From the NCBI GenBank assembly GCA_964437465.1, contig CAYTGI010000005.1, positions 5,203 through 69,202 on the forward strand: a stretch of DNA of 64,000 bases. The letters run 5' to 3'. The position numbers were made by a program, and so were the translations under genes. The stretch comes from an uncultured Candidatus Saccharibacteria bacterium. GTDB lineage: Bacteria; Patescibacteriota; Dojkabacteria; J137. Shown here one piece after another: positions 1 through 64,000 of the stretch; position 1 is the stretch's first letter; every line of letters begins with the position of its first letter. The notes beneath the pieces were generated by a model. It saw only the letters and a list, made by a program, of their open reading frames with translations, did not search any database and had not been told where the DNA came from.

Positions 1-827
1 GCTTCATCTCTTTCTTCATCTGTAGGTGTGTAGATTATTCTTGTGTAATATTCTAAATCAGTTTCATTGATAATCTCTTTAATCTTTTTAGTATAAGACC
101 CTTCTCTTCCCATTATCCAAAAGATAATTCTATCTTTAACCTCCGGTTTTAGTTTATGAATTGCATATAAAACATCTTGAATACCTTTATACCATTCCAT
201 TCTGTTTAAATAAGTAATCACAATCCGATCTTCAGGATCATAATGAGGTAGTTTTTTTTCAATATAGCTTTCATAAATCCCATTAGGTATAAGTTCAATC
301 TTATTGGGGCTAATATTATATTCTCTTGTCATCCATTCGCTTTGAGGTGGAACAACAGCAATTACTTTTGAGTAAAGTCTATTTAAAAACAATTTTAAAA
401 AGAAAGTATAAAACTTTTTAATAAATAATCTAAACCCTTTATCAGCAAATGCCATAAATGGTCCATGAGGTGTATTGATCATTTTTGTTCCTGGGCTTGT
501 GATTTTTTTTAAAATCAAGCAAAATTCGGTCCATGCAAAACCAAATCCTGAAACATGAATAACATCAAATCTTGAAGTTAATAATCTGGGTAATAGCATA
601 GGATAAAATCCTGCATATAGAGCTTTATTAATTGCCCAATGTCTTATAATCTTAATTCCTTTATATTGTTCTTTCCATTGGAGCTTTTCATTTCTAAATT
701 TAATATTTGTTGTATATACAGTAACATCATGACCGATTGCAGCCATTTTAGTAGCCATGGCTTCTATATTCTGTTCTGCACCTCCTCGAAAAGGCTGGAA
801 TCTTGGAATTATGTAAAGAATTTTCAT
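1..827 (-). CDS. Glycosyltransferase family 4-like (partial; C-terminal part lies beyond the window start)
   Basis: Reverse-complement translation is open from the ATG at 827 to the window edge. The N-terminus MKILYIIPRFQPFRGGAEQNIEAMATKMAAIGHDVTVYTTN is a typical GT4 N-terminus. The +strand ORF at 639-878 overlapping it is judged spurious. Confidence 0.6.
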   Translation of the reverse strand, partial: MKILYIIPRFQPFRGGAEQNIEAMATKMAAIGHDVTVYTTNIKFRNEKLQWKEQYKGIKIIRHWAINKALYAGFYPMLLPRLLTSRFDVIHVSGFGFAWTEFCLILKKITSPGTKMINTPHGPFMAFADKGFRLFIKKFYTFFLKLFLNRLYSKVIAVVPPQSEWMTREYNISPNKIELIPNGIYESYIEKKLPHYDPEDRIVITYLNRMEWYKGIQDVLYAIHKLKPEVKDRIIFWIMGREGSYTKKIKEIINETDLEYYTRIIYTPTDEERDE

Positions 828-918
828 AAATTGATTATAACCGACATAAATCTAAATAGAAATGCGATAAGCCTTTAATTATTATAGAATCAAGCATTAC
901 TTATTACACATAGTTAAT

Positions 919-1194
919 ATGAAGGAATTAAAAAAGATCGATCCGATGTCTTATGCAATTTTCTCTGGAGCGGCAGGGGTATTTTTCGGTTTCGTTGCTG
1001 CATTATTCGGCTTACTTTTCTCTTCAGCTTTAGCAGGGTTAGATGGTGCAGGATTTGGAATATTAGGGCTAATTATGCTTCCATTGACATACGGAATAGG
1101 AGGTTTTATCGGTGGATACATCGGTGGATTTTTCTACAACTTTATAGCTTCAAAAGTTGGAGGAATTAAAATTGAACTTAAGGATGTAAAATAA
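919..1194 (+). CDS. Small Gly-rich membrane protein (hypothetical)
   Basis: 91-aa ORF with hydrophobic, GxxxG-rich composition. Confidence 0.4.
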   Translation: MKELKKIDPMSYAIFSGAAGVFFGFVAALFGLLFSSALAGLDGAGFGILGLIMLPLTYGIGGFIGGYIGGFFYNFIASKVGGIKIELKDVK

Positions 1195-1248
1195 ATTCTA
1201 CTAATAAAAAATTTAATTATCTAGATTGATTTTAGATAATAAAAAAAA

Positions 1249-1281
1249 GAAACTACTAAAATAATTTTTAGTAGTTTTTTT
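1249..1281 (+). terminator. Rho-independent terminator
   Basis: Stem aactactaaaa/ttttagtagtt followed by a T-run. Confidence 0.5.
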
Positions 1282-1680
1282 ATGGGTCATGAGTTTAATA
1301 TTCAGGTTAAAGATTGGGAAACTGATGATGGTGAAACATCTTACATAGTGTCATGGGAAGTTGGGGATAATTCAGAAGAGAAATATCCAGATACTTTAAG
1401 AGAAGATATGAGAAGAGCTAGGGAAGCATTAGCCATACATTTGTGTAATGGTGGGCAATTAGATATTAATTCAGTTCCTAAATTAATAAATACTGCTGGG
1501 CAAGCATTACTATTATCTGAAATAAGAGGGATTTTTAGAAGTTTAGATATAACTAAAAAAGAATCTAGTCGAATTATTAACTTAGCAATAACTGATGGAT
1601 TAATCGTTGAAATAGACGTTTTAGAATCTCAAGGACCACTTTATGATACGGAAGACAGAAATATTAATTTTGAATCTTAA
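1282..1680 (+). CDS. Hypothetical protein
   Basis: 132-aa ORF with no recognised motif. Confidence 0.35.
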   Translation: MGHEFNIQVKDWETDDGETSYIVSWEVGDNSEEKYPDTLREDMRRAREALAIHLCNGGQLDINSVPKLINTAGQALLLSEIRGIFRSLDITKKESSRIINLAITDGLIVEIDVLESQGPLYDTEDRNINFES

Positions 1681-2523
1681 GAGTTGATTAGTTCTTTAAA
1701 TTTTTCGTAAATATTTTTTATATTCAAAGGAGTATTTCGCTCTCCTCTCTTTCCTTCTGGACTTAGAAAGGGTGAATCAGTTTCAAAGAAAATTCCGTTC
1801 TTGTAAAAATCCTCTGGTGTTACCAAGCTTTTCCCTTTTAGAAGGTCAATATATACGTCTTGAACATTTTTCGCATTATTAAAAGTTACAATTCCATTTA
1901 CACCTAAACCCCATCCAACATCGATAATACCTTTTGCTGTTTTAAGATCACCAGTATAAGAGTGAAAAATCCCATAAGTTTTATACTCTTTTATAATTTT
2001 TAAGCATTCAGGTTCTGCATTTCTAGAGTGAATACTTAAAGGTAGATCTAATTCTTCTGCGAGCTCTAAATGTTTTCTAAACAGTGTTTCTTGAAGATCT
2101 TTTGAGAGCATTTTCTCATCTTCATCGGCATCTCTTATCCAGTAATGATCAAGACCAGTTTCTCCAATACCTTTAACATAGTCTGAATTCTCTAAGATTA
2201 AATTCCTAATCCTCTTAATCATCTCATCCATCCAATCTTCTAAATTATCAAAACCAACAAACTGCTCTGACCCTGGGATATATACTTCTGGATCAATTCC
2301 TACAAAGCTTTTAATAAAAGGGTAATCTTTCGCAAGTTTTATAGATTCTTCAGAAGTTGAAATATTTATTCCAATATCCCAAACTTCAGAAAGCTCACTA
2401 TCCTTTACCTTCTCTAATATTTCCACCCTGTCATCTAAATAAACAGAATCATTAACATGACAGTGAGTATCAATTAATCCTTTGGGTTTTCCTAATTGTT
2501 CGAAAATATTCAGAAAAAATCAT
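1677..2523 (-). CDS. tatD: TatD family metal-dependent hydrolase (likely 5' frameshift in an A6/T6 homopolymer)
   Basis: Motifs GLDHYW, SIHSRNAE and FETDSPFL are present. The LIDTHCH motif lies upstream of the called GTG start in the same frame. An ATG at 2523-2521 comes into frame if the T6 run (2514-2519) is read as T5. Confidence 0.7.
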
Positions 2524-2613
2524 TTAACCAATAGAGACTACCATATTTGCTTGATGAATCCACCCTCTATCTGTTAAAATTCATAGCACTAATTTATTGA
2601 TATACAGATAATT

Positions 2614-2874
2614 ATGGCAAATACATCATCTGCAAAAAAAGCGATAAGAGTCTCTGAAAGAAAGAGAGTTAATAACCTTCGACATAGGAGAGAGATGTCT
2701 GAAGCTAGAAAAGCAGTAAGAAAAGCTGTAGCAAATAAAGATAAGAAAACAGCAGAAATGCTTCTTCCTAAAGCATACAAGGAAATTGACAAGGCTGCGA
2801 AAAGAAAAATCATTCAAAAAAATACAGCAGCTAGATATAAGTCACGACTTGTTGCTAAAATAAAGTCAATATAA
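2614..2874 (+). CDS. rpsT: 30S ribosomal protein S20
   Basis: MANTSSAKKAIRVSERKRVNNLRHRREM; basic 86-aa protein. Confidence 0.85.
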   Translation: MANTSSAKKAIRVSERKRVNNLRHRREMSEARKAVRKAVANKDKKTAEMLLPKAYKEIDKAAKRKIIQKNTAARYKSRLVAKIKSI

Positions 2875-2897
2875 AAAACTTTTAAGTTTTTTCACTT

Positions 2898-3449
2898 GTG
2901 TCAAAATCTTTAATTAAGCTTATTGATTACTCGCTCTTGCCAGCGCTATTAATGGTGTTTGGTAAGTTTTTTGGGATATTTGCGATAAGTAGAATAATTG
3001 GTATAGAAGTAAATGTTAGAGAATATACTGATTCCCTATTGGCTGTATCTCCGATGGTAACAGAAGAAGAGCTTTTAATAATAACTTCGTACTCAGACCT
3101 CATTATGTATGCTGTTGTTGCAGGACTATTTTCTATTGTTGTTATTAGAGCAGTATTTTTCCATGATACTCATACTAAGCCAACTCTTGTTGCAAAATTA
3201 GCTAATTCAAATATGCTTAAGCTGATTCAAAATTCTTATGAGATTTACCACTCTGCTTCAATTCATTTAGTGTTTGTTTGGGTTGCAACAGCAATAGTTA
3301 TCTTTAATGCTGTAGCAGGCAATACATACGCTTGGATAGGAATATTGAGTGTTATTGGTTCAATTATCCTAACTGCAATTCTTCTACTAGATGTTTATAA
3401 GGAGATAGAAAATATTAAGAATAAGCCAGGATCGTACAATTGGGTTTAG
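2898..3449 (+). CDS. Membrane protein (hypothetical)
   Basis: Multiple hydrophobic helices. Confidence 0.4.
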   Translation: MSKSLIKLIDYSLLPALLMVFGKFFGIFAISRIIGIEVNVREYTDSLLAVSPMVTEEELLIITSYSDLIMYAVVAGLFSIVVIRAVFFHDTHTKPTLVAKLANSNMLKLIQNSYEIYHSASIHLVFVWVATAIVIFNAVAGNTYAWIGILSVIGSIILTAILLLDVYKEIENIKNKPGSYNWV

Positions 3450-3489
3450 AGGCTATGTCTTATTTATAATTTAGTTTTTGAGATTTGTG

Positions 3490-3912
3490 TCAGTACCAAC
3501 CTTCCATAATCGTCACTTTCATTTTTTGCTCAGGATTTTTTAGTAGTTCGACAATTTTTCTATCTAAATGATTAGCTCCTCTATTTAAATTGAACCCAAG
3601 AGTTCTTTCTGAATCAAAATGACTTTTTCTTAAAACTATTTCGTGGTCAGAGTTAAAGTTCGGATTTATTGTGCACTTAAATTCACTTGAAATAATCTCA
3701 CCATTTTCATCTTTAACCTCACAAATTACCTTTATCTTTTTCTTAAATTCTTTTAGTTTAGAAGTTTCAAAATCAGACTTTATTCCGATGATACAATCCC
3801 CTCGTTCGGTTAGATCTTCGTCTTTTGTAAACTCTATTGTCTTAAAGTGGGTTGCAAGAATATTTGGATGGCCAAAACATGTGAATGAGTAAGATCTCCT
3901 ATCTTCAGGCAT
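3490..3912 (-). CDS. DUF371-like protein
   Basis: FGHPNILATHFKTIEFTKDEDLTERGDCIIGI resembles the DUF371 family as remembered. Confidence 0.4.
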   Translation of the reverse strand: MPEDRRSYSFTCFGHPNILATHFKTIEFTKDEDLTERGDCIIGIKSDFETSKLKEFKKKIKVICEVKDENGEIISSEFKCTINPNFNSDHEIVLRKSHFDSERTLGFNLNRGANHLDRKIVELLKNPEQKMKVTIMEGWY

Positions 3913-4108
3913 TTTTTACAAAGTTTTTAACTACTTCAACAAAGTAAAAAACGATAATTGAAAGGATTGCATTTAGAGTAACTACCAAGAAATTCATTTC
4001 TTCAAAAATAGAAACAATAGCTAAAGTTGAAATGAAAACTGAAACGAAAATGGTTAATGATTTTATTAGATTGTTTTTAAGAGAGGATTTTTTTAGTTGA
4101 ATATTCAT
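3905..4108 (-). CDS. Small membrane protein (hypothetical)
   Basis: 67-aa hydrophobic ORF. Confidence 0.3.
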   Translation of the reverse strand: MNIQLKKSSLKNNLIKSLTIFVSVFISTLAIVSIFEEMNFLVVTLNAILSIIVFYFVEVVKNFVKNA

Positions 4109-4386
4109 ATATCTTGTCTTTTTTGCCAGATTAGTCTAAAGATTCTTCCAAAGAATAAGTCAGCAATTATAAATAAAACTGTATAGAGAATTGATTGAAA
4201 AATAGAGCTAGTCAAACTATCATTTTCATTGAGAAGAAAATAGATAAGTGAAGCAATTAAAAAGATAACTGATGGATATAAACGATTCACCCAACTCTTA
4301 AACCAAGCAGCTTCTTTTTTTAGTGCTTTATTAGAGAGTTTTAATTTTTTTATTTCTTTTTCGTACTGACTAGTGCTTTTACTCAT
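4105..4386 (-). CDS. Membrane protein (hypothetical)
   Basis: 93-aa ORF with a transmembrane segment. Confidence 0.3.
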   Translation of the reverse strand: MSKSTSQYEKEIKKLKLSNKALKKEAAWFKSWVNRLYPSVIFLIASLIYFLLNENDSLTSSIFQSILYTVLFIIADLFFGRIFRLIWQKRQDI

Positions 4387-4404
4387 ATTATGATTATACC
4401 ATCA

Positions 4405-5052
4405 CTATTTGACTACAATTCCAACTATGTAAAAAACATCACGATTTCTCTTACTCAAGATTTTCTTTCCCCAAGGTGATTCAATAAGTTCCTTTTCTTC
4501 TTCTGTTAACTTTTTTACTTCAGTAATCTTTATTCCATATTTTAGGATTTCTTTTTTAAAATCACTATTTAAATATTTTTCATTAAGTTCCGGCAGATCT
4601 CTTTCGCTTTTGAACTTCTCTTCATATTTTTCATCATAAGTTGTTACTACTTTTAACATTCCGTTATTTTTTGCAACTATAGCAATATTGCTAATAATAT
4701 TATTATCTAAATTTATAAAACCCTCTAATAAAGATCCCCAAGGAAAGTTTATCTGAACTTCATCGGCAACTGATTCAAGTTCTTTTGGAAGGTTCTCCGC
4801 AACACCATGAATAAAAACTATATTTCTTAAACCACCTTTTGCAAGTTTTCTCCTTGCTTTTCTAGAGACTTCTTCTAGCCCTTTGTAGTTTGCATCAATT
4901 CCAATATAGAAAATTCCAGGGTTATTGTAGGCTTGTTTATAGGTCTGTTTTCCATCGCCACAACCTAAATCAACGATAACTGACTTAAAACTAGGGTCAA
5001 TTTTGAGTTTTTCAACTGGATAGGTTTTCTTGCCTCTAATCTCATTAATCAT
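4405..5052 (-). CDS. NpmA/KamB-like 16S rRNA (adenine1408-N1)-methyltransferase homolog (class I SAM methyltransferase)
   Basis: Motifs VDLGCGDG, FYIGIDAN, KGGLRNIVF, LPKEL..AD, INFPWGSLLEG, VTTYDEKYEE and ITEVKKL align with the remembered NpmA/KamB pattern. Confidence 0.5.
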   Translation of the reverse strand: MINEIRGKKTYPVEKLKIDPSFKSVIVDLGCGDGKQTYKQAYNNPGIFYIGIDANYKGLEEVSRKARRKLAKGGLRNIVFIHGVAENLPKELESVADEVQINFPWGSLLEGFINLDNNIISNIAIVAKNNGMLKVVTTYDEKYEEKFKSERDLPELNEKYLNSDFKKEILKYGIKITEVKKLTEEEKELIESPWGKKILSKRNRDVFYIVGIVVK

Positions 5053-5092
5053 AAAGTAATTATAACCAATAAGTACTAAGGTACCTAGGTAC

Positions 5093-5121
5093 TTGAGTAC
5101 AATAGTATTAATTTGTATAAT
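5093..5121 (+). promoter_or_regulatory. Sigma70-like promoter (TTGAGT-N17-TATAAT)
   Basis: -35 at 5093-5098 and -10 at 5116-5121 with a 17-nt spacer. Confidence 0.45.
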
Positions 5122-5127
5122 TGCGAC

Positions 5128-5169
5128 ATGAAATTCAGATTTTATTATTACTACTTATACCTGACCTAG
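5128..5169 (+). CDS. Tyr-rich leader peptide MKFRFYYYYLYLT (putative attenuator leader for tyrA)
   Basis: 13-codon ORF with 5 Tyr and 2 Phe codons between the promoter and a terminator hairpin, immediately upstream of prephenate dehydrogenase. Confidence 0.45.
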   Translation: MKFRFYYYYLYLT

Positions 5170-5197
5170 GGAGTTAGTAATATTTGTATGATAATAG

Positions 5198-5225
5198 AAG
5201 CTCCTAAAAAGGGAGCTTTTTTTTG
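5198..5225 (+). terminator. Rho-independent terminator / attenuator hairpin
   Basis: aagctcc-taaaaa-gggagct followed by T8. Confidence 0.55.
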
Positions 5226-5256
5226 CCTAGTTTACTTATTTTTTAATTAATTCGTT

Positions 5257-6009
5257 ATGAAATATACAGTTGGAATCATTGGAAATGGGAGGTTTGGAGA
5301 TATGCTTTATAAGACGTTTGATAGATTTGGTAAGAACGATTTTAAAGTAAATATGTTCTCTAGAAGTTATGACCATAATAATGCAAAAGTTAAAAGTAAA
5401 AATTCAAAAAGATTTAGCTCATTAGATGAAGTGTGTTCTTCAGACATTATTATCCCTGCAGTTCCTATTTCTGTTTTTGAAAAACAAATAATTGATATTA
5501 AGGGCTTAGTACCAGAAACATCATTAGTTGTTGATGTTTGTTCCGTAAGTGTTCATCCTGCTAAGGTAATGCTCAAAAATCTAAAGTGTGATCTTCTTTC
5601 AACTCATCCAATGTTTGGTCCGGATTCTTCTAAAGATGCTACTGATTTTAAAGATTTAAAATTCATACATCATCCACTCAAAGTAACTAACCAAGAAAAG
5701 GAAGATGCATTTCTTTCTTTTTGGAAAGAACTTGGATGTGACATGAGACAGCTAACCCCAGAAGAACACGATAAACAGGCAGCATACACTCATGCATATG
5801 CTTTTTTAATAGGTAAGATAGGTATTATGATGGAAGTTAGAAGAAATGATATATCTACAAAAGGCTTTGAGGGTGTTTTGTACAACCAAGAAGCTGTTGA
5901 AAACGATACGAGCACGCTTTTTAACGATATGTTTACTTATAACCCTTTTGCAAAAGAGATGGTGTCTAGATTTATTAAGACAGTAAAGGAGATACAAGGT
6001 AGGTTATAG
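5257..6009 (+). CDS. tyrA: Prephenate/arogenate dehydrogenase
   Basis: N-terminal Rossmann GIIGNGRFG, plus PAVPI and STHPMFGP motifs. Confidence 0.8.
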   Translation: MKYTVGIIGNGRFGDMLYKTFDRFGKNDFKVNMFSRSYDHNNAKVKSKNSKRFSSLDEVCSSDIIIPAVPISVFEKQIIDIKGLVPETSLVVDVCSVSVHPAKVMLKNLKCDLLSTHPMFGPDSSKDATDFKDLKFIHHPLKVTNQEKEDAFLSFWKELGCDMRQLTPEEHDKQAAYTHAYAFLIGKIGIMMEVRRNDISTKGFEGVLYNQEAVENDTSTLFNDMFTYNPFAKEMVSRFIKTVKEIQGRL

Positions 6010-6021
6010 TGTTGTCAGGTA

Positions 6022-6794
6022 TTGACAACATTGCGAAAAGGGAGCTATAATATTAAAGTTAAAATTAATAAAATAGCTTTACAAATTGCCGATCAAAAAA
6101 CTTATGAAGGGGAACCAGGCACTATGCCAGTTAGATTATCTTCTGCAAATGGTTTCGATACTAACTATGAATTTGAAGTTAATGCTGAAAATATAATTAT
6201 CGCTACTGGAGATTCCGACGAAGCACACCTGCAAAGACTTAATCTATATAAAAAAGTAAAGAATTCACTGGAAGGTGATTTTATTTTATTTGATTGGGGT
6301 CATTTAGAAGTTTTACTTCAAACCTGTGGAAAAGGTATTGCTAATAGTGGAAATGCAATGGTATCTATTGCTTTGTACAATGAAGAAGAAGGGTTCGGAG
6401 GCGAGCCTCTGCGACTGTGGAGGGGGAAAGATCAGTATCTTTCTATGCATATGTAAGAATTGATGATTTAGTAGAGTCTAGCGATATTGGAAATGCTATC
6501 CATAGAGTAAAACAAATAGTAGGTCAGTGTTCAACAGGAACTTTAGGATATGTCGATAGAATTGTTGCTAGTGGTAATGCTGTTAAAATAGAAAAAACAA
6601 GAGAGGCCTGGGAGCATACATATAGCCAACTCAGAGCTTGTATGGCATTCTTTGAAAAGGTAGCAAGCTTGGAATTAAGTTATGAACAAGTGGGTATTTT
6701 AATGCAATTAAAAGCAGATCTTGATCGATTTAGTGATGCTATGGATGATAATAGTGATGCTGGCTTTAAAGCTTGTATAGAAAAACTTTCATAA
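6022..6794 (+). CDS. Hypothetical protein (two ORFs probably joined by a frameshift in the G5 run at 6422-6426)
   Basis: ORFs 6022-6456 and 6417-6794 overlap. Adding one G to the G5 run gives a continuous 257-aa reading. Confidence 0.35.
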
Positions 6795-6815
6795 AAGTAT
6801 AAAAAAATAATAAAA

Positions 6816-6842
6816 AGCCTGGATTATTCCAGGTTTTTTTTA
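6816..6842 (+). terminator. Rho-independent terminator
   Basis: cctgga-ttat-tccagg followed by T8. Confidence 0.5.
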
Positions 6843-6862
6843 TTTTCAAAATATTGGTAATA

Positions 6863-7411
6863 TTTATTATGAAGAATGCACTAATCTTACATGGAACATC
6901 AGCTAACTCCTCTTCTAACTGGTTTCCTTGGTTAGGTGGAGAGTTAACTAAAAGAGGATACGAATGTCGAATTCCAGATCTTCCAAACGCTGATGAACCA
7001 GATCTAGCAATGTATTGGGATTATATTAAAGATTTTTCATTTAATGAGGATAGCTTAATTATTGGCCACAGCTCTGGAGCTGTTGCAGCTCTTGGAATAA
7101 TTCAGAAGTTTTGCGATGGGAGTTTTAACCCTAAAGTGAATAAAATAATTTTAGTTTCTGCATTTTCTAAAGATGAGGGATGGAAATGTGAGAAGATTTT
7201 GTGTGATTATGACTGGGATAAAATTAGGTCAGCTACGGATGAGATAATTCAAATTCATTCTGACGATGATCCTTATGTAAGCTTAGATAATGCTAAAGAG
7301 TTAGCAAAAAATCTAGAGATTCCGATAATACTCTACCCTGAAAAAGGTCATTTTAATACTGAGTACTCTGAAGAATTTACAAAGTTTCCTGAGATTTTGG
7401 GTTGGATTTAG
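6863..7411 (+). CDS. Alpha/beta serine hydrolase, RBBP9/YdeN family
   Basis: ILHGTS..NWFPWL, nucleophile elbow GHSSG, and HSDDD...GHF catalytic motifs. Confidence 0.7.
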   Translation, partial: FIMKNALILHGTSANSSSNWFPWLGGELTKRGYECRIPDLPNADEPDLAMYWDYIKDFSFNEDSLIIGHSSGAVAALGIIQKFCDGSFNPKVNKIILVSAFSKDEGWKCEKILCDYDWDKIRSATDEIIQIHSDDDPYVSLDNAKELAKNLEIPIILYPEKGHFNTEYSEEFTKFPEILGWI

Positions 7412-7821
7412 GCTTCAGCCTCTGCTTGAGGAGAAATAAATGTCGTTCTTAATTTTGTGTTGTGACCCATTAGATTCATCATCAATGATACTGAATTTAG
7501 GACAGCCTTTATATTTGCTGAAGCATCATATGGTATTTCTATATTTAGCTCTTGAACATTTAATCTTTTTAAATTTGTTAGCATATTCCAAATATCTGTT
7601 CTATTTATATTTGCAGAACCTGTTCTTTCTGAAATCTTCACGTTTATTTTTTCGATAGTTATTCTCCCTTGTTTACTTTCATCTCCTAACGCTTGTATAG
7701 TTCTGGCCATAGTTGCAGGAGTATCAACTTCAAGATTTTGTTCATGAATGATTATTTCTTGTTGTTGTATTTGTAATTCAGACTCTGTCATAATACTTTT
7801 GTTACCAAAAGATAATAACAA
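7408..7821 (-). CDS. Hypothetical protein
   Basis: 137-aa ORF. Confidence 0.3.
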   Translation of the reverse strand: MLLSFGNKSIMTESELQIQQQEIIIHEQNLEVDTPATMARTIQALGDESKQGRITIEKINVKISERTGSANINRTDIWNMLTNLKRLNVQELNIEIPYDASANIKAVLNSVSLMMNLMGHNTKLRTTFISPQAEAEA

Positions 7822-7894
7822 AGAAAAATAAAATTACCAAGAGAAAGTTGCTGGATTTTGGCAACAAATAGGCTGTATAGTGGTATAATTATTT

Positions 7895-9052
7895 ATGGAT
7901 AATAATATTAGAGAAATAAAACCTTCCTTCGAAACTGGTGAAGAATATGCTTCGTATGTTAGAGCGCAAGTAGAACAGGGAGCTAATTATGATGAACTTG
8001 CAGATACTGCTGTGAATATTTTGGCTATGCTAAATTCTTTTAACAGTACTTACGTAAACAAAGAAGGTCGTTTGAATATTGCTGATTTTATAGAAACGTA
8101 TTCTATAACATTGGGAATGAAGACTTTATTTTTTGAATCGGATGAAGGAAGAGCTTTTCATCTAGTTGCTGTTCCTGAGCACTCAAGGTTAAATCTTGAT
8201 GATCTTTCAAGAGCTGTCGCTGGAGATGAAAATGTTGAAATCCCTAAAATGAAAGTTGTTCATGCGCATACTGACGTTGTTCCAGGTTTAGAGGACAAAG
8301 GAATAAGAATGGACATGGATAATGGGCTAGTTTCTGGTAGGGGAAGTAACGACATGTTGGCTCAAGTCGCTTTATTGATGGTTAATATGGCACTTAATCC
8401 AGATTCAGATTTAGTGTATTACTTTTCTGGAGATGAAGAAATTAATATGATTTTTAATGGTCCTGAGATTTTGGAAAAATTTCATGGATTTTTAATTGAC
8501 CTTGAACCAACAGGAAATGTTTATGGTGAAATTATTACTAAAGCTTCAAATACAACTGTTTATTCAAGGTTTATAGATGGCTCTATTCCTATCTTTGCAA
8601 AGCTAGTAGATAAGCTTAACGATTTAGGAGTGAGATACCAATTAGATGAAGAAGGAATGTTAGTAGTTATTGGAGATGATGGTAAGCCTGATTTACAAGA
8701 GTTAATGGATGAATATCAAATTAAGGGGCGTTTAGAAGAAGGTATGAAAATTGAAAATGATTCTTTAACAAATAGATTTTTGAGAGAACTTCTTCAACAA
8801 GTTTATGGTGAGAGAAGAATATTAGAAGGCTCTATGGCAACATCATTCTTCGTAGATGGAGGTTTGGATTATTTTCACAGTCTAGCATTTCGAATGAAAA
8901 GAAATGGGATTGTAGTAAGCTTTCCTGAGATTGGTGGAAGGCATACTGACTACGAATCTGGCTTTTTTCAACACTACTCTCTCCTTCTTCATTTTTTAGA
9001 TCTCTTATCTAAAGATGAGAATTTAGATCAAATAATCTCCATCGAGGCTTAG
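7895..9052 (+). CDS. Divergent M20-family metallopeptidase-like protein
   Basis: HAHTDVVPG and GRGSNDM match M20 signature motifs. Confidence 0.5.
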   Translation: MDNNIREIKPSFETGEEYASYVRAQVEQGANYDELADTAVNILAMLNSFNSTYVNKEGRLNIADFIETYSITLGMKTLFFESDEGRAFHLVAVPEHSRLNLDDLSRAVAGDENVEIPKMKVVHAHTDVVPGLEDKGIRMDMDNGLVSGRGSNDMLAQVALLMVNMALNPDSDLVYYFSGDEEINMIFNGPEILEKFHGFLIDLEPTGNVYGEIITKASNTTVYSRFIDGSIPIFAKLVDKLNDLGVRYQLDEEGMLVVIGDDGKPDLQELMDEYQIKGRLEEGMKIENDSLTNRFLRELLQQVYGERRILEGSMATSFFVDGGLDYFHSLAFRMKRNGIVVSFPEIGGRHTDYESGFFQHYSLLLHFLDLLSKDENLDQIISIEA

Positions 9053-9128
9053 AAAAATAAGGATTATGCGATAAAATTATGGGATACTCTCAGTAGTATT
9101 CCGATATTAAAAATTAATCCTGTTAGAC

Positions 9129-10598
9129 ATGACACGAGAAAAAGTTAAAGAACTTCTTACACCAATTACAATTTCAAAGGTACTTAGTAAGGTTAAGCAT
9201 GAAAATGCTGATCGACTTTGGATTGTAAAGGTGGATAACGGCTCAGGTGAAGAAGTTCAGATAGTAACTGCAGCAGATAACTTTAACAAAGGTGATTTAG
9301 TTGTTCATCTTGGCCCTGGAAATGTAGTTCCAGGTTGGCTGTTTAAAGAAGGTGAGGAGATAAAATTGGAAGAGAGAAAAATGAGAGGAGAAATTTCAAG
9401 CGGAATGTTGCTTGCAGAAGATGAGATAGGGATTGGAGAGGATCATGAAGGACTTTTAGTAATTAATAATGAAGAATTACAAAATGACTTAATTGGTAAG
9501 TCGATTTTAGAGGTTTTGAGTGAAGAGCAACTAGATACTGCTTATAAAAATGCTGATGTTATAGAAATTACACCTGAAATGCAGGAGAAAATTGATTTAA
9601 TTAAGAGAGATTTGGCTGAGATTATCGGAGAAGAAGATATTCCTGCAATCATAAATAAAAGACCTCTTAAGATTTATTGGGGAACTGCTCCTACTGGAAA
9701 ACCTAGTGTTGGGTATTTTGTACCAATGATTAAGATTTCAGACTTTTTGAAGGCAGGTTGTGAAGTTAAAATCTTACTTGCTAATATTCATGCATTTCTA
9801 GACAATATGAAATCCTCATGGGAAGTAGTGAACTACCGTTCTGAATATTACAAAATTATAACAACTGAGATTTTAAAAGTTTTAGGTGCACCTCTAGATA
9901 AGCTTGAATTTGTCGAGGGATCAAGTTACCAACTTGATGCAAAATACACAATGGATATGTATAAAATCGCCACTATGACAACAACAAACAGTGTACAAGG
10001 CGCAGGGGCTGAGGTAGTAAAGCAAGTTGAAAATCCTGTTCTGGGGGGTTTACTATATCCTATTCTTCAAGCACTAGATGAGGAATATCTTGGGGTCGAT
10101 GCACAGCTAGGAGGGGTTGATCAAAGAAAAATCTTTATGTTCGCAAGAGAAAGTCTTCCAAGGCTAAATTATAAGAAAAGAATTCATTTTATGAATCCAC
10201 TAATTCCTGGACTTGGTAAATCTGGAAAGATGTCCTCAAGTGAACCAAACTCAAAAATAGACTTCGAAGATACAGATGAAATTATTAAAGATAAGATTAA
10301 TAAATCATATTCTGAAGATGGGGTTATAGAAAATAATGGCTTACTGGCACTACTAAAATATATTATTTTTAGGAAATTTGAGGTTGATAATGAAACACTA
10401 AAAATTGAAAGACCAGAAAAATGGGGAGGAGATGTGGAATATAGTAATTATGAACATTTAGAAAAAGACTTTATTAACAAGAAACTTTCTTCAGTCGATC
10501 TAAAACCAGCGGTCGCAAGTACAATAATTCAGATGACTCAGCCAATAAGAGATAGAATTGGAAAAGAACAAAAGTTAGTTGAAAAAGCATATAATTAA
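9129..10598 (+). CDS. tyrS: Tyrosyl-tRNA synthetase, archaeal/eukaryotic type, with an N-terminal tRNA-binding (Myf/EMAP-like) domain
   Basis: IYWGTAPTGKPSVGYFVPM...KAGCEVKILLANIHAFLDNMK...GAEVVKQVENPVLGGLLYP...KMSSS tracks eukaryotic TyrRS closely. The N-terminal ~160 aa have an OB-fold tRNA-binding signature. Confidence 0.85.
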   Translation: MTREKVKELLTPITISKVLSKVKHENADRLWIVKVDNGSGEEVQIVTAADNFNKGDLVVHLGPGNVVPGWLFKEGEEIKLEERKMRGEISSGMLLAEDEIGIGEDHEGLLVINNEELQNDLIGKSILEVLSEEQLDTAYKNADVIEITPEMQEKIDLIKRDLAEIIGEEDIPAIINKRPLKIYWGTAPTGKPSVGYFVPMIKISDFLKAGCEVKILLANIHAFLDNMKSSWEVVNYRSEYYKIITTEILKVLGAPLDKLEFVEGSSYQLDAKYTMDMYKIATMTTTNSVQGAGAEVVKQVENPVLGGLLYPILQALDEEYLGVDAQLGGVDQRKIFMFARESLPRLNYKKRIHFMNPLIPGLGKSGKMSSSEPNSKIDFEDTDEIIKDKINKSYSEDGVIENNGLLALLKYIIFRKFEVDNETLKIERPEKWGGDVEYSNYEHLEKDFINKKLSSVDLKPAVASTIIQMTQPIRDRIGKEQKLVEKAYN

Positions 10599-10688
10599 AA
10601 AGTAGCTTTTTGAGTAAAAACAAGTAAAAATTTTCACAGAATACTACTACTAGTGTAGTATAAAATATTATAGTTATTAAATTTATAT

Positions 10689-11705
10689 ATGGAACAAAAT
10701 CCAAACATGGAACAACAAAATCAACCTCAAATGGAGGATAATTCTCAAAAAAATAAACAGATGCTCACAGTTGGTGCTGGAATTGCAATTTTAGTAGCAG
10801 TTTTCGCTGCAATAATGGTTGCTACAAGTCCAAATGGGGACAACACTAATGATACTCCTAATCCAACTGATGATAACGAAGTAGTTAGAGATAACGATCT
10901 CGATGAAGATGATACTATGGATCCTAGCGATAGTATGCTAATCGAAGACGAAGAACCAATGGCGGGGGCAACTTTTGAACCTATGGCTATGGCTTCATTA
11001 GTTGACGTGACTCCAGAAGGAGGAAATGCTAGCGGTACTGCTTACTACACTGTAGAAAATGGTCAATATATGCTTTATGCAGAATTTATGAACCTGCCAC
11101 CTCTTGAAGATGGATATTTTTATGAAGGATGGGTTGTAAGACAAGATCCTTTTGAATTTATTAGTACAGGTGAGATTTATGAGCTCGCTGGAGTTCAAGT
11201 AAACGAATTTGAATCAAACACTGATTATTCAGACTTTGGAACATATATTCTAACTCTTGAACCTGATGATGGTGACCCTGCTCCTGCTGATCATATCGTT
11301 GAAGGAGCTTTTGAGATGTTGGATTTAGAAAGGGATAACGCACCAGTTCAAGAATCCCCTCCTGCAGCAATGGAATCTCCACCTGCAAACTCAGGACCTG
11401 GAGCATATGCTGAATACAACGAAAGCTTATTAGCAAATGCTAATTCTGGAGATGTTGTTCTTTTCTTTAAAGCTGATTGGTGTCCTTCTTGTAATGTGCT
11501 GGATGCAGATATTACAGCAAACTTAAGTGATATCCCAAATGATGTAACTATCCTAGATGTTGATTACGATGATAATACTGATCTGAGAGAGAAATATAAT
11601 GTAAGAACACAACATACTATGGTACAGGTTGATGCTGAAGGTAATGAGATAAAAACTTGGATAGGAAGCTTTAGTCTAGATGATATTTTATCTGAAATAG
11701 TTTAA
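10689..11705 (+). CDS. Membrane-anchored, acidic, extracytoplasmic thioredoxin-like protein (CxxC)
   Basis: N-terminal TM helix, acidic linker, and a C-terminal VVLFFKADWCPSCN thioredoxin fold. Confidence 0.6.
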   Translation: MEQNPNMEQQNQPQMEDNSQKNKQMLTVGAGIAILVAVFAAIMVATSPNGDNTNDTPNPTDDNEVVRDNDLDEDDTMDPSDSMLIEDEEPMAGATFEPMAMASLVDVTPEGGNASGTAYYTVENGQYMLYAEFMNLPPLEDGYFYEGWVVRQDPFEFISTGEIYELAGVQVNEFESNTDYSDFGTYILTLEPDDGDPAPADHIVEGAFEMLDLERDNAPVQESPPAAMESPPANSGPGAYAEYNESLLANANSGDVVLFFKADWCPSCNVLDADITANLSDIPNDVTILDVDYDDNTDLREKYNVRTQHTMVQVDAEGNEIKTWIGSFSLDDILSEIV

Positions 11706-12439
11706 TGACTTTTATAGTCGTATCTTTTATCGCAGGTGTGCTAACAGTCTTAGCACCCTGCGTTTTTCCTTTATTACCAGTAATTATTGGTAATTCAGTC
11801 AGTGATCAAAATAAGAAAAGGCCTTTTATTATTATTGGTTCTTTAGTTTTCTTTATTATTCTCTTTACAGTCTTAATCAATTTTGGAGAGGGGGTACTCA
11901 GAATTCCAGATTCCACAATAAGAATTATTTCTGGAGGAATATTGATTCTATTTGGACTTACTACTCTATTTCCTAAACAGTGGACAATTTTGTCTTACAA
12001 ATTAGGATTTTCGACTAAAAGTGATAAGCTACTTCACGAATCTTCACAGAAGAAAGGGATAATGGGAGATATACTAACAGGAGCCGCTTTAGGACCTGTT
12101 TTTACAAGCTGTAGTCCAACTTACTTAGTGATTTTAGGATTAGCATTAGGAGAGTCAGATCAATTAAGAGCACTACTTTATCTAACTTCGTACGTTATTG
12201 GGTTAGGATTCATTCTTGTTCTTATTGCTTTAGGAGGTCAAAGGGTTGTAAAAAGATTAAAATGGGCTACAAATCCAGAAAGCACTTTCAAGAAAGTAAT
12301 TGGGGCAGTATTCATTATTGTAGGAATATTCATTATCTTTAGAATAGAAAAAGAAATTGAAGAGTTATTACTTCAGGTTCCTTTTATCGAAAATCTTTAC
12401 TCAATAGAGGCGGATATAGTCAACCAAACACTAGAATAA
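11705..12439 (+). CDS. ccdA: CcdA/DsbD-family thiol:disulfide transmembrane electron transporter
   Basis: VLAPCVFPLLPVIIG motif with ~6 TM helices, adjacent to the thioredoxin-like partner. Confidence 0.75.
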   Translation: MTFIVVSFIAGVLTVLAPCVFPLLPVIIGNSVSDQNKKRPFIIIGSLVFFIILFTVLINFGEGVLRIPDSTIRIISGGILILFGLTTLFPKQWTILSYKLGFSTKSDKLLHESSQKKGIMGDILTGAALGPVFTSCSPTYLVILGLALGESDQLRALLYLTSYVIGLGFILVLIALGGQRVVKRLKWATNPESTFKKVIGAVFIIVGIFIIFRIEKEIEELLLQVPFIENLYSIEADIVNQTLE

Positions 12440-12475
12440 ACTTGCCTTATCTTCTATTAATTGTAAACTAGGGGT

Positions 12476-13084
12476 ATGAGATTTATTAAAGGAGTTCCAA
12501 AAGTTAACCAAATAATTCTATATCTAACAGCTTCAGATATATTTACCTGGGGAGTATTTGCTGCAATAAATGGATTTGTCGGTTTGTACCTTGCAGAAAA
12601 ATTAGAGATTGATGTTGTCCAAATACTTGGAGTTGGTATAGGAATTTATAGTTTGGCCCAGGGAATAGTCCAGATTCCAGTAGGAACACTAATTGATAAG
12701 AATAAATCAGATAAGGATGACATTATTATTCTGTTCATAGGAGATATATTAATGGGAATGCCATTTTTATTTTTCCCCTTTATAGAAAGTGAGTACATTT
12801 ATTATATCTTACAATTTGTTATCGGTATTGGAGCAGGAATGAATGTAGTAAGCTGGCGAAAACTTTTTGCAAAAAATTTAGATAAGGATAAAGAAGGGCT
12901 AGAATATGGGACATATGAAACAATTATGTCCTTCAGTATAGCTTTTTTGAGCTTTCTAGCAGGAGTAATTGCAAATATTAATGAGAGTTTCTTTGACTTG
13001 GTAATGATATCAATTGGAATCTTAATTATGTCTGGGGGATTCTGGTCAATAAAAATATATAGAGCGAAAAGTAGAAAAACATAA
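12476..13084 (+). CDS. Membrane protein (MFS-like half-transporter?)
   Basis: About 6 hydrophobic helices. Confidence 0.35.
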   Translation: MRFIKGVPKVNQIILYLTASDIFTWGVFAAINGFVGLYLAEKLEIDVVQILGVGIGIYSLAQGIVQIPVGTLIDKNKSDKDDIIILFIGDILMGMPFLFFPFIESEYIYYILQFVIGIGAGMNVVSWRKLFAKNLDKDKEGLEYGTYETIMSFSIAFLSFLAGVIANINESFFDLVMISIGILIMSGGFWSIKIYRAKSRKT

Positions 13085-13455
13085 TGTGGAATCTGATAAA
13101 AAATCTTCTTAAATCTCCTTATATCCTTGTCTACGCACTTACATCTCTACTTTTTTTACTAGGATCAGGATTTAGAATAGTTAGACAGCCATTGAGAATT
13201 ACTTTCAAGGAAGCTTTAGAAATGATTTTTGAAGAGTATCCAGAAGTTGAGGATCAGGGAGAGACTCAGAGATATTTCTCTGAACAAGTTAGTGGAACGT
13301 GGTATATTTCAATTGCATATTTAGATAATGAACAAAGAATAGAAGGTGGAGATTGTTTTAGAGTTACAAAAGATGATGTAGTTTATGTAGATAGTATTAA
13401 AATAAGCAGTTCTAGACCAACTAGAATAAATCCTATTACTTGTGAAGCTAAATAA
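13084..13455 (+). CDS. Hypothetical protein
   Basis: 123-aa ORF. Confidence 0.3.
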   Translation: MWNLIKNLLKSPYILVYALTSLLFLLGSGFRIVRQPLRITFKEALEMIFEEYPEVEDQGETQRYFSEQVSGTWYISIAYLDNEQRIEGGDCFRVTKDDVVYVDSIKISSSRPTRINPITCEAK

Positions 13456-13457
13456 CT

Positions 13458-14465
13458 ATGAGCGGAAAAATTAATGATAGAAAATTAGATCATATTAGAA
13501 TAGTTTTAGAGGAGGAGGTTGAACCCATACCATCCTCTTTTGATTCATATAGACTTCCATTCAAAGCATTTCCTGAAATTGATATGGAAGAAATTGATAC
13601 TTCAACAAAGTTTTACGATTGGGATTTAAGTTTCCCTTTTATTGTTTCTTCAATGACTGGTGGTCCTGAAAAGGGGCTAACTATTAATTCAAACCTTGCT
13701 AAAGCATGTGAAGAAGTTGGGGTTGGTCTTGGACTAGGTTCAATGAGGGTAATTTTAAGAAAACCTGAATCAATTCCTAGTTTTGATGTAAAGAAATTCT
13801 GTCCAAGTGTACCTCTTTTTGCAAATATGGGAATTGTTCAGCTAAATTATGGGTATGGTGCGGATGAGATAAATAAAATAATTGATTCAATAAATGCTGA
13901 TGGAATTTTCCTACACGTAAACCATCTTCAAGAAGCAGTTCAACCTGAGGGAGACCTGAATTTTAAAGATCTAATACCAAAGCTTGGAGAAATATTACCT
14001 AAAATAGAAAAAAAAGTTGTTGTAAAAGAAGTGGGGCATGGATTTGACTATGAATCTGCAAAAGCTTTAGCTGATATTGGGATAGAATGGATTGATGTTT
14101 CAGGTTTAGGAGGAACCTCTTGGGCTTGGGTTGAAGCATATCGAAGAGATGATGATATAGGACACTTGCTTAAGGCAGAAGGAATCCCAACAGATGAATC
14201 TTTAGAACAGTGTAAAAAAATAGAAGGTTTAAATCTAATTGCTGGTGGAGGAGTAAGAAACGGAATTCATATTGCTAAATCAGTTTCACTCGGAGCTAAA
14301 ATTGCAACTGCTGCTAAACCTTTACTAGCCGCATCATTAGAATCAGTTGAAGCGTGCATTACAGTTTTAGAGATGATGAAGCATGAATTTAAACTAGCAA
14401 TGTTTAGTGCTGGTGTAAGTAATGTTGAAGAGCTTTCTAAATTAGAGTTGAAGAAAGAAAAATAA
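13458..14465 (+). CDS. fni: Isopentenyl-diphosphate delta-isomerase type 2 (FMN-dependent)
   Basis: SSMTGGPEKG ... GGGVRNGIHIAKSVSLGA. Confidence 0.85.
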   Translation: MSGKINDRKLDHIRIVLEEEVEPIPSSFDSYRLPFKAFPEIDMEEIDTSTKFYDWDLSFPFIVSSMTGGPEKGLTINSNLAKACEEVGVGLGLGSMRVILRKPESIPSFDVKKFCPSVPLFANMGIVQLNYGYGADEINKIIDSINADGIFLHVNHLQEAVQPEGDLNFKDLIPKLGEILPKIEKKVVVKEVGHGFDYESAKALADIGIEWIDVSGLGGTSWAWVEAYRRDDDIGHLLKAEGIPTDESLEQCKKIEGLNLIAGGGVRNGIHIAKSVSLGAKIATAAKPLLAASLESVEACITVLEMMKHEFKLAMFSAGVSNVEELSKLELKKEK

Positions 14466-14548
14466 TAACCCTACTCAGCCTCCCTCTTGATCAAGGGTGA
14501 GGAGATCCCGATACATCGGGATTGGATGGGGTGTAGTATAATTATTCC

Positions 14549-15616
14549 ATGGAAATAATAAAGGAAAGTGATGAGAATGTAGTTAAAAAAGTTGTAAAAG
14601 TTCTTAAAAGTGGAGGGCTAGTTGTTTATCCAACTGAAACTGCTTACGGAGTTGGAGTTGATGCTACTAATAAAGATGCTGTTGGTAAACTTCTTGAATA
14701 TAAGAAAAGACCTCAAGGAAAAGCTATTTCCGTTGGAATGAATGATGAAAAAATGGCATCAGAATATGTAGAGATAAATAAGACCGCTAAAAATATCTAT
14801 AAAGAATTTCTTCCAGGACCTGTTACTGTTATCTCAAAATCAAAAGGAAAAGTTGATGCAAGATTAGAATCTGAGAAGGGTACGCTAGGTATAAGAATAC
14901 CTGATAGAAAATCAATACTGGAGATAATAGAAAAATTTAATAAACCAATAACTACTACCTCAGCTAACTCAGCTTCAAAAAAGACACCCTACTCTGTTCA
15001 AGATGTTTTAGATACCTTGAGCCAGAAACAAAAGAAGATGATAGATTTAATTATTGATGGTGGTGAACTTCCCAAAAGATTAACCTCTACTGTCATTGAT
15101 ACAACTACAGATGAATTAAAAACATATAGGCAAGGTCAGGCTAAACTTGGGAATAAAAAAGCGATTGATACCTGTAAATCCAATTCAGAACAAGAAACTA
15201 TTCTTCTTGGAGAAAAATTTATGGGAGAAAATAGGAAATATTTAAAGGAGGGTGCTGTAATTTTCTTATTAAGAGGTGATCTGGGGGCCGGGAAAACCCA
15301 TTTTACTAAGGGAATTGCTAAAGCATTAGGAATTGAGAGGAATATAAAGTCCCCTACGTATACTTATGTTGAAGAATATAATATCCCCTCTTCTAGCAAA
15401 AAGGGAATGTTTTATCATATTGACGCGTGGAAAGTTGAAACTAAAGAAGATTTACAGGCTTTTGGGTTCGAAAACTGGTTGAAGGAGGGAAATGTACTAG
15501 CAATTGAATGGCCTGAGATTTTAGAGAATTTAGGTCAAGAATTTCCAAATGCAAAGATAATAGACTTAGATTTTGAAGTAAATGGTGAGAACAATAGGCT
15601 AATTTCAGAGTATTAG
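14549..15616 (+). CDS. Fused TsaC(YrdC)-TsaE(YjeE) t6A biosynthesis protein
   Basis: N-terminal YrdC (VVYPTETAYGVGVDATN, KRPQGKAISV) and C-terminal TsaE (GDLGAGKTHFTKGIAKALGI...SPTYTYVEEY). Confidence 0.8.
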   Translation: MEIIKESDENVVKKVVKVLKSGGLVVYPTETAYGVGVDATNKDAVGKLLEYKKRPQGKAISVGMNDEKMASEYVEINKTAKNIYKEFLPGPVTVISKSKGKVDARLESEKGTLGIRIPDRKSILEIIEKFNKPITTTSANSASKKTPYSVQDVLDTLSQKQKKMIDLIIDGGELPKRLTSTVIDTTTDELKTYRQGQAKLGNKKAIDTCKSNSEQETILLGEKFMGENRKYLKEGAVIFLLRGDLGAGKTHFTKGIAKALGIERNIKSPTYTYVEEYNIPSSSKKGMFYHIDAWKVETKEDLQAFGFENWLKEGNVLAIEWPEILENLGQEFPNAKIIDLDFEVNGENNRLISEY

Positions 15617-16863
15617 TTTCCAATATATCTTTGTCGTGCTTGTTCAAACTCAGAATTATCTTGACCTTCTACAGAGCTGAATGTGTCAACCTTTTGAACA
15701 TTATTATCCCTTACATCAATTTCATAAACCTTTATCCATTTTTCTGATTCAATCTCTGACTCTGTATAGAAATACTGATAGGTAATTGTACTTTGTCCGA
15801 ATTTAAGTCCTGATTGAGGTGAGATACAAAATGTTTGATCTTTATTTAAGCAATACGAGTTAAAGTTCGCAACAATTTCTTCACTATCAACATGAAAGAT
15901 ATTACAGTCAGCCTCAGTTTCAAACTCAGATTCAGGAATACAATCACCTCGTATTCTAAATCTTCCATCATTACTTATTAAATCAGTATCCATCCTAGCT
16001 TGTTCAATCTCCTCTTCTGAGAGAAGCTTTCCGCTTTCAATTATTTTTTTGGCTAAACTAAAATCAAATCCTGTATTTATCTCAACTTGCATCTCATCAT
16101 CACTTATAACTAGATCAGCCTCAGAATTACATTCGTCTGATTCCTCATAATTTACTGAAACAATAGCATATAAATTCTCTTCAGATAACTTGTAGAAATA
16201 AATGTATGATTTGTTTTCTTCAAAAAATTCAGAAGGAAATTCAGAATCATTCGGGCATTCAGAAGTGATGATACTTTCTTTCTTAACTGGATTAGATAGA
16301 GTTTCCCCATCAAAAGCAATATCAGGAAGCTCTTCGGAAATCTCAGCATCATTCATATTCGAAGTTAATAAACTCAGATTTTCTATATAAGCAAAGGCTA
16401 AGTAACTAAAACCATCATTACCAAGGTCATATTCAAGGATTGTGTCTGAACTGATACTACTTAAAAATGGTGATTGTGTATTATTTAAAGAAGATTGAAG
16501 TACCTGCTTTCCTTCAGGATATTGGAATTCTAGCTTTAGTTCAGCATTGGTGAAAGTGTTTACTAGGTCTATGTCAGATTCTTCAAAAGGAGGAATTTCA
16601 ATAAATTCTTCTACTTCTTCACATAGCTCTTCAGTACATACCACTCCCTCCTCTGTACATTCACATTCATTACATAGATCTTCTGATTGGAACTTATCTC
16701 CAACTGAGTAGTTAAAATCATTATACTCACATACTTGTTGATCTTTTTGTATATCGGTACTTGATCTAAAGAAAACTAAGCCAATTCCAACAAAAGCTAT
16801 TATGAGAGTAATTCCTCCTAAGATGATTACTTCTTTGTTTGGTTTTTCTTTAAAATTTTTCAT
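15613..16863 (-). CDS. Membrane-anchored acidic protein with a VWC-like 6-Cys module
   Basis: TM anchor then CEYNDFNYSVGDKFQSEDLCNECECTEEGVVCTEELC; paralogous to the ORFs at 19285-21254. Confidence 0.5.
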   Translation of the reverse strand: MKNFKEKPNKEVIILGGITLIIAFVGIGLVFFRSSTDIQKDQQVCEYNDFNYSVGDKFQSEDLCNECECTEEGVVCTEELCEEVEEFIEIPPFEESDIDLVNTFTNAELKLEFQYPEGKQVLQSSLNNTQSPFLSSISSDTILEYDLGNDGFSYLAFAYIENLSLLTSNMNDAEISEELPDIAFDGETLSNPVKKESIITSECPNDSEFPSEFFEENKSYIYFYKLSEENLYAIVSVNYEESDECNSEADLVISDDEMQVEINTGFDFSLAKKIIESGKLLSEEEIEQARMDTDLISNDGRFRIRGDCIPESEFETEADCNIFHVDSEEIVANFNSYCLNKDQTFCISPQSGLKFGQSTITYQYFYTESEIESEKWIKVYEIDVRDNNVQKVDTFSSVEGQDNSEFEQARQRYIGN

Positions 16864-16941
16864 AAATCCATCTAGAAGATAATACTAGATTTTAGAAAAA
16901 TTTAGAAGAAAGGGAGAACTAAATCTCCCTTTGCTCTGGTA

Positions 16942-19194
16942 TTAATCAAATTTAATACTTTGTATTATTTGATCACATTCTGAGTAGTTATTATTGTTAG
17001 AAGAACAAGAAGCTACTAGTAACTTGTTTGAATCGTTTAAGTATCTAAAACTAGATTCAGCACAATCATTTTCCCTTGGAGCAACAATAGCTGGACAGTT
17101 GTTATCTAAGTAAACTTTATCTGTGTAGAAAACTGAATTTGTATCATTAAAGCTTACTCGATATAATTCTCCTACATTATCAATTTCTCCTATTAAAACA
17201 TAATCAGCAACTATATTTGGGTATGCCTCATAAGGAATTCCAATATCTAAAGTACTGTTCTCAGTACTAATTGTAATTCCATCAAGGTAAGTAGAATTTT
17301 CTACCACATTAAATCCGCTTGGAACAGAGAGATTATAATATTTTAACATAGCCCCAAGTGAATCTACAAAATCTTCAGTAGAAATAGTATAGGTTGTGCC
17401 ATAAGAAATTGGCTCGCCACTTAAATATCTCAAACTATTTAAAATCTCAATGACTGCTTCAAGATTTAATTCATCTACTCCTCTAACACTTACAGTACCA
17501 ACATTAACCTCAATTCCTCCAAAAATTCTTCCATTACCTTCACATAAACTAATATCTGAGTATATCTGTTGATTAACGTTGATTGGTTTTTGAGTACCAT
17601 TACATCGTCCGTCATTAGCTCTATTTGTAACAAAAAATGACAGACCATCCCCAGCAAAAGTTAGATTACTTCCTCCTTCATCTCCTGTCCCTTGAGTCTC
17701 ACAAGACCAGTTTTCAGGGATTGAGAATCCAATACCAAGAACAGAATCGTTACAAACTTTGGTAGCCTTTTCAACTTCTCCAATAGCTTCTATACTATTG
17801 AAAAATTCGATAGCCTCTTGATTATCATTTAAGAATGTATCGATCTCAATAACTTTATTTCCATATTGAAATAAATATTTATTAGGGAAGAAATCGGCTA
17901 TTCCAACAATACCTAACTTTGTAACATTTGTACCAAAAAGAGTAATCTCTTCTTGGGCGGTTATTCCATAGTTAGCTATACCTGTTGGTTGCTCAGCATA
18001 AATCCTCTCAAGCTCACTTATTCTATTTTGAACAGCTCCGTTACTATATGTAACTAGTACAAGAGACTCATCTACACAACCAAGTCCACATGGAAACCCA
18101 ACAAATCTTTCAGGAGTATAGAAAATTGTCAATGAATTACCATTCTCAAACTCGTTTTCTTGTATAACAAAGAATTTATTTTCAGTTGTAAATTGATCCT
18201 CCCCAGTTATAAATTCAATACCTTCATAGCTATCTTGTTTTGGTAAATTAAAGCTAATACCGTATTCTTCATAGGTGAATTTTTCAAAGGAAGTATTTAT
18301 TTCATTATCTTCATCCTGTTCTTGAACAATAGGGGTTGGCTCAGGTTCTGGGGCAGGCTGATTGTTATTAACAGCAACAGCACCAATGCCAATTCCAGCA
18401 CTTGCAAGTAAAATAGAACTACCAGCTATAATTTTAGCTGTTGTTGTGGCTAGTAAACCTCCACTAGCAGAGGCTGTAGCAACAGAACTTCCAGAAGAAG
18501 CTCCAATAGCGGCACCTGCAGCAGCACCAGTTAAATTTGTCATATTTGTTAAAGTAACACCTAAAGTAGATCCAACAGCTGAAGCAATAGCAGCCGAGCT
18601 CGAAGCGGTCATTGCATAAGCAGGTTGGACAGAAACACCTAATATTCCAGCTAGAATAATAGGTATAGAAACAGTTTTTAAAGCTAGAGATTTTTCTTCT
18701 CTAGAGACTGACAATTTAAGATCTTCAATCCCTCTATAAAATCTTTTCTTAACAGAATCAACACCCATTTCAACAATTGAAGCTATTTCATTAAAGCTCA
18801 TTTCATCCCAGATTCTCATAATAATAATATCTGAGGTCACTTCATCCATATCTTTTAATTTTTCTTCAATGTATTCAATTGTTAACCCATTCACCACTTC
18901 ATCTTCGAATGAGCTCATGCTCTTCTCAACCTCTTCCTCGAAATTTTCTGTATGAGTAGTATCTTTCGTGCTTTTTTTAGTTTGTTGGTTATAAATCATA
19001 TTTCGACTTACTTTAAAGAGCCAAGCTCTTTTGTTTTCAATAAAATCAAATTCCTCATTTTCAAATAAAGCAATAAACGCTTCAGATGCAATATCTTGAG
19101 CTTCTTCATTATTTCCAAGCCGAAACTTACAAAATCTGAAAATTTCAGGTGAATGCTCTTTATATACTTTTTCGAAAACTTGTTCTTTGTTCAT
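16942..19194 (-). CDS. ECF sigma factor fused through TM / low-complexity segment(s) to a large C-terminal domain
   Basis: Sigma70 region 2 (FRFCKFRLGNNEEAQDIASEAF) and region 4 (IIIMRIWDEMSFNEIASIVEMGVDSVKKRF), then a hydrophobic, Ala/Gly/Ser-rich segment and a ~480-aa domain. Confidence 0.7.
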   Translation of the reverse strand: MNKEQVFEKVYKEHSPEIFRFCKFRLGNNEEAQDIASEAFIALFENEEFDFIENKRAWLFKVSRNMIYNQQTKKSTKDTTHTENFEEEVEKSMSSFEDEVVNGLTIEYIEEKLKDMDEVTSDIIIMRIWDEMSFNEIASIVEMGVDSVKKRFYRGIEDLKLSVSREEKSLALKTVSIPIILAGILGVSVQPAYAMTASSSAAIASAVGSTLGVTLTNMTNLTGAAAGAAIGASSGSSVATASASGGLLATTTAKIIAGSSILLASAGIGIGAVAVNNNQPAPEPEPTPIVQEQDEDNEINTSFEKFTYEEYGISFNLPKQDSYEGIEFITGEDQFTTENKFFVIQENEFENGNSLTIFYTPERFVGFPCGLGCVDESLVLVTYSNGAVQNRISELERIYAEQPTGIANYGITAQEEITLFGTNVTKLGIVGIADFFPNKYLFQYGNKVIEIDTFLNDNQEAIEFFNSIEAIGEVEKATKVCNDSVLGIGFSIPENWSCETQGTGDEGGSNLTFAGDGLSFFVTNRANDGRCNGTQKPINVNQQIYSDISLCEGNGRIFGGIEVNVGTVSVRGVDELNLEAVIEILNSLRYLSGEPISYGTTYTISTEDFVDSLGAMLKYYNLSVPSGFNVVENSTYLDGITISTENSTLDIGIPYEAYPNIVADYVLIGEIDNVGELYRVSFNDTNSVFYTDKVYLDNNCPAIVAPRENDCAESSFRYLNDSNKLLVASCSSNNNNYSECDQIIQSIKFD

Positions 19195-19284
19195 TTATCT
19201 ATAAGTCAAAATAAAATAAAAAAAGTGACAAAAATATAAAAAAGGCCATCAATAAAGATAGCCTTAAATATTTGTAAAATTTTA

Positions 19285-19596
19285 CTATCTTCTACTTCTT
19301 TCCTGTCTTTCTAGTGAATCAATAATTCCTTGTACTGCACCGTCATCGATAACTTGATCGCACATTAATTCTGTACACAAAACTTCTCCATTAGCACAAA
19401 CACACTGGTTACATGAATCACCTGCAGGGAAATTATTTCCAGTTTTATACATTGCTCCATTATATTGACATGTATTATTACCCCTTTCTAAAAAGCCTTC
19501 ACTATCAATAACCATAAATCCTAGAGCAAGAGCTAATATAACCGCAAAAGTTGTAATTACAGCCATAATTAGCATTGGCGAACTTGGTTTTTTCAT
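19285..19596 (-). CDS. Small membrane-anchored VWC-like cysteine-module protein
   Basis: CQYNGAMYKTGNNFPAGDSCNQCVCANGEVLCTELMC. Confidence 0.5.
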   Translation of the reverse strand: MKKPSSPMLIMAVITTFAVILALALGFMVIDSEGFLERGNNTCQYNGAMYKTGNNFPAGDSCNQCVCANGEVLCTELMCDQVIDDGAVQGIIDSLERQERSRR

Positions 19597-19614
19597 TTAG
19601 TTAAGAATAATAAA

Positions 19615-20400
19615 TTAAAATGTCATTCTAGAGATAATTTCGTCAGCCTCATTCATATTAATTTCGCTATCTGCTGACCCTGAAATCTCAATATATCCTC
19701 TATCAACTCCTCCCTCAGTTAAATATCCAAGTTCGGAAAGTATTAAGCTTGTCTCTAGGCAGCCATCAGAAGCTTGAGCTGAGTTCTCATTAACAGACAG
19801 ATATTGATAATCAGGATTGTCGCTTGTAAGTATTCTGGATATATCATCAGTAATATCTGCTCTACTTTCAATCTCACAGCTAAATCCAAAAACACTTGAA
19901 GGAGCTGAAGGTATTACAGCATTCATTGTTAATTCTGTATCTTTTTCTATGTGGCTCAGAACGTGTAATTCTTCATTATCGCTAAGATCAGAAGTTAATT
20001 CCCATATACAATTATTGTATGAAAAAGTAAACTCTGGGAGTATAGTGCTTTCATATTGAATGTCATTACACTCTGTTTCATCATCAAAAAATTCACTAGT
20101 TTCGTTAGGTGGCAAGGTATTTTCATCATTATCTACTAAGTAAGAGTCATTTCCTTCTGCTTTACAATCTATTTCGGTACAAGCAACATCACCATCAGAA
20201 CAAGTACACGTATTGCATCCATCCCCTGCATTAAAACTTTCACTCGAATCGTACATTACACCATTATATTGGCATGAAGAAATAGGATTTGGTTTTAAGG
20301 CATCTTGGCTTTGTAGAATGTAGTAACCTAAAACAAGACTAATAATTACAAAGAATCCAGCGATAAGAGAGACAATTGTTAGTTGTGTTTGTTTATTCAT
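19615..20400 (-). CDS. Membrane-anchored VWC-like module + acidic domain protein
   Basis: CQYNGVMYDSSESFNAGDGCNTCTCSDGDVACTEIDC. Confidence 0.5.
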   Translation of the reverse strand: MNKQTQLTIVSLIAGFFVIISLVLGYYILQSQDALKPNPISSCQYNGVMYDSSESFNAGDGCNTCTCSDGDVACTEIDCKAEGNDSYLVDNDENTLPPNETSEFFDDETECNDIQYESTILPEFTFSYNNCIWELTSDLSDNEELHVLSHIEKDTELTMNAVIPSAPSSVFGFSCEIESRADITDDISRILTSDNPDYQYLSVNENSAQASDGCLETSLILSELGYLTEGGVDRGYIEISGSADSEINMNEADEIISRMTF

Positions 20401-20402
20401 AA

Positions 20403-21254
20403 TTAAATTTTTGTGATAGTATTTAAAATTCCGAATTGTTTTAGAATATCATCAGTTTGAAGTTGTTGTTCAATAGCTTCTTCAAGAGAGGCAGCATCAG
20501 GTATGTTACCGAAGCAATCGTTATATCCTCCATCAATTCTGATAATTGCTACAATATCTTCATAAAGAGGATAATGGTATAAATTAGTTATAAAATTCCT
20601 ATACCCTTGATTAGGGTCCTCAAAGTCACATGGAACTCCTTCTCTGTTAGATCCTTTTATTGGAATTATTTCTTGATTATCAACTTCTACTATGGGTAAT
20701 TCCTCAGTTATGTCAGTTATCTTATATGCTCTTGTAAAAACATCTTCTTCAGTAAAAATATCCTCAGTTATTGAAATTTCTAAGCTGTACTTTACGTAAG
20801 TATCTCCATCTTCAGTCAGGTCAGTTTTAATCAGCCTTAGGAAATCCTCCTTCGGTTCTCCTTCAATCTCAAAGTCATCAGGATAAAAAAAACTAAAGCC
20901 TAATTCCTCCGATTCAAAGTAATTATTAAAAGTAAAAATGCTGCTTCCAATTGTGATTTCTTTTTCTTCTATAACCCCATTATGTTCCACTAAATAGCTG
21001 TCATTTTCTTCACTTTTACAATCAATCTCAGTACATATAACCTCACCATCTGCACAAACGCATTGATTACATCCATCCGCAGCGTTGAAACTCTCACTAG
21101 ACTCGTAAGTAACTCCATTATACTGACATGACGTAGGTCCATTATTTGTCTGCATGTCTTGCTCAATAACATTAAACCCAGCAAAAAGGGCTACACCGAT
21201 TGCAATTGTAACTATTACAACTACTGCGATTGTTGGTTTATCATATTTTGACAT
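20403..21254 (-). CDS. Membrane-anchored VWC-like module + acidic domain protein
   Basis: CQYNGVTYESSESFNAADGCNQCVCADGEVICTEIDC. Confidence 0.5.
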   Translation of the reverse strand: MSKYDKPTIAVVVIVTIAIGVALFAGFNVIEQDMQTNNGPTSCQYNGVTYESSESFNAADGCNQCVCADGEVICTEIDCKSEENDSYLVEHNGVIEEKEITIGSSIFTFNNYFESEELGFSFFYPDDFEIEGEPKEDFLRLIKTDLTEDGDTYVKYSLEISITEDIFTEEDVFTRAYKITDITEELPIVEVDNQEIIPIKGSNREGVPCDFEDPNQGYRNFITNLYHYPLYEDIVAIIRIDGGYNDCFGNIPDAASLEEAIEQQLQTDDILKQFGILNTITKI

Positions 21255-21342
21255 CTAGTTTATTCTTGATATCTACAGAATAATGAAAATGTAAAGTGAA
21301 ATCAATTCATTATATGTTTATAATGGTTGATATTTAAAACTA

Positions 21343-22623
21343 GTGCATTGGTTCATGAGATCAGGATTAATAATTAAAAGAAGAGAGATAATTGATAAAA
21401 ACTTTTTAAAGTATTTATATCCACTCTTTTTTATTTTATTTGCTGACAGTGTACTAACATATGCTTTTCCTATCATTGTTTTAGAAGAATTAGAATCTTC
21501 AACTACATTGGGTTTAATCATGGCCGCATCGTCTGTAATAGGGATTGTAATGGATTTGGTAATACCTAAGCTTTTTGCAAGATCAACTTGGCGTGAATTC
21601 TTGATGATAAGTATAGTATTGAGTATTCTTTATCCAGTCTTTATTTACTTAGGAACACTAAGTGCTCCAATACTATTTCTTTTATTAGGTTCAGTTGTCT
21701 GGGGTATTTACTTTGAGTTTTTATCATTTTCAGAGCAAGGTTACATAGTTGACGAAGAGCCTAAATCTGATTTTACAGGTGACTGGAGTGTGATTTACGT
21801 GTTATGGCAGGGAGGCTCATTATTAAGCCCTATCATTGGAGCTTTTCTTTTATCAATGAGTATACTGCACTTTTCTAGTGCAGTTGTTTCAATTCAATCT
21901 ATAGCATTAGTAATTTCTTATTTAGCGCTTGTAAAGTATGGGTCCAAAAAGAAAAAAAGAAAAATAATTAGAAGTCATTTTAGGGCGAGTTTGAAATTTA
22001 TTAATGAAGTAACGGTTTTTAGGCTTCTAAGTTCGAAAGTTTTTTCAGTTTTTTTAGTTAGTATTTTAGGAGGTATAATTCATGCATCATTTTGGACAAT
22101 TGGAGGTATTTACGGAGAGGAGCTTTTAGGAGGATCTAATAGAGGCTGGATTGTTCTTTTTATCTTTAATATGTCAATTTTATTAGGAACTACTTTCCTA
22201 ATTTACTTTCCTATTGATAAGCATAAAATGAAGATCGCTCAAGTTAGTTTGTTAATATCAACTATATTTATGATCCCAGTTTTTTTAGTTAGGGATATAA
22301 ATTTAATATTAATTTTAATTGCAGTTTTGAGTCTTTTCTCTTCCTTTGTTATTCCATTAACTAACTCCATCTTTTCTGATCTAGCAAATAGAAGCAATGA
22401 TTATGAAATTTACATTATGAGCATTTCTAGGATTGCAATATCTCTTGCTTACGTTATTGGACCTTTATTTGTTGGAATTATTGGGGATTTTTTCAACTAT
22501 GGTGAAGTTATAAGTATAACTGGGGCAATTCTTTTTCTTTTGACTATTTTTACAATCATCATTAACCCAAAGGCTATTAGGCTTCCAAGAAAAAAATTAG
22601 ATAAAATAATGATAAATCCTTGA
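21343..22623 (+). CDS. MFS transporter
   Basis: About 12 TM helices. Confidence 0.55.
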   Translation: MHWFMRSGLIIKRREIIDKNFLKYLYPLFFILFADSVLTYAFPIIVLEELESSTTLGLIMAASSVIGIVMDLVIPKLFARSTWREFLMISIVLSILYPVFIYLGTLSAPILFLLLGSVVWGIYFEFLSFSEQGYIVDEEPKSDFTGDWSVIYVLWQGGSLLSPIIGAFLLSMSILHFSSAVVSIQSIALVISYLALVKYGSKKKKRKIIRSHFRASLKFINEVTVFRLLSSKVFSVFLVSILGGIIHASFWTIGGIYGEELLGGSNRGWIVLFIFNMSILLGTTFLIYFPIDKHKMKIAQVSLLISTIFMIPVFLVRDINLILILIAVLSLFSSFVIPLTNSIFSDLANRSNDYEIYIMSISRIAISLAYVIGPLFVGIIGDFFNYGEVISITGAILFLLTIFTIIINPKAIRLPRKKLDKIMINP

Positions 22624-22654
22624 CATAGTATACCCCCTGGGGGTATATTTAGGT

Positions 22655-22909
22655 ATGGATGATTGTAAGCAATTTCAGAATCAAATAAATAGGATTAAAG
22701 GACAGATGAACGGTATAGATAATATGATTAATGAAGGAAGGAACGTTAATGATGTTGTTCAACAGATTTCGGCGGTTAGAGCTGCTCTCTCAAGACTAGC
22801 AGTTGATCTTCTTAAAAATGAATCTAGTGAGTGTTTTAATAGCTCAGAGATTAAGAATAATCAGAAAAAATTTGAAGAGTTAGTAACTAACTTTTTTAAG
22901 ATAACTTAA
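22655..22909 (+). CDS. CsoR/RcnR/FrmR-family metal/redox-sensing repressor
   Basis: NRIKGQMNGIDNMINEGRNVNDVVQQISAVRAAL with conserved Cys residues. Confidence 0.6.
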   Translation: MDDCKQFQNQINRIKGQMNGIDNMINEGRNVNDVVQQISAVRAALSRLAVDLLKNESSECFNSSEIKNNQKKFEELVTNFFKIT

Positions 22910-22926
22910 ATTTTATTATTTTCAAA

Positions 22927-23265
22927 ATGGATGACGATAAAGATTCAAAAATTGCTCACACAACTGATGCAGAATTCGATGACGCAATTGCTGAAGGGCT
23001 TACTTTAATTGATTTCTGGGCTCCATGGTGCGGACCTTGTCTAATGATTGCTCCTACTCTTGAAGAGATAGCCGAAGAGATGGAGGGAAAGTTAAATATT
23101 GTAAAGCTAAATGTTGATGATAATCCTGAAACTTCACCTAAATTTGGAGTGCAAGGAATTCCTACAATGATTTTGTTTAAAGATGGGAAATTAGTTGACC
23201 GTGTTGTTGGGGCAGTTCCTAAAGCTGCTTTAGTAGACATGATTGGGAAACATATTGAAGAGTAA
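22927..23265 (+). CDS. trxA: Thioredoxin
   Basis: WAPWCGPC motif. Confidence 0.9.
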   Translation: MDDDKDSKIAHTTDAEFDDAIAEGLTLIDFWAPWCGPCLMIAPTLEEIAEEMEGKLNIVKLNVDDNPETSPKFGVQGIPTMILFKDGKLVDRVVGAVPKAALVDMIGKHIEE

Positions 23266-23281
23266 TTATTAAAAAATAGAA

Positions 23282-24247
23282 ATGTCTGAAGAGAAGGGTT
23301 TAAAAGACAAAGTTCACGACCTGATTATTGTTGGGTCTGGTCCAGCTGGCTTAACTGCAGCTATTTATGCATCTAGAGCAAGATTAGATCCATTGCTTTT
23401 TGCTGGAGTAACATGGGGAGGTCAGTTAATGAATACAACTGAAGTTGAAAATTATCCAGGGTTTCCGGATGGTGTAGCTGGTCCTCAGTTGATGCAAGAT
23501 ATGCTTAAACAAGCAGAAAAATTTGGCACAATAATTGAATATGATAATGTAACAAAAGTAAGCATTGATGATAATGGAATTAAGAGGGTTAGGGTTAATG
23601 ATGAGGACTATAGAGCAAGATCAGTGATCTTTGCCACTGGTTCAGTGCCTAGAAAACTAGATATTCCTGGTGAAGATAAATACTACGGACAGGGAGTTTC
23701 AACCTGTGCTACTTGTGATGCTGCGTTTTATAAAGATAAGGTCGTAGCTGTTATCGGAGGTGGAGATACTGCAATGGAAGACTCTACTTTTTTAACTAGA
23801 TTTGCGAAAAAAGTGTACATTCTCCATAGAAGAGATGAGTTTAGGGCAAGTAAGATTATGGCTGAAAGAGCTTTAAAAAATGAGAAAATTGAAGTTCTTT
23901 GGAATACAGAGGTTAGAGAGGTTATTGGAGAGGATACTGTAAACAAGCTAAAGATTTACAATAATGTTGAAGATAAGGAGAGTGATCTTGAAGTTGATGG
24001 AATGTTCTTAGCTATTGGTCATGTTCCATCAACACAATTTCTGACAGATATTCTTGATTTAGATGACGAAGGTTATGTTAAAACTCACAAAGATGTTGAA
24101 ACTAACATACCGGGAGTTTTTGTTGCGGGTGAGATTCAAGACCATGTGTATAAGCAAGCTATAACTACTGCTTCAGATGGATGCAAGGCTGCATTGAAAG
24201 CTCAAAGATGGTTAGAAGGAAATGAGGAGATAAGAAATATCTGGTAA
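23282..24247 (+). CDS. trxB: Thioredoxin-disulfide reductase
   Basis: GSGPAGLTAAIYASRA, CATCDA, GGGDTA. Confidence 0.9.
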   Translation: MSEEKGLKDKVHDLIIVGSGPAGLTAAIYASRARLDPLLFAGVTWGGQLMNTTEVENYPGFPDGVAGPQLMQDMLKQAEKFGTIIEYDNVTKVSIDDNGIKRVRVNDEDYRARSVIFATGSVPRKLDIPGEDKYYGQGVSTCATCDAAFYKDKVVAVIGGGDTAMEDSTFLTRFAKKVYILHRRDEFRASKIMAERALKNEKIEVLWNTEVREVIGEDTVNKLKIYNNVEDKESDLEVDGMFLAIGHVPSTQFLTDILDLDDEGYVKTHKDVETNIPGVFVAGEIQDHVYKQAITTASDGCKAALKAQRWLEGNEEIRNIW

Positions 24248-24412
24248 TTGTATTTTAAAGATAGAAGGCTACATAAAAAATAGCATTTTCTGTTAGCAGT
24301 CTTAAAAGATATTTCACCTGCATTAATAAATAATTTTCATAAAAAATACTTTACAAAATTGTGTCATAGGAATATATTAACCACAATATATTGTATTTTT
24401 TTGTAATTTCTA

Positions 24413-24871
24413 ATGAAAACTATTGATATTTTTACTGATGCAGATCCATCTTTCATTAATAATCTTTCTCGATTTGTTAATGAAACAGGACCTACTTTAA
24501 ATGAATTACTTAATAAATTGGGTGTTGTTGACACTACAACAAGAGCATGTGTTCTTAGGGAGGTTTTAAGGGGAAGAGGAATAACGAACACTCGAGTTAT
24601 GGGGCTGGACACTCCTGGGGGTCACTTAGAATTTTTTCTTGGAATAACTAATGGAAACCAAGCAGTAGGTGGTGTTAGATGCAATAGTAAAGGTATCTAT
24701 TCACAAACAATGGGAGAAATAGTAGAAGAAAACGGATTCTCATCAATCTCGGACGTCGTTCCAGAAAGTGCTGAAATGATAGCTCACTTAAACAGTGGTG
24801 GAAAAGAAGGGTTCACAAGAATAGTAGGTTCTGTAAGGAGTGGAATTGGAGATCAATCAGGAGAAGCCTAA
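24413..24871 (+). CDS. Hypothetical protein
   Basis: 152-aa ORF. Confidence 0.3.
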   Translation: MKTIDIFTDADPSFINNLSRFVNETGPTLNELLNKLGVVDTTTRACVLREVLRGRGITNTRVMGLDTPGGHLEFFLGITNGNQAVGGVRCNSKGIYSQTMGEIVEENGFSSISDVVPESAEMIAHLNSGGKEGFTRIVGSVRSGIGDQSGEA

Positions 24872-26424
24872 TACTTCTCAATCCTAAATGCAATAATCTC
24901 ATCACCCTCCTCTAGTCCTTCGATTGCTGGGTTTAAAAGAAGTCCACATTCATTTCCTTTTTTTACTTCTTTTACTTCATTTTTCCCTTGTCTTACTGAA
25001 GTTACTTTTGCGGTTCCAATAATTTCATCACCTCGAACTGCTTTAACTTGATAACCTTTAACAAACTTACCATCAGTAACCTTACTTCCAGCTACTTGAT
25101 CTCCATTTGAAAGAGTGAAAATCTGTAGAATATTCGCTTTTGCTATCTCAATTTCCTCTTCTCTTGGTTGATCCATTGAGTCTAAAACTTCAGCAATTTC
25201 ATCTATAAGTTCGTAGATAATTTCATAGTGTCTTACAAGAATTTTATTCCTTCTTGCATTAGACATAATGTTGTTTGGTACATCTACTTGGAAACTAATT
25301 ACTATTCCTCCAGCTACTTTAGCCATGTTTAGATCATCCTCACTTACAGGACCAGTCCCACTTTGAAGAACTTTTACTTTTGATTCATCTGTTTCAAGTT
25401 TCTCAAGTTCGGTTATAACTGCTTCCATTGTTCCTTGAGTAGATGTTCTTAGAACAATATTTAATTCTTTCTGTTCTACTCCTTCATCAGCCTCTTGTTT
25501 CTCCATTAATAGCTGAGCGAAAAGCGATTCAGCATCTACTTCTTTTGTCTCAGGCTCATCTTCAGTAACTTCTCCTGATTTTAAATCTTCCATCAATTTT
25601 TTAGCTGCTTTTTCATCTTTAACAAAGTTAATAATTTCTCCTGTAGCTAAATCCTCATTCAATCCAATAACTGTAAAAGGTTGAGATTCATTAACTTCTT
25701 TTACTGGTTTTCCCTCCTCATTCATATATGCTCTAACTTTAAAAGTTGAGCTTCCAGTAGCACCAACTAATCTAGAATCTAAATGTCCAGATTTAAGAAT
25801 TGCTAATGCATTGTATCCTTGGTGTTTGTCTAAGCTAGATTCCATTACAAATGCTTCTGCAACTACCCCTTCCTTTGGTTCATGAGGTTTAAGTTCATTA
25901 ACTTCTGCCATTAACTCTATTCCTTCTAAAACTTCATCTAATCCTTTCTTTTCTTTTGCAGACATTTCAAAACACATTACATCTCCTCCATATTCTTCAA
26001 TCTGTACGTCAAAACTAGCTAGTTCCTGTTTGATTTTTTGAATTTGAACTCCTTCAAGGTCAACTTTATTTATTCCAACAATTATTGGAACATTATTTTT
26101 ATGAGCAAATTCAATTGATTCTTTAGTTTGAGGTTGAACTCCATCGTCAGCAGCTACCACTAATAATACAAAATCAGTAACTCTAGCTCCTCTTTCTCTC
26201 ATTTTTGAGAAAGCTTCGTGTCCTGGAGTATCGATAAAAGTAATTTTAAACCCATTTTTTGTTGTAACTTCATGTGCCCTAGTATTTTGAGTAATACCAC
26301 CATGTTCTTTTTCGGCAATTCGTGCATCTCTAATTGAATCTAGAAATGTAGTCTTTCCATGGTCAACGTGTCCCATTACCGCTACTATCGGTTGTCTTAT
26401 GTTCTTTTCTTCTTTTTTAGGCAT
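24868..26424 (-). CDS. infB: Translation initiation factor IF-2 (short form)
   Basis: AVMGHVDHGKTTFLDSIR, DTPGHEAF, NKVD. Confidence 0.9.
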   Translation of the reverse strand: MPKKEEKNIRQPIVAVMGHVDHGKTTFLDSIRDARIAEKEHGGITQNTRAHEVTTKNGFKITFIDTPGHEAFSKMRERGARVTDFVLLVVAADDGVQPQTKESIEFAHKNNVPIIVGINKVDLEGVQIQKIKQELASFDVQIEEYGGDVMCFEMSAKEKKGLDEVLEGIELMAEVNELKPHEPKEGVVAEAFVMESSLDKHQGYNALAILKSGHLDSRLVGATGSSTFKVRAYMNEEGKPVKEVNESQPFTVIGLNEDLATGEIINFVKDEKAAKKLMEDLKSGEVTEDEPETKEVDAESLFAQLLMEKQEADEGVEQKELNIVLRTSTQGTMEAVITELEKLETDESKVKVLQSGTGPVSEDDLNMAKVAGGIVISFQVDVPNNIMSNARRNKILVRHYEIIYELIDEIAEVLDSMDQPREEEIEIAKANILQIFTLSNGDQVAGSKVTDGKFVKGYQVKAVRGDEIIGTAKVTSVRQGKNEVKEVKKGNECGLLLNPAIEGLEEGDEIIAFRIEKY

Positions 26425-26558
26425 AGGAAAATTTGAAAAATTAAGTTACGACGTGATTTTATCATGAAATAGGGAATGATACTAAGTCCAAATGTAAATA
26501 TTGAGACTATTATCATCGCAGGAACATAGTTACCTAAGTACGGGTATAATGAGTTACG

Positions 26559-27947
26559 ATGAACATAGAGAATCTTAAGAAAATTGATATTTCGATAGTT
26601 ATTTGCGTTCTATTGCTTTGTGTAATAGGAGCTTTGAACGTTTTCTCAACAACATATTTCCCTGAGAAAGAAGCTTCAGGATTATTTTTTAACCAGCTGA
26701 TTTATTACGGAGTTGGTTTTATATTAATGATGGTAATCAGTTCAATAAACTTTAGCTTTTTGAACAGATTTTTTGTTCAGGTTATTGTTTTGATTGTGGC
26801 TGTAGGCTTATTGGTTGCTGTACTTTTTATAGGTGAGGAGGTTTTGGGTGCTACTAGGTGGATTAATATTGGAGGATTTACGATACAACCTTCGGAATTT
26901 GCAAAAATCGGAATGATTCTACTATCCTCATACATTTTAAGTTTTGAAAAACCTGTTAAAAAGTATAAAAATAGACTAATTAGCTTTTTCCTCAAGTACT
27001 TTGATTTGTTAAAAATCTTTGTATCTTTAGTTTTCCTAGGACTTTTTGTTGTTTTAATAATTAGTCAAAATTCTCTCGGTAATAGCTTGTTACTAATTGG
27101 TATCTGGGGAATTATCTTTATCTCTTATTTCCCATTTAACTTTAAATATATAGCTTTTGTTCTAAGCGCTGGATTGGGGATTTTCTTGTCGTTAAACATA
27201 CTATCTTTTTCAGGGGATTATTTACTCTCTAACAGTCTTAATATCTCATTATTAGGTTTAGGACTTTTTCTTTTAGTTATTTATACAATTGCAAAATTAA
27301 CCAAAGTTAAATTCTGGATGCTAATTTTAGTCTTTTTTTTAATGCTTCCAATAAGGTTTGGAGTTGAATACTCTTATGAAAATATTTTAAAAGACTATCA
27401 AAGAGTTCGTATAGAAACATTCTTAAATCCTGAATCAGACCAAGCAGCTAGCTGGAATAAAGATCAGGCAAGGATAGCCCTTGGATCAGGAAAGATTTTC
27501 GGTAAAGGTTTTTTAAAAGGAACTCATACAAACTATAAATTCTTGCCTTTTTCTTATAATGATTTTGCTTTTGCTTCACTAGGAGAACAATTCGGCTTCG
27601 TGGGACTTTTGACTGTTGTTTCATTATTTATTGTTTTACTGAATAGGATTGTAAATGTTGCTAGAGTGACTAAAAATCAATTCGGAAGGCTAATTGTTTT
27701 CGGCGTTTCAGGAATGATATTTCTTAATATGTTTCAGCATATGGGTATGAACGTTGGAATTTTACCAATTACAGGTGTACCTTTGCCTTTCGTAAGTTAC
27801 GGAGGTAGTGCTACTTTAGTTATGATGATGGGGATTGGGTTAGTTTTGTCTGTATCGGTTTATGGGGAGAGGTTTAGTAATGTAAGGAAACATGCACCTA
27901 AATATAAGGCGGTTAAGTCAAAAGTAAGACTAAATACTAAATCCTAA
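26559..27947 (+). CDS. ftsW: SEDS-family peptidoglycan glycosyltransferase FtsW/RodA
   Basis: GVPLPFVSYGGSA and polytopic membrane topology. Confidence 0.85.
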   Translation: MNIENLKKIDISIVICVLLLCVIGALNVFSTTYFPEKEASGLFFNQLIYYGVGFILMMVISSINFSFLNRFFVQVIVLIVAVGLLVAVLFIGEEVLGATRWINIGGFTIQPSEFAKIGMILLSSYILSFEKPVKKYKNRLISFFLKYFDLLKIFVSLVFLGLFVVLIISQNSLGNSLLLIGIWGIIFISYFPFNFKYIAFVLSAGLGIFLSLNILSFSGDYLLSNSLNISLLGLGLFLLVIYTIAKLTKVKFWMLILVFFLMLPIRFGVEYSYENILKDYQRVRIETFLNPESDQAASWNKDQARIALGSGKIFGKGFLKGTHTNYKFLPFSYNDFAFASLGEQFGFVGLLTVVSLFIVLLNRIVNVARVTKNQFGRLIVFGVSGMIFLNMFQHMGMNVGILPITGVPLPFVSYGGSATLVMMMGIGLVLSVSVYGERFSNVRKHAPKYKAVKSKVRLNTKS

Positions 27948-28029
27948 AGGTATAAATTCTAAACAAACTACAATGATCAGAAGATAAAAGAAATTGAGCT
28001 ATCTGTAGAGTTGTTTGTGATTGCCGATA

Positions 28030-28308
28030 TCAATAAACATAATCATGGCCTCCAATAGTAAGAAGAAGCACAATATCATCACCGTCAAAGTCCCAAATTA
28101 TTCTAATATCTCCATTAATCCTTGAACTATAGACTTTTCCATAATTGGGTAAGTTCACTTTGTGTGTCTTTAAAGAATTATCGAACGGGTTTCTACTTAA
28201 TTTTTCAACTTTTGAATTTATTAGACTAAAAAGATATCAATTATTCCTGATGAGCTTTAGATATTCTCTCTTGTATTTTGAAGTTGGTAGTATTTTAATC
28301 CTCCTCAT
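28030..28308 (-). pseudogene. RelE/ParE-family toxin with an in-frame TGA (codon 24; + coordinates 28237-28239)
   Basis: MRRIKILPTSKYKREYLKLIRNN*YLFSLINSKVEKLSRNPFDNSLKTHKVNLPNYGKVYSSRINGDIRIIWDFDGDDIVLLLTIGGHDYVY. The ATG overlaps the upstream antitoxin stop (ATGAGGAGGATTAA). Confidence 0.55.
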
Positions 28309-28609
28309 TGTCTACTTCCTCTAACATTTTTTCGTGAAATTCACGAATGTCTTGGGGAGTAGTTAGTGTCTCGTATTGTCCATTTTCGTAGTCTTCCCTA
28401 GCTTCTTTTACATCTTTTTCAAGCTTAGGGGTTCCGTACTCTACTGGAAGGTTTTTGGGGATTTTTATCCTGGAATATTCACGGTCTCTTTTAAGAGTAG
28501 ATAGAGCTAATTTAACGATCTCAGCTCGATCTAAACCTTCATAATGCTTTTCTAAAAAAGCGATTACTGGTTCTAGTTCTTTTGTTATTGTTACTCTAAT
28601 TGAACTCAT
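28295..28609 (-). CDS. RHH-type antitoxin (RelB/ParD-like)
   Basis: IRVTITKELEPVIAFLEKHYEGLDRAEIVKLALSTL looks like a ribbon-helix-helix, and the ORF overlaps the toxin start. Confidence 0.5.
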   Translation of the reverse strand: MSSIRVTITKELEPVIAFLEKHYEGLDRAEIVKLALSTLKRDREYSRIKIPKNLPVEYGTPKLEKDVKEAREDYENGQYETLTTPQDIREFHEKMLEEVDNEED

Positions 28610-28738
28610 GGTTAATTATGGCACTAAGTGGTGGTAAATGTCAAATATTGTTAAATTATGTATGTTTCGGTACAAATAGTGTTATTTTGCAAATATCTAA
28701 ATACTAAATCAGAAATTCTAAACAAATAAATAATAATT

Positions 28739-28782
28739 AAAAGACAAAAGACAAAAGACAAAAGACAAAGATAAAAGACAGA
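28739..28782. repeat. (AAAGAC)n hexamer tandem repeat, ~7 units
   Basis: aaagacaaaagacaaaagacaaaagacaaagataaaagacaga. Confidence 0.8.
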
Positions 28783-28857
28783 TAATTAAGGTAATTAAGT
28801 ATGAAATTCTCAGATATTAATAATTTGCACTGAAAGCATGGGGAATTATAATTTATT

Positions 28858-28897
28858 GGTACATTGGTACATTGGTACATTGGTACATTGGTACTTA
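28858..28897. repeat. (GGTACATT)x5 octamer tandem repeat
   Basis: Five near-perfect copies that abut the stop of ORF 28895-29155. Confidence 0.9.
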
Positions 28898-29155
28898 TTT
28901 ATAAATTTCCTCTAATTTCCCAATATTTAGAAAAATTATGTAGTTTTCTTTAATTCTAAAGAGAACAACAATTTCTTTGTAAATTACTACCTGGTAGAGG
29001 TCGAGTTTAAGGTAGGTAAACTCTGAAAGATCTATTTTTCCTTTTTTATCCGTAATTTCTTTTAGAAAATTATTGAATTGAGATTTAACTGATTTTTCCT
29101 CACTGACAGTTGTTTTGTAGTTTTTTACGAACAGGTAGCCGAAAACAATTTCCAC
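28895..29155 (-). CDS. RelE/ParE-like toxin candidate
   Basis: C-terminal YQVVIYKEIVVLFRIKENYIIFLNIGKLEEIYK resembles the RelE beta-sheet region; 3 nt downstream of the RHH antitoxin. Confidence 0.4.
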   Translation of the reverse strand: MEIVFGYLFVKNYKTTVSEEKSVKSQFNNFLKEITDKKGKIDLSEFTYLKLDLYQVVIYKEIVVLFRIKENYIIFLNIGKLEEIYK

Positions 29156-29158
29156 AGG

Positions 29159-29446
29159 TTATACAGATTTAAGGTACTCTATCGCGTCTTTACTGTTACT
29201 AAATAAAGGAATATCTCCATCTTTAACTTTTTTATAAGCTTCCTCGGAGTTTAAATAGTATTTCATAGCAGCTTCTTCACTAATCTCATTATTAAAACCA
29301 AAGCTTGTTTTCTTATTCTTGTAATTAGCGATAAAAACACGAACTAACTCTTGAAGGGAAGAGAATCCCTCCTCCTGAGCGAGTTTTTCAGCCTCATCTC
29401 TAAGGTTTTTCGGAAGTCGAACTTGAAGATTTACACCTACTGCCAT
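29159..29446 (-). CDS. RHH (CopG-like) antitoxin
   Basis: VNLQVRLPKNLRDEAEKLAQEEGFSSLQELVRVFI. Confidence 0.55.
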   Translation of the reverse strand: MAVGVNLQVRLPKNLRDEAEKLAQEEGFSSLQELVRVFIANYKNKKTSFGFNNEISEEAAMKYYLNSEEAYKKVKDGDIPLFSNSKDAIEYLKSV

Positions 29447-29632
29447 GAATGTAATTTAATATTTATATTACAATTGTAACAGTTTGGTAATAAAAGATAA
29501 AGTATTCATGTATATATGTATACACGTAGACATGTAAACACGTATGCGCGTATGAAAAGATTTTGACTTAAAAATACTAAAGAAACATTATTAGTTGGTG
29601 AGTTGGTACTTAGGTAGGAGAATATGAGTTCT

Positions 29633-29912
29633 TTAATTATTATACACCTGGTTATGAGTACCAACTGCAAGAAAAATGTAACTATCTTTTGTTTCTTTAA
29701 ATATAATTCGTAAGTCAGAATTAATGAAGCCTATGGACTCAAGTCCAAGCATGTTACCATGCAGCTTGTGGCGATAAATTGCTATATGAAAAGGATCATC
29801 TTCAAAAAATTCGTAATAAGTTAAGAAACTCATTTTTAAAAGTTTGATTAAAGCGGATTCTATTCTTATAGTTCTTTCTGAATGTTTTACTAAAGACGAT
29901 CTTTTTAGTCAT
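29633..29912 (-). pseudogene. YafQ/RelE-family toxin interrupted by a frameshift in an A6/T6 run (+ coordinates 29804-29809)
   Basis: N-terminus MTKKIVFSKTFRKNYKNRIRFNQTFKNEFLNLLRIF in one frame and C-terminus EDDPFHIAIYRHKLHGNMLGLESIGFINSDLRIIFKETKDSYIFLAVGTHNQVYNN in another. Reading T5 gives a full 91-aa toxin. The ATG overlaps the antitoxin stop. Confidence 0.5.
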
Positions 29913-30198
29913 AATCCTCACTAGTTAAGTCATTTAGAGCATCTGACATGCTGTTGAATGACGGGGACTTTTTCTTTGGGTTATTCTCTTCTACAAGGCT
30001 CTTTAGGGCCAACTTCAGAGTCTTTTTATTCAAAGAAAATTGTGAGGTCTGTCGAATTAATATATTTCCTTTAGCGTATTGTGTAGCAAGGAATGTGTTT
30101 AGCGAAGCTAATGTAGGAAACCCATCCTCAAGGGCTTTTTCCTTAAGGGTCTTCTCAAGCTCTTCTTCTAATCTATAGGTAATAACTTTTTTACTCAT
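29905..30198 (-). CDS. RHH-like antitoxin (probable start at internal Met, MSKKVITYRLEE...)
   Basis: GFPTLASLNTFLATQY resembles the neighbouring RHH antitoxin; the ORF extends to 30294 from an upstream Met. Confidence 0.45.
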   Translation of the reverse strand: MSKKVITYRLEEELEKTLKEKALEDGFPTLASLNTFLATQYAKGNILIRQTSQFSLNKKTLKLALKSLVEENNPKKKSPSFNSMSDALNDLTSEDYD

Positions 30199-30313
30199 AT
30201 CAACAAAATAATAGCATTTTATAGATATTTTGTCATTAAATGCTCGTTGAAGCCTAAGTATGAAAATACTTAGAAAATGGTTGATATGAAACACGAAAGA
30301 AGCATAATTCTTT

Positions 30314-30369
30314 GGTACGTTGGTACGTTGGTACGTTGGTACGTTGGTACGTTGGTACGTTGGTACATG
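30314..30369. repeat. (GGTACGTT)x6 + GGTACATG octamer tandem repeat
   Basis: Perfect tandem copies between TA modules. Confidence 0.9.
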
Positions 30370-30390
30370 AATACACCTCTACTAGTTAAA

Positions 30391-30789
30391 CTAAATTATT
30401 GCTTTGTCGTAATTCTTAAGAATCTTTTTGTCTGCAGTAGCTAATTTTGAATTACTTAATAACGCTTCTGAAGTAATAATTCGATCAAATGGGTCTCGTG
30501 TCCAAGAAATTGTTTTCACAATTTTGATTAGGTCGCTAAGCTTTGAATCCCTTACTTCAAGTCCAAGTTCAATTTCAAGTGTATGAATTATGTCTTCAGG
30601 TTTGACTGTTATCTTTTTTAAATCAAAAAGATATTGAAGCTCTAATTCTATGAAACTGCTTATGAAGAGTGGGTGTTTGTTTAATTAATTCTTGCACTTT
30701 AGAGAGAATCTGCTTACCTCACCAGCATACAAAAATATTACAGCGTTAGTATCTAGGTAAACTAGTTCAGATTTTCTTTTTCTTTCCAT
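30391..30789 (-). pseudogene. VapC-like PIN-domain toxin with an in-frame TAA (+ coordinates 30685-30687)
   Basis: MERKRKSELVYLDTNAVIFLYAGEVSRFSLKCKN*LNKHPLF...ISWTRDPFDRIITSEALLSNSKLATADKKIL, i.e. the PIN D-T-N and C-terminal acidic motifs. Confidence 0.55.
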
Positions 30790-31016
30790 TCTGAATCTAT
30801 ATCAAAAGTTTTAATCTTGGGGATGTCTTTAAAGCTCGTATTCTGACCTAAAATATTTCTTTTCTTAAGATTATTGAGCTTATCTGTAGGTTTATTCTTG
30901 GAAATTATAACAGTCTCGCCGTTTTTTTCTATTTCTACAGGTATTCCTGTTTCGATAACACTATCTATTACCTTATAAATCTTTTTTCTTAATTCTGTAG
31001 TAGTTAAAGTTTTCAT
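30762..31016 (-). CDS. Phd/YefM-like antitoxin
   Basis: TTELRKKIYKVIDSVIETGIPVEIEKNGETVIIS; the toxin start overlaps its 3' end. Confidence 0.5.
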   Translation of the reverse strand: MKTLTTTELRKKIYKVIDSVIETGIPVEIEKNGETVIISKNKPTDKLNNLKKRNILGQNTSFKDIPKIKTFDIDSEWKEKENLN

Positions 31017-31266
31017 ATTAATAGTTTAGCGTACTCTTTTATTGTTTACAAGCGTACGTTTTTGTGCACAGTAAAATTGCATGTAACTAGTGGCTAGTTT
31101 TGTTCCCAATTTCTGGAGAAAATCTAAAGAAAATTAGTGGAAGTTTTTAAGTTAAGTATCTTGTTGTTTGGTTTGGTGGCGAATTGCCTTTCTATATAAC
31201 AGTTTCCAAGTCTACCCCACCCTTGCCCTCCCCTGCTAGGGGAGGAGAAGGTACTGTTCCCAAAAC

Positions 31267-31296
31267 TTGTCAACTTAGTGTTTGAGGTGATATAAT
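31267..31296 (+). promoter_or_regulatory. Strong sigma70-like promoter (TTGTCA-N18-TATAAT) in a 450-bp non-coding stretch
   Basis: Consensus hexamers. Just upstream lies a GC hairpin, ctcccctgctaggggag. Confidence 0.4.
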
Positions 31297-31847
31297 TACT
31301 ATGTCTTCGAAATGTAATTTATTACTTTCAAGACTTTGAAAATAAAAATACTCTATTAAAAGTCTAAGTACTTTATAGATATATGATTCCTATAAGACTT
31401 TTTGTTTTTTAGGATGAACCCTACTACGCCAAGGCTTCGTAGGGAGATCATTAACAACTGAGATGTAATACTTTAAAAACTATAAATGATTATTCATTTT
31501 AGTTGTTAAAGTTTTGCGAAAAATTTTCTTTTGGAAGGAATAGTTATTTTACCCCTTTTTACGGTAAGTTTTGGGCTTAATGAGTTCAGAATTTACCGTA
31601 AAAATAAAAGGGTAATGTAGCTTCCACCCTTCCCAGGAGAATAAAAAAGGGAAAAAGGAAAGATTAAGCCTATGCTTAATCAAAAATCCGGTATCCGCTA
31701 CAGGATATGCAGTCCGGCTGGGACTATCTTCCAATAGATAAAGGAAGAAAGTCAAAGTACTTGCGCTAGTTTAGGCAAGGAACAAACCAGGCAAGACAGA
31801 GTCATATTCGAATCGAAAGCACATCAAACGAGGTATACAGAAACATC

Positions 31848-33098
31848 ATGATGAAATTTAGCACGATCCTAGTAGTACTGGCACTCCTGATGCTGTCCGC
31901 TGTGAGCGTGAACGCACAGGACGACGAACCTGAATCAACACCCGCGACGGTTACCTTGGATTATTTCAGCGGCGAAAGTATCGCGCAGTCCCCGGACGGC
32001 ACGTTTGAAATCGTGGTTCACGAAGAAGGCACAGCGTTGTGGTCCGATAGCACCAATGGCAGCCTGATCACTGAAGATCTGGCTTTCGACGCGATGGTGA
32101 ACGACGCTGGGCAATTCGCTTTGCTTATTGCACACGATGAAAGCGGTGAGTTGATCACAGGCGATCTTGCCGACGTGGCGTTTGGCACTCTCTCATACGA
32201 AGAAGGTTACTTCACTCGACTCGCAATGTCGTGGAATAGCGCAATTTGTGTTGAGCAGATCGACTTCAACGCCAATCGTATTCAGCTTGAGCATGAAGAC
32301 ACTGCGGAAATCGAATGTGCCTCGCGGTTTTCCGGCGATCTGTGGTCCGATGCTTTCGACATATATGTCGCACAGTACAACGAGTCTCCGGCGACCTACC
32401 AGAGCGTGGACGAAGAATTCGTTCTCACCGAAAGCGTGACCTTCAGGACTGAAGACATGTCATTGGTTGTCAACGGAATGACATTCCAAATCATGCTGGA
32501 CGGTAGCTTCCTGCAACACATCTACGGCGTCGAAAATGGCTCATTAACAATCTGGACAACAGAAGGGGTATATACAGGACAACTCCGCGACTATGTTGAT
32601 GTTACCCAGGCTGTGTTTGAACCGGCTATGGTTTTAAGCGTGGCTGAAAACGGGTGTGCGCTCCGAATCATGGAGGCGACTGGTACTGTTATTTTACTGA
32701 GCCAACAAGGCTATAACTTCGCCGGTTGCGACGAGATTGATGCGCAAGAAGGTTTTGAACTCGCAATGAACGTGCACCCCCCGATGATTGAAACTCCTCC
32801 AACGGTACATTACGACATGTCCAATCAGACGGAAGCCTGCTGGATTCGCATCGGCATCGGCGATTCTTTGGCGATAATCGAAGAAGATCAGAACTATGAT
32901 GAGATTTTCAGCGTCATGGACTTCGAGATTCGCTCTGATCAGAACAATTCATCGTTCAGGTACCCAAGCAACCTTCCAGAAGGGTGGAACGGACTATTCA
33001 ACCAGTACACTACGGCAGGTGGGCCAGAAGACCTCATCAGCTTGAATGGTGCTTTTGAAGACCCTGAGTCAGGCACGCCCTACTGCTCGGCTGATTAA
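31848..33098 (+). CDS. GC-rich secreted acidic protein (likely horizontally acquired)
   Basis: Signal peptide MMKFSTILVVLALLMLSAVSVNAQ. GC content and codon usage are markedly higher than in the rest of the window. Confidence 0.6.
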   Translation: MMKFSTILVVLALLMLSAVSVNAQDDEPESTPATVTLDYFSGESIAQSPDGTFEIVVHEEGTALWSDSTNGSLITEDLAFDAMVNDAGQFALLIAHDESGELITGDLADVAFGTLSYEEGYFTRLAMSWNSAICVEQIDFNANRIQLEHEDTAEIECASRFSGDLWSDAFDIYVAQYNESPATYQSVDEEFVLTESVTFRTEDMSLVVNGMTFQIMLDGSFLQHIYGVENGSLTIWTTEGVYTGQLRDYVDVTQAVFEPAMVLSVAENGCALRIMEATGTVILLSQQGYNFAGCDEIDAQEGFELAMNVHPPMIETPPTVHYDMSNQTEACWIRIGIGDSLAIIEEDQNYDEIFSVMDFEIRSDQNNSSFRYPSNLPEGWNGLFNQYTTAGGPEDLISLNGAFEDPESGTPYCSAD

Positions 33099-33124
33099 AA
33101 GTCTCGCCCCTGGCCATTGACGGA

Positions 33125-33157
33125 CCTAAAGCGCTTACATAGGCTTTAGGTTTTTTC
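33125..33157 (+). terminator. Rho-independent terminator
   Basis: cctaaagc-gcttacatag-gctttagg followed by T6. Confidence 0.6.
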
Positions 33158-33339
33158 GAGAGAAGGGTCGGCTTATACAGCGATTCTTCTTTCCCATTCT
33201 TTAGGAATCCTATTTAGGATATCTAAAGAAAAATCTTTACCCCCTTTCTTTTGAAAAAAAGAAATTAGCTTCGCAGCATCTCAGTTTGTTACACCGTCCG
33301 AGTACTGAAGTACCAAAGTACCTATGTACTTAAGTACCT

Positions 33340-33702
33340 TTATACCTTCGTACTATAAAATGTCTTTAATTTCCTCAGCATATGAATAACCTCCTTCGTT
33401 TTCTTATCTATTTCTTCGTAATTTTCGCTTGTCAAGTATTGTAGATCTTTACTTAATTTTAGAAAATACCCTAGCTCATAAGCTGACGCTAGAGATATAC
33501 TTAAAAATCTTATAAATTCCTTCCTACTATCTCTACTACTCCCCTCTACAATATTTGAGGGAATAGAATAGCTTGCCCTTCGCATTTGACTAACTAATCC
33601 GTACTGTTCTGTTTTAGGAAATGATTTAGTAGAAGTGTAAATATTAATTGTAAGGTTATGTGAATATTCCCACACCTTTAGCTTAGTATAATCGTGCATC
33701 AT
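33340..33702 (-). CDS. Four-helix-bundle protein (23S rRNA IVS / Avd-like family)
   Basis: LKVWEYSHNLTINIY...FPKTEQYGLVSQMRRASYSIPSNIVEGSSR matches the family signature. Confidence 0.65.
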   Translation of the reverse strand: MMHDYTKLKVWEYSHNLTINIYTSTKSFPKTEQYGLVSQMRRASYSIPSNIVEGSSRDSRKEFIRFLSISLASAYELGYFLKLSKDLQYLTSENYEEIDKKTKEVIHMLRKLKTFYSTKV

Positions 33703-33768
33703 GTTTTCGTTAATAGTTAAACATGGGGAATACTCTAGTACCTGAGTACATTAGTACTTGTATACATT

Positions 33769-34104
33769 CTACATCACAAGCATCTCGTTAATGATGGATT
33801 TTATCTGACTAATTATTTTCTTATCGGCCTTGTCTATTTGGCTGAAAATACGCTTTTTATCTACTGTTCTTATTTGATCAAGCATAATCCATCCAGTTCT
33901 ATTTTCTACTTTCACCTTTATTCTTGTTGGGTAATCTTTTGACTTAGAAGTTATAGGAGCGATTATTATAGTTCTGAGATTAAAATTCATCTCATTTGGA
34001 GAAATTACAATACACGGTCTTGTCTTTTTTATCTCTGAGCCTATTGTAGGATCTAAATTTATCCAGTAAATAGTATATTGTTCTATTCGTTGTCCCATGC
34101 CCAC
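33769..34104 (-). CDS. mazF: MazF/PemK-family mRNA interferase toxin
   Basis: YWINLDPTIGSEIKKTRPCIVIS...APITS...LDQIRTVDKKR. Confidence 0.7.
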   Translation of the reverse strand: MGMGQRIEQYTIYWINLDPTIGSEIKKTRPCIVISPNEMNFNLRTIIIAPITSKSKDYPTRIKVKVENRTGWIMLDQIRTVDKKRIFSQIDKADKKIISQIKSIINEMLVM

Positions 34105-34340
34105 TCTTCATTATCCAAATCTATATTATCCTCCAAAACATCTTCATTAGATTCGTGCATTTTCTTAAATGCATTGTTCCATCCAGATCTAGGAGATTTT
34201 TTCAGTGGGGTTAGCGTAATAATACCATTTTCTTTTTTTATTTCTAGCTCTTCTTTTAAGTCTAATTTCATTTCCTCAAGCAAAACAGAAGGGATTCTAA
34301 TTCCCTTTGAATTTCCAATTTTTACTATTTTTGTATTCAT
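34083..34340 (-). CDS. mazE: MazE/AbrB-type antitoxin
   Basis: KIVKIGNSKGIRIPSVLLEEM SpoVT/AbrB fold with an acidic tail; overlaps mazF. Confidence 0.65.
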   Translation of the reverse strand: MNTKIVKIGNSKGIRIPSVLLEEMKLDLKEELEIKKENGIITLTPLKKSPRSGWNNAFKKMHESNEDVLEDNIDLDNEEWAWDNE

Positions 34341-34643
34341 AAGATATTTTAACGTAATTACAATGTGAGTACAAGTAGGTATTTCTGAGTCTGGCGATTT
34401 ACGAGCGAAGCGAAGTAATCTCGCTAGGTTTATCGATAAGCTTAGTGAGGCTGCTTCGTCACTAGGCTCCTCGCAGACCGCCTTGAAGTCATCACACTGA
34501 GCCTGCCTGCAGGTAGGCAGGGCTCTCTAAGGGTGGTATAAAATTATAGGCACGATCATGGTTCGAGAACCTCACCATGACATAATGAGAATTGCAAAAA
34601 AAGACCTATCGGGATATGATTTACTATATTAATAAACATTTTT

Positions 34644-35396
34644 ATGAAATCATTTGGCGGTAAAATTCTAAAGTTTATTTTGATACTTCTATATCCAGTT
34701 ATAGTTGTTCTTTTAATCGCAGTTTCAGTTGTCCTATTCTTAAGAATGCGAGATGTAGATAACGCTTTAGATAAATATAACGAGATTTATTCAACTTACG
34801 ATATTCAAGGAACTCCTAAACAGAACATTTCTAACGCAATGGAAGATGCAAGAGAGATTGTAGGAGAGCTATTTATGGGGCTAGAAGAGAGCTCAAGAGA
34901 GATTGAAAGTTTAAGAAATCAGGTAGAAAGTGAGCAAAAGGATGGATTCGGAGAGATTAGAGGAAGAATTTTAGCTTTTGTTTCTCAAGGAGAGAGTTTA
35001 AATAGATACCAAAGAGTTTGCGCTGAAGTTACTGAAAATGCAAATAAGCAGTACTGTGTTTCTGTTTCAGCAATTGAAGCGAGTTACAACCTAGTTGTTC
35101 CTGAAGGTGAATATTACGTATTCGCCCAGCTTCAAGATGACCCTACAAGTACTGAAAAAGCATACTATACTGAATTTGTAAGATGCTCAAAAGAAGGAAG
35201 TGGGAGATGTGAAGAAAGTCTTTCAGATACAAAGATTTTAGTTACTGTTGATTCGGGAGGTATAGTTCAAGGGATTGATCCAATGGACTGGCCAACGATT
35301 GATGATCTAACAATTCCTACTGATAATGTTGAGGAGCCTGAGGATAGTGTTGAGGAAGAGCAAGCTGAAGAGTCAGCTCCTGAAGAAGGTCAATAA
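34644..35396 (+). CDS. Membrane-anchored protein with an acidic C-terminus (hypothetical)
   Basis: N-terminal TM helix and a Glu-rich tail. Confidence 0.35.
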   Translation: MKSFGGKILKFILILLYPVIVVLLIAVSVVLFLRMRDVDNALDKYNEIYSTYDIQGTPKQNISNAMEDAREIVGELFMGLEESSREIESLRNQVESEQKDGFGEIRGRILAFVSQGESLNRYQRVCAEVTENANKQYCVSVSAIEASYNLVVPEGEYYVFAQLQDDPTSTEKAYYTEFVRCSKEGSGRCEESLSDTKILVTVDSGGIVQGIDPMDWPTIDDLTIPTDNVEEPEDSVEEEQAEESAPEEGQ

Positions 35397-35470
35397 TACC
35401 TTACTACTTAGCTACCTCAGTACATTGGTACTCTATAGTGACAAACTAATAAAAAGTTGTATAATAAATC

Positions 35471-35803
35471 ATGAACAAACATTTAAAGAAAGTTTTACAA
35501 TTTGGTGTGGGAACATTTTACGTTGCGAGAGACAAGGTTAAGGAGGTTGTACATACTCTTAGAGAAGAGGATGTGTTTAACGAGGAAATGGGCAAGCAAG
35601 TTGTTCAAGGTGCTGTAAAATCAACACAAGAAGGAGTACAGAAAGCAGCTGAATCTATAAAGAAAGCAACAAAGTCTAAAGCAAGTGAGATGGATGTAAA
35701 AGCAACAGAAGCAACAGAAGAAGCTAAGGAAAAAGTGGAAGAAGTTAAAGAAGATGTAAAAGAAACTGCGAAAGATATTAAAGAAAAAGCAGAAGAAAAG
35801 TAG
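35471..35803 (+). CDS. Lys/Glu-rich small protein (hypothetical)
   Basis: 110-aa ORF. Confidence 0.3.
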   Translation: MNKHLKKVLQFGVGTFYVARDKVKEVVHTLREEDVFNEEMGKQVVQGAVKSTQEGVQKAAESIKKATKSKASEMDVKATEATEEAKEKVEEVKEDVKETAKDIKEKAEEK

Positions 35804-35824
35804 TCGGAATTTTTATAAAAACCC

Positions 35825-35853
35825 TTTACTATTACCCCGTACTTTGCTAGAAT
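35825..35853 (+). promoter_or_regulatory. Sigma70-like promoter (TTTACT-N17-TAGAAT) upstream of rpoB
   Basis: Hexamers with a 17-nt spacer. Confidence 0.4.
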
Positions 35854-35920
35854 CCCTAAGCATGCAAAACTGGTACCAATGCGAGAAGACATCTCAAAAT
35901 AAATAGAAAATTTTTATGAA

Positions 35921-35943
35921 CGCACCGTAGGTGCGGTTTTTTG
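35921..35943 (+). terminator. Terminator/attenuator hairpin between promoter and rpoB
   Basis: cgcacc-gta-ggtgcg followed by T7. Confidence 0.5.
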
Positions 35944-35974
35944 CTTTAATATACATTTTTTAGTACAAACGTCT

Positions 35975-38900
35975 ATGACTCCAAAAAAACGACTCGTACT
36001 TACAGATAATCCTGTCGATTTAATTGATATTGATCTTCTTGAAGCTCAAAAAAAATTCTTTAGAGAATTCATTGAAAATGGATTCGAAGAACTTTTTGAT
36101 GAGATCAACCCAATCGAAGACTACACTGGCTCAAGCTGGTCTCTGTCTTTTGAGGATGTAAATTGGGAAGATGCAAAGCTTGGCTTTAGAGAAGCTCATA
36201 ATCTAGGTTTATCTCACGACGCGCCTGTATTCGTAACTGTAAAACTGGTAAACAAAAGGACAGGTGAGATGAAGAAACAGAAAATCTTTCTTTGCGATAT
36301 GCCTTTAATGAGTAATAGAGCATCTTTCATGGTTAACGGAAATGAAAGAGTTGTTGTATTCCAAATAATCAGAAGTGAAGGAATTTTATTCTCAGAAGCA
36401 AAAGCTTCTTCACCTGCCAAAAAAATCTTTTCAGTAAAACTAATGCCAAATAGAGGTAAGTGGTATGAGTTTGAGATGAATAAGTATGGAGTCATGAGCG
36501 TTAAGCTTTTAGAAAAAAGACCAAGAATCCTTCTTACTACTCTACTTCGAGCAATGGGATATGGTACTGATGAAGAATTGAAGAAAATTCTAGAATCATC
36601 AGATGTTGGAGAAATTAAATATTTAGAAAATACATTAAGAAAAGATCCAACAAAGAGTACAGAAGAAGCTCTTATTGAAATTTATAGAAAATTAAGACCA
36701 GAAGATTCAATTACTTTAGAAAACGCTCGAGCATTCCTAGACAACATGTTCTTTAATAAAAGAAGATTCTATCTAGGGAAAATTGGTAGATATAAATTAA
36801 ATCAAAAGCTTGGATTCACTGAAGATATTAAAATGGAAGATCATTTACTTAAGAAAAAGGATCTTGTGGAAATTGTAAAGGCTTTGATGGAGCTAAATAA
36901 CGGTACAAGACCGATGGATGATATAGATAGTCTTGGAAATAGAAGAGTAAGGGGAATTAACGAAATAGTAAGTGAGAAAATCAGAGTTGGAATGTTAATT
37001 ATGGAAAAGAATATTCGAGATAGAATGAGTACTTATTCTACTGATGAGAAAGTTACTCCTGCAATGCTTGTAAATACAAAACCAGTAATTGCAGCAATAA
37101 ATCAATTCTTCGGAAGCTCTGCATTAATGAGATACATGGATCAAGAGAATATTTTATCTGAGCTTGAAGTAAAGCGAAAAGTAACAGCTGGAGGACCTAG
37201 AGGTCTAACAAAAGAAAGAGCAACTTTCTCAGTTAGAGATGTGCACGATTCTCATTATGGAAGACTTTGTCCTGTAACAACTCCAGAAGGACCTTCTGTT
37301 GGTATGGTTAATCAGTTAGCTGTTTATTCTAAAATAAATGACTTTGGATTCCTTGAAGCTCCATATTATAAAGTTGTTAAGGAATTCAGTGTAAAAGAAG
37401 ATAAAGTTTCTGACTTTAAAGGAAGATATATTAGAGAAGATATTAAGGACGGAAGTAAAGTGCTAGCTAAAAAGGGAGATGAGATTAGCACAAAAGTTGT
37501 TGAAGCAGCTAAGAAAGCTGATCTAGATGTTATTCACCTTGTACCATTTATTTCAGATAAGATTGAGTACATGGACTCTGAAACTGAAGCTACATTCAAA
37601 ATTGCACCTTACAATGTAGAAAGAGATGAAAATAATAATATTCTTTCAGAGTCTACATATATTAGGTACAACAAAGATTACACAACTGCAAGTCCAATTG
37701 ATATAGATTACATTGATATCTCTCCATCACAGATCTCTGGACTTGGATTAGCATTAATTCCATTCGCTGGAAATGATGACCCAAACAGAACTTTCTATGG
37801 AGCTAAAACACAAAACCAGGCTGTTCCTTTGATTAAGAATCAATCCCCAATTGTTGGAACAGGATTCGAAAAGGCTGCAGCAAAAGCAAGTGGAAGAACT
37901 GTTATTGCTGAAGAAGATGGAATTGTATTGGAGGCTGATAGTGCTCATGTAGTTGTTGAATATGGAAGCGGAAAAGGAAAAAGAAAACAAGAATACGATG
38001 TAGAAAAATTCATTAGAACTAACCAAAACACATGTTTTACTCAAACTACTCTAGTCTTACCTGGAGAAAAGTTTAAGAAAGGAGATATCCTAATCGACGG
38101 ACCTTGTACAGACCAAGGAGAGCTAGCTCTTGGAGTTAATCTTCGAGCTTGTTACATGGTTTGGGATGGATATAACTATGAGGATGGAATTGTAATTTCA
38201 GAAAGACTTGTAAAAGAAGATGCATTAACTTCTATTCACATTCATGAATACACTCAAGAAGTTAGAGAAACAAAATTAGGAAACGAATTAATAACTAAAG
38301 ATATTCCAGGAGTTGGAGAAAGAGCTTTAAGAAACTTAGACGAAGAAGGAGTTGTAAGAATTGGGGCAAACGTAGAATCAAATGATATCTTAGTAGGAAT
38401 TATTGCTCCAAAAGGAGAAACAGAGCTAACTGCTGAAGAGAAACTATTGAGAGCGATCTTTGGAGAATACGCTAGAGACGTAAGAGATAACTCACTTAGA
38501 ATGCCATATGGTGAAGAGGGTGTTGTTGTTGGAGTACAAGTTCTTGAAAGAGCAAAAGGAGCTAAACTAAATCCTGGAGTTCTAAAACAGGTAAAAGTAT
38601 GGGTAGCTAGAACACATAAAATCTCAGTTGGAGATAAGCTAACTGGATATCACGGAGAAAAAGGACTTATTGCAAAAATAGTTCCTGAAGAAGACATGCC
38701 ATACACTGCAGATGGAAGACCAGTAGATCTAGTTCTAGGACCTGCATCTATGATTAGACGTATGAATTTAGGACAGTTAATTGAGACTCATATTGGAGCA
38801 TTAGCTGATCAGTTAGGAATTAAAGTAGAAGCACAACCGTTCTCAAGCTACTCTCTTGATCCTCTACTTGAGGAAGCAAAGAAGGCAGGGCTTAAGTATG

Positions 38901-39394
38901 AAGAAAAGGTTGATCTTTATGATGGAAGAACTGGAGAGAAATTTGATCAAAAAGTAGTTGTTGGGCAAAAATATGTTCTAAAGCTAGACCACCTTGCAGA
39001 TCATAAGGTTCACGCAAGATCTACAGGTCCATACACTCTTGTCACACAACAACCTCTAAGAGGAAAAGCACAGATGGGAGGACAGAGACTTGGAGAAATG
39101 GAAGTTTGGGCATTACAAGCACACGCAGTACCTAATCTACTTCATGAGATTTTAACAATTAAGTCTGATGATGTTGTTGGAAGAGCTGCAGCTTATAAAG
39201 CAATTATTTCTGGACAACCAATTAAATCACCAAATGTTCCAGAATCATTCAATGTTCTTGATAAAGAGTTAGCAGGATTGAATATTAAGATGGATAAGAT
39301 TGACGCTGAATACGATTTTGAGAAAGCTGACATGGCTTTAGAGGAAATTGTTGATTCAGTTGGAAATGATACATCTAGTGAGAAAAGTGAGTAA
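35975..39394 (+). CDS. rpoB: DNA-directed RNA polymerase beta subunit
   Basis: 1139 aa with conserved rpoB blocks throughout. Confidence 0.95.
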   Translation: MTPKKRLVLTDNPVDLIDIDLLEAQKKFFREFIENGFEELFDEINPIEDYTGSSWSLSFEDVNWEDAKLGFREAHNLGLSHDAPVFVTVKLVNKRTGEMKKQKIFLCDMPLMSNRASFMVNGNERVVVFQIIRSEGILFSEAKASSPAKKIFSVKLMPNRGKWYEFEMNKYGVMSVKLLEKRPRILLTTLLRAMGYGTDEELKKILESSDVGEIKYLENTLRKDPTKSTEEALIEIYRKLRPEDSITLENARAFLDNMFFNKRRFYLGKIGRYKLNQKLGFTEDIKMEDHLLKKKDLVEIVKALMELNNGTRPMDDIDSLGNRRVRGINEIVSEKIRVGMLIMEKNIRDRMSTYSTDEKVTPAMLVNTKPVIAAINQFFGSSALMRYMDQENILSELEVKRKVTAGGPRGLTKERATFSVRDVHDSHYGRLCPVTTPEGPSVGMVNQLAVYSKINDFGFLEAPYYKVVKEFSVKEDKVSDFKGRYIREDIKDGSKVLAKKGDEISTKVVEAAKKADLDVIHLVPFISDKIEYMDSETEATFKIAPYNVERDENNNILSESTYIRYNKDYTTASPIDIDYIDISPSQISGLGLALIPFAGNDDPNRTFYGAKTQNQAVPLIKNQSPIVGTGFEKAAAKASGRTVIAEEDGIVLEADSAHVVVEYGSGKGKRKQEYDVEKFIRTNQNTCFTQTTLVLPGEKFKKGDILIDGPCTDQGELALGVNLRACYMVWDGYNYEDGIVISERLVKEDALTSIHIHEYTQEVRETKLGNELITKDIPGVGERALRNLDEEGVVRIGANVESNDILVGIIAPKGETELTAEEKLLRAIFGEYARDVRDNSLRMPYGEEGVVVGVQVLERAKGAKLNPGVLKQVKVWVARTHKISVGDKLTGYHGEKGLIAKIVPEEDMPYTADGRPVDLVLGPASMIRRMNLGQLIETHIGALADQLGIKVEAQPFSSYSLDPLLEEAKKAGLKYEEKVDLYDGRTGEKFDQKVVVGQKYVLKLDHLADHKVHARSTGPYTLVTQQPLRGKAQMGGQRLGEMEVWALQAHAVPNLLHEILTIKSDDVVGRAAAYKAIISGQPIKSPNVPESFNVLDKELAGLNIKMDKIDAEYDFEKADMALEEIVDSVGNDTSSEKSE

Positions 39395-39471
39395 TTTATT
39401 TTGGACTAAAGTCTAGTAACTGAAAACTAGTAACTAGAAACTAAATAACTATTAACTATTAAATTCGAGCA

Positions 39472-42400
39472 ATGTTAAAAGACTTTAATGCAGTAAAGAT
39501 CTCAGTTGCAAGTCCACAGGACGTAATGAACTGGTCCCATGGAGAGGTAACTAAAGCTGAGACAATAAACTATAGAACATTCAGAGCAGAACCTGGAGGT
39601 CTTATGGCTGAAGAGATCTTCGGACCAACAAAGGACTTCGAATGTTACTGTGGGAAATACAAAAAAATTAGATACAAAGGTATTGTTTGTGATAGATGTG
39701 GAGTTGAAGTAACTCACAAAAGAGTTAGAAGAGAGCGAATGGGGCATATTAAATTAGCAGCTCCAGTTACTCATGTTTGGTTCTCTAATGGAATTCCAAA
39801 TAGATTAGCTTTGATTTTAGATATTCCTCAGAAAAAACTTGAAACTGTAATTTACTACGCTCGATACGTTGTTACAGGAGTAAATGAAGAGGAACAGAAA
39901 GCTGCAATAGAAAGTCTTGATGAACTAAAGAAAAATGAAATCACTGAACTATCAGATGAGTTAGAGCAGAAAATTAAAGATATTGAAGAAGAGTTTAAAC
40001 AGTTAGCAGAAGATATTAAAAAGGAAAATAAAGAGGAAGGAAAACAAAAACTTCAGTTAGATAGAAATGAAAACTCAAGAAAGAAAGAAATTGCCCGAAT
40101 AAAGGCTGCATACAAACAAAAACAAGATAATACTGATAAAAAATTCGGAAACATTAAGTCTTTAATTGAAGATATTAAATTAGGATTTACTCTTTCAGAA
40201 GAAGAACACTCAATGTTAGAGGAATATGAATTCTTCTTTTACGATGCTGGAATGGGAGCTGAAGCAATTAAAGAACTTCTTGATGTTTTAAATATTGATG
40301 TTGAAGTTGCTGAGCTTGAAGAGACAATGAAGACAACTAAGTCTCAACTTAAGAAATCTAAGGTTATCCAAAGAATTAGAATTCTTAAGGGACTTAAAAA
40401 ATCAGGTGTAAATCCATCTTGGTTGATTCTAAATGTACTACCTGTAATTCCTCCTGATCTAAGACCAATAATTCAGTTACCTGGTGGTAGATTTGCAACT
40501 TACGATCTAAATGATTTATATAGAAGAGTTATTAACAGAAACAATAGGTTACAAAGACTTATTAATCTAGGCGCACCTGAGATCATTTTAAGAAACGAGA
40601 AAAGAATGCTACAAGAGTCTGTAGACTCTCTTCTTGACAATAACCATAAACCAGGCGCACCTGCACTAAATACAAGGCAGATGCCTTTCAAATCTCTGTC
40701 AGACATGTTGAGAGGAAAACAAGGTAGATTTAGACAGAATCTTCTTGGTAAACGAGTTGATTATTCAGGTAGAGCTGTAATTGTAGCTGGACCAGATCTT
40801 AAATTCGATGAGTGTGGACTTCCAAAGAATGTTGCACTTGAATTATTTAAACCCTTTGTAATTAGAGAGTTGATTGAAAGAGGTCATGCAGCTAATCCAA
40901 CTAGAGCAAAGATGATTTTTGAAGCTAAGGATCCTGAAGTTTGGGATATCTTAGAAGATGTAATTCAAGATAGGCCTGTACTTTTGAATAGAGCTCCATC
41001 TCTACACAGGTACTCTATTCTTGCATTCTATCCTAAATTGATTGAAGGTAATGCGATTAGACTACACCCGATGGTAGTGCAAGGATTCAACGCTGACTTC
41101 GACGGAGATCAAATGGCGGTACACCTTCCATTGTCAGACAAGGCAGTTGAAGAAGTTAAGGAGAGAATGTTCGCAAAAGACAATATGTTGGCATTAAGAG
41201 ATTCAACTCCAATTGTTAATGTGTCTAAAGACATGGCTATGGGAATTTATTTCCTTACTCAGATGAAAGGGGATGAGAAAGATGTAAAAAGAACATTTGC
41301 TAATGATGAGGAATTGCTAACTGCTTACAAGCTAGGCATAGTTAAATTCTATGATCCTGTTAAGTTACTAAGAAATGGAGAGATTTTAATAACTACAGCT
41401 GGAAGATTGATATTTAATAGAATACTTCCGGAAGACTATCCATATCAAAACAAAACATTTGGAAAAGGAGATATTGCTGATCTTTCAGCTGATCTTTTCC
41501 TTAAATACGGTCAAGATATCTCAATTGGGGTACTTGATAAAGTAAAGAACCTTGGATTTGATTATGCAACTGAGTTAGGTATCTCAATATCAATGGGCGA
41601 ATTCAGATTTAAAGATAAGAAATTTGTGGAGGATAAATTAGCTGAATATGAAAAGAAAGAACAAGCTCTGCTAGATGATTATTATGATGGAATGATTACA
41701 TCTAAAGAACTAAAAAGACTTAAACAAGATATCTGGTCAGAACATACTGACGAAATTCAAGACCAATTATGGGAAGATGCAAGAGCTGATGAAAATGCAA
41801 GTAATCTAATAGGAATTAATGATTCTGGAGCTGTTCCTGTAGGATGGGCTATGAAACAAATAGCTGGAGTACGAGGATCAGTTTCAAACATGGACGGAGA
41901 GATAGTATCTCTTCCTCTTAAAGGAAACTTTGAAAGAGGTTTAAATAATTTTGAATACTTTGTCGCATCTAAGGCTGTTAGAAAGTCTATGTCTGATGTT
42001 GCTTTGAAGACAGCTGAATCAGGTTATCTAACTAGAAGGCTTGTCGATGTTTCTCAAGATATCATTACAAGAATTGATGATTGCGGTACTGATGATGGAA
42101 TCTGGGTTTCAAGAGTTGATTCAGCTAAACAAATGAGTTTTGAATCAAGAGTGAAAGGAAGATATGCAGCAGAAGATATCAAAGATAGTAAAGGAAATGT
42201 AATTGTTGAGAAAAATGAAGTAATTACAGTTGAAAAAGCTAAACAGATATCCAATGAGGAAAAAATAGAAAAGGTATTCTTAAGAAGTCCGTTAAAGTGT
42301 AGAGTACCTCACGGATTATGCGTTAAATGTTATGGGTATGATAACGGTACTGGAAAACCAGTTGCAATTGGTGAGGCTGTAGGAATAATTGCTGCCCAAG

Positions 42401-43431
42401 CACTTGGGGAGCCTACAACTCAGCTAACACTAAAAAGTAAGTCAGACGCTAGATCAAGAAAATCCGATGTTACTCAAGGTCTTCCTAGAGTTGAAGAACT
42501 TCTTGAAGCTAGAACTCCAAAAGCATTGGCAGAATTAGCTGACATTGATGGTAAGATCTCAATTATTGAAGACAAGAAAAAAATTATTATTAGAATTACT
42601 GCTAAAAAAGAAGAAGTTAAAGAGATTGAGCTTGAGGAAAAGGATGAAGTTATTGTTAAAGATAAAGCTTCGGTAAAAACTGGAGAGACTCTTGTTGTAA
42701 AAGGAGATAAAAGCGAGGTAAGAGCACCTTTTACTGGTAAAGTAAAAGTTACAAAAGGTAAGGTTACACTTCACGTTAAAAAAGATATTGAAATCGAAAA
42801 GAAAGTTGATTCAATGGCTAATGTATTAGTCCATGATGGTCAAGAAGTTAAGAAAGGTGAACAGTTAACTTTTGGATCTATCGATCCTAAAGAGCTAGCA
42901 TCTTTAAAAGATGTAGAGATTGCACAGAGGTACATAATTGATGGTGTTCAGAGCGTTTATGGAATTCAGGGTATGGAAGTTGATGATAGACACCTTGAAA
43001 TAGTTGCAAGACAGATGACAAGATACGTCTTAATTAATGATAGTGGAGACAGTGAGGCTCATTTACCTGGTGATTATGCTGACGTACTAGAAGTTGAGGC
43101 AGAGAATCTGAAACTTCAAGAGGATGGTAAAGCTCAAATAAAGTATGAAAGAGTACTAATGGGTATTACTAATTCATCCATTCGAACAGAGAGCTTCTTG
43201 TCTGCAGCTTCATTCGAACAGCAGGTTAGAGTTCTAACAGACGCTGCTTTAATCGGGAAGGTAGACCACTTGAGAGGATTGAAGGAAAATGTTATAATAG
43301 GTAGACCTGTTCCACTGGGGAAAGTCTTACTAGAGCAAGATTCGAGTGAAGTCCAAAAAGCTGAGGAACAAACAGCAATTATGGATGCACATGAGAGAAA
43401 ATCACAAAATGATTTAAATAAAGCAATATAA
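39472..43431 (+). CDS. rpoC: DNA-directed RNA polymerase beta' subunit
   Basis: Zn-finger [32 protein letters not shown], and a lineage-specific coiled-coil insertion. Confidence 0.95.
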
Positions 43432-43439
43432 AGAAAAAT

Positions 43440-43886
43440 ATGGCAAGAATATCGCAACTAACAAGAAAACCTAGAAAACAAAAGAATGCTTTGGTTAGAT
43501 ACAAAGGTCTAATGCTTTCTAAGAATACGAAATACAAGGCACTACAGTTCAACTATAATGGTGTTCAGAATAAATTCTATAAGAAATCTAACCCATTTAA
43601 GAGAGGTGTGTGTATTGCAGTTAAAACTATGACTCCTAAGAAACCTAACTCTGCTCTTCGAAAAATAGCTAGAGTAAGACTTTCTAATAAGCAAGTTGTA
43701 ACTGCATACATTCCCGGTGAAGGACATAACCTTCAAGAACACAGTGTTGTATTAGTAAAAGCAGGAAGACGACCCGATCTTCCTGGAGTAAAGTACAAAG
43801 TAGTAAGAGGTGTATATGACGCAGCTCCTGTAGAAGCAAGAAGACAAGCAAGAAGTAAGTTTGGAAATAAGAAGCCAAAGGCCTAA
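43440..43886 (+). CDS. rpsL: 30S ribosomal protein S12 (with a ~24-aa N-terminal insertion)
   Basis: [23 protein letters not shown] and [10 protein letters not shown]. There is extra sequence between RKPR and KRGVC. Confidence 0.9.
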
Positions 43887-43972
43887 ATATCCCCCCCTGA
43901 AGTAGAAACACTTCAGGGGAAAAATTGACAATTAAATTACTGGAGAATAAGAGTATTCAGTAAGGAAGTATA

Positions 43973-44000
43973 AAACTTACCTTACGGTAAGTTTTTTTTA
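43973..44000 (+). terminator. Rho-independent terminator after rpsL
   Basis: aaaacttacc-ttac-ggtaagtttt followed by a T-run; preceded by a GC hairpin at 43893-43919. Confidence 0.6.
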
Positions 44001-44016
44001 TTTATAAAAAACAATT

Positions 44017-44628
44017 ATGAATGAGCATCAAGAAAACACAAGAAGATACTACGATGAAAATGCTGTTAGATGGTCAGATAGGAAGAATCATATGCCAGAT
44101 ACAAGCTTCTATAGGGAAGAGTTAGATCGATTTGATGAATTAGCAGAAGGATCAGTTCTTGAGGTTGGTGTAGGTAATGGAAAAGAATCGGCTATTCTAT
44201 CTCAGAATCATGAATATACTGGTGCTGATATATCTGAAGGAATGATTCGAACAGCAAGAGAATATCAGCCACACTTAGAATTTGTACAAGCGAGTGTTAC
44301 TGACTTGAAGTTTGAGGATGATTCTTTTGACAACTTTTTTACTGCTGCTACTCTACTACACATTCCTAGAGTAGAAATGCCCAAAGCACTATCTGAAATA
44401 CGGAGGGTTGTGAAAAATAACGGTATTGGATTTATTAGTTTAAAAGAAGGTGAAGGGGAAGAGGTGCGAGAAAATGAAAATGGAAGGTATTTTTCATTTT
44501 TTAATTCAGATGAATTTAGAGGCATTCTTGAAGATAATGGATTTGAGGTTATAGAATCTGGAGTTAAACCTGATAATAGAGAAGGTAAACCTAATTGGTT
44601 AACTTTTTTTGTAAGAGTAACTAAATAA
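44017..44628 (+). CDS. Class I SAM-dependent methyltransferase (Methyltransf_11-like) inserted between rpsL and rpsG
   Basis: VLEVGVGNGKESAIL motif I, DLKFEDDSFD. Confidence 0.65.
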   Translation: MNEHQENTRRYYDENAVRWSDRKNHMPDTSFYREELDRFDELAEGSVLEVGVGNGKESAILSQNHEYTGADISEGMIRTAREYQPHLEFVQASVTDLKFEDDSFDNFFTAATLLHIPRVEMPKALSEIRRVVKNNGIGFISLKEGEGEEVRENENGRYFSFFNSDEFRGILEDNGFEVIESGVKPDNREGKPNWLTFFVRVTK

Positions 44629-44678
44629 TTTATATTTTATAAAGCTAAAGGCTAACAACTAATAGCTTAAAGCTCAGA

Positions 44679-45146
44679 ATGAGAGGAAAACAAGCTCCAA
44701 AAAGAGAAATAAAACCGGATGAAATCTACGGTTCAAAAATGGTTTCAAAACTAATTAACTATATTATGAAAGATGGTAAGAAAGCTATTGCAAGAAAGAA
44801 TGTTTATTCTGCAATGGAACTTCTTGAAAAAGAAACAAAAACTAAAGCTTTGGAAGCTTTAGAGAAAGCAGTTAATACTGTTAAACCAAAAATTGAGGTG
44901 AGATCGAGAAGGGTCGGTGGGTCAAACTACCAAGTGCCTGTTCCTGTTCCAGAAGATAGGCAAACTGCTCTAGCATTTAGATGGATTATTGAAGCTGCTA
45001 GAAATAACAGAGGAGGTGCAGAATTCTACAAAGCACTTGCTAGAGAACTAAAGGATGCTTTTAACGGAGAAGGTAACGCTGTAAGAAAGAGAGACGAAGT
45101 TAAGAAAATGGCAGAGGCAAACAAGGCTTTTGCACAGTTTGCATAA
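44679..45146 (+). CDS. rpsG: 30S ribosomal protein S7
   Basis: 155-aa basic protein; RRVGGSNYQVPVPV. Confidence 0.9.
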   Translation: MRGKQAPKREIKPDEIYGSKMVSKLINYIMKDGKKAIARKNVYSAMELLEKETKTKALEALEKAVNTVKPKIEVRSRRVGGSNYQVPVPVPEDRQTALAFRWIIEAARNNRGGAEFYKALARELKDAFNGEGNAVRKRDEVKKMAEANKAFAQFA

Positions 45147-45167
45147 AAAGACAGTTATCAACATTAA

Positions 45168-45197
45168 AAAGGGGAGTTGTATACTCCTCTTTTTTTA
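45168..45197 (+). terminator. Rho-independent terminator after rpsG
   Basis: ggggagt-tgtat-actcctc followed by T7. Confidence 0.6.
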
Positions 45198-45294
45198 TTG
45201 ATCATATTAGCTGGAAACTCTATACTAAATTAGGTACTAAAATATTTATGCGTACCAAGAATATAGAAATAAAGCACCCTATTTGGGGTGCTAA

Positions 45295-48200
45295 TTTAAG
45301 ACGTACACTTTTAACGTTTATTTCGCATGCTTAGTTTTTTTACTATCAGCATCTAGTATTGAGGCTGCAAGCAATACAATAGATTTTCAAGGAAAGATAG
45401 TGAATAAAGGTGATGGAACGAATTTAGTGTCTGGAAGTCCTGCATGTGTAGTAGTTGGGGCAGATACTTGTGATTTTAGAGTAAGAGTTTACGATGCTTC
45501 TAGTGGTGGAAACTTACTTTTTGAAGAAGAACATACAAATTTAGAGATTGGAGATTACAATGGGATTTTTAATTTAAGTATTAATAGTATCTGTGCTTCT
45601 ACTCTGAGTGGTGGAGTTGATTGGGGAACAGGAGGATGTATTAGTAACGGTTGTGTAGATTTTAGTAGTACTAATGTGTATTTTGAGATAAGTTTTCACC
45701 TGCAGGAGATTCTACATACACAGAAACATTTACAAGAAAACAAATTAGCCAGACACCAAGCGCATATTATGCTGAAAGAGCGGGGAGTGTTGGTGATTTA
45801 AATGGATTTAATGAAACTGATTTTGTTCAGTTTGGTCAGGGTAGTACTCAAACAAGTACAAATACTAATGGTTTAATTAATATAACAACTACAGGTAATG
45901 TTGTTAGTCCTTTAATATTTCTTAATGAAAACTGGGCAGGTACTCCCCTACTTTTAGATTTACAGGAAGGGGGATCGACTCAATTCAGTATAGGAAATAA
46001 TGGAGTAATAACTTCTGATTCTTTAGCTGGAGGAGGGGTTCAATGTTTACAGTCAGATAACAGTGGGATAATCTCAGCTACGGGTTCAGCATGTGCGGGA
46101 AGTTCTCCCTGGACAATAGATATGAGTGACATTTACTATAACGGAGGAAATGTTGCTATTGGAACTGGAGCCCCAGGAGCCACTTTATTCCACGTTCAAG
46201 AAAATACTACAGGTTTACCAACATTTGGAAGCGACACTTCCTCTGCCTTTTCAAGTATTAATGACACGTATTTAGCTATAATTTCGGGAGCGGCGAATAT
46301 ATCTGGAATTAATTTTGGAGACAATAGTGATGAAAATCCTGGAATAATAGCGTATAACAATGCTTCAGATTCATTTGTGTTTACAACTGGAACATCAACA
46401 GCATTGACAATAGCTTCTGGGGGAGGACTTACTGCTAATAGTTTGGCTGGAGGTGGAACACAATGCTTGCAAGTAGATAATGCTGGATTAATTGCTGGAA
46501 GCGGTTCAGGATGTGCAACAAGTCTATGGACAGATGGAGGAACAACTACCTACTTAACTTCAACAACAGATGATGTTGCATTTGGAGGAACTGGAGGCTC
46601 TTCTCCATTCTTCTTTGATGTAAGTGATCCGTCGATAAATATTAATAGCACACAGGTTTTATACCTTCCAGATCAAACTACATTTGCGGGATCTTTGATT
46701 ATTGGTAATGGTGGGACTAGTTTGAGTACCTCCACTAATTCTACAGGTGTTGGTATTGGAGCTTTAACTAGCCTTTCATCTGGATCAAGTAACACAGCTG
46801 TTGGAACAAATTCATTGACATTAAACTCTACTGGAGCAACTAATGTTGCTATAGGAGCATCAGCTCTGTCTGGAATTGCTGATGGTTTTGCAAATGTTGC
46901 AGTAGGTACATTTTCAATGGAATTAAAGTCATCAGGAAATCACAATATAGCAATTGGAGGGCAATCGATGTATAGGAGTTTTTCAGGTGCAAATAATATA
47001 GCAGTTGGATCCTCCGCACTATATAATAATAGTTCAGATTCAAATGTGGGTATTGGATATAATGCAGGCTATAGAGTTAATGGAGATGATAATATTATTA
47101 TTGGAGATAATGCAGGAGCAGGTATTGGGTCATCGACAACTACGTACTCAATAAGTAATAACGTCTTGGTTGGGACAAGGGCAGGTCAGATAATGGGTAC
47201 TAATGCTAACAATAATATTTTAATTGGACATCAAGCAGGTAATAATTTATCTATTGGAGCTAACAATATTGTAATTGGGTATGACATCGATGCACCAAGC
47301 TCTTCAGGCTCAAATAGAATGAGTATTGGGAATATAATCTATGCAACAGGAGTTGATGGCACAGGGACAACAGTAAGTACAGGAAATCTTGGAATTGGGA
47401 TTGCAAATCCAGATAGTAATACTGAACTTCATATATACGATCCAGGAAACACAATACTGGGTATACAATCTGGGGCTCAGTCTATATGGGGTATAGAATC
47501 CTTATCAGCTTCTAATGCCATGAGGATTGGTAATTTAAATGGGGCTGTCCTAAACAATCATGTATATATAACTTCAGGAGGTAATGTTGGGATTGGGGAT
47601 GTTCCTTTAGATAAGCTACATGTATTTGGAGATGCTAGGGTTGGAACAGGAACAACTGGTTGTATTAAAGATGCAGATGGCACTACTATAGCAGGTACAT
47701 GTAGCTCTGATTTGAGATTAAAGGAAGAAATTAGAGGATTTGATTCAATATTAGAAAGATATGTACAATTAGAACCTGTATTTTATAAATGGCGATCTGA
47801 AGAATTCCCTGAATTACATCTTGGAACTAGTGAAATTAGTGGGTTAATTGCACAGAATGTTGAACAATTATTTCCAGAACTAGTTGCATATGATGAAGAT
47901 GGATTCAGACAAATTAATTTTTCAGCGATAGACTTTTATACAATTCAAGCAATAAAAGAACAGCAAGAACAAATTGATAGCTTACAGGCTCAACTGGCAA
48001 GTATTAGTAGTAATCCACCTGGATCACAACCATTAGAACATGCAATTTTAAACAATCTAACAATTAGAGAAAACTTGAACATAGAAGGAAAATTGAATCT
48101 TGCTGATGACTCAGCTGATGTAATAGAAATTCCTGCAGGAGATGTTGAGTTTTCTTATACATTTAACACCGCTTACTCCTCTACTCCTATTGTATCTATA

Positions 48201-48341
48201 ACTCCAATTTCTGAAGAGGTGCTTAGTGAAGGTATCGTTTATATTGTAACTAATTCTGATCAAAACGGTTTTACTATAAAATTAAATCAACCAGCATCAG
48301 TTAATATCTCTTTCAACTGGACTGCTTTTGGGGACCTTTAA
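45295..48341 (+). CDS. Giant tail-fibre-like surface protein, paralog A (frameshifted at the T4 run 45694-45697; no canonical start)
   Basis: The N-terminal domain is paralogous to 48421-53124 (GKIVNKGDGTN...CDFRVRVYDASSGGN). Reading T5 at 45694-45697 joins it to ORF 46122-48341. Contains Gly-rich N-x-A-I/V-G repeats and a C-terminal S74-like intramolecular chaperone motif, SDLRLKEEI...GLIAQNVE. Confidence 0.5.
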
Positions 48342-48420
48342 ACTATCCACATAAACTTTTCATTTCAAAATATTGAAGTTAGAAAAATTAATACCTATAC
48401 TAATATAGGCACATTTTTAT

Positions 48421-51400
48421 ATGTGTAGAGTAATGAATCAGATTAGTAACATAAAGCGTAAAAACAACGCTCTTTATTCAGGGTCTAAAAAAAGGCCTGT
48501 TTTAGCTCGTCAACACAAGTTTGCTATTCCATTAGCAATTTTATCTGGACTGCTATTTTTATTATTTATTCTTATAAACACAGGAGGGTTATATTCTTTC
48601 TTAAATATTTTCGCTGCTACAAGAACTATAAATTTTTCAGGAAAGATTGTTAATAAGGATGATGGAACTAATGTTGTTCTTGGTGATCCTGCTTGTGTTT
48701 TAGCAGGAGCAGATACATGTGATTTTAGAGTTAGAATTTTTGATGCAATAAGTGGAGGAAATCAGCTTTTCCAAGAAGATCATAATGATATTGAGATTGG
48801 TGATTTTACAGGAATATTTACTCTTGATATTAACTCAATTTGTAATTCTCAGGTAGTTGGAACAGTAGACTGGGCTACAACAGCTTGTGTAAGTAACGGA
48901 GGAGTTGATTTTAGTAGTTCAAGTATTTATATAGAGATCTCATTTTCTCCAGCTGGAGATGGAACTTATACTGAGGTTTTTGGAAGACGGGCTTTTAGTA
49001 ATACAGCGAGTGCATTTTTTGCCGAAAGAGCTGGAAGTTTGAATGGATTGACTAGTGATGATTTTGTTCAGCTAGCACAGGGAACCACTCAAGTTAACAG
49101 TGATGATTTTAGCTTAATAGATATTGAGACAACAGGAAATTTAACTGATCCTCTAATTGTTGTTAATGAGAATGGAGCGGGAACTCCTGACCTTTTTGAT
49201 TTTCAAGTGGGGGGGGACTCGATATTTACTTTAGATAACGATGGATTATTATCACTGTCAAATGATCAAGGGGTAACGAATTTAAGTATTGAAGAGTCAA
49301 ATGCAACTAACGATAACCGTACTTTATTAAGTTTAATAAACAATGGAGGAGCTATAATTTCTTTGGAAGATACTGATTCTTCAACGCAAGCTTGGAATAT
49401 CATAGGTAGTGATGAATTTACTATAAAGAACGATGCGACACCCGCAAATGACTTATTAAAAATCGATGATTTAGGCAACGCCTACATGTTTAATGGACTT
49501 ACTATTAATGATGGTTTTGATTCTTCTACAATCTCAGCTATTTTAAACTTTGGAGGCGCAAATACTGAAACAATTGAGTGGTCAGCTCCTAACAGTAGAT
49601 TTGAAATCTCCGACGATTTAGATGTGTTTAATAGCTTAACTGTAGGTGATAGTGTTGGAATTGGTACTCAAAGTCCTTCAGAAGCTTTAGATGTTGTGGG
49701 ATCTGTTCAGCTAAGTGGTGATATAAAAACTACTAACCCTTCTCAGTTATTACCAGCAAATTCTTTAGACTATGTGAAAAACATTCCTAATTCAAGAGGA
49801 GGAGTTTCAGGAGATCCAATAAGTCAGTTTGACTTTGAATTAACAGATAATGAGTACTTTTTAGTAGGAGCATTTAGTGGATCTGTTGATTTTGATACTG
49901 ATAATAGTATTCCTGGTGACACCTTAACAAGTCAAGGCACAGATGGTTTTATTGCAAAATACAATCTCAACGGAACTCTTCAATGGATAAAACAGATTGA
50001 GGGTTCATCCATTGAATCTGTCACAGAGGTAGAAACTGATTCAGCTGGAAATATATATGTCTTAGGTAATTTCTCTTCAAGTAATGTTGATATTGATCCA
50101 GATAACTCAGTTTCTGGAGATACCTTAAGTGAATCTGGAGGAAGAACATTTTTAGCAAAATATAATAGCTCAGGAGTTCTACAATGGGTTAAGCAGATGG
50201 GTCAAAGTGGATTTCTATACATAGTTGGGAATGACATGTACGTTAACGATTCAGGAGATATTCATTTCACTGGATATTTCTATGGAGGAATCTCAATAGA
50301 CTTCGATCCTGATAATGTAGTTGTTAACGATACTCATTCAACTACTAGTTTCACTGAAGGCGATGCTTTTTTAGCAAAATATAACACAAACGGTCTAATT
50401 CAATGGGTACATGCAATAGGGACAACAAATGACACCCTTCGAGACAGCGGTAAAAAAGTTTTTGCTGATTCCGGAGGAGATGTGATTCTTGTAGGTGATG
50501 CAAGTCAAGGATTATTTGATTTTGATGAATATAACGTAGGATCTGATGATACCTTTGACTTTTCGACCGGTGAAGGAATATTTATTGTTAAATATAATTC
50601 TTCTGGAGTTGCTCAATGGTCAAAAGGATTAATTGATAATGGTGGACAATTAAACTCTGGAGTAGTAATTGCTGATTCCTCAAATAATATCTACTACACA
50701 GGAGGCCTACAAGGCACATCAAATGACTTTGATGATGATAATGTTGTAGCTGGAGACACTTTAAACCAGATAAATGGGGTTGATTCATTTTTGGTGAAAT
50801 ATGACTCAAGTGGATTACTTCAATGGGCAAAAGCTTTGGATATCAGTAGAACCAATGCTTTAGACATAACACCTTCTGGAGAAGTTTTAGTTGGAGGTAC
50901 ATTTAATACGACTCCAGATTTTGATCCTGATAATGTTGTTAGCGGTGATACAGTTGCTGCAGTTGGTGTTAAAGATATATTTTTTGCTAAATACGATTCA
51001 ACAGGCCTTTTAACAGAGTTGAAAACTATAGGTACTTCAGGGCAAAATGCAAATTTATCTCATATTGCTATTGACTCAAGTTCAAATATATATACCCAAG
51101 CTTCTTACCTTGGTACTATCGATATGGACTCTGATATAGTTATTTCTGGAGATACTATTTCATCATCTACCACGAATGGATATTATATTGCTAGATATTC
51201 ATCATCTACTCAATCAATAGCAGGATCAAACATAGGATCGTCTTCTAGCCCTTTTGGAAATACATATACAAATGCTTTAAACATTTCCGCTATTACTGGA
51301 TCAACTCAATGTTTGGAGATAGACACAAATGGAAATGTATCTGGATCTGGAATTACTTGCGGAGGTCTTTGGACTGCAAACGGAAGCGATATTTACTACG

Positions 51401-53124
51401 ACTCAGGATATGTTGGTATTGGAATAACCGCTCCGACTTCACCGCTTACAATTGTTGAATCAACTAATGTATCCGCTTTAGATATTCAATCAACAGGAAT
51501 AACAGATAAACCATCTGTATCAATAAATGAGCTACCTCTCTCTGTTGATGTAAATACAGGTAAAGCACTTGAGTTTAAGGTGACTGGTGAATCTTTCGGA
51601 AGAGGAATGTTCTATTCTGACGGATCTATTGGATTTGGCGGGGGCACGGCTACAACAGATGTATTTTTAAACAGAGACTCAGCTGGAATTTTAAGGATAG
51701 ATTCAGATAAAGCTGGAGGAGCTGCTGACTTGTTAATTGAAGGAAGTCTTGGGATTGGAGACAACGTTACTCCTACAAACATGATTGACATCAATACAAC
51801 TGGGGCAACGAGGGGAATAAGTTTTGATGGACGGGTTGCAATTTCAGGTTACTCTGCTAGCTCTTACCTTTACTTGAATAATGGGAATAATTTTTCAGGA
51901 GGTGTATATGCCCCAAGCGATTTTATTGCAACTGAGATTAGAACAAGTACTACTGATTATGGGGCGTATGACATTCAGACACATGATGATTTGTATGTTA
52001 ATGATTTAGGGATATTTATGGGAGGTGTACACGTTGGAGGAACAAGTGATCCAGGAACAGATAATCTTATTGTTGATGGTAATGCCTCAATTGGTAATAC
52101 TTCTATATTAACTTCGGCCACTCTAAGGCTTGGAGATGATGGCTCGACTTATGGGCTTTTCATGGACTCCCCCAATGTTGCTACTGCCTCAACATATTAT
52201 GGATTATATGTAGACGAGATAGATGGTGGCATAACTAATAACTATGGAATGTATATTAGACCTATGACAGTATCCGGCTCAACCGCTTTTGGTGCAAGAA
52301 TTGGAGAGGTGTCAGGTGCAACTAATACCTACGGTTTATTTGTTGATGCAACATCCTCTCAAGACTACGGTGTATATATAGAAGGGTCCACAATGAGCGC
52401 TGGTCAATACTCGCTGTATGCAGAATTTGATATAAGAACTGAAGGACGATTTGAACTAGGAAATCCAGGTAGTGGAGGAGACGATGTTTGTAGAGTTGCC
52501 TCAAACCAAAGGTTATCTCTGTGTTCATCTAGTATAAGATATAAAGACAACGTTCTGGATTATTCAGGAGGATTAGATCTACTTAAACAATTTAGGTCTG
52601 TGTCTTTTGACTGGAAAGAGACAGGTATTTCGGATATGGGGTTTATTGCTGAAGAGGTTGAAGCAATAGAGCCCTTACTAGTATTTTATAGGGATGGTAA
52701 GGTTGAGGGAGTTAGATATAAACAGATGACAGCACTGATGAAAAATGCTGTTATCGAGATTGATGATAGACTTTTAGATGTCGAATCTAGATTAGATCTA
52801 CTTGCTGGAGGATCAGGAACGAGTGCTGTTACTTCCCTTACCGAAGCAATCATCACAGGAAAACTTACTGTAGATGGATTAGTTGATTTTAACGAGGATA
52901 CTGTTGCGACTGCTACAATTGGAAGTGGAGATACAGAAGTAGAGATCATTTTTAGTGAAAGCTACTCTACTCCACCTGTAATTACAGTTACACCAGAAGG
53001 TGAGGATTTTATTAATTCTGGAGTTACATATACAATTATAGATAAGGATGAGGATGGGTTTAAGATTAAGATCTCAGATCCATACACAGAAGATTTATTA
53101 TTTAACTGGCACGCATTTGAGTAA
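48421..53124 (+). CDS. Giant surface protein, paralog B: N-terminal domain, SBBP beta-propeller repeats, Gly-rich repeats, S74-like chaperone domain
   Basis: SBBP-type repeats (FIAKYNLNGTLQWIKQ, FLAKYNSSGVLQWVKQ, FLVKYDSSGLLQWAKA) and a C-terminal SSIRYKDNV...GFIAEEVEAIEP motif. The C-terminal domain is shared with paralog A. Confidence 0.6.
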   Translation: MCRVMNQISNIKRKNNALYSGSKKRPVLARQHKFAIPLAILSGLLFLLFILINTGGLYSFLNIFAATRTINFSGKIVNKDDGTNVVLGDPACVLAGADTCDFRVRIFDAISGGNQLFQEDHNDIEIGDFTGIFTLDINSICNSQVVGTVDWATTACVSNGGVDFSSSSIYIEISFSPAGDGTYTEVFGRRAFSNTASAFFAERAGSLNGLTSDDFVQLAQGTTQVNSDDFSLIDIETTGNLTDPLIVVNENGAGTPDLFDFQVGGDSIFTLDNDGLLSLSNDQGVTNLSIEESNATNDNRTLLSLINNGGAIISLEDTDSSTQAWNIIGSDEFTIKNDATPANDLLKIDDLGNAYMFNGLTINDGFDSSTISAILNFGGANTETIEWSAPNSRFEISDDLDVFNSLTVGDSVGIGTQSPSEALDVVGSVQLSGDIKTTNPSQLLPANSLDYVKNIPNSRGGVSGDPISQFDFELTDNEYFLVGAFSGSVDFDTDNSIPGDTLTSQGTDGFIAKYNLNGTLQWIKQIEGSSIESVTEVETDSAGNIYVLGNFSSSNVDIDPDNSVSGDTLSESGGRTFLAKYNSSGVLQWVKQMGQSGFLYIVGNDMYVNDSGDIHFTGYFYGGISIDFDPDNVVVNDTHSTTSFTEGDAFLAKYNTNGLIQWVHAIGTTNDTLRDSGKKVFADSGGDVILVGDASQGLFDFDEYNVGSDDTFDFSTGEGIFIVKYNSSGVAQWSKGLIDNGGQLNSGVVIADSSNNIYYTGGLQGTSNDFDDDNVVAGDTLNQINGVDSFLVKYDSSGLLQWAKALDISRTNALDITPSGEVLVGGTFNTTPDFDPDNVVSGDTVAAVGVKDIFFAKYDSTGLLTELKTIGTSGQNANLSHIAIDSSSNIYTQASYLGTIDMDSDIVISGDTISSSTTNGYYIARYSSSTQSIAGSNIGSSSSPFGNTYTNALNISAITGSTQCLEIDTNGNVSGSGITCGGLWTANGSDIYYDSGYVGIGITAPTSPLTIVESTNVSALDIQSTGITDKPSVSINELPLSVDVNTGKALEFKVTGESFGRGMFYSDGSIGFGGGTATTDVFLNRDSAGILRIDSDKAGGAADLLIEGSLGIGDNVTPTNMIDINTTGATRGISFDGRVAISGYSASSYLYLNNGNNFSGGVYAPSDFIATEIRTSTTDYGAYDIQTHDDLYVNDLGIFMGGVHVGGTSDPGTDNLIVDGNASIGNTSILTSATLRLGDDGSTYGLFMDSPNVATASTYYGLYVDEIDGGITNNYGMYIRPMTVSGSTAFGARIGEVSGATNTYGLFVDATSSQDYGVYIEGSTMSAGQYSLYAEFDIRTEGRFELGNPGSGGDDVCRVASNQRLSLCSSSIRYKDNVLDYSGGLDLLKQFRSVSFDWKETGISDMGFIAEEVEAIEPLLVFYRDGKVEGVRYKQMTALMKNAVIEIDDRLLDVESRLDLLAGGSGTSAVTSLTEAIITGKLTVDGLVDFNEDTVATATIGSGDTEVEIIFSESYSTPPVITVTPEGEDFINSGVTYTIIDKDEDGFKIKISDPYTEDLLFNWHAFE

Positions 53125-53765
53125 TGGAAAGATTTGGAATTTATAAATTACTATACGGAATATCGGTAATTCTCTATATATTATTCTTAAACTTTGGGTT
53201 TATCGATTCAATAATAACAGGGTTATTTATTGTTGGTACTATTTACCTAATCTTCACAAGAGAAGAAAGTCCTGACGAGGAGGAAGATGAAATTTATATT
53301 CCTGAGGTTCATTTCTATGCTACAGAAAGATACAACCCCTACACATATTCAATGACAATTATCGCAGTTATTATAGCTATGGTGTTTTATATACTTCAAT
53401 TCTTAACAGATATAAGAATCGGGTTAATTGCTTTAGCACTTTGGCCAATATTAATCATTGCAGGAATCTTTATTCAAAAAAGAGTAAATCAAAATTTGGA
53501 GCTGTTTCAAATTGTCAATTTTATTAGTTTAGTTTTACCTGAAGATGAGGATACTATGAAGCTTATAATTCGTAAGATAGAAAAAGAGGGTTTTGTTGAA
53601 GCAAGTGAAATTGACGAACTTCTGCAAGAAAATACCGACTGGCCTAATAATATAAGAAAAAGATTCATCAACAGGTATTTGGAGTATTCAGATTTTTTAG
53701 CGAAGCCAGAGACAGACAGATTGGTTAGCGGTGAGATCGAGGAGCTGAATGAAGAAAGAGCTTAG
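53124..53765 (+). CDS. Membrane protein (hypothetical)
   Basis: 213 aa with several TM helices. Confidence 0.35.
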   Translation: MERFGIYKLLYGISVILYILFLNFGFIDSIITGLFIVGTIYLIFTREESPDEEEDEIYIPEVHFYATERYNPYTYSMTIIAVIIAMVFYILQFLTDIRIGLIALALWPILIIAGIFIQKRVNQNLELFQIVNFISLVLPEDEDTMKLIIRKIEKEGFVEASEIDELLQENTDWPNNIRKRFINRYLEYSDFLAKPETDRLVSGEIEELNEERA

Positions 53766-53809
53766 AATTAAGATTTTAGATGTTAGACCTAAATTTGAAT
53801 AGATAAGAT

Positions 53810-54175
53810 ATGAACGAAGATCAGTTACATTTATTAGATCACTATAAAAACCCCCAAAACTATGGTGATCCGGGATTTGAAGTAACAAGTAAATCTGTAG
53901 TTGAGAATCAAACTTGCGGGGATAAAATTGAAGTATATCTAAATACTAGTGAGGATACACTTTTTGATCTCACTTTTAAAGCAGAGGGATGTTCTATTAG
54001 TATAGGCACAATGTCAATTCTGACAGAAGAGCTTAAGGGAAAGAGTCTTGAAGAAATAAGAAATATGAGTTACGAAGATATCCATGAATTAATAAAAATT
54101 GAACTTACTCCTTCAAGAATTAGATGTGCTACCTTAGGACTAGAGGCAGTACAAAAAGCTATTAATGAACTTTGA
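53810..54175 (+). CDS. sufU: SufU/IscU-type Fe-S cluster assembly scaffold
   Basis: NPQNYG, NQTCGD, EGCSIS and a C-terminal Cys. Confidence 0.7.
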   Translation: MNEDQLHLLDHYKNPQNYGDPGFEVTSKSVVENQTCGDKIEVYLNTSEDTLFDLTFKAEGCSISIGTMSILTEELKGKSLEEIRNMSYEDIHELIKIELTPSRIRCATLGLEAVQKAINEL

Positions 54176-55382
54176 TTTTTCTGTTTAAAACATCAAAAGC
54201 AATAAATAAAAGAAGATGTATTGGAGCTACGAATCCGATAACGAATCTAATTATATTTTCTGAAGAATCTACATTGTCTTCTGTGAAGAAAATACTAAAA
54301 ATTACGATTACAGTTCCAATGATAACTACTCTTCCAATAATATAAAGAATTTCAACGAGCATGTTCATTTCAATAGCAGATTCATTTTGGAACTCTCCTA
54401 GAACTTTTTCTCTAATTCTATAATCTAAATCATTGCCGACTGGATCGCTCAGAGATTGTGTAAATGCCAAAGCTAGAGATCTTACAAATAGTGCTGGAAT
54501 TGTCCAAACAAATGCAAGAGCTACTGTAAATACTGAGTAAATTATATAACCCAAATACCCTAGCCTTAATCGTATTTTAAAATTCGATTTACTATCTAAC
54601 CAAGCAGCAATAACTGCTGCAAAACCAATCACACTTGTGAGAGCTCCAACCCCAAACTCCTCCCCGATTAAAATATATGGAATAATCATAAACATTATTC
54701 CCATGATCGAATTTAGAGAACCTTTAAATATACAAAGGAGTGAAAACCAGCCAATGTTTTTCATTTTTAAGATTCTTTTAATTTCATCAGTTGTAACTTT
54801 ACTTCTTGTCTTTTTATTAAAGTCGAAAGGGATAAATATACTACCTATTAGGATTGCGATCCCAATTATAAATGTGTAATCGTAGCTACCTGTGTAGGTA
54901 ATTAATGCTCCAGCCATAACTGGAACAAGTATATTAAGTAATAAAATAGCACTTTGTAGAAGACTTAAGATTTTCCCCCTTTCAGCTCCATGAACCTCTT
55001 TCAACTCTATTGTATGGTCGATTGGCCAGTACATTCCTCTACCAAAACCTCTTAGCACTGCAAAGACGACAAAGAGATCCATTATCTTATCTTGCAGAAA
55101 AAAAATAAGTACAAGTGTGAGTATTTGAGCGAATGCTGAGACACGAAAACTATTAAGATAACCAAGTCTATCAATATAAAGGCTCATAATCATAAATCCT
55201 GCAAAAATCCCAATAACGAAAACTAAGTAATCCGTCAGAATCAGCTGAATACTTCCAGTTTCACGATACAAGAGAATGTAATAATAAGCCCAAACTGTAA
55301 GTTGTACTAATGTTAATGTTAGTTTAAATACTCCGAGTTGATTTAATATTTGTTTATGTTCATGTACTACTTTTGAAGCCAT
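54162..55382 (-). CDS. MFS-like transporter
   Basis: About 12 TM helices. Confidence 0.5.
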   Translation of the reverse strand: MASKVVHEHKQILNQLGVFKLTLTLVQLTVWAYYYILLYRETGSIQLILTDYLVFVIGIFAGFMIMSLYIDRLGYLNSFRVSAFAQILTLVLIFFLQDKIMDLFVVFAVLRGFGRGMYWPIDHTIELKEVHGAERGKILSLLQSAILLLNILVPVMAGALITYTGSYDYTFIIGIAILIGSIFIPFDFNKKTRSKVTTDEIKRILKMKNIGWFSLLCIFKGSLNSIMGIMFMIIPYILIGEEFGVGALTSVIGFAAVIAAWLDSKSNFKIRLRLGYLGYIIYSVFTVALAFVWTIPALFVRSLALAFTQSLSDPVGNDLDYRIREKVLGEFQNESAIEMNMLVEILYIIGRVVIIGTVIVIFSIFFTEDNVDSSENIIRFVIGFVAPIHLLLFIAFDVLNRKIKVH

Positions 55383-55472
55383 GCAATATTCTAGACCTAT
55401 TTGAACTAATAGTCCAAATATAGAAAAAACTTAAGTTTAATTTTATACTTCCAGTACTTATTAAAATAAAAT

Positions 55473-56546
55473 ATGAAGATAATTATTTTTGCAGGAGGAA
55501 CAGGAAAAAGATTTTGGCCAGTTAGTAGAATTAATTCTCCAAAACAATTTAGCCCATTGATCTCAGGTAAACCACTTCTAAGATTAAATATTGATAGATT
55601 ACTAAAAGGATTTAATCCAGAAGATATTTTTGTAAGTACTGGAAAAAGATATGAAAAAGAGGTTTTAGAGATTGCTTCAGATCTTCCAAAAGAAAACCTT
55701 ATTTTTGAGCCTGATATGAGGGATACTGGGCCAGCAGTTACTCTAGCAATATGCTATGTAAGAGAAAAATTTCCTGATGAACCGATCTGTATACAATGGT
55801 CAGATTCAATAGTTAAAGATGAGGCAACATTTATAATAAGCCTCAAAGAAGCTGAAAAAGTGCACAAAGAACAAAATAAAACTTTTTTTATAACTGTTCC
55901 TGCTAGATTTCCTTCACCTCACAGAGGTTACATTAATTTTGGCGAAGAAATAAAAAGTATAAGTTCAAAAATTACTTTAAATGAATTTAAATCCTTTAAA
56001 GAAAAACCAGATGTTGATAATGCAAAAAAGTATATAGCCGATGGGCATTTTGGTTGGAATCCAGGATACTGGGTTTTGGATCCAGACTTTTATCTAGATA
56101 CAGTAAAGAAAGATGATGAAGATATTGTTAGTGTCTGTGAAACAATGGTTAGAGAAGACTTTTCTGAAAGCTCTTGTAAAAAATTCTCAGAATTAGAAAA
56201 GATTTCAGCTGACTATTTATTTGCAGAAAAGGTTTCCTCTCAGGAAGCACTTGTCCTACTTTCGGATATAGGATGGAGTGATGTAGGTGAATGGATTTCA
56301 TTAAAAGAAGCTCTACAGGAAAATGATGACGCAATTGTTACTAAAGGTAACGTTATAGATTTAGATTCAAAAGATTCGATTATCTATAATCTTGAAGATT
56401 CTAAACTAGTTAGTACAATAGGTTTAGAGGGGATGGTCGTAGTTAATACAAAAGATGCTGTCGCAGTGTTTTCAAAAGAGGACAATGGCAGATTAAAAGA
56501 GTATCTGAATAAACTTGAAGAAGAAGGCAAATCTGATTTTATTTAG
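55473..56546 (+). CDS. Sugar-phosphate nucleotidyltransferase (mannose-1-phosphate guanylyltransferase-like)
   Basis: MKIIIFAGGTGKRFWPVSRINSPKQF N-terminus. Confidence 0.7.
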   Translation: MKIIIFAGGTGKRFWPVSRINSPKQFSPLISGKPLLRLNIDRLLKGFNPEDIFVSTGKRYEKEVLEIASDLPKENLIFEPDMRDTGPAVTLAICYVREKFPDEPICIQWSDSIVKDEATFIISLKEAEKVHKEQNKTFFITVPARFPSPHRGYINFGEEIKSISSKITLNEFKSFKEKPDVDNAKKYIADGHFGWNPGYWVLDPDFYLDTVKKDDEDIVSVCETMVREDFSESSCKKFSELEKISADYLFAEKVSSQEALVLLSDIGWSDVGEWISLKEALQENDDAIVTKGNVIDLDSKDSIIYNLEDSKLVSTIGLEGMVVVNTKDAVAVFSKEDNGRLKEYLNKLEEEGKSDFI

Positions 56547-56805
56547 TTCGCCATCTCTCCAATCTAGGAAATCCCATTAAGGCAAACCATCTTAAAGGTT
56601 TAACCCAGCTCATCTCTTTTAAGGCATCATCAGAGATTTTTTTCATCTCTTCCATAGTTGCATTAGGAGCTGTGAACTCACCATTTTTATAACAATAGTG
56701 ACAGTACTTATAGCTCTTTGATCCATCAGTTTCTGTGCCTGAGTCATCTCCATTATTTAGGGGCATCATACAAGATTGACAGAACTTCATGTATTTTTCT
56801 TTCAT
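56539..56805 (-). CDS. Zinc-ribbon domain protein
   Basis: CQSCMMPL...YCHYCYKNGEF. Confidence 0.5.
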   Translation of the reverse strand: MKEKYMKFCQSCMMPLNNGDDSGTETDGSKSYKYCHYCYKNGEFTAPNATMEEMKKISDDALKEMSWVKPLRWFALMGFPRLERWRTK

Positions 56806-56838
56806 TTGTGAAAGTATAAAATGTATTCTTAATTATAG

Positions 56839-58056
56839 CTATTTATCTATAAGGTTTAACATATCTGTAACTGAACTGTTGTTATGTAAAAGCCTAGTTG
56901 GATACTCTTTACCTTCATCCACTTCAATATCTAAAGTACCGAAACATCTACTAGAAACTGCATTAATATACTCATCTAAATCTTCGTCTTTGAGGTTTTT
57001 ATGAGCTAGAATTTCAAACTTAAGGTCTTTCTTAATTAAGTACTCATCAAAAAATTGAAATATCTTGCCTTCCTTTCGATAAGCATTTTTAATTTTCAAG
57101 TATTTTTCAGGATTGATTTTGTTTACAAAAGAATCAAGTGTACCGGGGAAGTAGTAGTATATGTCTAAATCTTTATTTAAATGGTAGGTCATTTCGGTAA
57201 TTATTCCTGAAGAGTTAATTTCTGAAGATATGTTTACTATGCGATGAATTTTCTTTTTGCTTAGCTCTTTAGAATAAACTGGTATCCAAGGGTATATGTT
57301 TGATTCAGAACCTGGAGGTATTACAACATAGTTCGAATCATTTATCATTTCAACTATTCCTTTAGTCTTTAGATTTTTCGCACGATTTTTAGTTACTGGA
57401 TCTATTAGTTCAAATTCATGCACAGATATCGGTTCATCAATTTCGTCAAAATGAGCCTCGTTTTCAAACAACACTTCTCCATCCCTTCTAGCTTGTAAAA
57501 TTAATCTTCTATCGAAAATAAATCTAAAAGTTAGTGTTTTTGGAAGTATTTCCCATTCTTTAAGTTTTACAAACAAAATTTCATATCCATTTGTTGAGTT
57601 TTGATCAAGAGCGTATGCAAGGGCTGAGAACATTATGTTCAATGCTGAATGATTAACACTACCCTGCTCTATTGAATTTAGGCCTATCGAAAGTTCGTAA
57701 TAAAACTTGGTAACAAGACCTTGATGTAGTTTTAGGAATTTTTCAAACTTTGGAAAACTTGTTGAAAGTACTTCAAGATAATAATTTGAAGTATCAATAG
57801 ATTGTCCGAAACTTTCGGACCGGTCTTTTGTGTGGTCTAAAAGATTAGGAAACATTGTAATGAACAATGTTTTAAAATCCCCAATCGGTAAAAAGGGTAG
57901 ACCTCTACTTTCTAATGCTTTTCCAATGGCTCCAGTACTACCTCCCCAATCTACGACATTTAAAAGAACGTAGTGCTCAATGTCATTTCGCAAGAACTCT
58001 TCTCTAAGAACTCCTCCTCCGTGACCTCCTGAAATAAATACTAATCTTTTAATCAT
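56839..58056 (-). CDS. Hypothetical protein (weak YvcK/CofD-like N-terminus)
   Basis: RLVFISGGHGGGVLRE glycine loop only. Confidence 0.3.
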   Translation of the reverse strand: MIKRLVFISGGHGGGVLREEFLRNDIEHYVLLNVVDWGGSTGAIGKALESRGLPFLPIGDFKTLFITMFPNLLDHTKDRSESFGQSIDTSNYYLEVLSTSFPKFEKFLKLHQGLVTKFYYELSIGLNSIEQGSVNHSALNIMFSALAYALDQNSTNGYEILFVKLKEWEILPKTLTFRFIFDRRLILQARRDGEVLFENEAHFDEIDEPISVHEFELIDPVTKNRAKNLKTKGIVEMINDSNYVVIPPGSESNIYPWIPVYSKELSKKKIHRIVNISSEINSSGIITEMTYHLNKDLDIYYYFPGTLDSFVNKINPEKYLKIKNAYRKEGKIFQFFDEYLIKKDLKFEILAHKNLKDEDLDEYINAVSSRCFGTLDIEVDEGKEYPTRLLHNNSSVTDMLNLIDK

Positions 58057-58057
58057 G

Positions 58058-58282
58058 CTACTGTTCTTCAGAGTTTCTTAGATTACTAATAACTCTAACT
58101 AACCAATCAGGTATCCAATTCAAACCATCGCTATTATTTCTATTTGAAATAGACAAGATCATTGGAAGTGTGAATTGTTGGAGTGATCCATCAGGTGTAA
58201 ATGGATTGACTATAAAATCTTCCTGATCATTTTCCTCATTATTTGGATGTTCTTGACTCATCTTTAAGATAGTAATTAACAA
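58058..58282 (-). CDS. Hypothetical small protein
   Basis: 74-aa ORF. Confidence 0.25.
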   Translation of the reverse strand: MLITILKMSQEHPNNEENDQEDFIVNPFTPDGSLQQFTLPMILSISNRNNSDGLNWIPDWLVRVISNLRNSEEQ

Positions 58283-58374
58283 GAAGTATACAATAAAATT
58301 CTAATTATGTATTATTAGCTAACAAATTTTTAATCATTTCTATTATATCTTCTAAAGTATTTTAAAATATAAGT

Positions 58375-58824
58375 ATGAGCCTTGAGTCAATTGCTATAAA
58401 TTCGATAATTCTTTTTATCCTTAATTTGCCCTTCGCAATTTATCTTAATAGAAAGTATGAAATAAGCATATCCAAGTTTTTACTAATAACTGTAACATCT
58501 CTAATTATAATTATACCTTTATCTCATATTCTTACCCAGGAACTATTTGATTTGTATTCACGTAACCGAAATATTGGAACATCATCGATTCGTACAAGCT
58601 TAGGTATTGTTACTCCATTAATCTATAGACCTGGTCAAGTGTATTTATTATTTATTTTAAGAAACTTAATATCTATATTGTTGCTTTCGATAGTGCAAGT
58701 TATCGGTATACGACTATTAAAGATGAAAGATTTCAGAAGAGAGTCTTTAAATCCAATTATTTTAAATTGTATTATAGTTTCTATTTCAATTGTCATGACA
58801 TTCTTAATTATAATATCTTATTGA
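58375..58824 (+). CDS. Membrane protein, tandem paralog 1
   Basis: Hydrophobic; similar to the next ORF. Confidence 0.35.
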   Translation: MSLESIAINSIILFILNLPFAIYLNRKYEISISKFLLITVTSLIIIIPLSHILTQELFDLYSRNRNIGTSSIRTSLGIVTPLIYRPGQVYLLFILRNLISILLLSIVQVIGIRLLKMKDFRRESLNPIILNCIIVSISIVMTFLIIISY

Positions 58825-59294
58825 TGAATATTGTTTATAGTTTTATATTTATTTTATTATTTATATTGACAACACATCTACCGTTAATATTATATTTGAG
58901 TAGAAAATTAAATCTTGGTTATTTAAAATTTTTGCAGATTTTGACTTTTTCAACTTTACTAAGTTTTTTGATTATCCCATTTGTTTTTTCGATTGTTTTA
59001 GATACGATTTATCCAATACCATCTCCTCCAACAGGAATAATTGATACCGATGATGGGCCAGTTATATTAACTTTTACTATTGGACTACTGCCTCATCTAA
59101 ATAGAGGCATTATCTCTTTGTCACTTGGTCCTGTTTTATTTTTTATGTTCTTAGCTTTACTACAAGTAATTGTATTAAAAAAGTTGAAGAAAGAAAAACT
59201 AGAAAGAAAGGCTGTTTTAATAATTATCTTGTTTGAGCTTATCCTTTCAATTTTAGCAACAGGTTTATTATTTTTTATGACAGACTATATTTAA
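58824..59294 (+). CDS. Membrane protein, tandem paralog 2 (start probably MNIVYSF)
   Basis: Similar helix pattern and an LYLSRKLN motif. Confidence 0.35.
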   Translation: MNIVYSFIFILLFILTTHLPLILYLSRKLNLGYLKFLQILTFSTLLSFLIIPFVFSIVLDTIYPIPSPPTGIIDTDDGPVILTFTIGLLPHLNRGIISLSLGPVLFFMFLALLQVIVLKKLKKEKLERKAVLIIILFELILSILATGLLFFMTDYI

Positions 59295-59295
59295 T

Positions 59296-62200
59296 CTACC
59301 ACCTAGTATAAAGTAAACTCTCATGATCACCCTCCTCTTTTGGAATCTCCTGCCAGATCCTTTCACTAATAAAAGGCATAAACGGATGGAGCATTTTTAG
59401 ATATTCTTTAAGAGCAAGTAATAGAACTTTTTGAGCTTCTCTCTTCTCTTCTGGTTTAGCCTCACTAATAATTTCACCAGTTTCTTTATCCTTGAATGTG
59501 TAGATGAATGGTTTTAATGCTTCAATGTATACGTCAGCGAACTCATGCCAGAATCCTTGGTATAAATTATAAGTTGCATGTCCGAATTCAAACTCTTCAA
59601 TATTTTTTGTTATATGTTCTTTAGTCACCTTTACATGCTTAAATAACTTTTTTATTTCTTTAATTTTTAAATCACTCTCCTCTACTCCATAAACTGAGTG
59701 ATCAGCTTTATCCATATCCTCTAAATTCATTAGAACAAACCTTGAAGCATTCCAAATCTTATTGGCAAACTTTTTAAATGTATCTAATTTCTCATGAGTC
59801 ATAGAATAATCTCCTCCAGCTGAGTTTTGGTAGAAGAACACCATTCTAATTGCATCAGTACCGTACTTCTCTCTTAGATCATCAATATACAAAATATTAC
59901 CTTTAGACTTACTCATCTTCTGTCCATCGCTTGCCTTAACAAGACCTGTTAGGAAAAGATTTTTAAAAGGAATATTTCTGTATTTAAAGTAAGTAAACAT
60001 CATCATTCGACTATCCCAATTCTCTAGAATGTCATAAGCTGAAACTAAAACATCACTTGGGAAGAATGTATCCATTAAGTCATATTTACTTAATGTAGCG
60101 TAAACCCACTGACCAGAGCTGAACCAAGTGTCGAGAACGTTTTCGTCTTGGTTCCATTCGGAAGTTGTAAGTTTTGAGTTATGAGTTTCGAGTATTGAGA
60201 ATAGCTTCTCAGAGTAACTACTTGAGTCTTCAGATGCATAATGACCTTTACCTTTTTCTAAGATTACTTGGTCAGCGTTAACTAATTCACCAAATTTTTT
60301 AAACTCTTCTACTGTTCCATGCCGATCATTATCTGAGTGTATTATTATTATTTCTCCGACATATTTTCTTATGTTTTCATAATCTTCAGTTTCTGTTATT
60401 AGTTCTACATATTTACTATCCTTACCATCTTCTCTTGGAACCATTCTGATTCCTGGAGCAAGCATAATTAACTTATTTACTTTAATTTTATTTTCTAAAC
60501 AATATTTAATAAATGCTCTAGCACCAAGAGAATGAGTAACTATTATATCCTTATCAGTAAATTCTATATCATCAAAACCTTCTTTGTAGAATTTATATTC
60601 AGGATTATGAATATTCTTTACAGGAATAATCTCAGTATTATCAAACTTTGCCTCAATCTCTGGATAAATATCTCTGTATGCATAGCCATGTTTCCCAGGT
60701 ATTAAAATAATCTTGCTGTCTGATAACTTGTCAGGACTTTCTTTCTGTACTCTTAAATGATTAGGATTATCGTACTCAAGCTCTACCCACTCATCAGTAC
60801 CTGAAATTTTAATCATCTCACGGACTTGACCGTCAGATCCGATATCTTCTTTAACTTCGCCATGGTACCAAACAGGAAGTCTATAACCCCACCATAATGA
60901 TCTCGATATCGCCCAGTCTCTAAGGTTATTCATCCAGTGGTTATATTTTGAAGTCATTGATTCAGGGTGTAGGGTGATTGCTAACTTATCTGAATCTTTT
61001 TGAGAGGACAAACCATGGTTTGTCCCTACAAGCTTAGAGGAAGCGTTAAATATTTCAATTGCCTGATCAATTTCTTTATCACTCATATCTAAATTAGAAT
61101 CATCTCCATGAACATTTTTAATCATCTTTATAGCAGCTTCTCTAATTCCGTCATATTTTAAGTACCACTGAGAAGATAGGAGAGGCTCGATTGGAGCTTT
61201 TGTTCGCTCAGCTATTTGAATTCTATTTTCATATTTCTCATCAACAAAAACTAAGTTTCCATGTTCCTTCATATCGGGACGCATCTCTTCTCTTGCATTC
61301 TTAGCCTTAATTCCTGAGTATTTCCCAGCAAGGTCATTAAGCTTTAAATCGTAGCCAATAACTTGGATTGCAGGTAAACATTCTTTAGGATGTCTTTGAC
61401 CTATCTCCCAATCCTCTGGAGAGTGGGCAGGGGTAACTTTTAGAAGACCTGTTCCAAAGTCTTTATCTACAGCATAGTCAGAGATAAAGTTTAGCTTTTT
61501 CTTTTCTCCTAAGAACTCAACCTCAATTTCTTTTCCAACAAAATCTTTATATCTTTCATCTTTTGGATCGCACGCGATAGCAGTATCAGCAAAAATAGTC
61601 TCAGGTCTTACAGTTCCAATTACAAATCCATTTCGATAATACTTATCTTCTGAATACTCTTCGAACTTAATTATGTGCGAGCCTGGATAATACTTTGATT
61701 CAAAGTTAAAAATCTCAAAGATTTCTGAATCAAGATCTTCATCAAAGCTCTCGTTAACTATGACGATTTTGTAATTTTCATCTAAGCTCATATGAACTCC
61801 GATTGCTTTTCCAGTTACATCATTATCAATATCTTCGTCAGTGTATCCAATTCCGATAACAGGTAGTCCTTCCTCAGTTTCTCCATGCATAAATGGAAGA
61901 TCATTTTTCTTGTCTTTTGTTTTATTTCTTAATGCTTTAAATGCGACATTTTTGCCTTCATACTTTTGTTTTATCTCCAAAACTTCTTTGACTGGTTCTC
62001 CAATTAAATATTTAAAGTAGAAAAACGGAGTAACTGAATCTTTATACTCTACCTGATTATCAGCAACTGCTGATCTAGCTTTTGGATCCCAATTTACTAA
62101 CCGAACTCCTTTATAGATCATTCCATCTTTATACATTTCAATGAATGTATCTAAAACAATCTCAACAATATCTGGATCAAGGGTAAATGTATTTTTATCA

Positions 62201-62664
62201 AAATCTGCAGAAAGTCCAATATCTTGTTCATCCTTTAAAGCTTGCTCCATGTTCTGCTCAAAAAACTCCATCATCATTTCGTAGAACTTTTCTCTTTCTA
62301 GATCAAATTTATTAATCTTTTTCTTTTCTAGAACTTCTCTAACAAAAACTCCTTCTCCCTCTAATCCTGCGTGATCTTTTCCAGGTAGAACTAAAACTTT
62401 TTTTCCTTTCATTCTTTGATATCTAGCCATTGCATCCATGTATGCGTACCCAGAAATATTACCAATATGTGGTCTTCCGTAAGCATTAGGTGGAGGACAG
62501 ATTAGAGACCAAGCTTCTCGTTTATCATTTTTCATCTCTTCCTGTGAAAGAACTTTATTTGAATTAGGATCAAACTCAGGTTTATACATTCCTGATTCCA
62601 TCCATTTTTTTATTAAGTCTGCTTCGTGGTCTTTTGCGTTGTATCCTCCTTTTGGTAGTGCCAT
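59296..62664 (-). CDS. valS: Valyl-tRNA synthetase with an inserted alpha/beta serine-hydrolase domain (start ATG 62664 or TTG 62670)
   Basis: HIGN (PPPNAYGRPHIGN), CP1 editing motifs (TVRPETIFADTAI, GTGLLKVTPAHSPEDWEIGQRH), DWAISRSLWWGYRLPVWY, DTWFSS and KMSKSKGN. About 240 extra residues between PVWY and DTWFSS carry THSLG and HSDNDRHG...GKGHY hydrolase motifs. Confidence 0.85.
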   Translation of the reverse strand: MALPKGGYNAKDHEADLIKKWMESGMYKPEFDPNSNKVLSQEEMKNDKREAWSLICPPPNAYGRPHIGNISGYAYMDAMARYQRMKGKKVLVLPGKDHAGLEGEGVFVREVLEKKKINKFDLEREKFYEMMMEFFEQNMEQALKDEQDIGLSADFDKNTFTLDPDIVEIVLDTFIEMYKDGMIYKGVRLVNWDPKARSAVADNQVEYKDSVTPFFYFKYLIGEPVKEVLEIKQKYEGKNVAFKALRNKTKDKKNDLPFMHGETEEGLPVIGIGYTDEDIDNDVTGKAIGVHMSLDENYKIVIVNESFDEDLDSEIFEIFNFESKYYPGSHIIKFEEYSEDKYYRNGFVIGTVRPETIFADTAIACDPKDERYKDFVGKEIEVEFLGEKKKLNFISDYAVDKDFGTGLLKVTPAHSPEDWEIGQRHPKECLPAIQVIGYDLKLNDLAGKYSGIKAKNAREEMRPDMKEHGNLVFVDEKYENRIQIAERTKAPIEPLLSSQWYLKYDGIREAAIKMIKNVHGDDSNLDMSDKEIDQAIEIFNASSKLVGTNHGLSSQKDSDKLAITLHPESMTSKYNHWMNNLRDWAISRSLWWGYRLPVWYHGEVKEDIGSDGQVREMIKISGTDEWVELEYDNPNHLRVQKESPDKLSDSKIILIPGKHGYAYRDIYPEIEAKFDNTEIIPVKNIHNPEYKFYKEGFDDIEFTDKDIIVTHSLGARAFIKYCLENKIKVNKLIMLAPGIRMVPREDGKDSKYVELITETEDYENIRKYVGEIIIIHSDNDRHGTVEEFKKFGELVNADQVILEKGKGHYASEDSSSYSEKLFSILETHNSKLTTSEWNQDENVLDTWFSSGQWVYATLSKYDLMDTFFPSDVLVSAYDILENWDSRMMMFTYFKYRNIPFKNLFLTGLVKASDGQKMSKSKGNILYIDDLREKYGTDAIRMVFFYQNSAGGDYSMTHEKLDTFKKFANKIWNASRFVLMNLEDMDKADHSVYGVEESDLKIKEIKKLFKHVKVTKEHITKNIEEFEFGHATYNLYQGFWHEFADVYIEALKPFIYTFKDKETGEIISEAKPEEKREAQKVLLLALKEYLKMLHPFMPFISERIWQEIPKEEGDHESLLYTRW

Positions 62665-62910
62665 GTTCAAAGTATAAAAAGTACTTATGTACTTAAGTAC
62701 CTAGGTACTTGTGTACTATATATTCTTTGAGGACTACTCAATGGCAGTGGTACCACCTCTATTTCCCGATGAAGAATCGGAACACTTATTACAGCTATTT
62801 CGGGCATACCCGGAGGATTTTACTACTTTCGGTTCTTTCCTCAGCACACCTGTGACAAGCAAGTGTATTGCTTAACAGATTATATCTTAGTTTTTTACTA
62901 CGTGCCAGAA

Positions 62911-63618
62911 TTATTCAGTATTTGAAGGTTCTATAACTGTATTTACAACTCCAGAATTATATATCGAATCGTTATTAGGGTTGTAAAGTACGATTACTTG
63001 ATTTTCAGGGAAAACTGCAATTATATCTCCAGTTTGAGCTCTTGAATAGAAGTCTGGGTCTTGAGATACCAGTTGTTGTGGGTCTTCGACTACTGAAGCT
63101 TGAGGAACTTCTTCTTCTCCTTCAGCAATTAAACCCTCAGATTTAGCTCTTGCTAGGATTTTATTTAAAAGTTCAACTTCATTATTCTGAGCTATTTGCC
63201 CTGGTGATGGCCCATCATAAACTACTGATCTTCCATCTCTTCTATAAATGATCATTCTATCTTGATAAACAACAACATAATCTCCAGGTTGTGAATCTTT
63301 ATAGACTTCTTCTTGAATTGAATTTCCGTTCCTTAGTTCATTTAGAATATTTTGATCTAATTCAACAATATCAACAGGTACTAGGCTTTGACTTACTCCA
63401 GCTACATTTCTAACTTCTTTTAATATCTGGTCACCAAGTGTTTCTCTAGGAATGAAAAGTCCATATGCCAATAAACCAAAAATTCCAATCTGAAGAATAA
63501 TTACAGTAAAAATTATAAATTTTAAGCCTTTCATATTATTTGAGTTTTCTTTTTTCGAAGTGCCAATATTTGTTTGCTTTGCATTGTTATACTGATTTTG
63601 ATAATTCATTTTAACCAT
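62911..63618 (-). CDS. Membrane-anchored hypothetical protein
   Basis: TM helix at residues ~33-55. Confidence 0.35.
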   Translation of the reverse strand: MVKMNYQNQYNNAKQTNIGTSKKENSNNMKGLKFIIFTVIILQIGIFGLLAYGLFIPRETLGDQILKEVRNVAGVSQSLVPVDIVELDQNILNELRNGNSIQEEVYKDSQPGDYVVVYQDRMIIYRRDGRSVVYDGPSPGQIAQNNEVELLNKILARAKSEGLIAEGEEEVPQASVVEDPQQLVSQDPDFYSRAQTGDIIAVFPENQVIVLYNPNNDSIYNSGVVNTVIEPSNTE

Positions 63619-63746
63619 TTAATCTATACATTATTGAATATTTATAATAATTTTACAAGATCTCAAGTAGGTAAATAGATTGAGTTTTATATTTGAATGA
63701 CACAGAAACTATTAAACTGTAGAATTATATATTGATTTTTACTTTT

Positions 63747-64000
63747 ATGCAGATTTTACTTGGAATAGTTCTTTTTATACTGGCGATTTCAACGCTGTTA
63801 TTCTTTAACGCCAGAAGAAAATATTTACAGAACAGCGTAAACGAGATAATTCCAAAGATCGTCGTACTTAAAGTCTCAATACCATTAAATAATGATAAGA
63901 AACCCATTGCAGCTGAACAGCTAATGCAAGCTATTCACGGTACTCTTAGGTCAGATTCAAAAGGAATGGTTCCTTTTAGTTTTGAAATTGTAGCTAATCA
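63747..64000 (+). CDS. Hypothetical membrane protein (partial; runs past the window end)
   Basis: MQILLGIVLFILAISTLLFF... open to the window edge. Confidence 0.3.
   Translation, partial: MQILLGIVLFILAISTLLFFNARRKYLQNSVNEIIPKIVVLKVSIPLNNDKKPIAAEQLMQAIHGTLRSDSKGMVPFSFEIVAN

Follow-up and report, generated by a model that had tools for sequence, protein, structure and literature searches.

An NpmA/Kam-family methyltransferase homologue on the chromosome of a Dojkabacteria-like bacterium and its linkage to DUF371 proteins

A 64-kb stretch of DNA from a Dojkabacteria-like bacterium of the candidate phyla radiation (CPR), hereafter the window, carries a gene for a member of the Kam/NpmA family of SAM-dependent 16S rRNA (adenine1408-N1) methyltransferases, which heads an operon that ends with a gene for a DUF371 protein. 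The family is clinically important, since m1A1408 leads to pan-aminoglycoside resistance, and its occurrence in CPR bacteria is already known, as 'npmA-like' genes have been surveyed there before. The methyltransferase itself is an ordinary, previously unnamed member of this known family. What our analysis adds to the family identification is the linkage to DUF371, which is robust, recurs as synteny and as gene fusion, and is undescribed in the literature searched. We consider it probable that the gene encodes an active m1A1408 methyltransferase that works on the 30S subunits of its own host, is vertically inherited, and is coupled to DUF371 and to a small membrane protein.

Family membership, fold and functional residues

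The gene is an intact ORF encoding 215 aa (ATG at 5052-5050, stop codon at 4405-4407 included). Its start codon is correct, because the N-terminus aligns with those of the closest homologues from residue 1. The original prediction had assigned the protein to the NpmA/KamB family from a series of motifs, all of which are present in the translation (VDLGCGDG, FYIGID, KGGLRNIVF, LPKELESVAD, FPWGSLLE, VTTYDEKYEE, LPELNEKY and ITEVKKL), and this assignment is borne out by the family HMM, the similarity to solved structures, the predicted fold and the conservation of residues. The Pfam NpmA profile (PF24675) matches residues 5-209 with 187.2 bits (E = 3.2e-55; gathering cut-off 60) and is covered at full length, from position 3 to 210 of 214. 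The four top NCBIfam matches are the four models of A1408 methyltransferases, and all of them score below their curated allele or equivalog cut-offs: NpmA (NF000030) with 151.6 bits against 470, WarA (NF051863) with 122.3 against 305, NpmB (NF040634) with 114.7 against 460, and KamB (NF000363) with 89.9 against 350. The protein is therefore none of these named resistance alleles and, as judged by its sequence, is a separate lineage within the family. As the scores lie far under the cut-offs of every functionally named member, any function is carried over about 60% sequence divergence.

A phmmer search of the PDB gave the same picture. NpmA (3mte/4ox9) is the best match (E = 1.2e-43, query residues 6-213) and is 41% identical to the query in a full-length global alignment; it is followed by NpmB1 (2e-31), UncKam (7jlz, 5e-29), CacKam (9e-27), KamB (4e-22) and Kmr (2e-19). 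Outside these six Kam-family enzymes, the PDB sequence search gave no match better than E = 2e-4. An AlphaFold2 (AF2) model built on 74 homologues has a mean pLDDT of 95.6 and a pTM of 0.92, and it displays the class I methyltransferase core together with the family-specific beta2/3, beta5/6 and beta6/7 linkers. When the model was compared with the PDB by Foldseek, the top 19 matches were exclusively chains of m1A1408 methyltransferases (NpmA, NpmB1, CacKam, Kmr, KamB and UncKam, TM 0.71-0.89), with NpmA 3mte as the best one (TM 0.89). After these 19 chains the E-value drops off from 1e-17 to 1e-10, and the generic methyltransferases that follow have a TM of 0.6 or less.

The function of NpmA is well mapped at the residue level. 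SAM is bound by the G32-x-G-x-G36 motif, D55 and E88, and the replacement of D30, W107 or W197 by alanine abolishes kanamycin resistance (PMC3061052). Docking on the 30S surface is the task of the basic beta2/3 linker, and R207, E146 and R153 are the base-flipping residues: the flipped A1408 is held at its phosphate by R207, which E146 in turn braces, and R153 contacts the 16S rRNA, while W197 positions the base (PMC4705659). The two tryptophans, W107 and W197, stack on the flipped A1408, are essential in NpmA (PMC3061052, PMC4705659) and are conserved in all known members. The original prediction had proposed examining the SAM-binding and A1408-contacting residues, and every experimentally important NpmA residue turned out to be retained. 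In the global alignment, from which the mapping was taken, D30, D55, E88, P106-W107, E146, R153, S195, W197, K199, R205 and R207 of NpmA correspond to the identical query residues D28, D53, E86, P104-W105, E144, R151, S192, W194, K196, R202 and R204, and the glycines G32, G34 and G36 to G30, G32 and G34 (G30-C-G32-D-G34). The linker lysines K66, K67, K70, K71 and K74 are replaced by R64, K65, R68, K69 and K72, all of them K or R, in a positively charged segment that reads S-R64-K65-A-R-R68-K69-L-A-K72-GGL. Moreover, D53, P104, W105 and W194 are invariant in the 74-homologue alignment, and R204 is invariant, along with W105 and W194, in an alignment of 14 sequences. Nothing in the protein sequence contradicts A1408 methylation, and such an activity may be presumed.

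The operon and its chromosomal setting

The features of the operon are collected in Table 1. The hexamer upstream of the methyltransferase gene recurs in the related loci L002, L003 and L004, where the distance from TATAAT to the methyltransferase ATG is 5-7 nt. In our promoter scan no -35 element passed the criteria, and no Shine-Dalgarno sequence precedes the ATG. The closeness of the TATAAT to the ATG, combined with the lack of a Shine-Dalgarno sequence, suggests that the methyltransferase transcript is probably leaderless.

Table 1. Features of the methyltransferase operon (positions in the window)
Feature	Position	Strand	Remarks
-10-like hexamer TATAAT	5059..5064	-	6 nt 5' of the methyltransferase ATG; consensus match only
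NpmA/Kam-family SAM-dependent 16S rRNA (adenine1408-N1) methyltransferase homologue	4405..5052	-	215 aa; operon gene 1
Small protein with charged coiled N-terminus and two hydrophobic helices	4105..4386	-	93 aa; operon gene 2, starts 18 nt past the methyltransferase stop; ORF, Kyte-Doolittle scan
Second small hydrophobic protein	3905..4108	-	67 aa; overlaps its neighbours by 4 nt and 8 nt
DUF371 (PF04027) protein	3490..3912	-	140 aa; last operon gene

The 93-aa protein matches no Pfam family above threshold. Its orthologues, found by tblastn, lie between the methyltransferase and DUF371 genes in L002, L003 and L004 (49-61% identity), an ORF of identical size and layout takes that place in L005 and L082, and a similar 90-aa ORF precedes DUF371 in L084. 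The 67-aa protein is a variable component, with a clear homologue only in L004 and no room for one in L002 or L003. The DUF371 protein scores 97.5 bits against the Pfam PF04027 profile (cut-off 25), spanning positions 2-131 of 133, and its relatives in the PDB, 3cbn (MTH639) and 7y7n (E = 2e-12), are both uncharacterised.

The window is bacterial chromosome, with rpoB, rpoC, two class I tRNA synthetase genes and the genes for ribosomal protein S20 and TatD; a divergent prephenate-dehydrogenase-like (PDH) gene and a serine hydrolase gene are among the other neighbours. Neither the 64-kb window nor the fetched loci contain a 16S rRNA gene, as judged by Rfam, ARAGORN and a decoding-site DNA pattern, and Rfam and ARAGORN detected no tRNA or rRNA gene of any kind in the window. 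The methyltransferase has its nearest homologues (63-67% identity) in MAGs that are either assigned to Candidatus Dojkabacteria or labelled generically as CPR. The nearest relatives that share the synteny are likewise Candidatus Dojkabacteria MAGs, in agreement with the reduced-genome host that had been supposed at the outset. In five related genomes (L002, L003, L004, L005 and L082) the same block is kept, consisting of PDH, the methyltransferase, the 93-aa protein, DUF371, a 183-aa membrane protein, S20 and TatD. Protein identities within the block are 50-77%, and the 50-67% of the methyltransferase reflect a divergence comparable to that of the genes around it. The GC content of the gene is 31.0%, compared with 33.9% for the window, and the flanks contain housekeeping genes and no transposase, integrase, plasmid or antibiotic-biosynthesis genes. 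The gene is a vertically inherited, resident chromosomal gene. Genes of the KamB type protect aminoglycoside-producing actinomycetes from their own products, and a producer self-resistance gene of the KamB/KamC type can be ruled out here by the lack of aminoglycoside biosynthetic genes alongside.

When 1.84 billion cluster representatives were searched exhaustively with phmmer, 465 relatives were obtained at E <= 1e-10 and 843 at E <= 1e-3. Scanning species-representative genomes with a pattern gave 208 relatives, which belong to the Chloroflexota, Acidobacteriota, Bacillota, Actinomycetota (including Nocardia), Patescibacteria and others.

Linkage between DUF371 and NpmA-family genes

The association of the two families is seen in several phyla. 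Among the 81 genome loci fetched via the methyltransferase, DUF371 is adjacent or fused at 10: those of the CPR group (L001-L005), an Anaerolineae MAG, where it is adjacent (L010), a Thermodesulfobacteriota MAG, where it is fused (L034), two Acidobacteria MAGs, where it is encoded by the gene immediately upstream (L075, L051), and a Thermoleophilaceae MAG, where it is a divergent neighbour (L080). At least 11 fusion proteins were found overall, 9 of them among the best 150 representatives at 50% identity; in P0010, P0021 and P0025 the methyltransferase is N-terminal and DUF371 C-terminal. The reverse search, which used the narrower of two DUF371 alignments, revealed an NpmA-family gene directly upstream or fused at 11 of the best 80 DUF371 metagenome loci, and of the 12 loci whose DUF371 sequence is closest to that of the window, 10 belong to this group. 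In a rough neighbour-joining tree, built without bootstrap support, the DUF371-linked enzymes fall into at least three separate parts, and the parts without DUF371 contain NpmA (with Clostridia/Bacillota), NpmB (with Acidobacteria) and the Nocardia group. Given this repeated fusion and adjacency to family enzymes, DUF371 most likely works together with the methyltransferase as its partner.

In the AF2 model of the natural fusion P0010 (pTM 0.67), both domains are predicted with a pLDDT above 90 and are joined by a disordered linker (residues 230-241, pLDDT below 50), and the model gives no confident arrangement or contact between the methyltransferase and DUF371. According to ECOD, DUF371 folds into a duplicated beta-barrel of eight strands that carries a conserved His motif and is related to GutA-like PTS IIA and RIFT barrels (PMC4256011). 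This fold classification is the only mention of DUF371, taken as a separate word, in the literature searched, in which no function is reported for it. DUF371 could possibly act as an adaptor, a regulator or a second enzyme at the same ribosomal site.

A weak lead comes from the Acidobacteria and Thermoleophilaceae loci (L075, L051 and L080), in which DUF371 is the N-terminal domain of a protein of 384-434 aa. A three-sequence profile of the C-terminal domains, 250-290 aa in length, matched RsmI (9pzg, E = 2.4e-4) and, at E = 0.049, the RsmI homologue 3kwp in the PDB. None of the three domains has a Pfam or NCBIfam match at E <= 0.01, and up to E = 10 the only Pfam match is RsmI_C, for the L080 domain alone (E = 0.045). 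RsmI is a housekeeping 16S rRNA C1402 2'-O-methyltransferase that modifies the same rRNA helix in which A1408 lies, so the resemblance, weak as it is, might point to this helix. A homologue search with the L075 protein returned only the protein itself and one from Catenulispora, whose locus has no Kam gene nearby. Among the other DUF371 loci, the two named ones are from Woesearchaeota, and the neighbours at DUF371 loci include PUA/eIF2D-like, RsmF-PUA-like and RIO1 genes. These neighbours are suggestive of small-subunit biology; they probably represent one conserved synteny block and are thus not independent evidence.

Proposed function, alternatives and known systems

From the homology with NpmA, we infer A1408 as the target, activity in vivo and a resistance phenotype. 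The operon would be transcribed as a leaderless mRNA, with the methyltransferase first, followed by the small two-helix membrane protein and the DUF371 beta-barrel protein. The enzyme would dock on the assembled 30S subunit via the basic beta2/3 linker (R64, K65, R68, K69 and K72) and flip A1408 out of helix 44, with the phosphate held by R204, which E144 would brace, and the base sandwiched between W105 and W194. SAM, presumably bound by D28, G30-x-G32-x-G34, D53 and E86, would then donate its methyl group to N1 of A1408. The modification would remove the aminoglycoside site in the decoding centre and render the host ribosomes insensitive to drugs of the kanamycin, neomycin and apramycin types.

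Whether such insensitivity is what the gene has been selected for is a separate matter. The intrinsic pan-aminoglycoside resistance put forward in the original prediction is a possible role, and the alternative selected function is a modification that tunes the ribosome and confers resistance only incidentally. To our knowledge, the characterised family members all work alone, so the conserved DUF371 partner could mean a modified substrate or regulation. In the sole published E. coli test of a CPR 'npmA-like' gene, the aminoglycoside MICs stayed unchanged (strain BL21); that gene, from a WWE3 or Parcubacteria assembly (the accession labels are ambiguous), is a different homologue from ours (bioRxiv 10.64898/2026.07.13.738296). 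This negative test, the DUF371 coupling and the native genomic status of the gene call for caution, and the same three points suggest that an assay of the methyltransferase by itself may be ill-chosen. If the partner is needed, heterologous tests of methyltransferases alone, such as the negative CPR one, would underestimate the environmental resistance reservoirs. A bolder reading, which we offer tentatively and hold to be rather doubtful, is that DUF371 is a dedicated partner of helix 44 methyltransferases, that m1A1408 is, in the bacteria concerned, a built-in and possibly regulated or membrane-linked modification of the ribosome and not a resistance trait gained by acquisition, and that the clinical enzymes NpmA and NpmB are stand-alone escapees from this system. 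It is based on the coupling to the NpmA family, seen in at least five bacterial phyla, and on the fusions with the weakly RsmI-like domain in Acidobacteria and Thermoleophilia.

The alternatives to an A1408 methyltransferase coupled to DUF371 differ widely in their plausibility. We regard it as unlikely that the protein shares the fold and performs another job, in which DUF371 would provide specificity or regulation, either on another nucleotide or RNA or on A1408 only in the course of ribosome biogenesis, unrelated to antibiotics. Such a job would fit the absence of DUF371 linkage from all characterised resistance enzymes and the position of NpmA, NpmB and the Nocardia group outside the DUF371-containing parts of the tree, the vertical inheritance in a neighbourhood free of aminoglycoside biosynthesis genes, the RsmI-like fusions (9pzg) and the failure of another CPR homologue to confer resistance on E. 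coli. However, the NpmA residues that position and flip A1408 are all conserved, and the two tryptophans are invariant throughout the family, including its DUF371-linked members. We know of no family member with a target other than A1408, and the family has been described only as A1408 enzymes (PMC4705659). As m1A1408 confers aminoglycoside insensitivity chemically, resistance would follow if A1408 is methylated, whatever the purpose.

The remaining explanations have much less in their favour. The closest NCBI relatives are annotated merely as 'class I SAM-dependent methyltransferase', and the protein does match the TrmB models Methyltransf_4 (PF02390, 45.7 bits) and TIGR00091 (38.9 bits). These matches are confined to the SAM-binding half common to both (residues 24-104), TIGR00091 falls far short of its cut-off of 112.65, and Foldseek placed the generic methyltransferases after all 19 family chains. 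A best match to TrmB, the result that would have spoken against the original prediction, did not occur: TrmB reached 39-46 bits, in the N-terminal half only, as opposed to the 187 bits with which the NpmA profile covers the whole protein. A TrmB-like tRNA (m7G46) or generic small-molecule methyltransferase is therefore rejected at the levels of both sequence and fold, with next to no probability left to it. We also judge it highly improbable that the gene is a recently acquired mobile resistance gene like the plasmid-borne npmA. The family is known for horizontal spread, and a gene on the chromosome of a Chloracidobacterium MAG shares 94.6% identity with NpmB, indicating that environmental genes of the family do get mobilised. 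In the present case, by contrast, the gene order on both sides and even the -10 box are conserved among related genomes, the divergence matches that of the neighbours, the GC content is native and the flanks are free of mobile-element genes. A decayed, inactive remnant, conceivable in CPR genomes that are under reduction, is equally improbable in view of the intact ORF and intact partners, the retention of all catalytic and SAM-binding residues, the 64-67% identity to the relatives and the high-confidence predicted fold.

The preferred reading, an active and vertically inherited A1408 methyltransferase coupled to DUF371, places the locus in a lineage in which an ultra-small bacterium has the gene as an ancestral, fixed part of its chromosome and not on a mobile element. 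It thus bears on the origin of A1408 methyltransferase genes and on their role where no antibiotic producer is involved. The coupling is also the first functional lead for DUF371, a family with two crystal structures, and raises the question of whether there are A1408 methyltransferases that need, or are controlled by, a partner protein.

Compared with the known systems, the closest characterised relative is NpmA from E. coli ARS3 (PDB 3MTE, 3P2E and 4OX9), which has the same length and the identical functional residues listed above. NpmA is plasmid-borne and lacks both DUF371 and the small membrane protein, whereas the present gene is a chromosomal CPR gene whose operon encodes both. The nearest relatives of NpmA in the data compared are genes from Clostridia/Bacillota; at about 46% identity they are closer to it than our protein with its 41%, so the clade described here is not supported as the source of the clinical NpmA. 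KamB, Kmr, CacKam, UncKam, NpmB and WarA share the Pfam family, the fold, the invariant tryptophan pair and the SAM motifs, and are more distant from the query (PDB E-values of 2e-31 to 2e-19; 90-122 bits in NCBIfam). A recent survey, which included Dojkabacteria assemblies, reported that CPR genomes carry homologues of 16S rRNA methyltransferases with resistance-gene annotations; neither the DUF371 operon nor the fusions are described in it (Razzouk et al. 2026, bioRxiv 10.64898/2026.07.13.738296). The product of the last operon gene is a clear member of the DUF371/MTH639 family (PF04027; PDB 3CBN and 7Y7N). This family has been known as an archaeal orphan, and here both operon structure and fusions tie a bacterial subclade of it to methyltransferases of the NpmA family.

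Putative leader region and intergenic repeats

The stretch separating the methyltransferase gene from its divergent neighbour, a prephenate-dehydrogenase-like gene, carries what seems to be a tyrosine-codon leader-peptide attenuator (see table). Tyrosine accounts for six of the 13 codons of the tiny leader ORF, which is apparently leaderless itself. By pairing with the 5' arm of the terminator, the sequence AGGGAG that lies upstream, at the stop codon of the leader ORF, could act as an antiterminator. The same layout, each time with its own hairpin and T-run, is kept in three related loci, where the leader peptides read MQNKYYYNYYVPLI (L002), MQNNFYYYTYYSYLI (L004) and MKRIAQNYYFYFFNPKSARR (L082). 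The L082 leader precedes a DAHP-synthase-like gene, recognized by a faint Pfam match, which is followed by the prephenate-dehydrogenase-like gene.

Four GTAC repeats, with a perfect palindrome among them, sit precisely between the two divergent -10 boxes. L004 retains this array in part, and a possible role for it is that of operator for a regulator common to both divergent genes.

Coordinates of the intergenic features (window positions) and of the DUF371 fusion genes (positions in their own loci)
Feature	Position	Strand	Remark
GTAC x4, 8-nt period	5073, 5081, 5089, 5097 (span 5073-5100)		between the divergent -10 boxes
Perfect 12-bp palindrome GTACCTAGGTAC	5081-5092		inside the GTAC array
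Putative attenuator region	5093-5228	+	between methyltransferase and prephenate-dehydrogenase-like genes
Promoter TTGAGT-17-TATAAT	5093-5121	+	5' of the leader ORF
Leader ORF MKFRFYYYYLYLT	5128-5169	+	begins 6 nt past the promoter
Terminator	5196-5228	+	10-bp hairpin and T8, 3' of the leader ORF
Prephenate-dehydrogenase-like gene	5257-6009		divergent from the methyltransferase gene
DUF371 (N-terminal) plus C-terminal domain	L075:660-1961		Acidobacteria MAG
DUF371 (N-terminal) plus C-terminal domain	L051:8448-9695		Acidobacteria MAG
DUF371 (N-terminal) plus C-terminal domain	L080:10582-11733		Thermoleophilaceae MAG

Other features of the window

Downstream of rpoB/rpoC lie two very large ORFs, 46122-48341 (+) and 48421-53124 (+), of 739 and 1567 aa. 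The sole Pfam match of each is the Peptidase_S74 intramolecular chaperone domain, which is typical of surface fibres and of the tail-spike or fibre proteins of phages. Another ORF (16942-19194, minus strand) has a single Pfam match, to sigma-70 region 2, at its N-terminus; at 750 aa, it would be an unusually large sigma factor. Across the whole 64-kb window (1-64000), searches detected neither a tRNA nor a tmRNA, and no Rfam family reached the gathering threshold.

DUF371 in other neighbourhoods

In archaeal loci (2984-4842 of the contig L087, and the Woesearchaeota loci L085 and L086), the DUF371 gene adjoins genes for a RIO1 kinase and a PUA/eIF2D-like protein and a 79-aa ORF, with a small RsmF-type PUA-domain gene also nearby. 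Among the 80 best DUF371 metagenome loci, PUA-like neighbours occur in 11 and Methyltranf_PUA-like in 17.

Two unrelated settings, one on a metagenome contig (L084:2340-4441) and the other in a Catenulispora MAG (L089:2263-6014), have the DUF371 gene downstream of a thioredoxin and thioredoxin-reductase pair; in neither does an NpmA-family gene adjoin DUF371. The L084 DUF371 protein is 60% identical to that of the window, and a 90-aa two-helix protein is retained just upstream of it.

Fusion proteins and the likely source of NpmB

The three DUF371 fusion proteins of the table (384-434 aa) are encoded directly beside NpmA-family genes. Their C-terminal domain weakly resembles RsmI, the 16S C1402 2'-O-methyltransferase, in a profile search (PDB 9pzg, E = 2.4e-4). 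The NpmA family itself includes other fusions, in which the methyltransferase carries a C-terminal GNAT acetyltransferase (Acetyltransf_3; P0299, 369 aa) or an N-terminal alpha/beta hydrolase (P0291, 476 aa).

The clinical A1408 methyltransferase NpmB, its sequence read off the 7ehf alignment, is 94.6% identical to a gene product of an uncultured Chloracidobacterium sp. MAG (L042, CAZGLZ010000090.1) and 85% identical to one of an Acidobacteria MAG (L025). These identities make the Acidobacteria the likely source of this clinical determinant.

Follow-up and report, generated by a model that had tools for sequence, protein, structure and literature searches.

The region upstream of the tyrA gene of this CPR bacterium raises the question of whether a short tyrosine-rich open reading frame (ORF), followed by a terminator, senses the supply of tyrosine, and of what would do the sensing. 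The analysis of the window (the whole 64-kb stretch of DNA) and of related loci points to a ribosome-mediated (leader-peptide) transcription attenuator, predicted to sense charged tRNA-Tyr and to control the TyrA gene (probability about 0.85). The sequence-only reading had taken the locus for a classic codon-run attenuator with the cognate amino acid of the downstream pathway, and this proposal is supported by the layout, the folding, the conservation and the co-variation of the elements. All the leader elements that it named were found, displaced by at most 1 nt. The locus contains a cognate-codon ORF, an intrinsic terminator, an antiterminator that excludes it and a geometry suited to a ribosome, and the arrangement is conserved upstream of orthologous genes. 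From these features we infer the transcription start site, the translation of the ORF, the stalling and the response in vivo.

Promoter, leader ORF and translation start

The putative promoter occupies positions 5093-5121 of the plus strand and consists of TTGAGT (-35, 5093-5098), a 17-nt spacer and TATAAT (-10, 5116-5121). It matches 10 of the 12 consensus positions in the scan, and the near-consensus promoter reported earlier is thus present. A transcript running from this promoter to the terminator would be ~97 nt long. The -35 hexamer is overlapped by a periodic GTAC-N4 array (GTACTAAGGTACCTAGGTACTTGAGTAC, 5073-5100, strand not assigned) placed between divergent promoters. The pattern GTACN4GTACN4GTAC has 24 matches in the 64-kb window, every one intergenic, versus 0.02 expected, and the array may be an operator or a promoter element. 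The possibility that the terminator is the end of the upstream gene was rejected, since the latter (4405-5052, minus strand) is transcribed divergently. A second tyrA promoter between the terminator and the ATG was also rejected, no -10-like box being present there.

The leader ORF (5128-5169, plus strand; ATG at 5128, stop codon TAG at 5167-5169) encodes MKFRFYYYYLYLT in 13 codons, five of which specify Tyr. Four are consecutive (TAT TAT TAC TAC, 5143-5154), the fifth is a TAC at 5158-5160, and both synonymous codons are represented. This confirms the 13-codon ORF with four consecutive Tyr codons plus a fifth that had been described. The Tyr run (5143-5160, plus strand) would be the site at which the ribosome stalls when Tyr-tRNA is scarce.

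The ATG follows the -10 box at a distance of just 6 nt, and no Shine-Dalgarno (SD) sequence precedes it, so that the leader mRNA is probably leaderless, with the AUG at or adjoining the 5' end of the transcript. A TATAAT box 5-8 nt 5' of the ATG is found in 12 of the 54 window ORFs, versus 5% of all ATG triplets, and also in most of the related leaders. The SD motif is almost absent from this genome (2 of 55 ORFs). Since the spacing between TATAAT and ATG is shared with many genes of an SD-poor genome, the missing SD is not evidence against translation of the leader. A weak A-U hairpin that is able to sequester the 5' AUG counts against the model. The GGGAG motif that overlaps the stop codon was also considered as the SD of an ATG at 5187, and was rejected because the spacing is too long.

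Terminator, antiterminator and proposed mechanism

The intrinsic terminator (plus strand) is formed by a 10-pair stem (5196-5220; hairpin of -12.6 kcal/mol) and a T8 tract (5217-5224), and ends 32 nt before the tyrA ATG. It bears out the strong intrinsic terminator with T8 of the sequence-only reading. Four segments of the plus strand are relevant for the choice between termination and read-through. Segment 1 (5146-5163), in which RNA positions 19-29 and 33-36 pair with positions 40-55 in the minimum free energy (MFE) fold, would function as an anti-antiterminator without a ribosome. Segment 2 (5167-5182) overlaps the stop codon. Its core, GGGAGUU (5169-5175), is a copy of GGGAGCU, the 3' arm of the terminator, so that it can form an antiterminator with the 5' arm. 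The partner of segment 2 is thus either segment 1 or segment 3. Segment 3 is the terminator 5' arm (GAAGCUCCU, 5197-5205), which takes part in both the 2:3 antiterminator and the 3:4 terminator, and segment 4 (5211-5224) is made up of the 3' arm of the terminator (GGGAGCUUU, 5211-5219) plus the T8 tract. Mutually exclusive pairing, which had been put forward as a folding check, is indeed found: GGGAGUU pairs with AGCUCCU at 5199-5205. The GGGAG motif had been placed at 5168-5172 and actually occupies 5169-5173, its first G also being the third base of the TAG codon.

Within the window leader, no stretch pairs better with the terminator 5' arm than segment 2 (-9.2 kcal/mol, shuffle p = 0.013). 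The alternative fold with the antiterminator amounts, as a whole, to -10.8 kcal/mol versus -12.6 kcal/mol for the terminator, and the antiterminator forms only with a simulated ribosome on the Tyr run (codons 6-9 and 11 masked), not with one on the stop codon. Masked-stretch folding gave a uniform result for the Dojkabacteria-like leaders. In all eight the terminator forms when the ribosome is absent or sits at the stop codon, whereas a ribosome placed over the Tyr codons yields the 2:3 antiterminator (-7 to -16 kcal/mol for the nascent RNA). The topology of the 1:2 pairing is identical in the eight leaders. It also counts against the model that the terminator of the window is slightly stabler than the antiterminator at equilibrium, so that its relief would depend on kinetic pre-emption. 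The relief of the E. coli trp attenuator proceeds via kinetic pre-emption.

In the proposed mechanism, transcription would start ~7 nt after TATAAT, at or beside the AUG of the 13-codon ORF, and a 70S ribosome would load on this 5'-terminal AUG and trail the polymerase. With plentiful Tyr-tRNA, the ribosome would reach the UAG codon and its footprint would cover segment 2 (GGGAGUU). The 3:4 terminator would then form and the polymerase would stop at T8, 32 nt short of tyrA. With scarce Tyr-tRNA, the ribosome would stall in the run of four Tyr codons, which precedes segment 2 by 15-26 nt. The stalled ribosome would cover segment 1 and leave segment 2 free, and segments 2 and 3 would pair before segment 4 is made. 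This pairing would block the terminator and let the polymerase read into tyrA. When no ribosome is present, the 1:2 and 3:4 structures would both form and transcription would terminate.

Related loci and rival explanations

Database pattern scans with a TyrA alignment retrieved mostly distant homologues (30-40% identity), the close ones being L001 and L002; the other close relatives were found individually. The closest TyrA homologue with an organism name is 75% identical, syntenic and from Candidatus Dojkabacteria. The comparative search for Tyr-rich leaders upstream of tyrA, which the sequence-only reading had suggested, gave a positive answer. Seven further loci on Dojkabacteria-like CPR contigs (TyrA 48-75% identical) have the same layout with different sequences, the segment at the stop codon of their Tyr-run ORF again being a copy of the terminator 3' arm, and five more distant tyrA operons also possess a leader. 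The leaders MQNNFYYYTYYSYLI (L001), MQNKYYYNYYVPLI (L161), MESNRSAKYYYQNLEFRD (L167) and MSETNLNQNYYYWNKSRIPG (L178) are followed by a terminator and then by tyrA or a tyrA-containing operon. After MSSKLNSNNMYYYYPIYS (L171) and MNKLNRTNNYYYYYLSYCG (L175) the terminator precedes a tyrA-tyrS operon, and after MKRIAQNYYFYFFNPKSARR (L164) an operon with DAHP synthase-tyrA.

The leader peptides have 13 to 27 aa and their sequence is unconserved except for the aromatic run. The Tyr triplets invariably share their frame with an ATG sited 6-9 nt past the -10 box, and the Tyr run of the relatives is broken by whole codons only (YYYNYY, YYYTYYSY), so that the reading frame is kept. Irrespective of the neighbouring genes, every leader immediately precedes tyrA, pheA or aro genes and is read in the same direction as these. 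Their codon content tracks the content of the operon. Tyr runs are found where tyrA is the only recognised aromatic-pathway gene, and mixed Phe/Tyr(/Trp) runs accompany pheA-tyrA (L146, L128 and L126), DAHP synthase-tyrA (L164) and an aminotransferase gene (L105).

The segment 2 cores (GGGAGU, GGAGC, GGAGGU, GGGAUU, GCGGGU and CCCGGG) vary across the loci and change together with the terminator arms. This co-variation was evaluated with alignment-free tests, because a MAFFT alignment of the stretch from segment 2 to the terminator put the stems one column apart (CUCC versus CCUCC arms), so that pair counts on it would have misled; the tests were a cross-locus duplex matrix with permutation and a best-partner search with dinucleotide shuffles. 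Segment 2 pairs with its own terminator arm at a mean of -8.6 kcal/mol, versus -5.2 kcal/mol with the arms of other loci (permutation p = 0.00085). For 9 of 10 leaders, the stretch of the leader that pairs best with the terminator 5' arm overlaps or abuts the stop codon (Fisher p = 7e-11), the antiterminator complementarity of L167 and L178 being individually not significant (p about 0.2).

Two sister loci, L169 (60.8 bits) and L180 (67.3 bits), contain instead a T-box with a UAC specifier at the equivalent position. Both are tyrA-tyrS operons with a TyrA 52-54% identical, and their Tyr T-box is, as judged from its sequence, a different device sensing the same signal. This replacement lends further support to the attenuator reading. 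A point against it is that neither a leader nor a T-box is present in the tyrA-proximal stretch covered in five related loci (L002, L163, L165, L166 and L173, the last judged from the called genes, with tyrA 35 nt after the preceding gene), which indicates that regulation by the Tyr leader is dispensable.

A terminator/antiterminator pair alone does not prove that the ribosome is the sensor. Antitermination might be independent of translation, with the UAY tract or the hairpins bound by a TRAP- or PyrR-like protein, by tRNA-Tyr or by tyrosine itself, and with an incidental ORF. The tRNA-binding T-box at the same place in relatives and the lack of an SD before the leader ORF speak for such a device. 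It is nevertheless improbable, given that the Tyr triplets are in frame with the ATG and interrupted by whole codons, that both Tyr codons are used, and that 9 of 10 leaders have a stop codon coinciding with segment 2. The mixed Phe/Tyr/Trp runs of the operons with pheA also fit decoding and not a sequence-specific RNA binder. As for a T-box, the 97-nt leader is far shorter: the T-box model RF00230 has no match in the window, even with E up to 10 around the leader, and the motif AANNNGGUGGUACCGCG and the specifier stem are absent. Less probable still is an independent small gene, coding for a Tyr-rich micropeptide or a small RNA, that would be placed beside tyrA by accident. Such a gene would account for a unit with its own promoter and terminator and a ~97-nt transcript, and it has a precedent in Sinorhizobium, where attenuator-derived small RNAs and leader peptides act in trans (PMC6614838, PMC7298713). 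On the other hand, a free-standing gene would not need a segment 2 that co-varies with the terminator arm, its peptide would hardly be expected to vary from 13 to 27 aa with only the aromatic run conserved, and it would not be tied to a site just before tyrA, pheA or aro genes in the same orientation. A function in trans could exist alongside attenuation, not replacing it.

The last alternative, and the least probable, is chance: hairpins and TAY runs arise readily in an AT-rich genome, and their co-occurrence with tyrA would have been picked post hoc. In its favour, runs of at least four TAY triplets occur three times on the two strands of the window (0.35-0.7, or about 0.5, expected from the composition), and promoter-like hexamer pairs are not commoner than in shuffled sequence (73 observed versus 85 shuffled). 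The other two TAY runs are (TAT)n, out of frame and inside long genes. The composite of an ORF that starts with ATG and codes for 8-40 aa, three or more identical residues in a row and a perfect-stem terminator at most 100 nt away is found exactly once on both strands of the 64-kb window, at the tyrA leader. In 922 kb of other loci it is found 20 times, nested start codons and duplicate contigs being counted separately, and 15 of these 20 are Tyr-run leader ORFs in tyrA-containing loci. The doubt that Tyr runs could be as frequent at random was accordingly not borne out, as leader and terminator together are unique in the window. Moreover, the arrangement recurs before orthologous genes at the seven Dojkabacteria-like and the five distant loci with differing nucleotide sequences, and the antiterminator complementarity beats the shuffles (Fisher 7e-11). 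The comparative data effectively refute the chance explanation and leave ribosome-mediated attenuation as the preferred reading.

Known systems, the TyrA enzyme and significance

At gathering thresholds, Rfam identifies nothing in the window and a single tRNA (L166) across the window and nine related loci. The Phe_leader model RF01859 reaches 23.9 bits (E = 0.03-0.08) versus a gathering score of 55, so the window leader is not a member of this family, and its weak full-length alignment reflects mostly a shared layout, not homology. The E. coli pheL-pheA leader (RF01859), of the trpL/hisL class, resembles the window leader in having a run of cognate aromatic codons in a short ORF, the 1:2, 2:3 and 3:4 pairings, a stop codon adjoining segment 2 and a terminator just 5' of the gene for a terminal aromatic-pathway enzyme. 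The window leader differs in its Tyr codons instead of Phe codons, the lack of an SD, the probably leaderless mRNA and the unrelated sequence; the host of pheL-pheA is a gammaproteobacterium, whereas that of the window is a CPR bacterium.

Leaders with aromatic codons and leaderless attenuators are also found in C. glutamicum. The leader of its aromatic operon aroR-aroF contains Phe-Tyr-Phe and is reported to respond to Phe, not to Tyr (PMC11802643), and terminator-type attenuators, such as that of the leaderless ilvBNC, are read from leaderless mRNAs (PMC11857589). In aroR a single Tyr codon stands between two Phe codons, whereas here 4-6 Tyr codons precede a Tyr-specific enzyme, and the phylum differs. 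The Tyr T-boxes (RF00230; tyrS and tyrA of Firmicutes) share the tRNA-Tyr charging signal and the choice between terminator and antiterminator. They bind the tRNA directly, whereas the sensor in the window would be a translating ribosome on an element of ~97 nt. The leaderless polycysteine short ORFs of mycobacteria (Canestrari et al., 10.1101/834739) also have a single-residue codon run before matching biosynthetic genes, with the ribosome stall as sensor. These ORFs unmask a ribosome-binding site and act on translation, whereas the output in the window is an intrinsic terminator: the hairpin is followed by T8, and there is no SD before tyrA that could be masked. The tyrA-tyrS operons of L171 and L175, in which the Tyr leader would place a tRNA synthetase under the control of its own amino acid, recall the E. 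coli pheST leader, a synthetase operon under leader-peptide attenuation. The pheST leader depends on Phe, not Tyr, and the tyrS of the window (9129-10598) is outside the attenuated unit.

The gene under the proposed control in the window, tyrA (5257-6009, plus strand), encodes a TyrA-family dehydrogenase of 250 aa (Pfam PDH_N, 3e-13). Its profile matches soybean PDH1 (5T9F) at 1e-48 over residues 3-244, i.e. the full length. Family membership is indicated by the Rossmann GxGxxG, the catalytic Ser/His motif and the full-length similarity to characterised enzymes, with G9, G11 and G14 (GxGxxG), S96, H117-P122 (the HPMFGP motif) and D217 invariant in the alignment. The NCBIfam prephenate dehydrogenase models match below their cut-offs only, and since these equivalog cut-offs are missed the exact substrate is a prediction. 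By sequence the enzyme belongs to the plant-like clade I. Its Asp217 aligns to the specificity position 222, for which a residue rule has been described (PMC5681985), and arogenate dehydrogenase is therefore predicted as more likely than prephenate dehydrogenase. Thus, of the earlier claim of a prephenate dehydrogenase gene ~30 nt downstream, the distance held (32 nt) and the name of the enzyme did not. Translation of tyrA, which is not preceded by an SD, would start on the read-through transcript from an AU-rich spacer. No other aromatic-pathway genes were recognised near tyrA among the subset of window ORFs scanned for domains.

In the papers covered, the control described for tyrosine pathway genes consists of T-boxes or repressors such as TyrR (PMC1262725, PMC11802643), and aroR of C. 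glutamicum is the sole aromatic leader with a Tyr codon. Neither a Tyr leader peptide nor a cis-regulatory RNA or attenuation in CPR/Patescibacteria was found in the literature searched, of which subscription papers were partially covered, so that an earlier description is possible. The attenuation mechanism is classical, and its Tyr specificity and its occurrence in CPR appear undescribed. Slightly short of even odds, the loci would represent the first ribosome-mediated attenuators of CPR and the first Tyr leader-peptide class, with a leader/T-box swap within one clade and a hint of precursor salvage.

If this holds true, tyrA (often with tyrS) would show a natural swap of two tRNA-charging sensors in one Dojkabacteria-like clade, and leader peptides beside T-boxes at orthologous loci would be a good system for studying the exchange of regulatory devices. 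CPR are uncultivated bacteria with minimal genomes and poorly known gene regulation. For these genomes, a Tyr sensor would provide a new annotation signal for aromatic-amino-acid genes, and it would indicate that transcription and translation of leaderless mRNAs are coupled in CPR. A stand-alone plant-like arogenate dehydrogenase with no other aromatic gene recognised nearby hints at the salvage of host precursors: the ultra-small episymbionts may finish tyrosine from host-derived arogenate or prephenate, with this step switched on when Tyr-tRNA is low. The leader would mark the lone TyrA gene as Tyr-responsive and of physiological importance, a point relevant to the supplies that the episymbionts draw from their hosts.

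The leader locus and its putative target enzyme

The tyrA leader occupies a 204-nt intergenic gap between divergent genes, in a window with a G+C content of 34%. The gap is flanked by a gene for an NpmA-like 16S rRNA A1408 methyltransferase (4405-5052, - strand) and by tyrA (5257-6009, + strand, 250 aa), and its + strand holds a promoter, an ORF and a terminator. The promoter (-35 TTGAGT 5093-5098, 17-nt spacer, -10 TATAAT 5116-5121) scores 10/12 in the consensus scan. The 13-codon ORF with its Tyr run, MKFRFYYYYLYLT, starts at an ATG (5128) six bases past TATAAT and stops at TAG (5167-5169). The terminator scan returned a 10-pair hairpin (5196-5220) followed by T8 (5217-5224), and the ATG of tyrA lies 32 bases past T8. 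These elements, including the strong terminator and a distance of about 30 nt to the gene, had been proposed in the sequence-only reading, and the observation is confirmed. The closest organism-named TyrA homologue is from Candidatus Dojkabacteria (CPR/Patescibacteria), 75% identical and with the same neighbours.

The same reading called the downstream product a prephenate dehydrogenase. The TyrA family assignment stands (Pfam PDH_N, 3e-13), but the prephenate specificity is doubtful: the NCBIfam prephenate dehydrogenase models match under their equivalog cut-offs, and Asp217, invariant across the family alignment, takes the place of residue 222 in soybean prephenate dehydrogenase 1 (5T9F). 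Among TyrA enzymes, an acidic residue at position 222 marks the plant-like clade I members specific for arogenate (PMC5681985). The family profile (28 sequences) matches 5T9F over its full length (1e-48). This residue, the acidic-222 rule and the family matches make "TyrA-family, probably arogenate dehydrogenase" the preferable description. The soybean enzyme is also the best solved relative of the window TyrA, which belongs to the plant-like clade. No other aromatic-pathway gene was recognised by Pfam beside tyrA among the 12 window ORFs scanned, nor was a further one on the fetched contig stretches of the tyrA-only relatives. In most relatives, tyrA adjoins tyrS.

No Shine-Dalgarno precedes the leader ORF. 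GGAG, GAGG or AGGA occurs at -20 to -4 in 2 of 55 window ORFs vs 11% of random 17-mers, and a TATAAT-like box ends 4-9 nt before the start in 12 of 54 (the divergent neighbour 4405-5052 among them) vs 5% of all ATG triplets. The TATAAT, 6 nt, ATG pattern of the window leader fits 9-10 of 13 leaders elsewhere. The start-proximal TATAAT and the near-absence of Shine-Dalgarno sequences thus point to a leaderless leader transcript, starting at or next to its AUG, and the 70S ribosome would bind this 5'-terminal AUG directly. In this CPR genome, first genes seem as a rule to be transcribed into leaderless mRNAs.

GTAC arrays with an 8-bp period (GTACNNNN, 3-7 copies) are found in intergenic and promoter regions of the window (5073-5100, 28859-28894, 30315-30366, 33302-33353, 33730-33765, 35412-35431 and 62681-62716), with 24 matches to GTACN4GTACN4GTAC vs 0.02 expected. 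The first lies between the two divergent promoters and shares sequence with the leader promoter's -35, and a degenerate array is visible in the related contig L001. The arrays may be a transcription-factor operator or a promoter element specific to the lineage. At 6022-6051, 13 nt past the tyrA stop, a promoter with a perfect 12/12 consensus match (TTGACA, 18 nt, TATAAT) has no ATG at leaderless distance. Two overlapping ORFs further on (6022-6456 and 6417-6794) match nothing in Pfam or NCBIfam and are followed by a strong terminator (6812-6839).

Leaders and T-boxes upstream of related tyrA genes

The Tyr run could be a product of AT-rich DNA. Three TAY runs of at least four triplets occur in the window, both strands, vs 0.35-0.7 expected, and the two besides the leader are out-of-frame (TAT)n stretches within long genes; bare runs are not decisive. 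The decisive evidence beyond chance is the composite of ORF, run and terminator (8-40 aa starting at an ATG, three or more identical residues in a row, and a terminator with a perfect stem no more than 100 nt away). The tyrA leader was its sole return on both strands of the window. In 922 kb of fetched loci the same scan gave 20 matches, where each nested start codon and each duplicate contig adds to the tally; 15 of them are leader ORFs with a Tyr run at loci that contain tyrA.

About 30 cluster representatives match the window TyrA at 43-75% identity, and 14 distinct loci of the clade were fetched. The layout recurs in seven: L001 (TyrA identity 69%, MQNNFYYYTYYSYLI), L161 (75%, MQNKYYYNYYVPLI), L167 (54%, MESNRSAKYYYQNLEFRD), L171 (53%, MSSKLNSNNMYYYYPIYS), L175 (48%, MNKLNRTNNYYYYYLSYCG), L178 (55%, MSETNLNQNYYYWNKSRIPG) and L164 (60%, MKRIAQNYYFYFFNPKSARR), where a DAHP-synthase-like gene (Pfam) stands between leader and tyrA. 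The aromatic run is the sole conserved part of these peptides; it uses both TAT and TAC and is interrupted by whole codons only. Two further loci, the tyrA-tyrS operons of L169 and L180 (TyrA 54% and 52%), carry a Tyr T-box in place of the leader ORF (L169 2788-2976, 60.8 bits, E = 5e-13; L180 353-545, 67.3 bits, E = 1e-14). Both lie on CPR contigs, align to the full-length model with UAC at the specifier position and score under the Rfam gathering score of 93; standard annotation would therefore miss these divergent T-boxes. The remaining five (L002, L163, L165, L166 and L173) have neither leader nor T-box in the tyrA-proximal region, the verdict on L173, where tyrA starts 35 nt after the preceding gene, coming from called genes only.

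An NpmA/KamB-like 16S rRNA (A1408-N1) methyltransferase of the aminoglycoside-resistance type (Pfam NpmA, 3e-55) is a conserved divergent neighbour of tyrA in these CPR genomes, and in L167 (1605-2717) it is fused with the neighbouring DUF371 domain. In L165, a G+C-rich, apparently structured stretch (1900-2075) precedes rpsT on an otherwise AT-rich contig and has no Rfam match at gathering thresholds.

When the criteria were relaxed and applied upstream of the tyrA match at each of the 180 loci, 19 showed an aromatic leader followed by a terminator, and 13 of these are distinct. Operons in which no aromatic-pathway gene besides tyrA is recognised (some also hold tyrS) have leaders with Tyr runs, and mixed aromatic operons have mixed Phe/Tyr(/Trp) runs. 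Phe/Tyr/Trp-rich leaders with terminators are found in a Patescibacteria MAG, L042 (1834-1917, MCFNVLYYSYYYYVAGKIQASFGMLKQ, unknown gene-tyrA-aminotransferase), and in four metagenome contigs: L146 (492-554, MKKIVVNNWFFFYFTDPRVG, pheA-tyrA), L128 (1984-2058, MIKNITKGFYFFWFYFFSKETNLL, pheA-tyrA-aminotransferase), L126 (2072-2131, MNIDNYYNSYFYYMNRGCT, pheA-tyrA-DAHP synthase-EPSP synthase (aroG-aroA)) and L105 (714-764, MNCREQNYFFYFFTSL, aminotransferase gene downstream of tyrA). In several of the five, TATAAT lies 6-9 nt before the ATG. A match between leader codons and operon content is a prediction of ribosome sensing, whereas it is not expected if a sensor protein or a ligand recognises one RNA sequence.

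In 9 of 13 leaders, the aromatic run has one or two Asn codons immediately ahead of it or no more than two codons away (L001, L161, L164, L171, L175, L178, L146, L126 and L105; contexts QNNF-YYY, QNK-YYY, AQN-YYFYFF, SNNM-YYYY, TNN-YYYYY, NQN-YYY, VNN-WFFF, IDN-YY and EQN-YFF). The window's own leader lacks this feature, which may reflect AT-richness alone or a context effect on stalling. Just 3' of tyrA in a deltaproteobacterial MAG, a WWW-containing short ORF with a terminator (L017 3844-3930, MNYQIQTNNRFWWWQVQLFWPANGVLCL) resembles a Trp leader that would serve the following operon.

Alternative RNA structures

The 101-nt leader RNA folds into a hairpin, in which the region just 3' of the stop codon pairs with the Tyr codons, plus the terminator (-22.9 kcal/mol, z = -2.3). 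That region (segment 2) contains GGGAGUU (5169-5175), a near copy of GGGAGCU in the terminator 3' arm, which allows it to pair with the 5' arm (5199-5205). The ribosome was mimicked by forcing stretches single-stranded, the footprint extending to 12 nt beyond base 1 of the A-site codon. When the A site is set at Tyr codon 6, 7, 8 or 9, nascent RNA without the 3' arm folds into this antiterminator (-10.8 kcal/mol); when it is set at the stop codon, the footprint hides segment 2 and the terminator results (hairpin alone -12.6 kcal/mol). The antiterminator pairing proposed from sequence was thus recovered, although GGGAGUU begins at 5169 and not at 5168. Equilibrium favours the terminator over the antiterminator; therefore relief of termination must be kinetic. 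Relief is likewise kinetic in the E. coli trp attenuator.

In all seven leader relatives, the local copy of the terminator 3' arm overlaps the stop codon or adjoins it. The terminator arm varies by locus, and segment 2 matches it with cores GGAGC, GGAGGU, GGGAUU, GCGGGU and CCCGGG. Since MAFFT stem registers were inconsistent, alignment-free tests were used. Duplex energies of each stop-codon region against each terminator 5' arm, over all loci, average -8.6 kcal/mol for own-locus pairs vs -5.2 for foreign pairs (permutation p = 0.00085). When the whole upstream leader was searched, the best partner of the 5' arm overlapped or abutted the stop codon in 9 of 10 leaders and was stronger than in dinucleotide shuffles (individual p 0.001 to 0.2, Fisher 7e-11).

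Relation to known attenuators

The comparative and thermodynamic evidence supports the proposed codon-run reading, and a functional Tyr-responsive, ribosome-mediated attenuator is predicted with a probability of about 0.85. The tyrA leader would share its mechanism with the trp, pheA and his attenuators, and belongs neither to Rfam Phe_leader (23.9 bits vs 55) nor to the T-box family. In the literature consulted, tyrosine pathway genes are described as controlled by T-boxes or repressors (PMC1262725, PMC11802643), and a response to Phe, but none to Tyr, is reported for the Corynebacterium glutamicum aroR leader (Phe-Tyr-Phe; PMC11802643). A tyr-tRNA-sensing aroF attenuator is listed for a Shewanella aroF prediction, supported by a 1980 study of E. 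coli aroF-tyrA (PMC2659441). Leaderless counterparts include the terminator-type attenuator of C. glutamicum ilvBNC (PMC11857589) and codon-run short ORFs of mycobacteria, which act on translation (10.1101/834739). A literature search that did not reach several key subscription papers returned no study of CPR leader peptides or attenuation.

The mechanism is classical; what is probably new is the amino acid (tyrosine), the lineage (CPR) and the leaderless start. This putative attenuator merits a short report, and a family in Rfam, on account of its amino acid, its lineage, the interchange with T-boxes and a target that is a lone plant-like, probable arogenate dehydrogenase.

Follow-up and report, generated by a model that had tools for sequence, protein, structure and literature searches.

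Several ECF sigma factors that are fused to transmembrane and extracytoplasmic parts have been described. In IutY of Pseudomonas putida (ECF243; PMC5411451, PMC8999054), the N-terminal ECF sigma domain is joined through a FecR-type anti-sigma domain, which follows sigma-4, to a membrane span, and the C-terminus is an extracytoplasmic (FecR periplasmic) domain. Its partner is a TonB-dependent transducer in the outer membrane, and its activity requires proteolytic release by Prc and RseP. The ECF48/52/53 proteins of Actinobacteria (e.g. SCO4117; PMC5826349, PMC8999054) have a long C-terminal extension in which one or two TM helices are combined with an outer domain and its Pro-rich linker; they contain a zinc-finger (ZAS-like, H-x3-C-x2-C) anti-sigma segment and a carbohydrate-binding domain. 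Proteolytic activation has been proposed for them, and a release like that of IutY is predicted (PMC8999054). In ECF263, the C-terminal extension has five or seven TM helices (PMC7826278). In the RsiV/SigV and RsiP/SigP pairs of Bacillus, cleavage acts on an anti-sigma factor encoded apart from the sigma factor, in which a signal-anchor-like helix and a small-x-small site (-3/-1) are followed by a conserved, amphipathic protecting segment; the site-1 cut, which sets off the release of the ECF sigma factor, is made by signal peptidase (PMC6066255, PMC8844934).

The locus described here lies in a 64-kb stretch of DNA (the window) from a CPR bacterium, and one of its five co-oriented genes, SIG, encodes another such fusion (Table 1). 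The positions of the genes agree with those of the first-pass annotation, and the gaps between them are indeed short: 2 nt (A/B), 18 nt (B/C), 90 nt (C/SIG) and 78 nt (SIG/D). The statement in that annotation that the arrangement is not a described system was too strong, as TM/extracytoplasmic ECF fusions are on record in IutY, ECF48/52/53 and ECF263 (PMC8999054, PMC7826278). Its term 'cell-surface signalling', in the strict sense of a TonB-dependent transducer acting with FecR and FecI, does not apply; no TonB-dependent receptor gene was found among the annotated neighbours in the window or among the called genes of related loci.

Table 1. Features of the SIG locus (window coordinates; residue numbers refer to the protein named).
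Feature	Position (strand)	Length or residues	Description
Region 5' of gene A	21255-21342 (-)		divergent from MFS gene at 21343; sigma-70-like promoter candidates for A-B-C
Gene A	20403-21254 (-)	283 aa	signal anchor, N-in (~residues 9-35); 6-Cys module C43-C79
A, acidic ectodomain		~95-283	module type alpha; 2 Cys
Gene B	19615-20400 (-)	261 aa	signal anchor, 6-Cys module, acidic ectodomain (4 Cys)
Gene C	19285-19596 (-)	103 aa	minimal paralog: signal anchor, 6-Cys module, 24-aa tail
Hairpin 3' of C	19242-19265 (-)		terminator-like (terminator scan); 9-pair stem, 6-nt loop, T run
SIG promoter (predicted)	19201-19230 (-)		ECF type, TGTCAC-N17-GACTTAT; ends 6 nt before ATG
SIG	16942-19194 (-)	750 aa	ECF sigma fused to membrane block and outer domain
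SIG, ECF sigma domain	18700-19194 (-)	1-165	sigma-2 and sigma-4, without sigma-3 (Pfam, NCBIfam)
SIG, membrane block	18355-18699 (-)	166-280	conserved (alignment, hydropathy, insertion-energy estimates)
SIG, hydrophobic helix 1		~174-190	in membrane block
SIG, P-A-Y-A	18613-18624 (-)	191-194	invariant; directly after helix 1
SIG, segment 2		197-218	conserved, weakly hydrophobic; then variable Ala/Ser/Gly spacer
SIG, TM3		255-275	strong TM helix, preceded by invariant K254
SIG, predicted ectodomain	16945-18354 (-)	281-750	acidic, 10 Cys, pI 4.05
SIG, ectodomain modules		~285-470; ~471-598; ~596-750	alpha; beta; gamma (three unrelated types)
Hairpin 3' of SIG	16909-16932 (-)		terminator-like; 9-bp stem AAAGGGAGA/UCUCCCUUU; T-rich tract a few bases further downstream
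Gene D	15613-16863 (-)	416 aa	signal anchor, divergent 6-Cys module C45-C81, acidic ectodomain (6 Cys)

The N-terminus of SIG is, by its profile matches, a genuine ECF (group 4) sigma factor. It scores 63.7 bits on TIGR02937 (sigma70-ECF; cut-off 42.9) and matches PF04542 (Sigma70_r2) with E = 1.2e-9 and PF08281 (Sigma70_r4_2) with E = 1.6e-5 (24.9 bits, just below the cut-off of 25.7); the closest solved structure is that of B. subtilis SigW (5wuq, E = 2e-14). No sigma-3 family occurs among the Pfam and NCBIfam matches, and about 30 residues separate sigma-2 from sigma-4. The fusion of this domain through a TM/low-complexity stretch (170-277) to a large C-terminal domain (470 aa), as proposed from the first reading of the sequence, was borne out. 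About a dozen members of the SIG family are known to us, all in Dojkabacteria-like MAGs with two or three paralogs per genome. Among 10-11 of them, the sigma and membrane parts (residues 1-281) have a mean column identity of 61%, and P191, Y193, A194 and K254 are invariant; beyond TM3 the proteins can barely be aligned. The 79 residues from 175 to 253 carry no charge. Segment 2 is not amphipathic (muH of 0.2 or less) and its hydrophobic stretch is missing from P0006, and P0027 has T-Y-A at the P-A-Y-A position. The AF2 model of SIG, which places low-confidence helices at 177-188, 200-218 and 248-264, is unusable (pLDDT 36.9).

SIG shares with IutY the order of sigma domain, membrane span and outer domain, but the IutY-type (ECF243) assignment was rejected: no FecR family appears among the Pfam matches of SIG at E up to 1, and sigma-4, which ends near residue 160, is separated by only about 12 residues from the first hydrophobic helix. 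Proteolytic release, which IutY requires, is presumed for SIG. With ECF48/52/53 SIG has in common the long C-terminal extension, the Pro-rich outer linker and the outer domain, but membership was rejected here as well. No zinc-finger match was obtained, C22 is the sole Cys before residue 369, and neither Cys nor His occurs between residues 23 and 368; the charge-free membrane block and the orphan outer modules set SIG further apart. ECF263 was rejected on the count of hydrophobic segments, of which there are at most three (170-190, 197-218, 255-275). SIG differs from the known sigma/anti-sigma hybrids in having no anti-sigma domain. Like RsiV and RsiP, SIG has a signal-anchor-like helix and a candidate small-x-small site followed by a conserved segment. 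However, the sigma factor is itself the membrane protein in SIG, its cleavage is presumed, and segment 2 is not amphipathic, so that the analogy with the RsiV switch fails on this last point.

Residues 281-750 are very probably extracytoplasmic, because the linker that follows TM3 is acidic and Pro-rich, the invariant Lys ahead of TM3 obeys the positive-inside rule, the domain has 10 Cys and a pI of 4.05, and its modules are shared with surface proteins. The chain might cross the membrane once (TM3 only) or three times, and either topology puts this domain outside. It is a near-orphan, with 3 matches among 1.84 billion representative proteins and weak matches of module alpha to PsbP_2 (PF18933). 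Profile-profile comparison found no similarity between the alpha, beta and gamma types. One module type follows the signal anchor and the cystine module in A (107-280) and in L009_401 (95-280), and P0002 and P0004, two sigma paralogs, carry the same type directly after TM3 (E values as low as 1e-22); the ectodomain of D resembles those of A, L009_401 and P0002. The genes flanking the locus are 65-77% identical to those of L005, where SIG residues 281-600 have no counterpart; these residues are 53% identical to the sigma fusion of L009, a more distant genome than L005. The ectodomains of the sigma fusions are therefore mosaics of swapped modules, which they share with the Cys-module neighbours.

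The predicted SIG promoter belongs to a family motif, TTGTC(A/C)C or TGTGAC, N17, G(T/A)C(T/A)TAT, which is present upstream of all ten family genes examined, at two different kinds of locus, and scores 36-43 bits with the position weight matrix (PWM). GTC is found in the putative -10 element of nine of these sites, and the putative -35 element lacks AAC. AAC is typical of the -35 element in most ECF promoters, and CGT or GTC of the -10 element. The distance of 6 nt between the promoter and the ATG suggests a leaderless mRNA. The PWM gives no second match of 12 bits or more anywhere in the 64-kb window. With a threshold of 14 bits, the scan of six related loci added a single weak site, of 16 bits, in L010. 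The search for ECF promoters advised in the first-pass annotation thus yielded a motif upstream of SIG, consistent with a signalling sigma factor, but none (at 12 bits or more) upstream of the Cys-module genes or D, so nothing places these in the sigma regulon. In the window, the motif scan found no candidate regulon member besides the sigma gene itself.

The five genes had been read as one cluster. Both long gaps, however, contain a terminator-like hairpin, and A-B-C, SIG and D are therefore not one operon but probably three transcription units. The hairpin downstream of C folds with -16 kcal/mol (z = -4.2) and that downstream of SIG with -17.2 kcal/mol (z = -2.8), and in each case none of 200 shuffled sequences folds as well; the second was missed by the simple terminator scan because its T run is not immediately adjacent. 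Upstream of A, the promoter scan located TTTAAA-18-TATAAT at 21338-21309, and AATTGATTTCA is common to this region and the corresponding region of L005, with a variant in L009.

A, B, C and D are paralogs, as had been suspected. They have in common an N-terminal hydrophobic anchor and the module C-x18-C-x2-C-x-C-x6-C-x4-C, and their BLAST similarities (A-B 1e-28, A-C 1e-24, C-D 4e-15) are far beyond chance. They would be type-II-anchored surface proteins with the cystine module close to the membrane. The acidic domain said to follow the module is present in A, B and D (pI ~4.05), but C has the short tail alone. The VWC-like character of the module holds for A, B and C, which score 30.5-31.2 bits on PF00093, above the gathering cut-off of 27.6, but D stays below it (18.4 bits), and the domain is a half one. 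The module covers about positions 1-39 of the 57 of the model, i.e. subdomain 1, including the first VWC motif, C2-x-x-C3-x-C4 (here C62-x2-C65-x-C67). A full VWC domain was rejected: the module has six Cys, as opposed to ten in VWC, and CC-x-x-C of subdomain 2 (C8-C9-x-x-C10) is absent from it. It has the small, two-sheet, disulfide-stabilised beta architecture of the fibronectin type I (FnI) fold. The module is thus VWC subdomain 1 with an FnI-like fold and a pacifastin-like Cys pattern; by sequence and fold together VWC and FnI match best, ahead of pacifastin. It differs from FnI, which has four Cys, and from chordin-like VWC domains also in its bacterial host and in being anchored directly to the membrane.

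These observations are best explained, with a probability of about 55%, if SIG is a lineage-specific (Candidatus Dojkabacteria), autoregulated sigma/sensor hybrid that is released by proteolysis, and its neighbours are separately transcribed surface proteins. Its complete sigma domain would be followed, beyond the membrane block, by a modular outer domain that contains disulfide bonds and diversifies fast. Tethering to the membrane would hold the sigma domain inactive. A signal sensed at the outer domain would then cause proteolytic release, the first cut being made most likely at P-A-Y-A, a signal-peptidase-I-like site at the outer end of helix 1, and the second, intramembrane cut following it. 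The freed sigma factor would transcribe from TTGTC(A/C)C-N17-G(T/A)C(T/A)TAT promoters, that of its own gene included, giving positive autoregulation, probably through a leaderless mRNA. With TM3 as the only span, P-A-Y-A would lie in the cytoplasm, where signal peptidase could not cut it. Neither a gene for a site-2 protease nor one for signal peptidase is present in the 64-kb window. A, B, C and D, neighbours of SIG at a hypervariable surface-protein locus, would share one pool of outer modules with the sigma fusions.

A functional link between SIG and its Cys-module neighbours is possible, and they might even be working partners in a single multi-component sensing device, as the first-pass annotation proposed with its 'ligand-like partners', although we regard this as rather unlikely. 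The cystine module, most simply that of C, could bind the juxtamembrane loop or the ectodomain of SIG and shield the first cleavage site, or the proteins could act as co-receptors or decoys that pair with SIG through the ectodomain modules they have in common; in animals, VWC and FnI modules bind proteins. The pairing is found again, in syntenic position, in no fewer than four further Dojkabacteria-like genomes. Cys-module genes lie upstream of the sigma fusion in the window, L005, L009, L086 and probably L007, adjoining it except in L086, and in two genomes the gene next to the fusion encodes a C-like minimal protein. These genomes are close relatives, however, so that synteny alone shows no functional link. 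Moreover, in L086 an unrelated 316-aa gene intervenes, the type-2 sigma paralogs (L006, L008, L010) have no Cys-module neighbours, and in L085 TM-plus-module proteins are located away from any sigma gene. The hairpin between the genes and the different, sigma-70-like promoter of the Cys-module genes also argue against a joint device.

Of similar, low likelihood is that what an epibiotic CPR bacterium has here is simply a hypervariable island of surface proteins or adhesins, with SIG as an unrelated regulator retained by descent; modules would then be shared because neighbouring genes recombine, without a common function. The near-orphan, mosaic ectodomains in a conserved syntenic frame, the independent promoters and terminators, and the variation between genomes, which have between one and four Cys-module genes and either one or two sigma fusions, agree with this. 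But the variable modules occur in the sigma fusions too, which thereby belong to the changing surface repertoire rather than just adjoining it, and this view would not explain why the membrane block and the promoter of the sigma genes are so strictly conserved.

It is improbable that uncut SIG stays in the membrane and recruits RNA polymerase to nearby DNA in the manner of ToxR or CadC, switched on by a conformational change or oligomerisation of its outer domain. One-component regulators that bind DNA from the membrane are known, the cells of CPR bacteria are very small, no anti-sigma domain is there to hold the sigma factor off, and the tether between sigma-4 and the helix is short. The same 12 residues would be sterically demanding, though, for a sigma factor, which has to sit deep inside the RNA polymerase holoenzyme, and the invariant P-A-Y-A is most simply a cleavage site. 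All characterised membrane-fused ECF sigma factors are thought to need proteolytic release (PMC8999054). An extended form of this idea, equally hard to credit, makes SIG, with its sigma domain joined directly to a three-helix membrane block and an exchangeable outer module, a one-protein transmembrane transcription switch that never leaves the membrane, is tuned by heterotypic pairing with its Cys-module neighbours and is retargeted by exchange of outer modules; if so, modules passed between genes and lineages would redirect sensing, for example to host-cell surfaces.

That the modules are surface-displayed pacifastin-type serine-protease inhibitors, guarding for example the surface proteins and SIG against host or environmental proteases, is very doubtful: C-N-x-C-x-C-x2-G-x3-C-T-x3-C fits the pacifastin signature, C1-x(9-12)-C2-N-x-C3-x-C4-x(2-3)-G-x(3-6)-C5-T-x3-C6 with a variable reactive site after C5-T, Pacifastin_I (PF05375) matches with E = 5e-6 to 2e-4 and PDB profiles of the SGPI and PMP inhibitors with E = 0.08-1, and 'pacifastin inhibitor LCMII' is the automatic name of one metagenomic homolog, but every Pacifastin_I score (21.6-26.5) falls short of the gathering cut-off of 27.9, the C1-C2 spacing of 18 departs from the signature in spite of the exact fit of C2-C6, the P1 equivalent after C5-T, a variable position in canonical inhibitors, is a nearly invariant Glu, and VWC and FnI match better.

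The position of D is filled in this genome only; L005, L009 and L007 have no counterpart of it 3' of their sigma genes. The L005 ortholog of C (P0014, 102 aa, 53% identity) immediately precedes the sigma fusion there, and B has an ortholog-like relative in L086_263, with 33% identity over the full length.

SIG, the 750-residue product of the gene between C and D, is an ECF sigma factor that lacks an anti-sigma domain and continues into a conserved, charge-free membrane block, followed by orphan ectodomain modules that can be swapped. Its sigma domain is complete, matching Sigma70_r2 and Sigma70_r4_2 and scoring 63.7 bits with TIGR02937 (cut-off 42.9), and the nearest solved structure is that of B. 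subtilis SigW. After the sigma domain come, in turn, a hydrophobic block of low complexity (residues 166-280) and an acidic region of 470 residues containing 10 cysteines. Conservation within the family differs sharply along the alignment: it is seen in the sigma domain and the membrane block, and the sequences past the strong transmembrane helix can barely be aligned. The block consists, in this order, of hydrophobic helix 1, an invariant P-A-Y-A motif (residues 191-194), the conserved, weakly hydrophobic segment 'SSAAIATAVGSTLGFTLS', a variable Ala/Ser/Gly spacer, an invariant lysine and the strong transmembrane helix. Residues 175-253 contain no charged residue. As only about 12 residues separate sigma-4 from the first hydrophobic helix, and neither cysteine nor histidine occurs between residues 23 and 368, there is no room for a class-I or zinc-binding anti-sigma domain.

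Judged from the sequence, residues 281-750 would be located outside the cell. The invariant lysine precedes the strong transmembrane helix and an acidic, proline-rich linker follows it, in keeping with the positive-inside rule; the region is rich in cysteine, with a pI of 4.05; and the same type of module is found past the signal anchor and cystine module of A, D and a 401-residue protein of the related locus L009, as well as past the last transmembrane helix of the sigma paralogs P0002 and P0004 (E values down to 1e-22). An outer location implies an odd number of membrane spans. By crude sums of insertion energy, helix 1 and segment 2 are similarly marginal and the last helix is strong; three spans or one span are possible. 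The homologous protein P0006 lacks hydrophobic segment 2. If the chain spans the membrane three times, P-A-Y-A would be positioned at the outer end of an N-in helix and would have the form of a signal peptidase I site, with proline at -4 and alanine at -3 and -1. An AlphaFold2 model of full-length SIG, built on a 10-sequence alignment, had a mean pLDDT of 36.9 and was unusable.

These properties can be combined into a description of SIG as an autoregulated hybrid of sigma factor and sensor, which is inactive when tethered to the membrane and is activated by proteolytic release. We put the probability of this reading at about 0.55, with high confidence in the architecture and lower confidence in the release steps. 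Tethering would hold the sigma domain inactive, and proteolytic release would then activate it; in the three-span topology, the cut might be made at P-A-Y-A. Release has precedents. Prc and RseP release IutY, which joins a sigma factor and its anti-sigma in one protein (PMC8999054, PMC5411451), the ECF48/52/53 fusions are predicted to be released (PMC8999054, PMC5826349), and signal peptidase is the site-1 protease of RsiV and RsiP (PMC6066255, PMC8844934). The switch of RsiV is not copied, because the segment after P-A-Y-A is not amphipathic; its hydrophobic moment of 0.2 or less led us to reject an RsiV-like protecting helix. The release steps compete with the reading that the sigma domain is active while still tethered; the 64 kb of the window contain no site-2 protease or signal peptidase gene.

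SIG would work like a sigma/anti-sigma hybrid, yet it belongs to none of the described fused groups. It has no FecR domain, unlike IutY/ECF243, no zinc finger, unlike ECF48/52/53, and at most three hydrophobic segments, which sets it apart from ECF263 (PMC7826278). It extends the range of ECF fusions by a type that has no anti-sigma domain, a charge-free membrane block under strict conservation and a motif resembling a signal peptidase site. Such an architecture offers a minimal model for tether-and-release control.

The five minus-strand open reading frames were found where the first-pass annotation had placed them, with gaps of 2, 18, 90 and 78 nt. They are probably not transcribed as one unit: both long gaps contain terminator-like hairpins, and the most economical reading of the sequence is that A-B-C, SIG and D form three transcription units.

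Features of the cluster and of the surrounding window
Feature	Coordinates	Strand	Remarks
RskA-thioredoxin protein	10689-12439	plus	membrane-anchored
TsaC/Sua5-TsaE fusion	14549-15616	plus	convergent with D, stops overlap by 4 nt
Gene D	15613-16863	minus	
Hairpin after SIG	16909-16932		terminator-like, 9 bp, z = -2.8
SIG	16942-19194	minus	
Hairpin after C	19242-19265		terminator-like, 9 pairs and T run, z = -4.2
Gene C	19285-19596	minus	
Gene B	19615-20400	minus	
Gene A	20403-21254	minus	
Redox/metal block	21343-24247	plus	divergent from A
Orphan protein	31848-33098	plus	416 aa
Peptidase_S74 protein	46122-48341	plus	739 aa
Peptidase_S74 protein	48421-53124	plus	1567 aa
Class I aminoacyl-tRNA synthetase	59296-62670	minus	1124 aa

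Directly past the hairpin after C is the sequence TGTCAC-N17-GACTTAT, which ends 6 nt before the SIG start codon. The corresponding family motif, TTGTC(A/C)C or TGTGAC, N17, G(T/A)C(T/A)TAT, precedes each of the ten family genes examined, whether the gene belongs to the syntenic locus or to an unrelated second locus close to prmC and obg. At the syntenic locus it is only 4-7 nt from the ATG, which suggests that the mRNAs are leaderless. The motif is ECF-like in its -10 GTC and in its spacing, and its -35 element lacks the AAC that the usual ECF -35 carries. With a weight matrix built from eight sites, all nine sites in the scanned sequences score 36-43 bits; the rest of the 64-kb window has no site of 12 bits or more, and six related loci gave one weak second site at 14 bits or above (16 bits, in L010). 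The regulon search of the window and related loci thus returned the sigma genes themselves only. The sigma gene would be positively autoregulated. In related genomes the sequences upstream of the Cys-module operons appear sigma-70-like with extended -10 elements, and nothing in the scanned DNA would place A-D in the SIG regulon. In complete Dojkabacteria genomes, the regulon can be sought directly with this motif.

The family is small. A search of 5.8 billion clustered proteins gave about 10 close relatives, the named ones being from Candidatus Dojkabacteria, and a scan of 185,579 species, with one genome per species, found the family in three genomes with two or three copies each; one more metagenome contig has two copies in tandem. 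Many matches in other phyla were obtained in a wider search, and those inspected were ordinary ECF sigma factors of 150-200 residues, except for two distant fusions of similar layout on short contigs (P0028 and P0031). The family is confined to a lineage of the candidate phyla radiation (CPR). Tandem pairs occur in some relatives (L086, 8001-12020; L006, 374-3960); the promoter motif is repeated for each gene, and hairpin-like inverted repeats are found upstream of the downstream genes. The fusion of L010 is split into three open reading frames, probably as a pseudogene or through a sequencing frameshift.

SIG appears beside membrane-anchored proteins that share its ectodomain modules and also have a cystine module of animal type, and A-D might be its true partners. 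The same gene frame is found in L005/L003, L009/L001 and L086 and, within the limits of its truncated contig, in L007: thioredoxin reductase, thioredoxin, CsoR-like repressor, MFS transporter, a variable block of one to four Cys-module genes with one or two sigma fusions, and the convergent TsaC-TsaE fusion. The D position is occupied in this window only. At the second locus, the sigma paralogs are flanked by other membrane proteins and not by Cys-module proteins, and an unrelated contig encodes a protein with a transmembrane helix and a module without any sigma gene in the vicinity. The association is real within the Dojkabacteria-like lineage and not obligatory; among such close relatives, simple inheritance would look the same. 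The TsaC/Sua5-TsaE gene adjoins the cluster in every related locus. The redox/metal block of the window (MFS transporter, CsoR-type metal-sensing repressor, thioredoxin and thioredoxin reductase) is kept in the related loci that reach that side (L001/L009, L003/L005, L086).

When SIG 281-750 was compared with 1.84 billion representative proteins by phmmer, only SIG itself, P0002 and P0027 were returned. Local comparisons distinguish at least three types of ectodomain module, shuffled among genes. Type alpha, which starts with 'F-x-S-x-E-L-G-x-x-F-x-Y-P', is found in A, B, D, SIG 285-470 and as the first module of several paralogs; beta is SIG 471-598; gamma (SIG 596-750) is common to P0002, P0005, P0027 and a gene upstream of the sigma gene in L007. 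The idea that the three are repeats of one fold was rejected, as hhalign gave their profiles a probability of 3% or less; they have no detectable relationship to one another. PsbP_2 is the sole Pfam family recurring for alpha (3 of 11 members, best E = 2e-5, under the cut-off); a structure model did not confirm this fold, and the alpha profile had no significant match among PDB sequences. In L005, the closest relative of the window, the flanking housekeeping genes are 65-77% identical to those of the window, and SIG 281-600 lacks a counterpart; the same region is nevertheless 53% identical to the sigma protein of the more distant L009 genome, which indicates module swapping. Such exchange is also what would be seen if the locus were only a variable surface-protein island, a less likely reading that does not account for the conserved membrane block and promoter of the sigma genes. 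Little is known of how CPR bacteria, which have very few regulators, perceive hosts or surroundings. The locus suggests that in one lineage the outside is sensed by a surface protein that contains a sigma factor and whose outer part is exchangeable and fast-evolving.

A-D are paralogs (pairwise E values of 1e-28 for A-B, 1e-24 for A-C and 4e-15 for C-D). Each begins with a short, positively charged N-terminus and a single strongly hydrophobic helix, and the module C-x18-C-x2-C-x-C-x6-C-x4-C follows about 10-15 residues later. The acidic domain that the first-pass annotation described after the module is present in A, B and D (pI about 4.05, with 2, 4 and 6 cysteines, respectively) and is missing from C, which has a 24-residue tail only. 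Pfam VWC matches A, B and C above the gathering cut-off, over the first 39 of 57 model positions only; Pacifastin_I, TILa and an FnI model match more weakly. In the PDB, the module profile finds the collagen IIA VWC domain 5nir (E = 1.5e-4), with only subdomain 1 aligned, and pacifastin inhibitors at E = 0.08-1. From the partial VWC match and the alignment to subdomain 1, the module is a six-Cys 'half VWC' of FnI-like fold without VWC subdomain 2. The pattern from C2 to C6 fits the pacifastin signature, but the reading of the modules as canonical protease inhibitors is argued against by a C1-C2 spacing of 18 (9-12 in pacifastins), by Pacifastin_I scores that are all under the cut-off and by a nearly invariant glutamate at the P1-equivalent position. 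Related modules are repeated in tandem in metagenomic lipoproteins of high-GC bacteria and occur in an oyster 'kielin/chordin-like' protein, so the module is not unique to the Dojkabacteria-like lineage. Searches of the literature on Dojkabacteria sigma factors and on VWC or pacifastin modules in bacteria gave nothing relevant. The locus documents an animal-type cystine module (VWC subdomain 1, FnI-like) as a membrane-proximal stalk in bacteria.

About 4 kb from this Cys-rich surface-protein cluster, a protein in which the C-terminal domain of anti-sigma-K RskA (PF10099, 37.5 bits) is joined to a thioredoxin domain (WCPSC) is encoded next to a CcdA/DsbD_TM gene. The pair is syntenic in related genomes, and its products look like an extracytoplasmic thiol-disulfide pair.

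The window has a low GC content (about 33%), and the closest relatives of its proteins are from Candidatus Dojkabacteria (CPR) metagenome-assembled genomes. An Rfam scan at the gathering threshold and a tRNA scan of the 64 kb found no Rfam family, tRNA or rRNA. Peptidase_S74 is the intramolecular chaperone of endosialidases and tail fibers; its presence in each of two adjacent large proteins suggests fiber-like surface or phage-derived proteins. Residues 670-813 of the class I aminoacyl-tRNA synthetase give a weak Ser_hydrolase-like match (22.3 bits, cut-off 22) and may be an inserted domain. The orphan protein, which has an N-terminal signal peptide and no Pfam match, is encoded in the window's sole GC-rich stretch (GC 0.43, compared with about 0.33).

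Follow-up and report, generated by a model that had tools for sequence, protein, structure and literature searches.

The window, a 64-kb stretch of DNA, contains on its minus strand an uninterrupted open reading frame (ORF) for a protein of 750 amino acids (Table 1), which was confirmed as a genuine gene; its host is an uncultured bacterium of the Dojkabacteria (CPR). An identical protein, P0001, occurs in a public collection. The polypeptide begins with an ECF sigma domain (residues 1–165), which is followed by a tether of about 10 residues, a membrane module (residues 174–277), a stalk and three further modules (residues 301–750).

Table 1. Features of the sigma fusion gene and its surroundings (positions in the window; KD, Kyte-Doolittle hydropathy).
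Feature	Positions	Strand	Evidence or remark
Fusion gene (ECF sigma, membrane module, ectodomain), 750 aa	16942..19194	-	Uninterrupted ORF
Sigma region 2, residues 1–75	18970..19194	-	Pfam PF04542 (Sigma70_r2), 38.2 bits, cutoff 24
Variable sigma2–sigma4 linker, residues 76–103 (28 residues)	18886..18969	-	32% mean identity
Sigma region 4, residues 104–162	18709..18885	-	PF08281, TIGR02937, SigW alignment
Short basic tether, residues 163–173, SVSREEKSLALK	18676..18708	-	32 K/R before TM1 (8 proteins)
TM1 (16-residue hydrophobic core), then P-A/T-Y-A, residues 174–194	18613..18675	-	75% mean identity, 9/21 invariant
TMx, small-residue-rich, weakly hydrophobic helix, residues 195–216	18547..18612	-	KD ~1.2
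Variable Gly/Ala/Ser/Thr loop, predicted cytoplasmic, residues 217–245	18460..18546	-	Indel length variation
G-x-L-A-x-T-x-x-K lead-in and TM2, residues 246–277	18364..18459	-	KD 1.97, 64% identity
Acidic, Pro-rich stalk, residues 278–300	18295..18363	-	1 K/R in first 15 residues after TM2 (8 proteins)
Ecto-module A, residues 301–475, Cys369/Cys373	17770..18294	-	Common to P0002 (57%) and P0006 (35%) only
Ecto-module B, residues 476–568, 4 Cys	17491..17769	-	Start C..GI.F.IPE.W.C like B' of P0002 and P0004
Ecto-module C, residues 569–750, 4 Cys	16945..17490	-	61% identity to P0003 C-terminus
ECF-type promoter-like motif, TGTCAC-N16-TGAC-TTA	19202..19230	-	Ends 7 nt before ATG
Intrinsic-terminator-like hairpin	19242..19265	-	Between upstream VWC-gene cluster and sigma gene
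Three upstream genes (103, 261, 283 aa)	19285..21254	-	Pfam VWC, 30.5–31.2 bits, cutoff 27.6
Downstream gene, 416 aa, TM and Cys-knot type as upstream three	15613..16863	-	78-nt gap to sigma gene

The three upstream genes code for proteins with an N-terminal membrane anchor, a VWC/pacifastin-like cysteine knot and a variable ectodomain. On visual inspection, the DNA upstream in loci L001 and L003 also showed hairpin-like inverted repeats followed by T runs, comparable to the one which separates these genes from the sigma gene. On the other side, the 416-aa gene is possibly co-transcribed with the sigma fusion; no terminator was found in the gap between the two. Genes for CsoR, thioredoxin and TrxR are situated near the fusion, and no gene for a site-2 protease (S2P) or a signal peptidase occurs within the window. 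An rRNA operon or a DGR had been suspected at 32–34 kb from the higher GC content and a 23S_rRNA_IVP/bAvd-like gene, but Rfam gave no match in the region, and neither a tRNA nor direct repeats of ≥40 bp were found there.

A bipartite motif, TGTC(A/C)(C/G)-N16-(T/C)G(T/A)C-TTA, with a spacing of exactly 16 nt, stands upstream of six of seven family genes, a variant precedes the seventh, and the motif is also present before the gene of a sister sigma factor, P0007. Each locus has one match, always directly upstream (chance expectation in the window, 0.78), and a search of six family loci (~126 kb) gave no match beyond that of the family gene in each. No Shine-Dalgarno sequence was found between the motif and the ATG of the fusion gene. 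Autoregulated ECF sigma factors typically have a bipartite promoter, with an AAC-like −35 element, a spacer of ~16–17 nt and a CGT-like −10 element. The conserved motif is promoter-like, and it may represent the promoter of the sigma fusion gene.

Occurrence of the fusion in a small family

The same fusion was found in all eight genes of the family, which come from at least six assemblies; those with names are labelled Dojkabacteria, and Saccharibacteria in one record. The gene order Sua5/TsaE, sigma fusion, VWC genes, MFS, CsoR, Trx and TrxR is kept across the family, and a single MAG carries three paralogues of the fusion. The original prediction had allowed for a frameshift or assembly artefact at about 18.65–18.75 kb, by which two separate genes would have been fused. 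Apart from the odd architecture and the low-complexity stretch, nothing speaks for such a joining of a sigma gene to a downstream membrane-protein gene. The sigma4/TM1 junction is unbroken in all eight genes, where it is the best-conserved part of the protein and is flanked on both sides by invariant residues; P0002 (NCBI and ENA) and P0003 (NCBI and Logan) were each recovered twice by independent re-assembly; and the paralogues in one MAG, together with the failure to find an unfused version, argue in the same direction. Among the 202 ORFs of the family loci there was also no unfused precursor starting with the signal-like segment AGILG...PAYA. An artefact may be considered as effectively refuted already.

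An exhaustive HMMER search with the C-terminal 466 aa against 1.84 × 10^9 representative proteins gave three matches, all of them family members, so that within this set the outer modules are confined to the family, and a scan of 241 million JGI metagenome records with the membrane-module alignment gave none. A word-indexed search with residues 1–288, which was dominated by low-complexity words, yielded two matches only.

Sigma domain, membrane module and topology

Sigma70 regions 2 and 4 had been recognised within the first ~170 aa, and their presence was borne out by matches above the cutoffs to Sigma70_r2 and to TIGR02937 (sigma70-ECF; 63.7 bits, cutoff 42.9), the latter spanning residues 7–160, and by alignment of the family profile with Bacillus subtilis SigW (5wuq; SigW 20–182, E 5e-16), which extends to query residue ~161, where sigma4 ends. 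The match to PF08281 (Sigma70_r4_2) was marginal, at 24.9 bits slightly below the cutoff of 25.7, and a match to Sigma70_r3, i.e., a sigma3 region, was absent with Pfam. In a profile search of the PDB, the sigma domain alone was matched. Region 2 has 20 of its 75 columns invariant across the eight homologues, and the core-binding and HTH motifs are conserved. With sigma2, sigma4, a short linker and neither sigma3 nor sigma1.1, residues 1–165 are a genuine ECF (group 4) sigma domain, which would appear to be functional and cytoplasmic. All NCBIfam subfamily and equivalog models remained below their cutoffs (best TIGR02985, 73.7 versus 126.4). Among 5.8 × 10^9 proteins, the nearest sigma factor outside the family was P0007, with 38% identity, and the remainder reached ≤33%.

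Sigma4 ends at about residue 162, and the last charge before TM1 is Lys173. The gap of only about 10 residues between sigma4 and TM1 is too short for an anti-sigma domain; Pfam and NCBIfam gave no match to ZAS, FecR-N or DUF4179 at E ≤ 1, and residues 166–254 contain neither Cys nor His, hence no ZAS motif H-x3-C-x2-C. The designation as a sigma/anti-sigma-like polypeptide was therefore not retained. Compared with the sigma/anti-sigma fusions IutY and ECF48/52/53, the protein has the transmembrane helix and, judged from its sequence, the extracytoplasmic C-terminus, and it lacks the anti-sigma domain.

TM1 is the most conserved segment of the protein; together with P-A/T-Y-A its mean identity in the eight proteins exceeds that of sigma2 and sigma4 (55%). 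Invariant are P178, A182, G183, I184, L185 and G186, and the downstream P-A/T-Y-A as well. The n/h/c arrangement of TM1 resembles a signal peptide, and the 16-residue core is followed in all eight proteins by P(−4), A/T(−3), Y(−2) and A(−1), a candidate signal-peptidase site. TMx, which lies inside the Ala/Ser/Thr/Gly stretch and is uncharged in seven of the eight proteins, is a candidate for a second membrane pass or an interfacial helix. The Kyte-Doolittle profile, with strong segments at residues 170–192 and 255–277 (~1.95) and a weaker one at ~197–215 (1.2), agrees with the earlier description of a hydrophobic helix followed by an Ala/Gly/Ser-rich stretch with a possible second helix. The clearest membrane helix is TM2: it had the best insertion score in every member and is the sole unambiguous transmembrane helix by hydropathy and by insertion score. 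A Hessa-type sum, in which residues were not weighted by position, amounted to −1 to 1.5 for TM2 versus 3.6–7.8 for TM1 and TMx, which are only marginally hydrophobic on this scale and may not span the membrane.

Summed over the eight proteins, the 15 residues preceding TM1 contain 32 K/R, the turn none, the inner loop (from TMx up to the invariant Lys254 just before TM2) 10, and the segment after TM2 one. The first 30 residues past TM2 include 4–10 D/E in each protein, and the number of Cys downstream of TM2 is even in all eight. Because of this positive-inside distribution of K/R, the even Cys numbers, the homology of a P0003 module to the ectodomain of neighbouring proteins and the extracytoplasmic thioredoxin/CcdA pair nearby, the Cys-containing C-terminal region is most likely extracytoplasmic, as had been proposed. 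A simple topology of one or two helices had been assumed; an odd number of passes is required, which means three helices or one.

Exchange of probable extracytoplasmic modules

The C-terminal part contains 10 Cys, grouped 2+4+4. It had been regarded as a single domain of ~480 aa; while its Cys content was confirmed, it consists of a stalk and three separable modules, since different homologues share different pieces. Across the family, two or three Cys-paired modules follow the stalk. The likeness of module B to the B' module of P0002 and P0004 is confined to its start. For module C, similar Cys-patterned C-termini were seen by eye in P0006, in L007b and in a neighbour ORF of L008. A comparison of P0002 with L008 gave 90–95% identity for the sigma domain, 12–30% for the first ecto-module and 55–88% for the last; orthologues as close as these have exchanged outer modules. 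For the middle module of P0003, homologues were found in the ectodomains of type-II-anchored VWC proteins (E 4e-22 and 3e-9), one of them n283, the product of the upstream 283-aa gene (E 3e-9).

Module A of P0001 and P0002 and the middle module of P0003 gave matches to PsbP_2 (PF18933) of 14.8–22.4 bits, under the gathering threshold of 27 bits, which each cover model positions ~40–178 of 184; this likeness is a lead only. When module A was compared by hhalign with the P0003/n283 module, the probability was 0.8%, and a common origin of the two was not supported. AlphaFold2 models of the full-length protein (4-sequence alignment, pLDDT 34) and of module A (5-sequence alignment, pLDDT 38) were unusable.

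Possible mode of action and comparison with known systems

Regulated proteolysis and membrane-bound transcription, the two mechanisms considered at the outset, are both sensible for such a fusion. The reading which we prefer, with a probability of about one half, is that of a one-component, membrane-integrated ECF sigma factor of a small lineage of Dojkabacteria (CPR/Patescibacteria), which is silenced by tethering, freed by proteolysis and autoregulated. The C-terminal modules would lie outside the cytoplasm and serve there for sensing or binding. The membrane module would form a three-helix bundle, in which TM1 passes from inside to outside, a tight outer turn is made at Q-P-A-Y-A, the small-residue helix TMx returns inward and TM2 passes outward again, and the sigma domain would be inactive merely by being pinned to the membrane, with no need for an anti-sigma domain. 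A signal at the ectodomain could alter the packing of the bundle and thereby expose the A-x-A site of the signal-peptidase type, which follows the short TM1 with its Pro and Gly residues; a cut at this site, followed by a site-2-protease cut of the remnant signal-peptide-like helix, would set the sigma domain free. It should then transcribe from TGTCAC-N16-CGTC promoters, including its own (positive autoregulation). For the single steps, precedents exist: in RsiV and RsiP the gated site-1 cut is made by signal peptidase (PMC6066255, PMC8844934), remnant signal peptides are removed by RseP (PMC8144685), the S2P SpoIVFB cleaves a sigma precursor directly (PMC7593790), and Prc and RseP activate IutY, which is itself a fusion (PMC8999054). 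The proteolytic model is weakened by the lack of an S2P or signal-peptidase gene in the window and by the marginal hydrophobicity of TM1 and TMx on the Hessa-type scale, and the model as a whole by the lack of a second copy of the motif in the ~126 kb of family loci. A further objection is that the usual substrates of signal peptidase are N-terminal signal peptides, whereas the one proposed here would follow a domain of 170 aa.

Membrane-tethered ECF sigma factors with large extracytoplasmic domains had been called rare; such fusions are indeed uncommon, but have already been described with IutY, ECF48/52/53 and ECF263 (PMC8999054, PMC7826278, PMC5826349). The sigma/anti-sigma hybrid IutY (ECF243) from Pseudomonas putida is likewise one polypeptide, which starts with an ECF sigma, crosses the membrane and ends in an extracytoplasmic region; it is active only once this C-terminal part has been removed (PMC8999054, PMC7593790). 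However, IutY has a FecR-type anti-sigma domain between sigma and its single TM, a TonB-dependent receptor as partner and a diderm host, whereas the Dojkabacteria fusion has no anti-sigma domain, a three-segment membrane module, orphan ectodomains and a CPR host. In ECF52 (SCO4117), ECF48 and ECF53, sigma is followed by one or more TM helices, a proline-rich stalk and an extracytoplasmic binding module, and positive autoregulation with proteolytic release was proposed (PMC5826349, PMC8999054); they occur in Actinobacteria only and are defined by an anti-sigma domain of the zinc-finger (ZAS) type together with a carbohydrate-binding module, neither of which is present here. In RsiV/sigmaV and RsiP/sigmaP of Firmicutes, a membrane helix is followed at once by a signal-peptidase-type site, which short helices right after it could mask, and S2P acts next (PMC6066255, PMC8844934); P-A/T-Y-A behind TM1 is a candidate for a comparable site. 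In those systems the protein that is cut is an anti-sigma factor, distinct from the sigma, with DUF4179 and a lysozyme- or beta-lactam-sensing domain, while the putative site of the fusion lies within the polypeptide of the sigma factor itself and DUF4179 was not detected (E ≤ 1). Pro-sigmaK of B. subtilis, a membrane-associated inactive sigma factor freed by the S2P-family protease SpoIVFB (PMC7593790), offers a parallel to the mode of action proposed here, but belongs to group 3, with an N-terminal prosequence of ~20 residues and no ectodomain. ECF263 has a C-terminal membrane extension (PMC7826278) with more helices (5 or 7), and a large ectodomain was not reported for it. P0007, the sister sigma of 292 aa from Dojkabacteria, shares the membrane extension and the upstream motif, but has a charged cytoplasmic spacer of ~65 aa, one TM and an external tail of only ~30 aa.

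Other explanations start from the same data. TM2, by far the best insertion candidate on the Hessa-type sum, might span the membrane alone, and the hairpin of TM1, QPAYA and TMx (residues 170–250) would then be a non-canonical anti-sigma element on the cytoplasmic side, peripherally inserted or docked on sigma2/sigma4, with classical regulated intramembrane proteolysis (RIP) at TM2 as for IutY. The ~85 aa from sigma4 to TM2 correspond to the typical length of an anti-sigma domain, P0007 with its sigma, ~65 soluble residues and one TM offers a parallel, the very high conservation of residues 174–194 would suit a protein-protein interface, and the K/R census is equally compatible with one or three passes. 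Yet the ~80 residues before the invariant Lys which precedes TM2 are without acidic residues in seven of eight members and, except for an extra loop Lys in L007a and L007b, without basic residues in seven of eight, a composition which is unlike any soluble anti-sigma domain; anti-sigma matches in Pfam/NCBIfam and the Cys/His of ZAS are missing, and the n/h/c layout with A-x-A is left unexplained. We regard such a cryptic anti-sigma element as unlikely, though the strongest competitor. An arrangement of TM1 and TM2 as a two-helix hairpin, with the Ala/Ser-rich stretch as the only external loop, would place the Cys-containing modules inside the cell as regulatory domains, for example for metal or redox, where they would act as an anti-sigma part C-terminal to the helices. 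The two clearly hydrophobic segments, the CxxxC pair in module A and the nearness of the CsoR, thioredoxin and TrxR genes would fit, and anti-sigma domains after TM helices were proposed for ECF241 partners (PMC7826278). This arrangement is very improbable nevertheless: 11 K/R would face outside versus 1 under the other topologies, TM2 is followed by an acidic, Pro-rich stalk, one module of the family has homologues among the ectodomains behind the disulfide-knot VWC domain of type-II-anchored neighbours, the Cys number is even in all eight proteins, and a sigma-binding domain would not tolerate that modules are exchanged for non-homologous ones between orthologues.

The question of release can be asked separately. 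Some one-component regulators are membrane-bound, and the cells of CPR bacteria are very small. The sigma factor might never be released and act while tethered, as do ToxR, CadC or TcpP, with the ectodomain modulating access of sigma4 and RNA polymerase via the helix bundle; this would be workable as ultra-small cells keep the nucleoid always near the membrane. A neighbourhood without an anti-sigma domain or protease gene would be in accordance, and the strong conservation of the bundle and its small-xxx-small motifs would fit signalling through a change of conformation. With a tether of ~10 residues, however, a clash of the sigma4 (beta-flap, −35) and sigma2 (beta' coiled-coil) contacts with the membrane seems likely, and the characterised fused or membrane-associated sigma factors, i.e., IutY, pro-sigmaK and the ECF52 model, are all activated by cleavage (PMC8999054, PMC7593790, PMC5826349). 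Permanent tethering thus appears improbable, slightly behind the cryptic anti-sigma element and far ahead of the two-helix hairpin.

As the family is very small (8 genes), the general importance of the fusion is limited unless related designs appear elsewhere. It is a rare one-protein coupling of cell surface to gene expression, with no recognisable anti-sigma part. If it works as preferred here, i.e., by proteolytic release, it would provide a minimal route from the surface to RNA polymerase without a separate anti-sigma factor, and activation of the signal-peptidase/S2P type would be extended from anti-sigma factors to sigma itself. Synthetic biology would gain a compact part in an ECF switch which spans the membrane, is encoded by a single gene, needs no anti-sigma factor and has a defined promoter motif.

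CPR/Patescibacteria possess tiny genomes and few recognisable signal-transduction systems. A more speculative possibility, to which we give less credence than to proteolytic release but more than to any of the alternatives above, is that of an anti-sigma-free device, in which the signal-anchor of the sigma factor itself is the regulated substrate of signal peptidase and then S2P, or sigma is active while membrane-bound in ultra-small cells, with cassette-like exchange of orphan modules, for the sensing of contact or hosts by CPR episymbionts. If so, the exchange would involve disulfide-bonded surface modules shared with the neighbouring VWC-type surface proteins, and a rapidly diversifying system would wire surface recognition straight to RNA polymerase. 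The exchange of modules among orthologues which are otherwise nearly identical, and the presence of related modules in surface proteins encoded next to the fusion, point to fast-evolving recognition, as would be expected at a host-symbiont interface.

Sigma fusion gene and its relatives

The window DNA is chromosomal and of low GC content (~33%), with genes for rpoB, rpoC, S12, S7, IF-2, FtsW and TyrRS, among others; no tRNA genes or Rfam families were detected at threshold across positions 1–64000. The sigma fusion gene is a single unbroken open reading frame of 750 amino acids, of which residues 1–165 represent an ECF sigma factor (TIGR02937, 63.7 bits versus a cutoff of 42.9; Pfam Sigma70_r2, 38.2 bits, above cutoff; Sigma70_r4_2, 24.9 bits, slightly below the cutoff of 25.7). 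Sigma region 3 was not found with Pfam or NCBIfam. A profile of the fusion family could be aligned with B. subtilis SigW (PDB 5wuq) as far as SigW residue 182/187, and therefore sigma4 of the window protein ends at about residues 161–165. By sequence comparison the sigma domain of the family is remote from all other sigma factors: the nearest one, P0007, is a sister sigma outside the fusion family with 38% identity, all others reached at most 33%, and every NCBIfam subfamily model scored below its cutoff. P0007, a 292-aa protein of Dojkabacteria (locus L031, 4961–5879), consists of a sigma domain, ~65 charged residues, a single TM helix and a short tail.

The original prediction of an ECF sigma factor, followed by hydrophobic segments, an Ala/Gly/Ser-rich stretch and a Cys-containing C-terminal region, was right in all these features, and the fusion is real. 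A frameshift or assembly error joining two genes at ~18.65–18.75 kb had been considered as its refutation. A protein identical to that of the window is present in the public collection (P0001); protein searches yielded the relatives P0002, P0003, P0004 and P0006, and a scan of GTDB species genomes three further fusion genes, all in MAG HKST-UBA13 (two in tandem on locus L007, one on locus L008). Sigma domain, tether, TM1-QPAYA, loop, TM2 and stalk share one frame in all eight genes, and the suspected junction codes for the best-conserved part of the protein. P0002 and P0003 are each known from two independent assemblies, and synteny is kept (Sua5/TsaE, sigma fusion, VWC-type genes, MFS, CsoR-like, thioredoxin, thioredoxin reductase); an artefact is thus excluded. 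Named records of family members are labelled Candidatus Dojkabacteria, except for the genome of P0003, which is titled uncultured Candidatus Saccharibacteria. An 85-aa open reading frame (18362–18619, plus strand), antisense to the Ala/Gly/Ser-rich stretch, is a by-product of biased composition and no gene.

Other window genes were as follows. At 10689–12439 (plus strand), a 338-aa protein that combines a single TM helix with RskA_C-like and thioredoxin (WCPSC) domains precedes a CcdA/DsbD_TM protein; the two resemble a thiol-redox pair of the extracytoplasmic side, and related loci have them in the same arrangement. Just 3' of the rpoB-rpoC-S12-S7 cluster, proteins of 739 and 1567 aa (46122–48341 and 48421–53124, plus strand) each contain, close to the C-terminus, a Peptidase_S74 domain (endosialidase intramolecular chaperone), which suggests self-cleaving, fibre-like surface proteins. 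A strong match (187 bits) to NpmA-type 16S rRNA (adenine1408-N1) methyltransferase, an aminoglycoside-resistance-type enzyme, is located at 4405–5052 (minus strand), with a homologue at the edge of the related locus L001. At 59296–62670 (minus strand), a 1124-aa class I aminoacyl-tRNA synthetase carries a borderline Ser_hydrolase-like insert (residues 670–813; 22.3 bits, cutoff 22). Toxin-antitoxin-like small genes occur at 28200–34400 (PemK/MazF-like, 33769–34104; AbrB/MazE-like, 34083–34340; 23S_rRNA_IVP/bAvd-like four-helix protein, 33340–33702); direct repeats of at least 40 bp were absent from this region, and a DGR is therefore not indicated. A secreted 416-aa orphan (31848–33098; GC 0.43 versus ~0.33) may have been acquired horizontally.

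Membrane segments and topology

Features of the sigma fusion gene and protein. Positions are residues of the window protein or, where a strand is given, window coordinates; identity is the mean pairwise identity across the eight fusion proteins.
Feature	Position	Identity	Remarks
Terminator-like hairpin	19265..19242		between three upstream VWC-type genes and the sigma gene
Promoter-like motif	19230..19202, minus		TGTCAC-N16-TGAC-TTA; directly upstream of the start codon
Sigma fusion gene	16942..19194, minus
Sigma2		55%
Sigma2-sigma4 linker		32%
Sigma4		55%
Basic tether		62%	SVSREEKSLALK; between sigma domain and TM1
TM1, hydrophobic	174–189	75% (TM1+QPAYA)	QPAYA next; 9/21 columns of TM1+QPAYA invariant
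TMx, weakly hydrophobic helix	~197–215	52%	within uncharged Ala/Ser/Thr/Gly stretch
Loop between TMx and TM2		36%
TM2, strongly hydrophobic	255–277	64%
Stalk		32%	after TM2; acidic, Pro-rich
Outer modules		20–32%	alignable parts
C-terminal ~450 residues	after stalk		10 Cys, pattern 2+4+4

TM1 thus exceeds in conservation the domains that bind DNA and core, which would not be expected for a mere anchor. Its invariant residues (P178, A182, G183, I184, L185, G186, P191, Y193, A194) stand in a signal-peptide layout, with a basic n-region, a 16-residue h-region and a c-region in which Pro occupies -4, Ala or Thr -3, and Ala -1.

The label "sigma/anti-sigma-like" could not be upheld. Only ~10 residues separate sigma4 from TM1; residues 166–254 of the window protein contain neither Cys nor His, and therefore a ZAS motif is impossible there; and anti-sigma families gave no match at E ≤ 1 in Pfam or NCBIfam. 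From TM1 to TM2, seven of the eight members lack acidic residues, and their basic residues there are limited to an invariant Lys just before TM2 and one more loop Lys in the L007 pair (L007a and L007b). The upstream and downstream neighbour proteins have cytoplasmic N-termini of just ~8–12 residues and therefore cannot provide an anti-sigma domain.

Four lines of evidence suggest that the C-terminal modules are extracytoplasmic, as had been implied. Totals of Lys and Arg across the eight proteins are 32 in the tether, 0 in the turn after TM1, 1 in TMx, 10 in the loop before TM2 (with the invariant Lys directly N-terminal to TM2) and 1 in the 15 residues after TM2. The 30 residues after TM2 contain 4–10 Asp/Glu and 2–5 Pro per protein. 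Cys numbers after TM2 (10, 6, 6, 4, 6, 2, 8, 6) are even in all eight proteins, and module by module too. In proteins encoded nearby (L001 6172–7377, E 4e-22; window proteins of 283 and 416 aa, E 3e-9 and 0.02), the region behind the N-terminal anchor and the VWC-like Cys knot is homologous to the P0003 middle module. A hairpin of two helices that leaves the C-terminal region in the cytoplasm would place 11 Lys/Arg outside, versus 1 for C-terminus-out topologies; all four lines disfavour it.

With the sigma domain inside and the C-terminus outside, the number of membrane passes must be odd. TM2 is the sole unambiguous helix (simple sums of Hessa-type values: TM2 -1 to +1.5, TM1 +3.6 to +5.8, TMx +3.8 to +7.8). 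Either TM1 and TMx both span, giving a bundle of three helices that makes a tight turn outside at QPAYA, or neither does, leaving a single pass with a hairpin at the cytoplasmic face. The bundle is favoured; small-xxx-small motifs occur in all three segments, and a Tyr/Pro turn suits an interface. Two AlphaFold runs were uninformative (pLDDT 34 and 38).

Exchange of outer modules

The large Cys-containing region is present as predicted; it proved to be modular and shuffled between orthologues. The window protein has its module A (residues 301–475) in common with P0002 and P0006, and module C (569–750) with P0003; P0002, P0004 and the L008 protein have another terminal module in common, of which the window protein retains just the start. 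The orthologues P0002 and L008 show a mosaic of identities: 90–95% in the sigma domain, 72–85% in the membrane module, 12–30% (random level) in the first outer module and again 55–88% in the last. Module-C-like sequence was also found at the end of a non-sigma neighbour on L008. The HKST-UBA13 paralogues (L007, 374–3960; L008, 842–2590) each have a different set of outer modules, and L007b, one of the tandem pair, carries two module-C-like units.

In an exhaustive HMMER search of 1.84 billion representative proteins, residues 285–750 matched family members only, and no relatives were found when JGI metagenomes were scanned with the membrane module. The P0003 middle module, as well as module A in two proteins, gave PsbP_2 matches that were full-length and sub-threshold (14.8–22.4 bits, cutoff 27); this hint of a PsbP/Mog1-like fold may serve as a lead only.

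Four paralogous window genes (19285–21254 and 15613–16863, minus strand) encode an N-terminal membrane anchor and a VWC/pacifastin-like Cys knot (C-x-Y-N-G...C-N-x-C-x-C...C-T-E-x-x-C), three of them above the Pfam VWC gathering score (30.5–31.2 versus 27.6). Their C-terminal ectodomains are variable, with modules in common with the sigma fusions. The VWC/pacifastin-like domain type is best known in extracellular proteins of animals.

Promoter-like motif and possible control of sigma

Hairpins comparable to that upstream of the sigma gene were seen by eye in loci L001 and L003. Since no Shine-Dalgarno sequence precedes the start codon, a leaderless or near-leaderless mRNA is suggested. The bipartite motif stands before six of the seven family genes for which upstream DNA was available, with a spacing of exactly 16 nt and divergent spacer sequence; the seventh has the variant TGTGAC-N16-AGTC-TTA, and P0007, in a different genomic context, TGTCAC-N16-CGTC-TTA. 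Beyond the sites upstream of family genes, no copies, and hence no other regulon members, were found in six loci (~126 kb, both strands). The spacing is inconsistent with a sigma-70 -35/-10 pair. In form the motif resembles B. subtilis sigmaW/X/M promoters (TGxAAC-N16/17-CGTx); it can be read as a putative cognate, positively autoregulated promoter.

The architecture, its conservation, the lack of an anti-sigma domain, the exchange of modules and the conserved promoter-like motif were observed, whereas the following mechanism of sigma control is inferred. Sigma4 and sigma2, tethered no more than ~10 residues from the bilayer, would be kept off core RNAP and DNA. A signal at the ectodomain would change the bundle and could thereby turn the A-x-A site behind TM1, a short helix with Pro and Gly, into a signal-peptidase substrate; S2P would then clear the remnant signal-peptide-like helix and release sigma. 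Precedents exist for every step. As a gated site-1 protease, signal peptidase acts on RsiV, where short helices just after the site mask it (PMC6066255), and on RsiP (PMC8844934). Signal peptides are eliminated by RseP (PMC8144685), and a sigma precursor is a direct substrate of the S2P SpoIVFB (PMC7593790). Activation of IutY, also a fusion, is by Prc and RseP (PMC8999054, PMC7593790). Rivals to this model are a single-pass protein, in which the conserved hairpin would be a cryptic anti-sigma element and cleavage would occur at TM2, and a sigma factor active while membrane-bound.

Fusion of ECF sigma factors to membrane and extracytoplasmic extensions is an established arrangement, namely in IutY, ECF48/52/53 (ZAS domain, one or two TM helices, Pro-rich stalk, carbohydrate-binding module) and ECF263 (five or seven TM helices) (PMC8999054, PMC5826349, PMC7826278). 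The window family is alike in outline, but lacks their defining feature, a recognisable anti-sigma domain, and differs also by its conserved signal-peptide-like first helix, its cassette-type ectodomains and its host, a CPR lineage; a literature search on ECF sigmas in CPR gave nothing relevant. The interest of the family is moderate, and lies in an ECF sigma without anti-sigma domain, with an unusually conserved signal-peptide-like helix and swapped orphan sensor modules.
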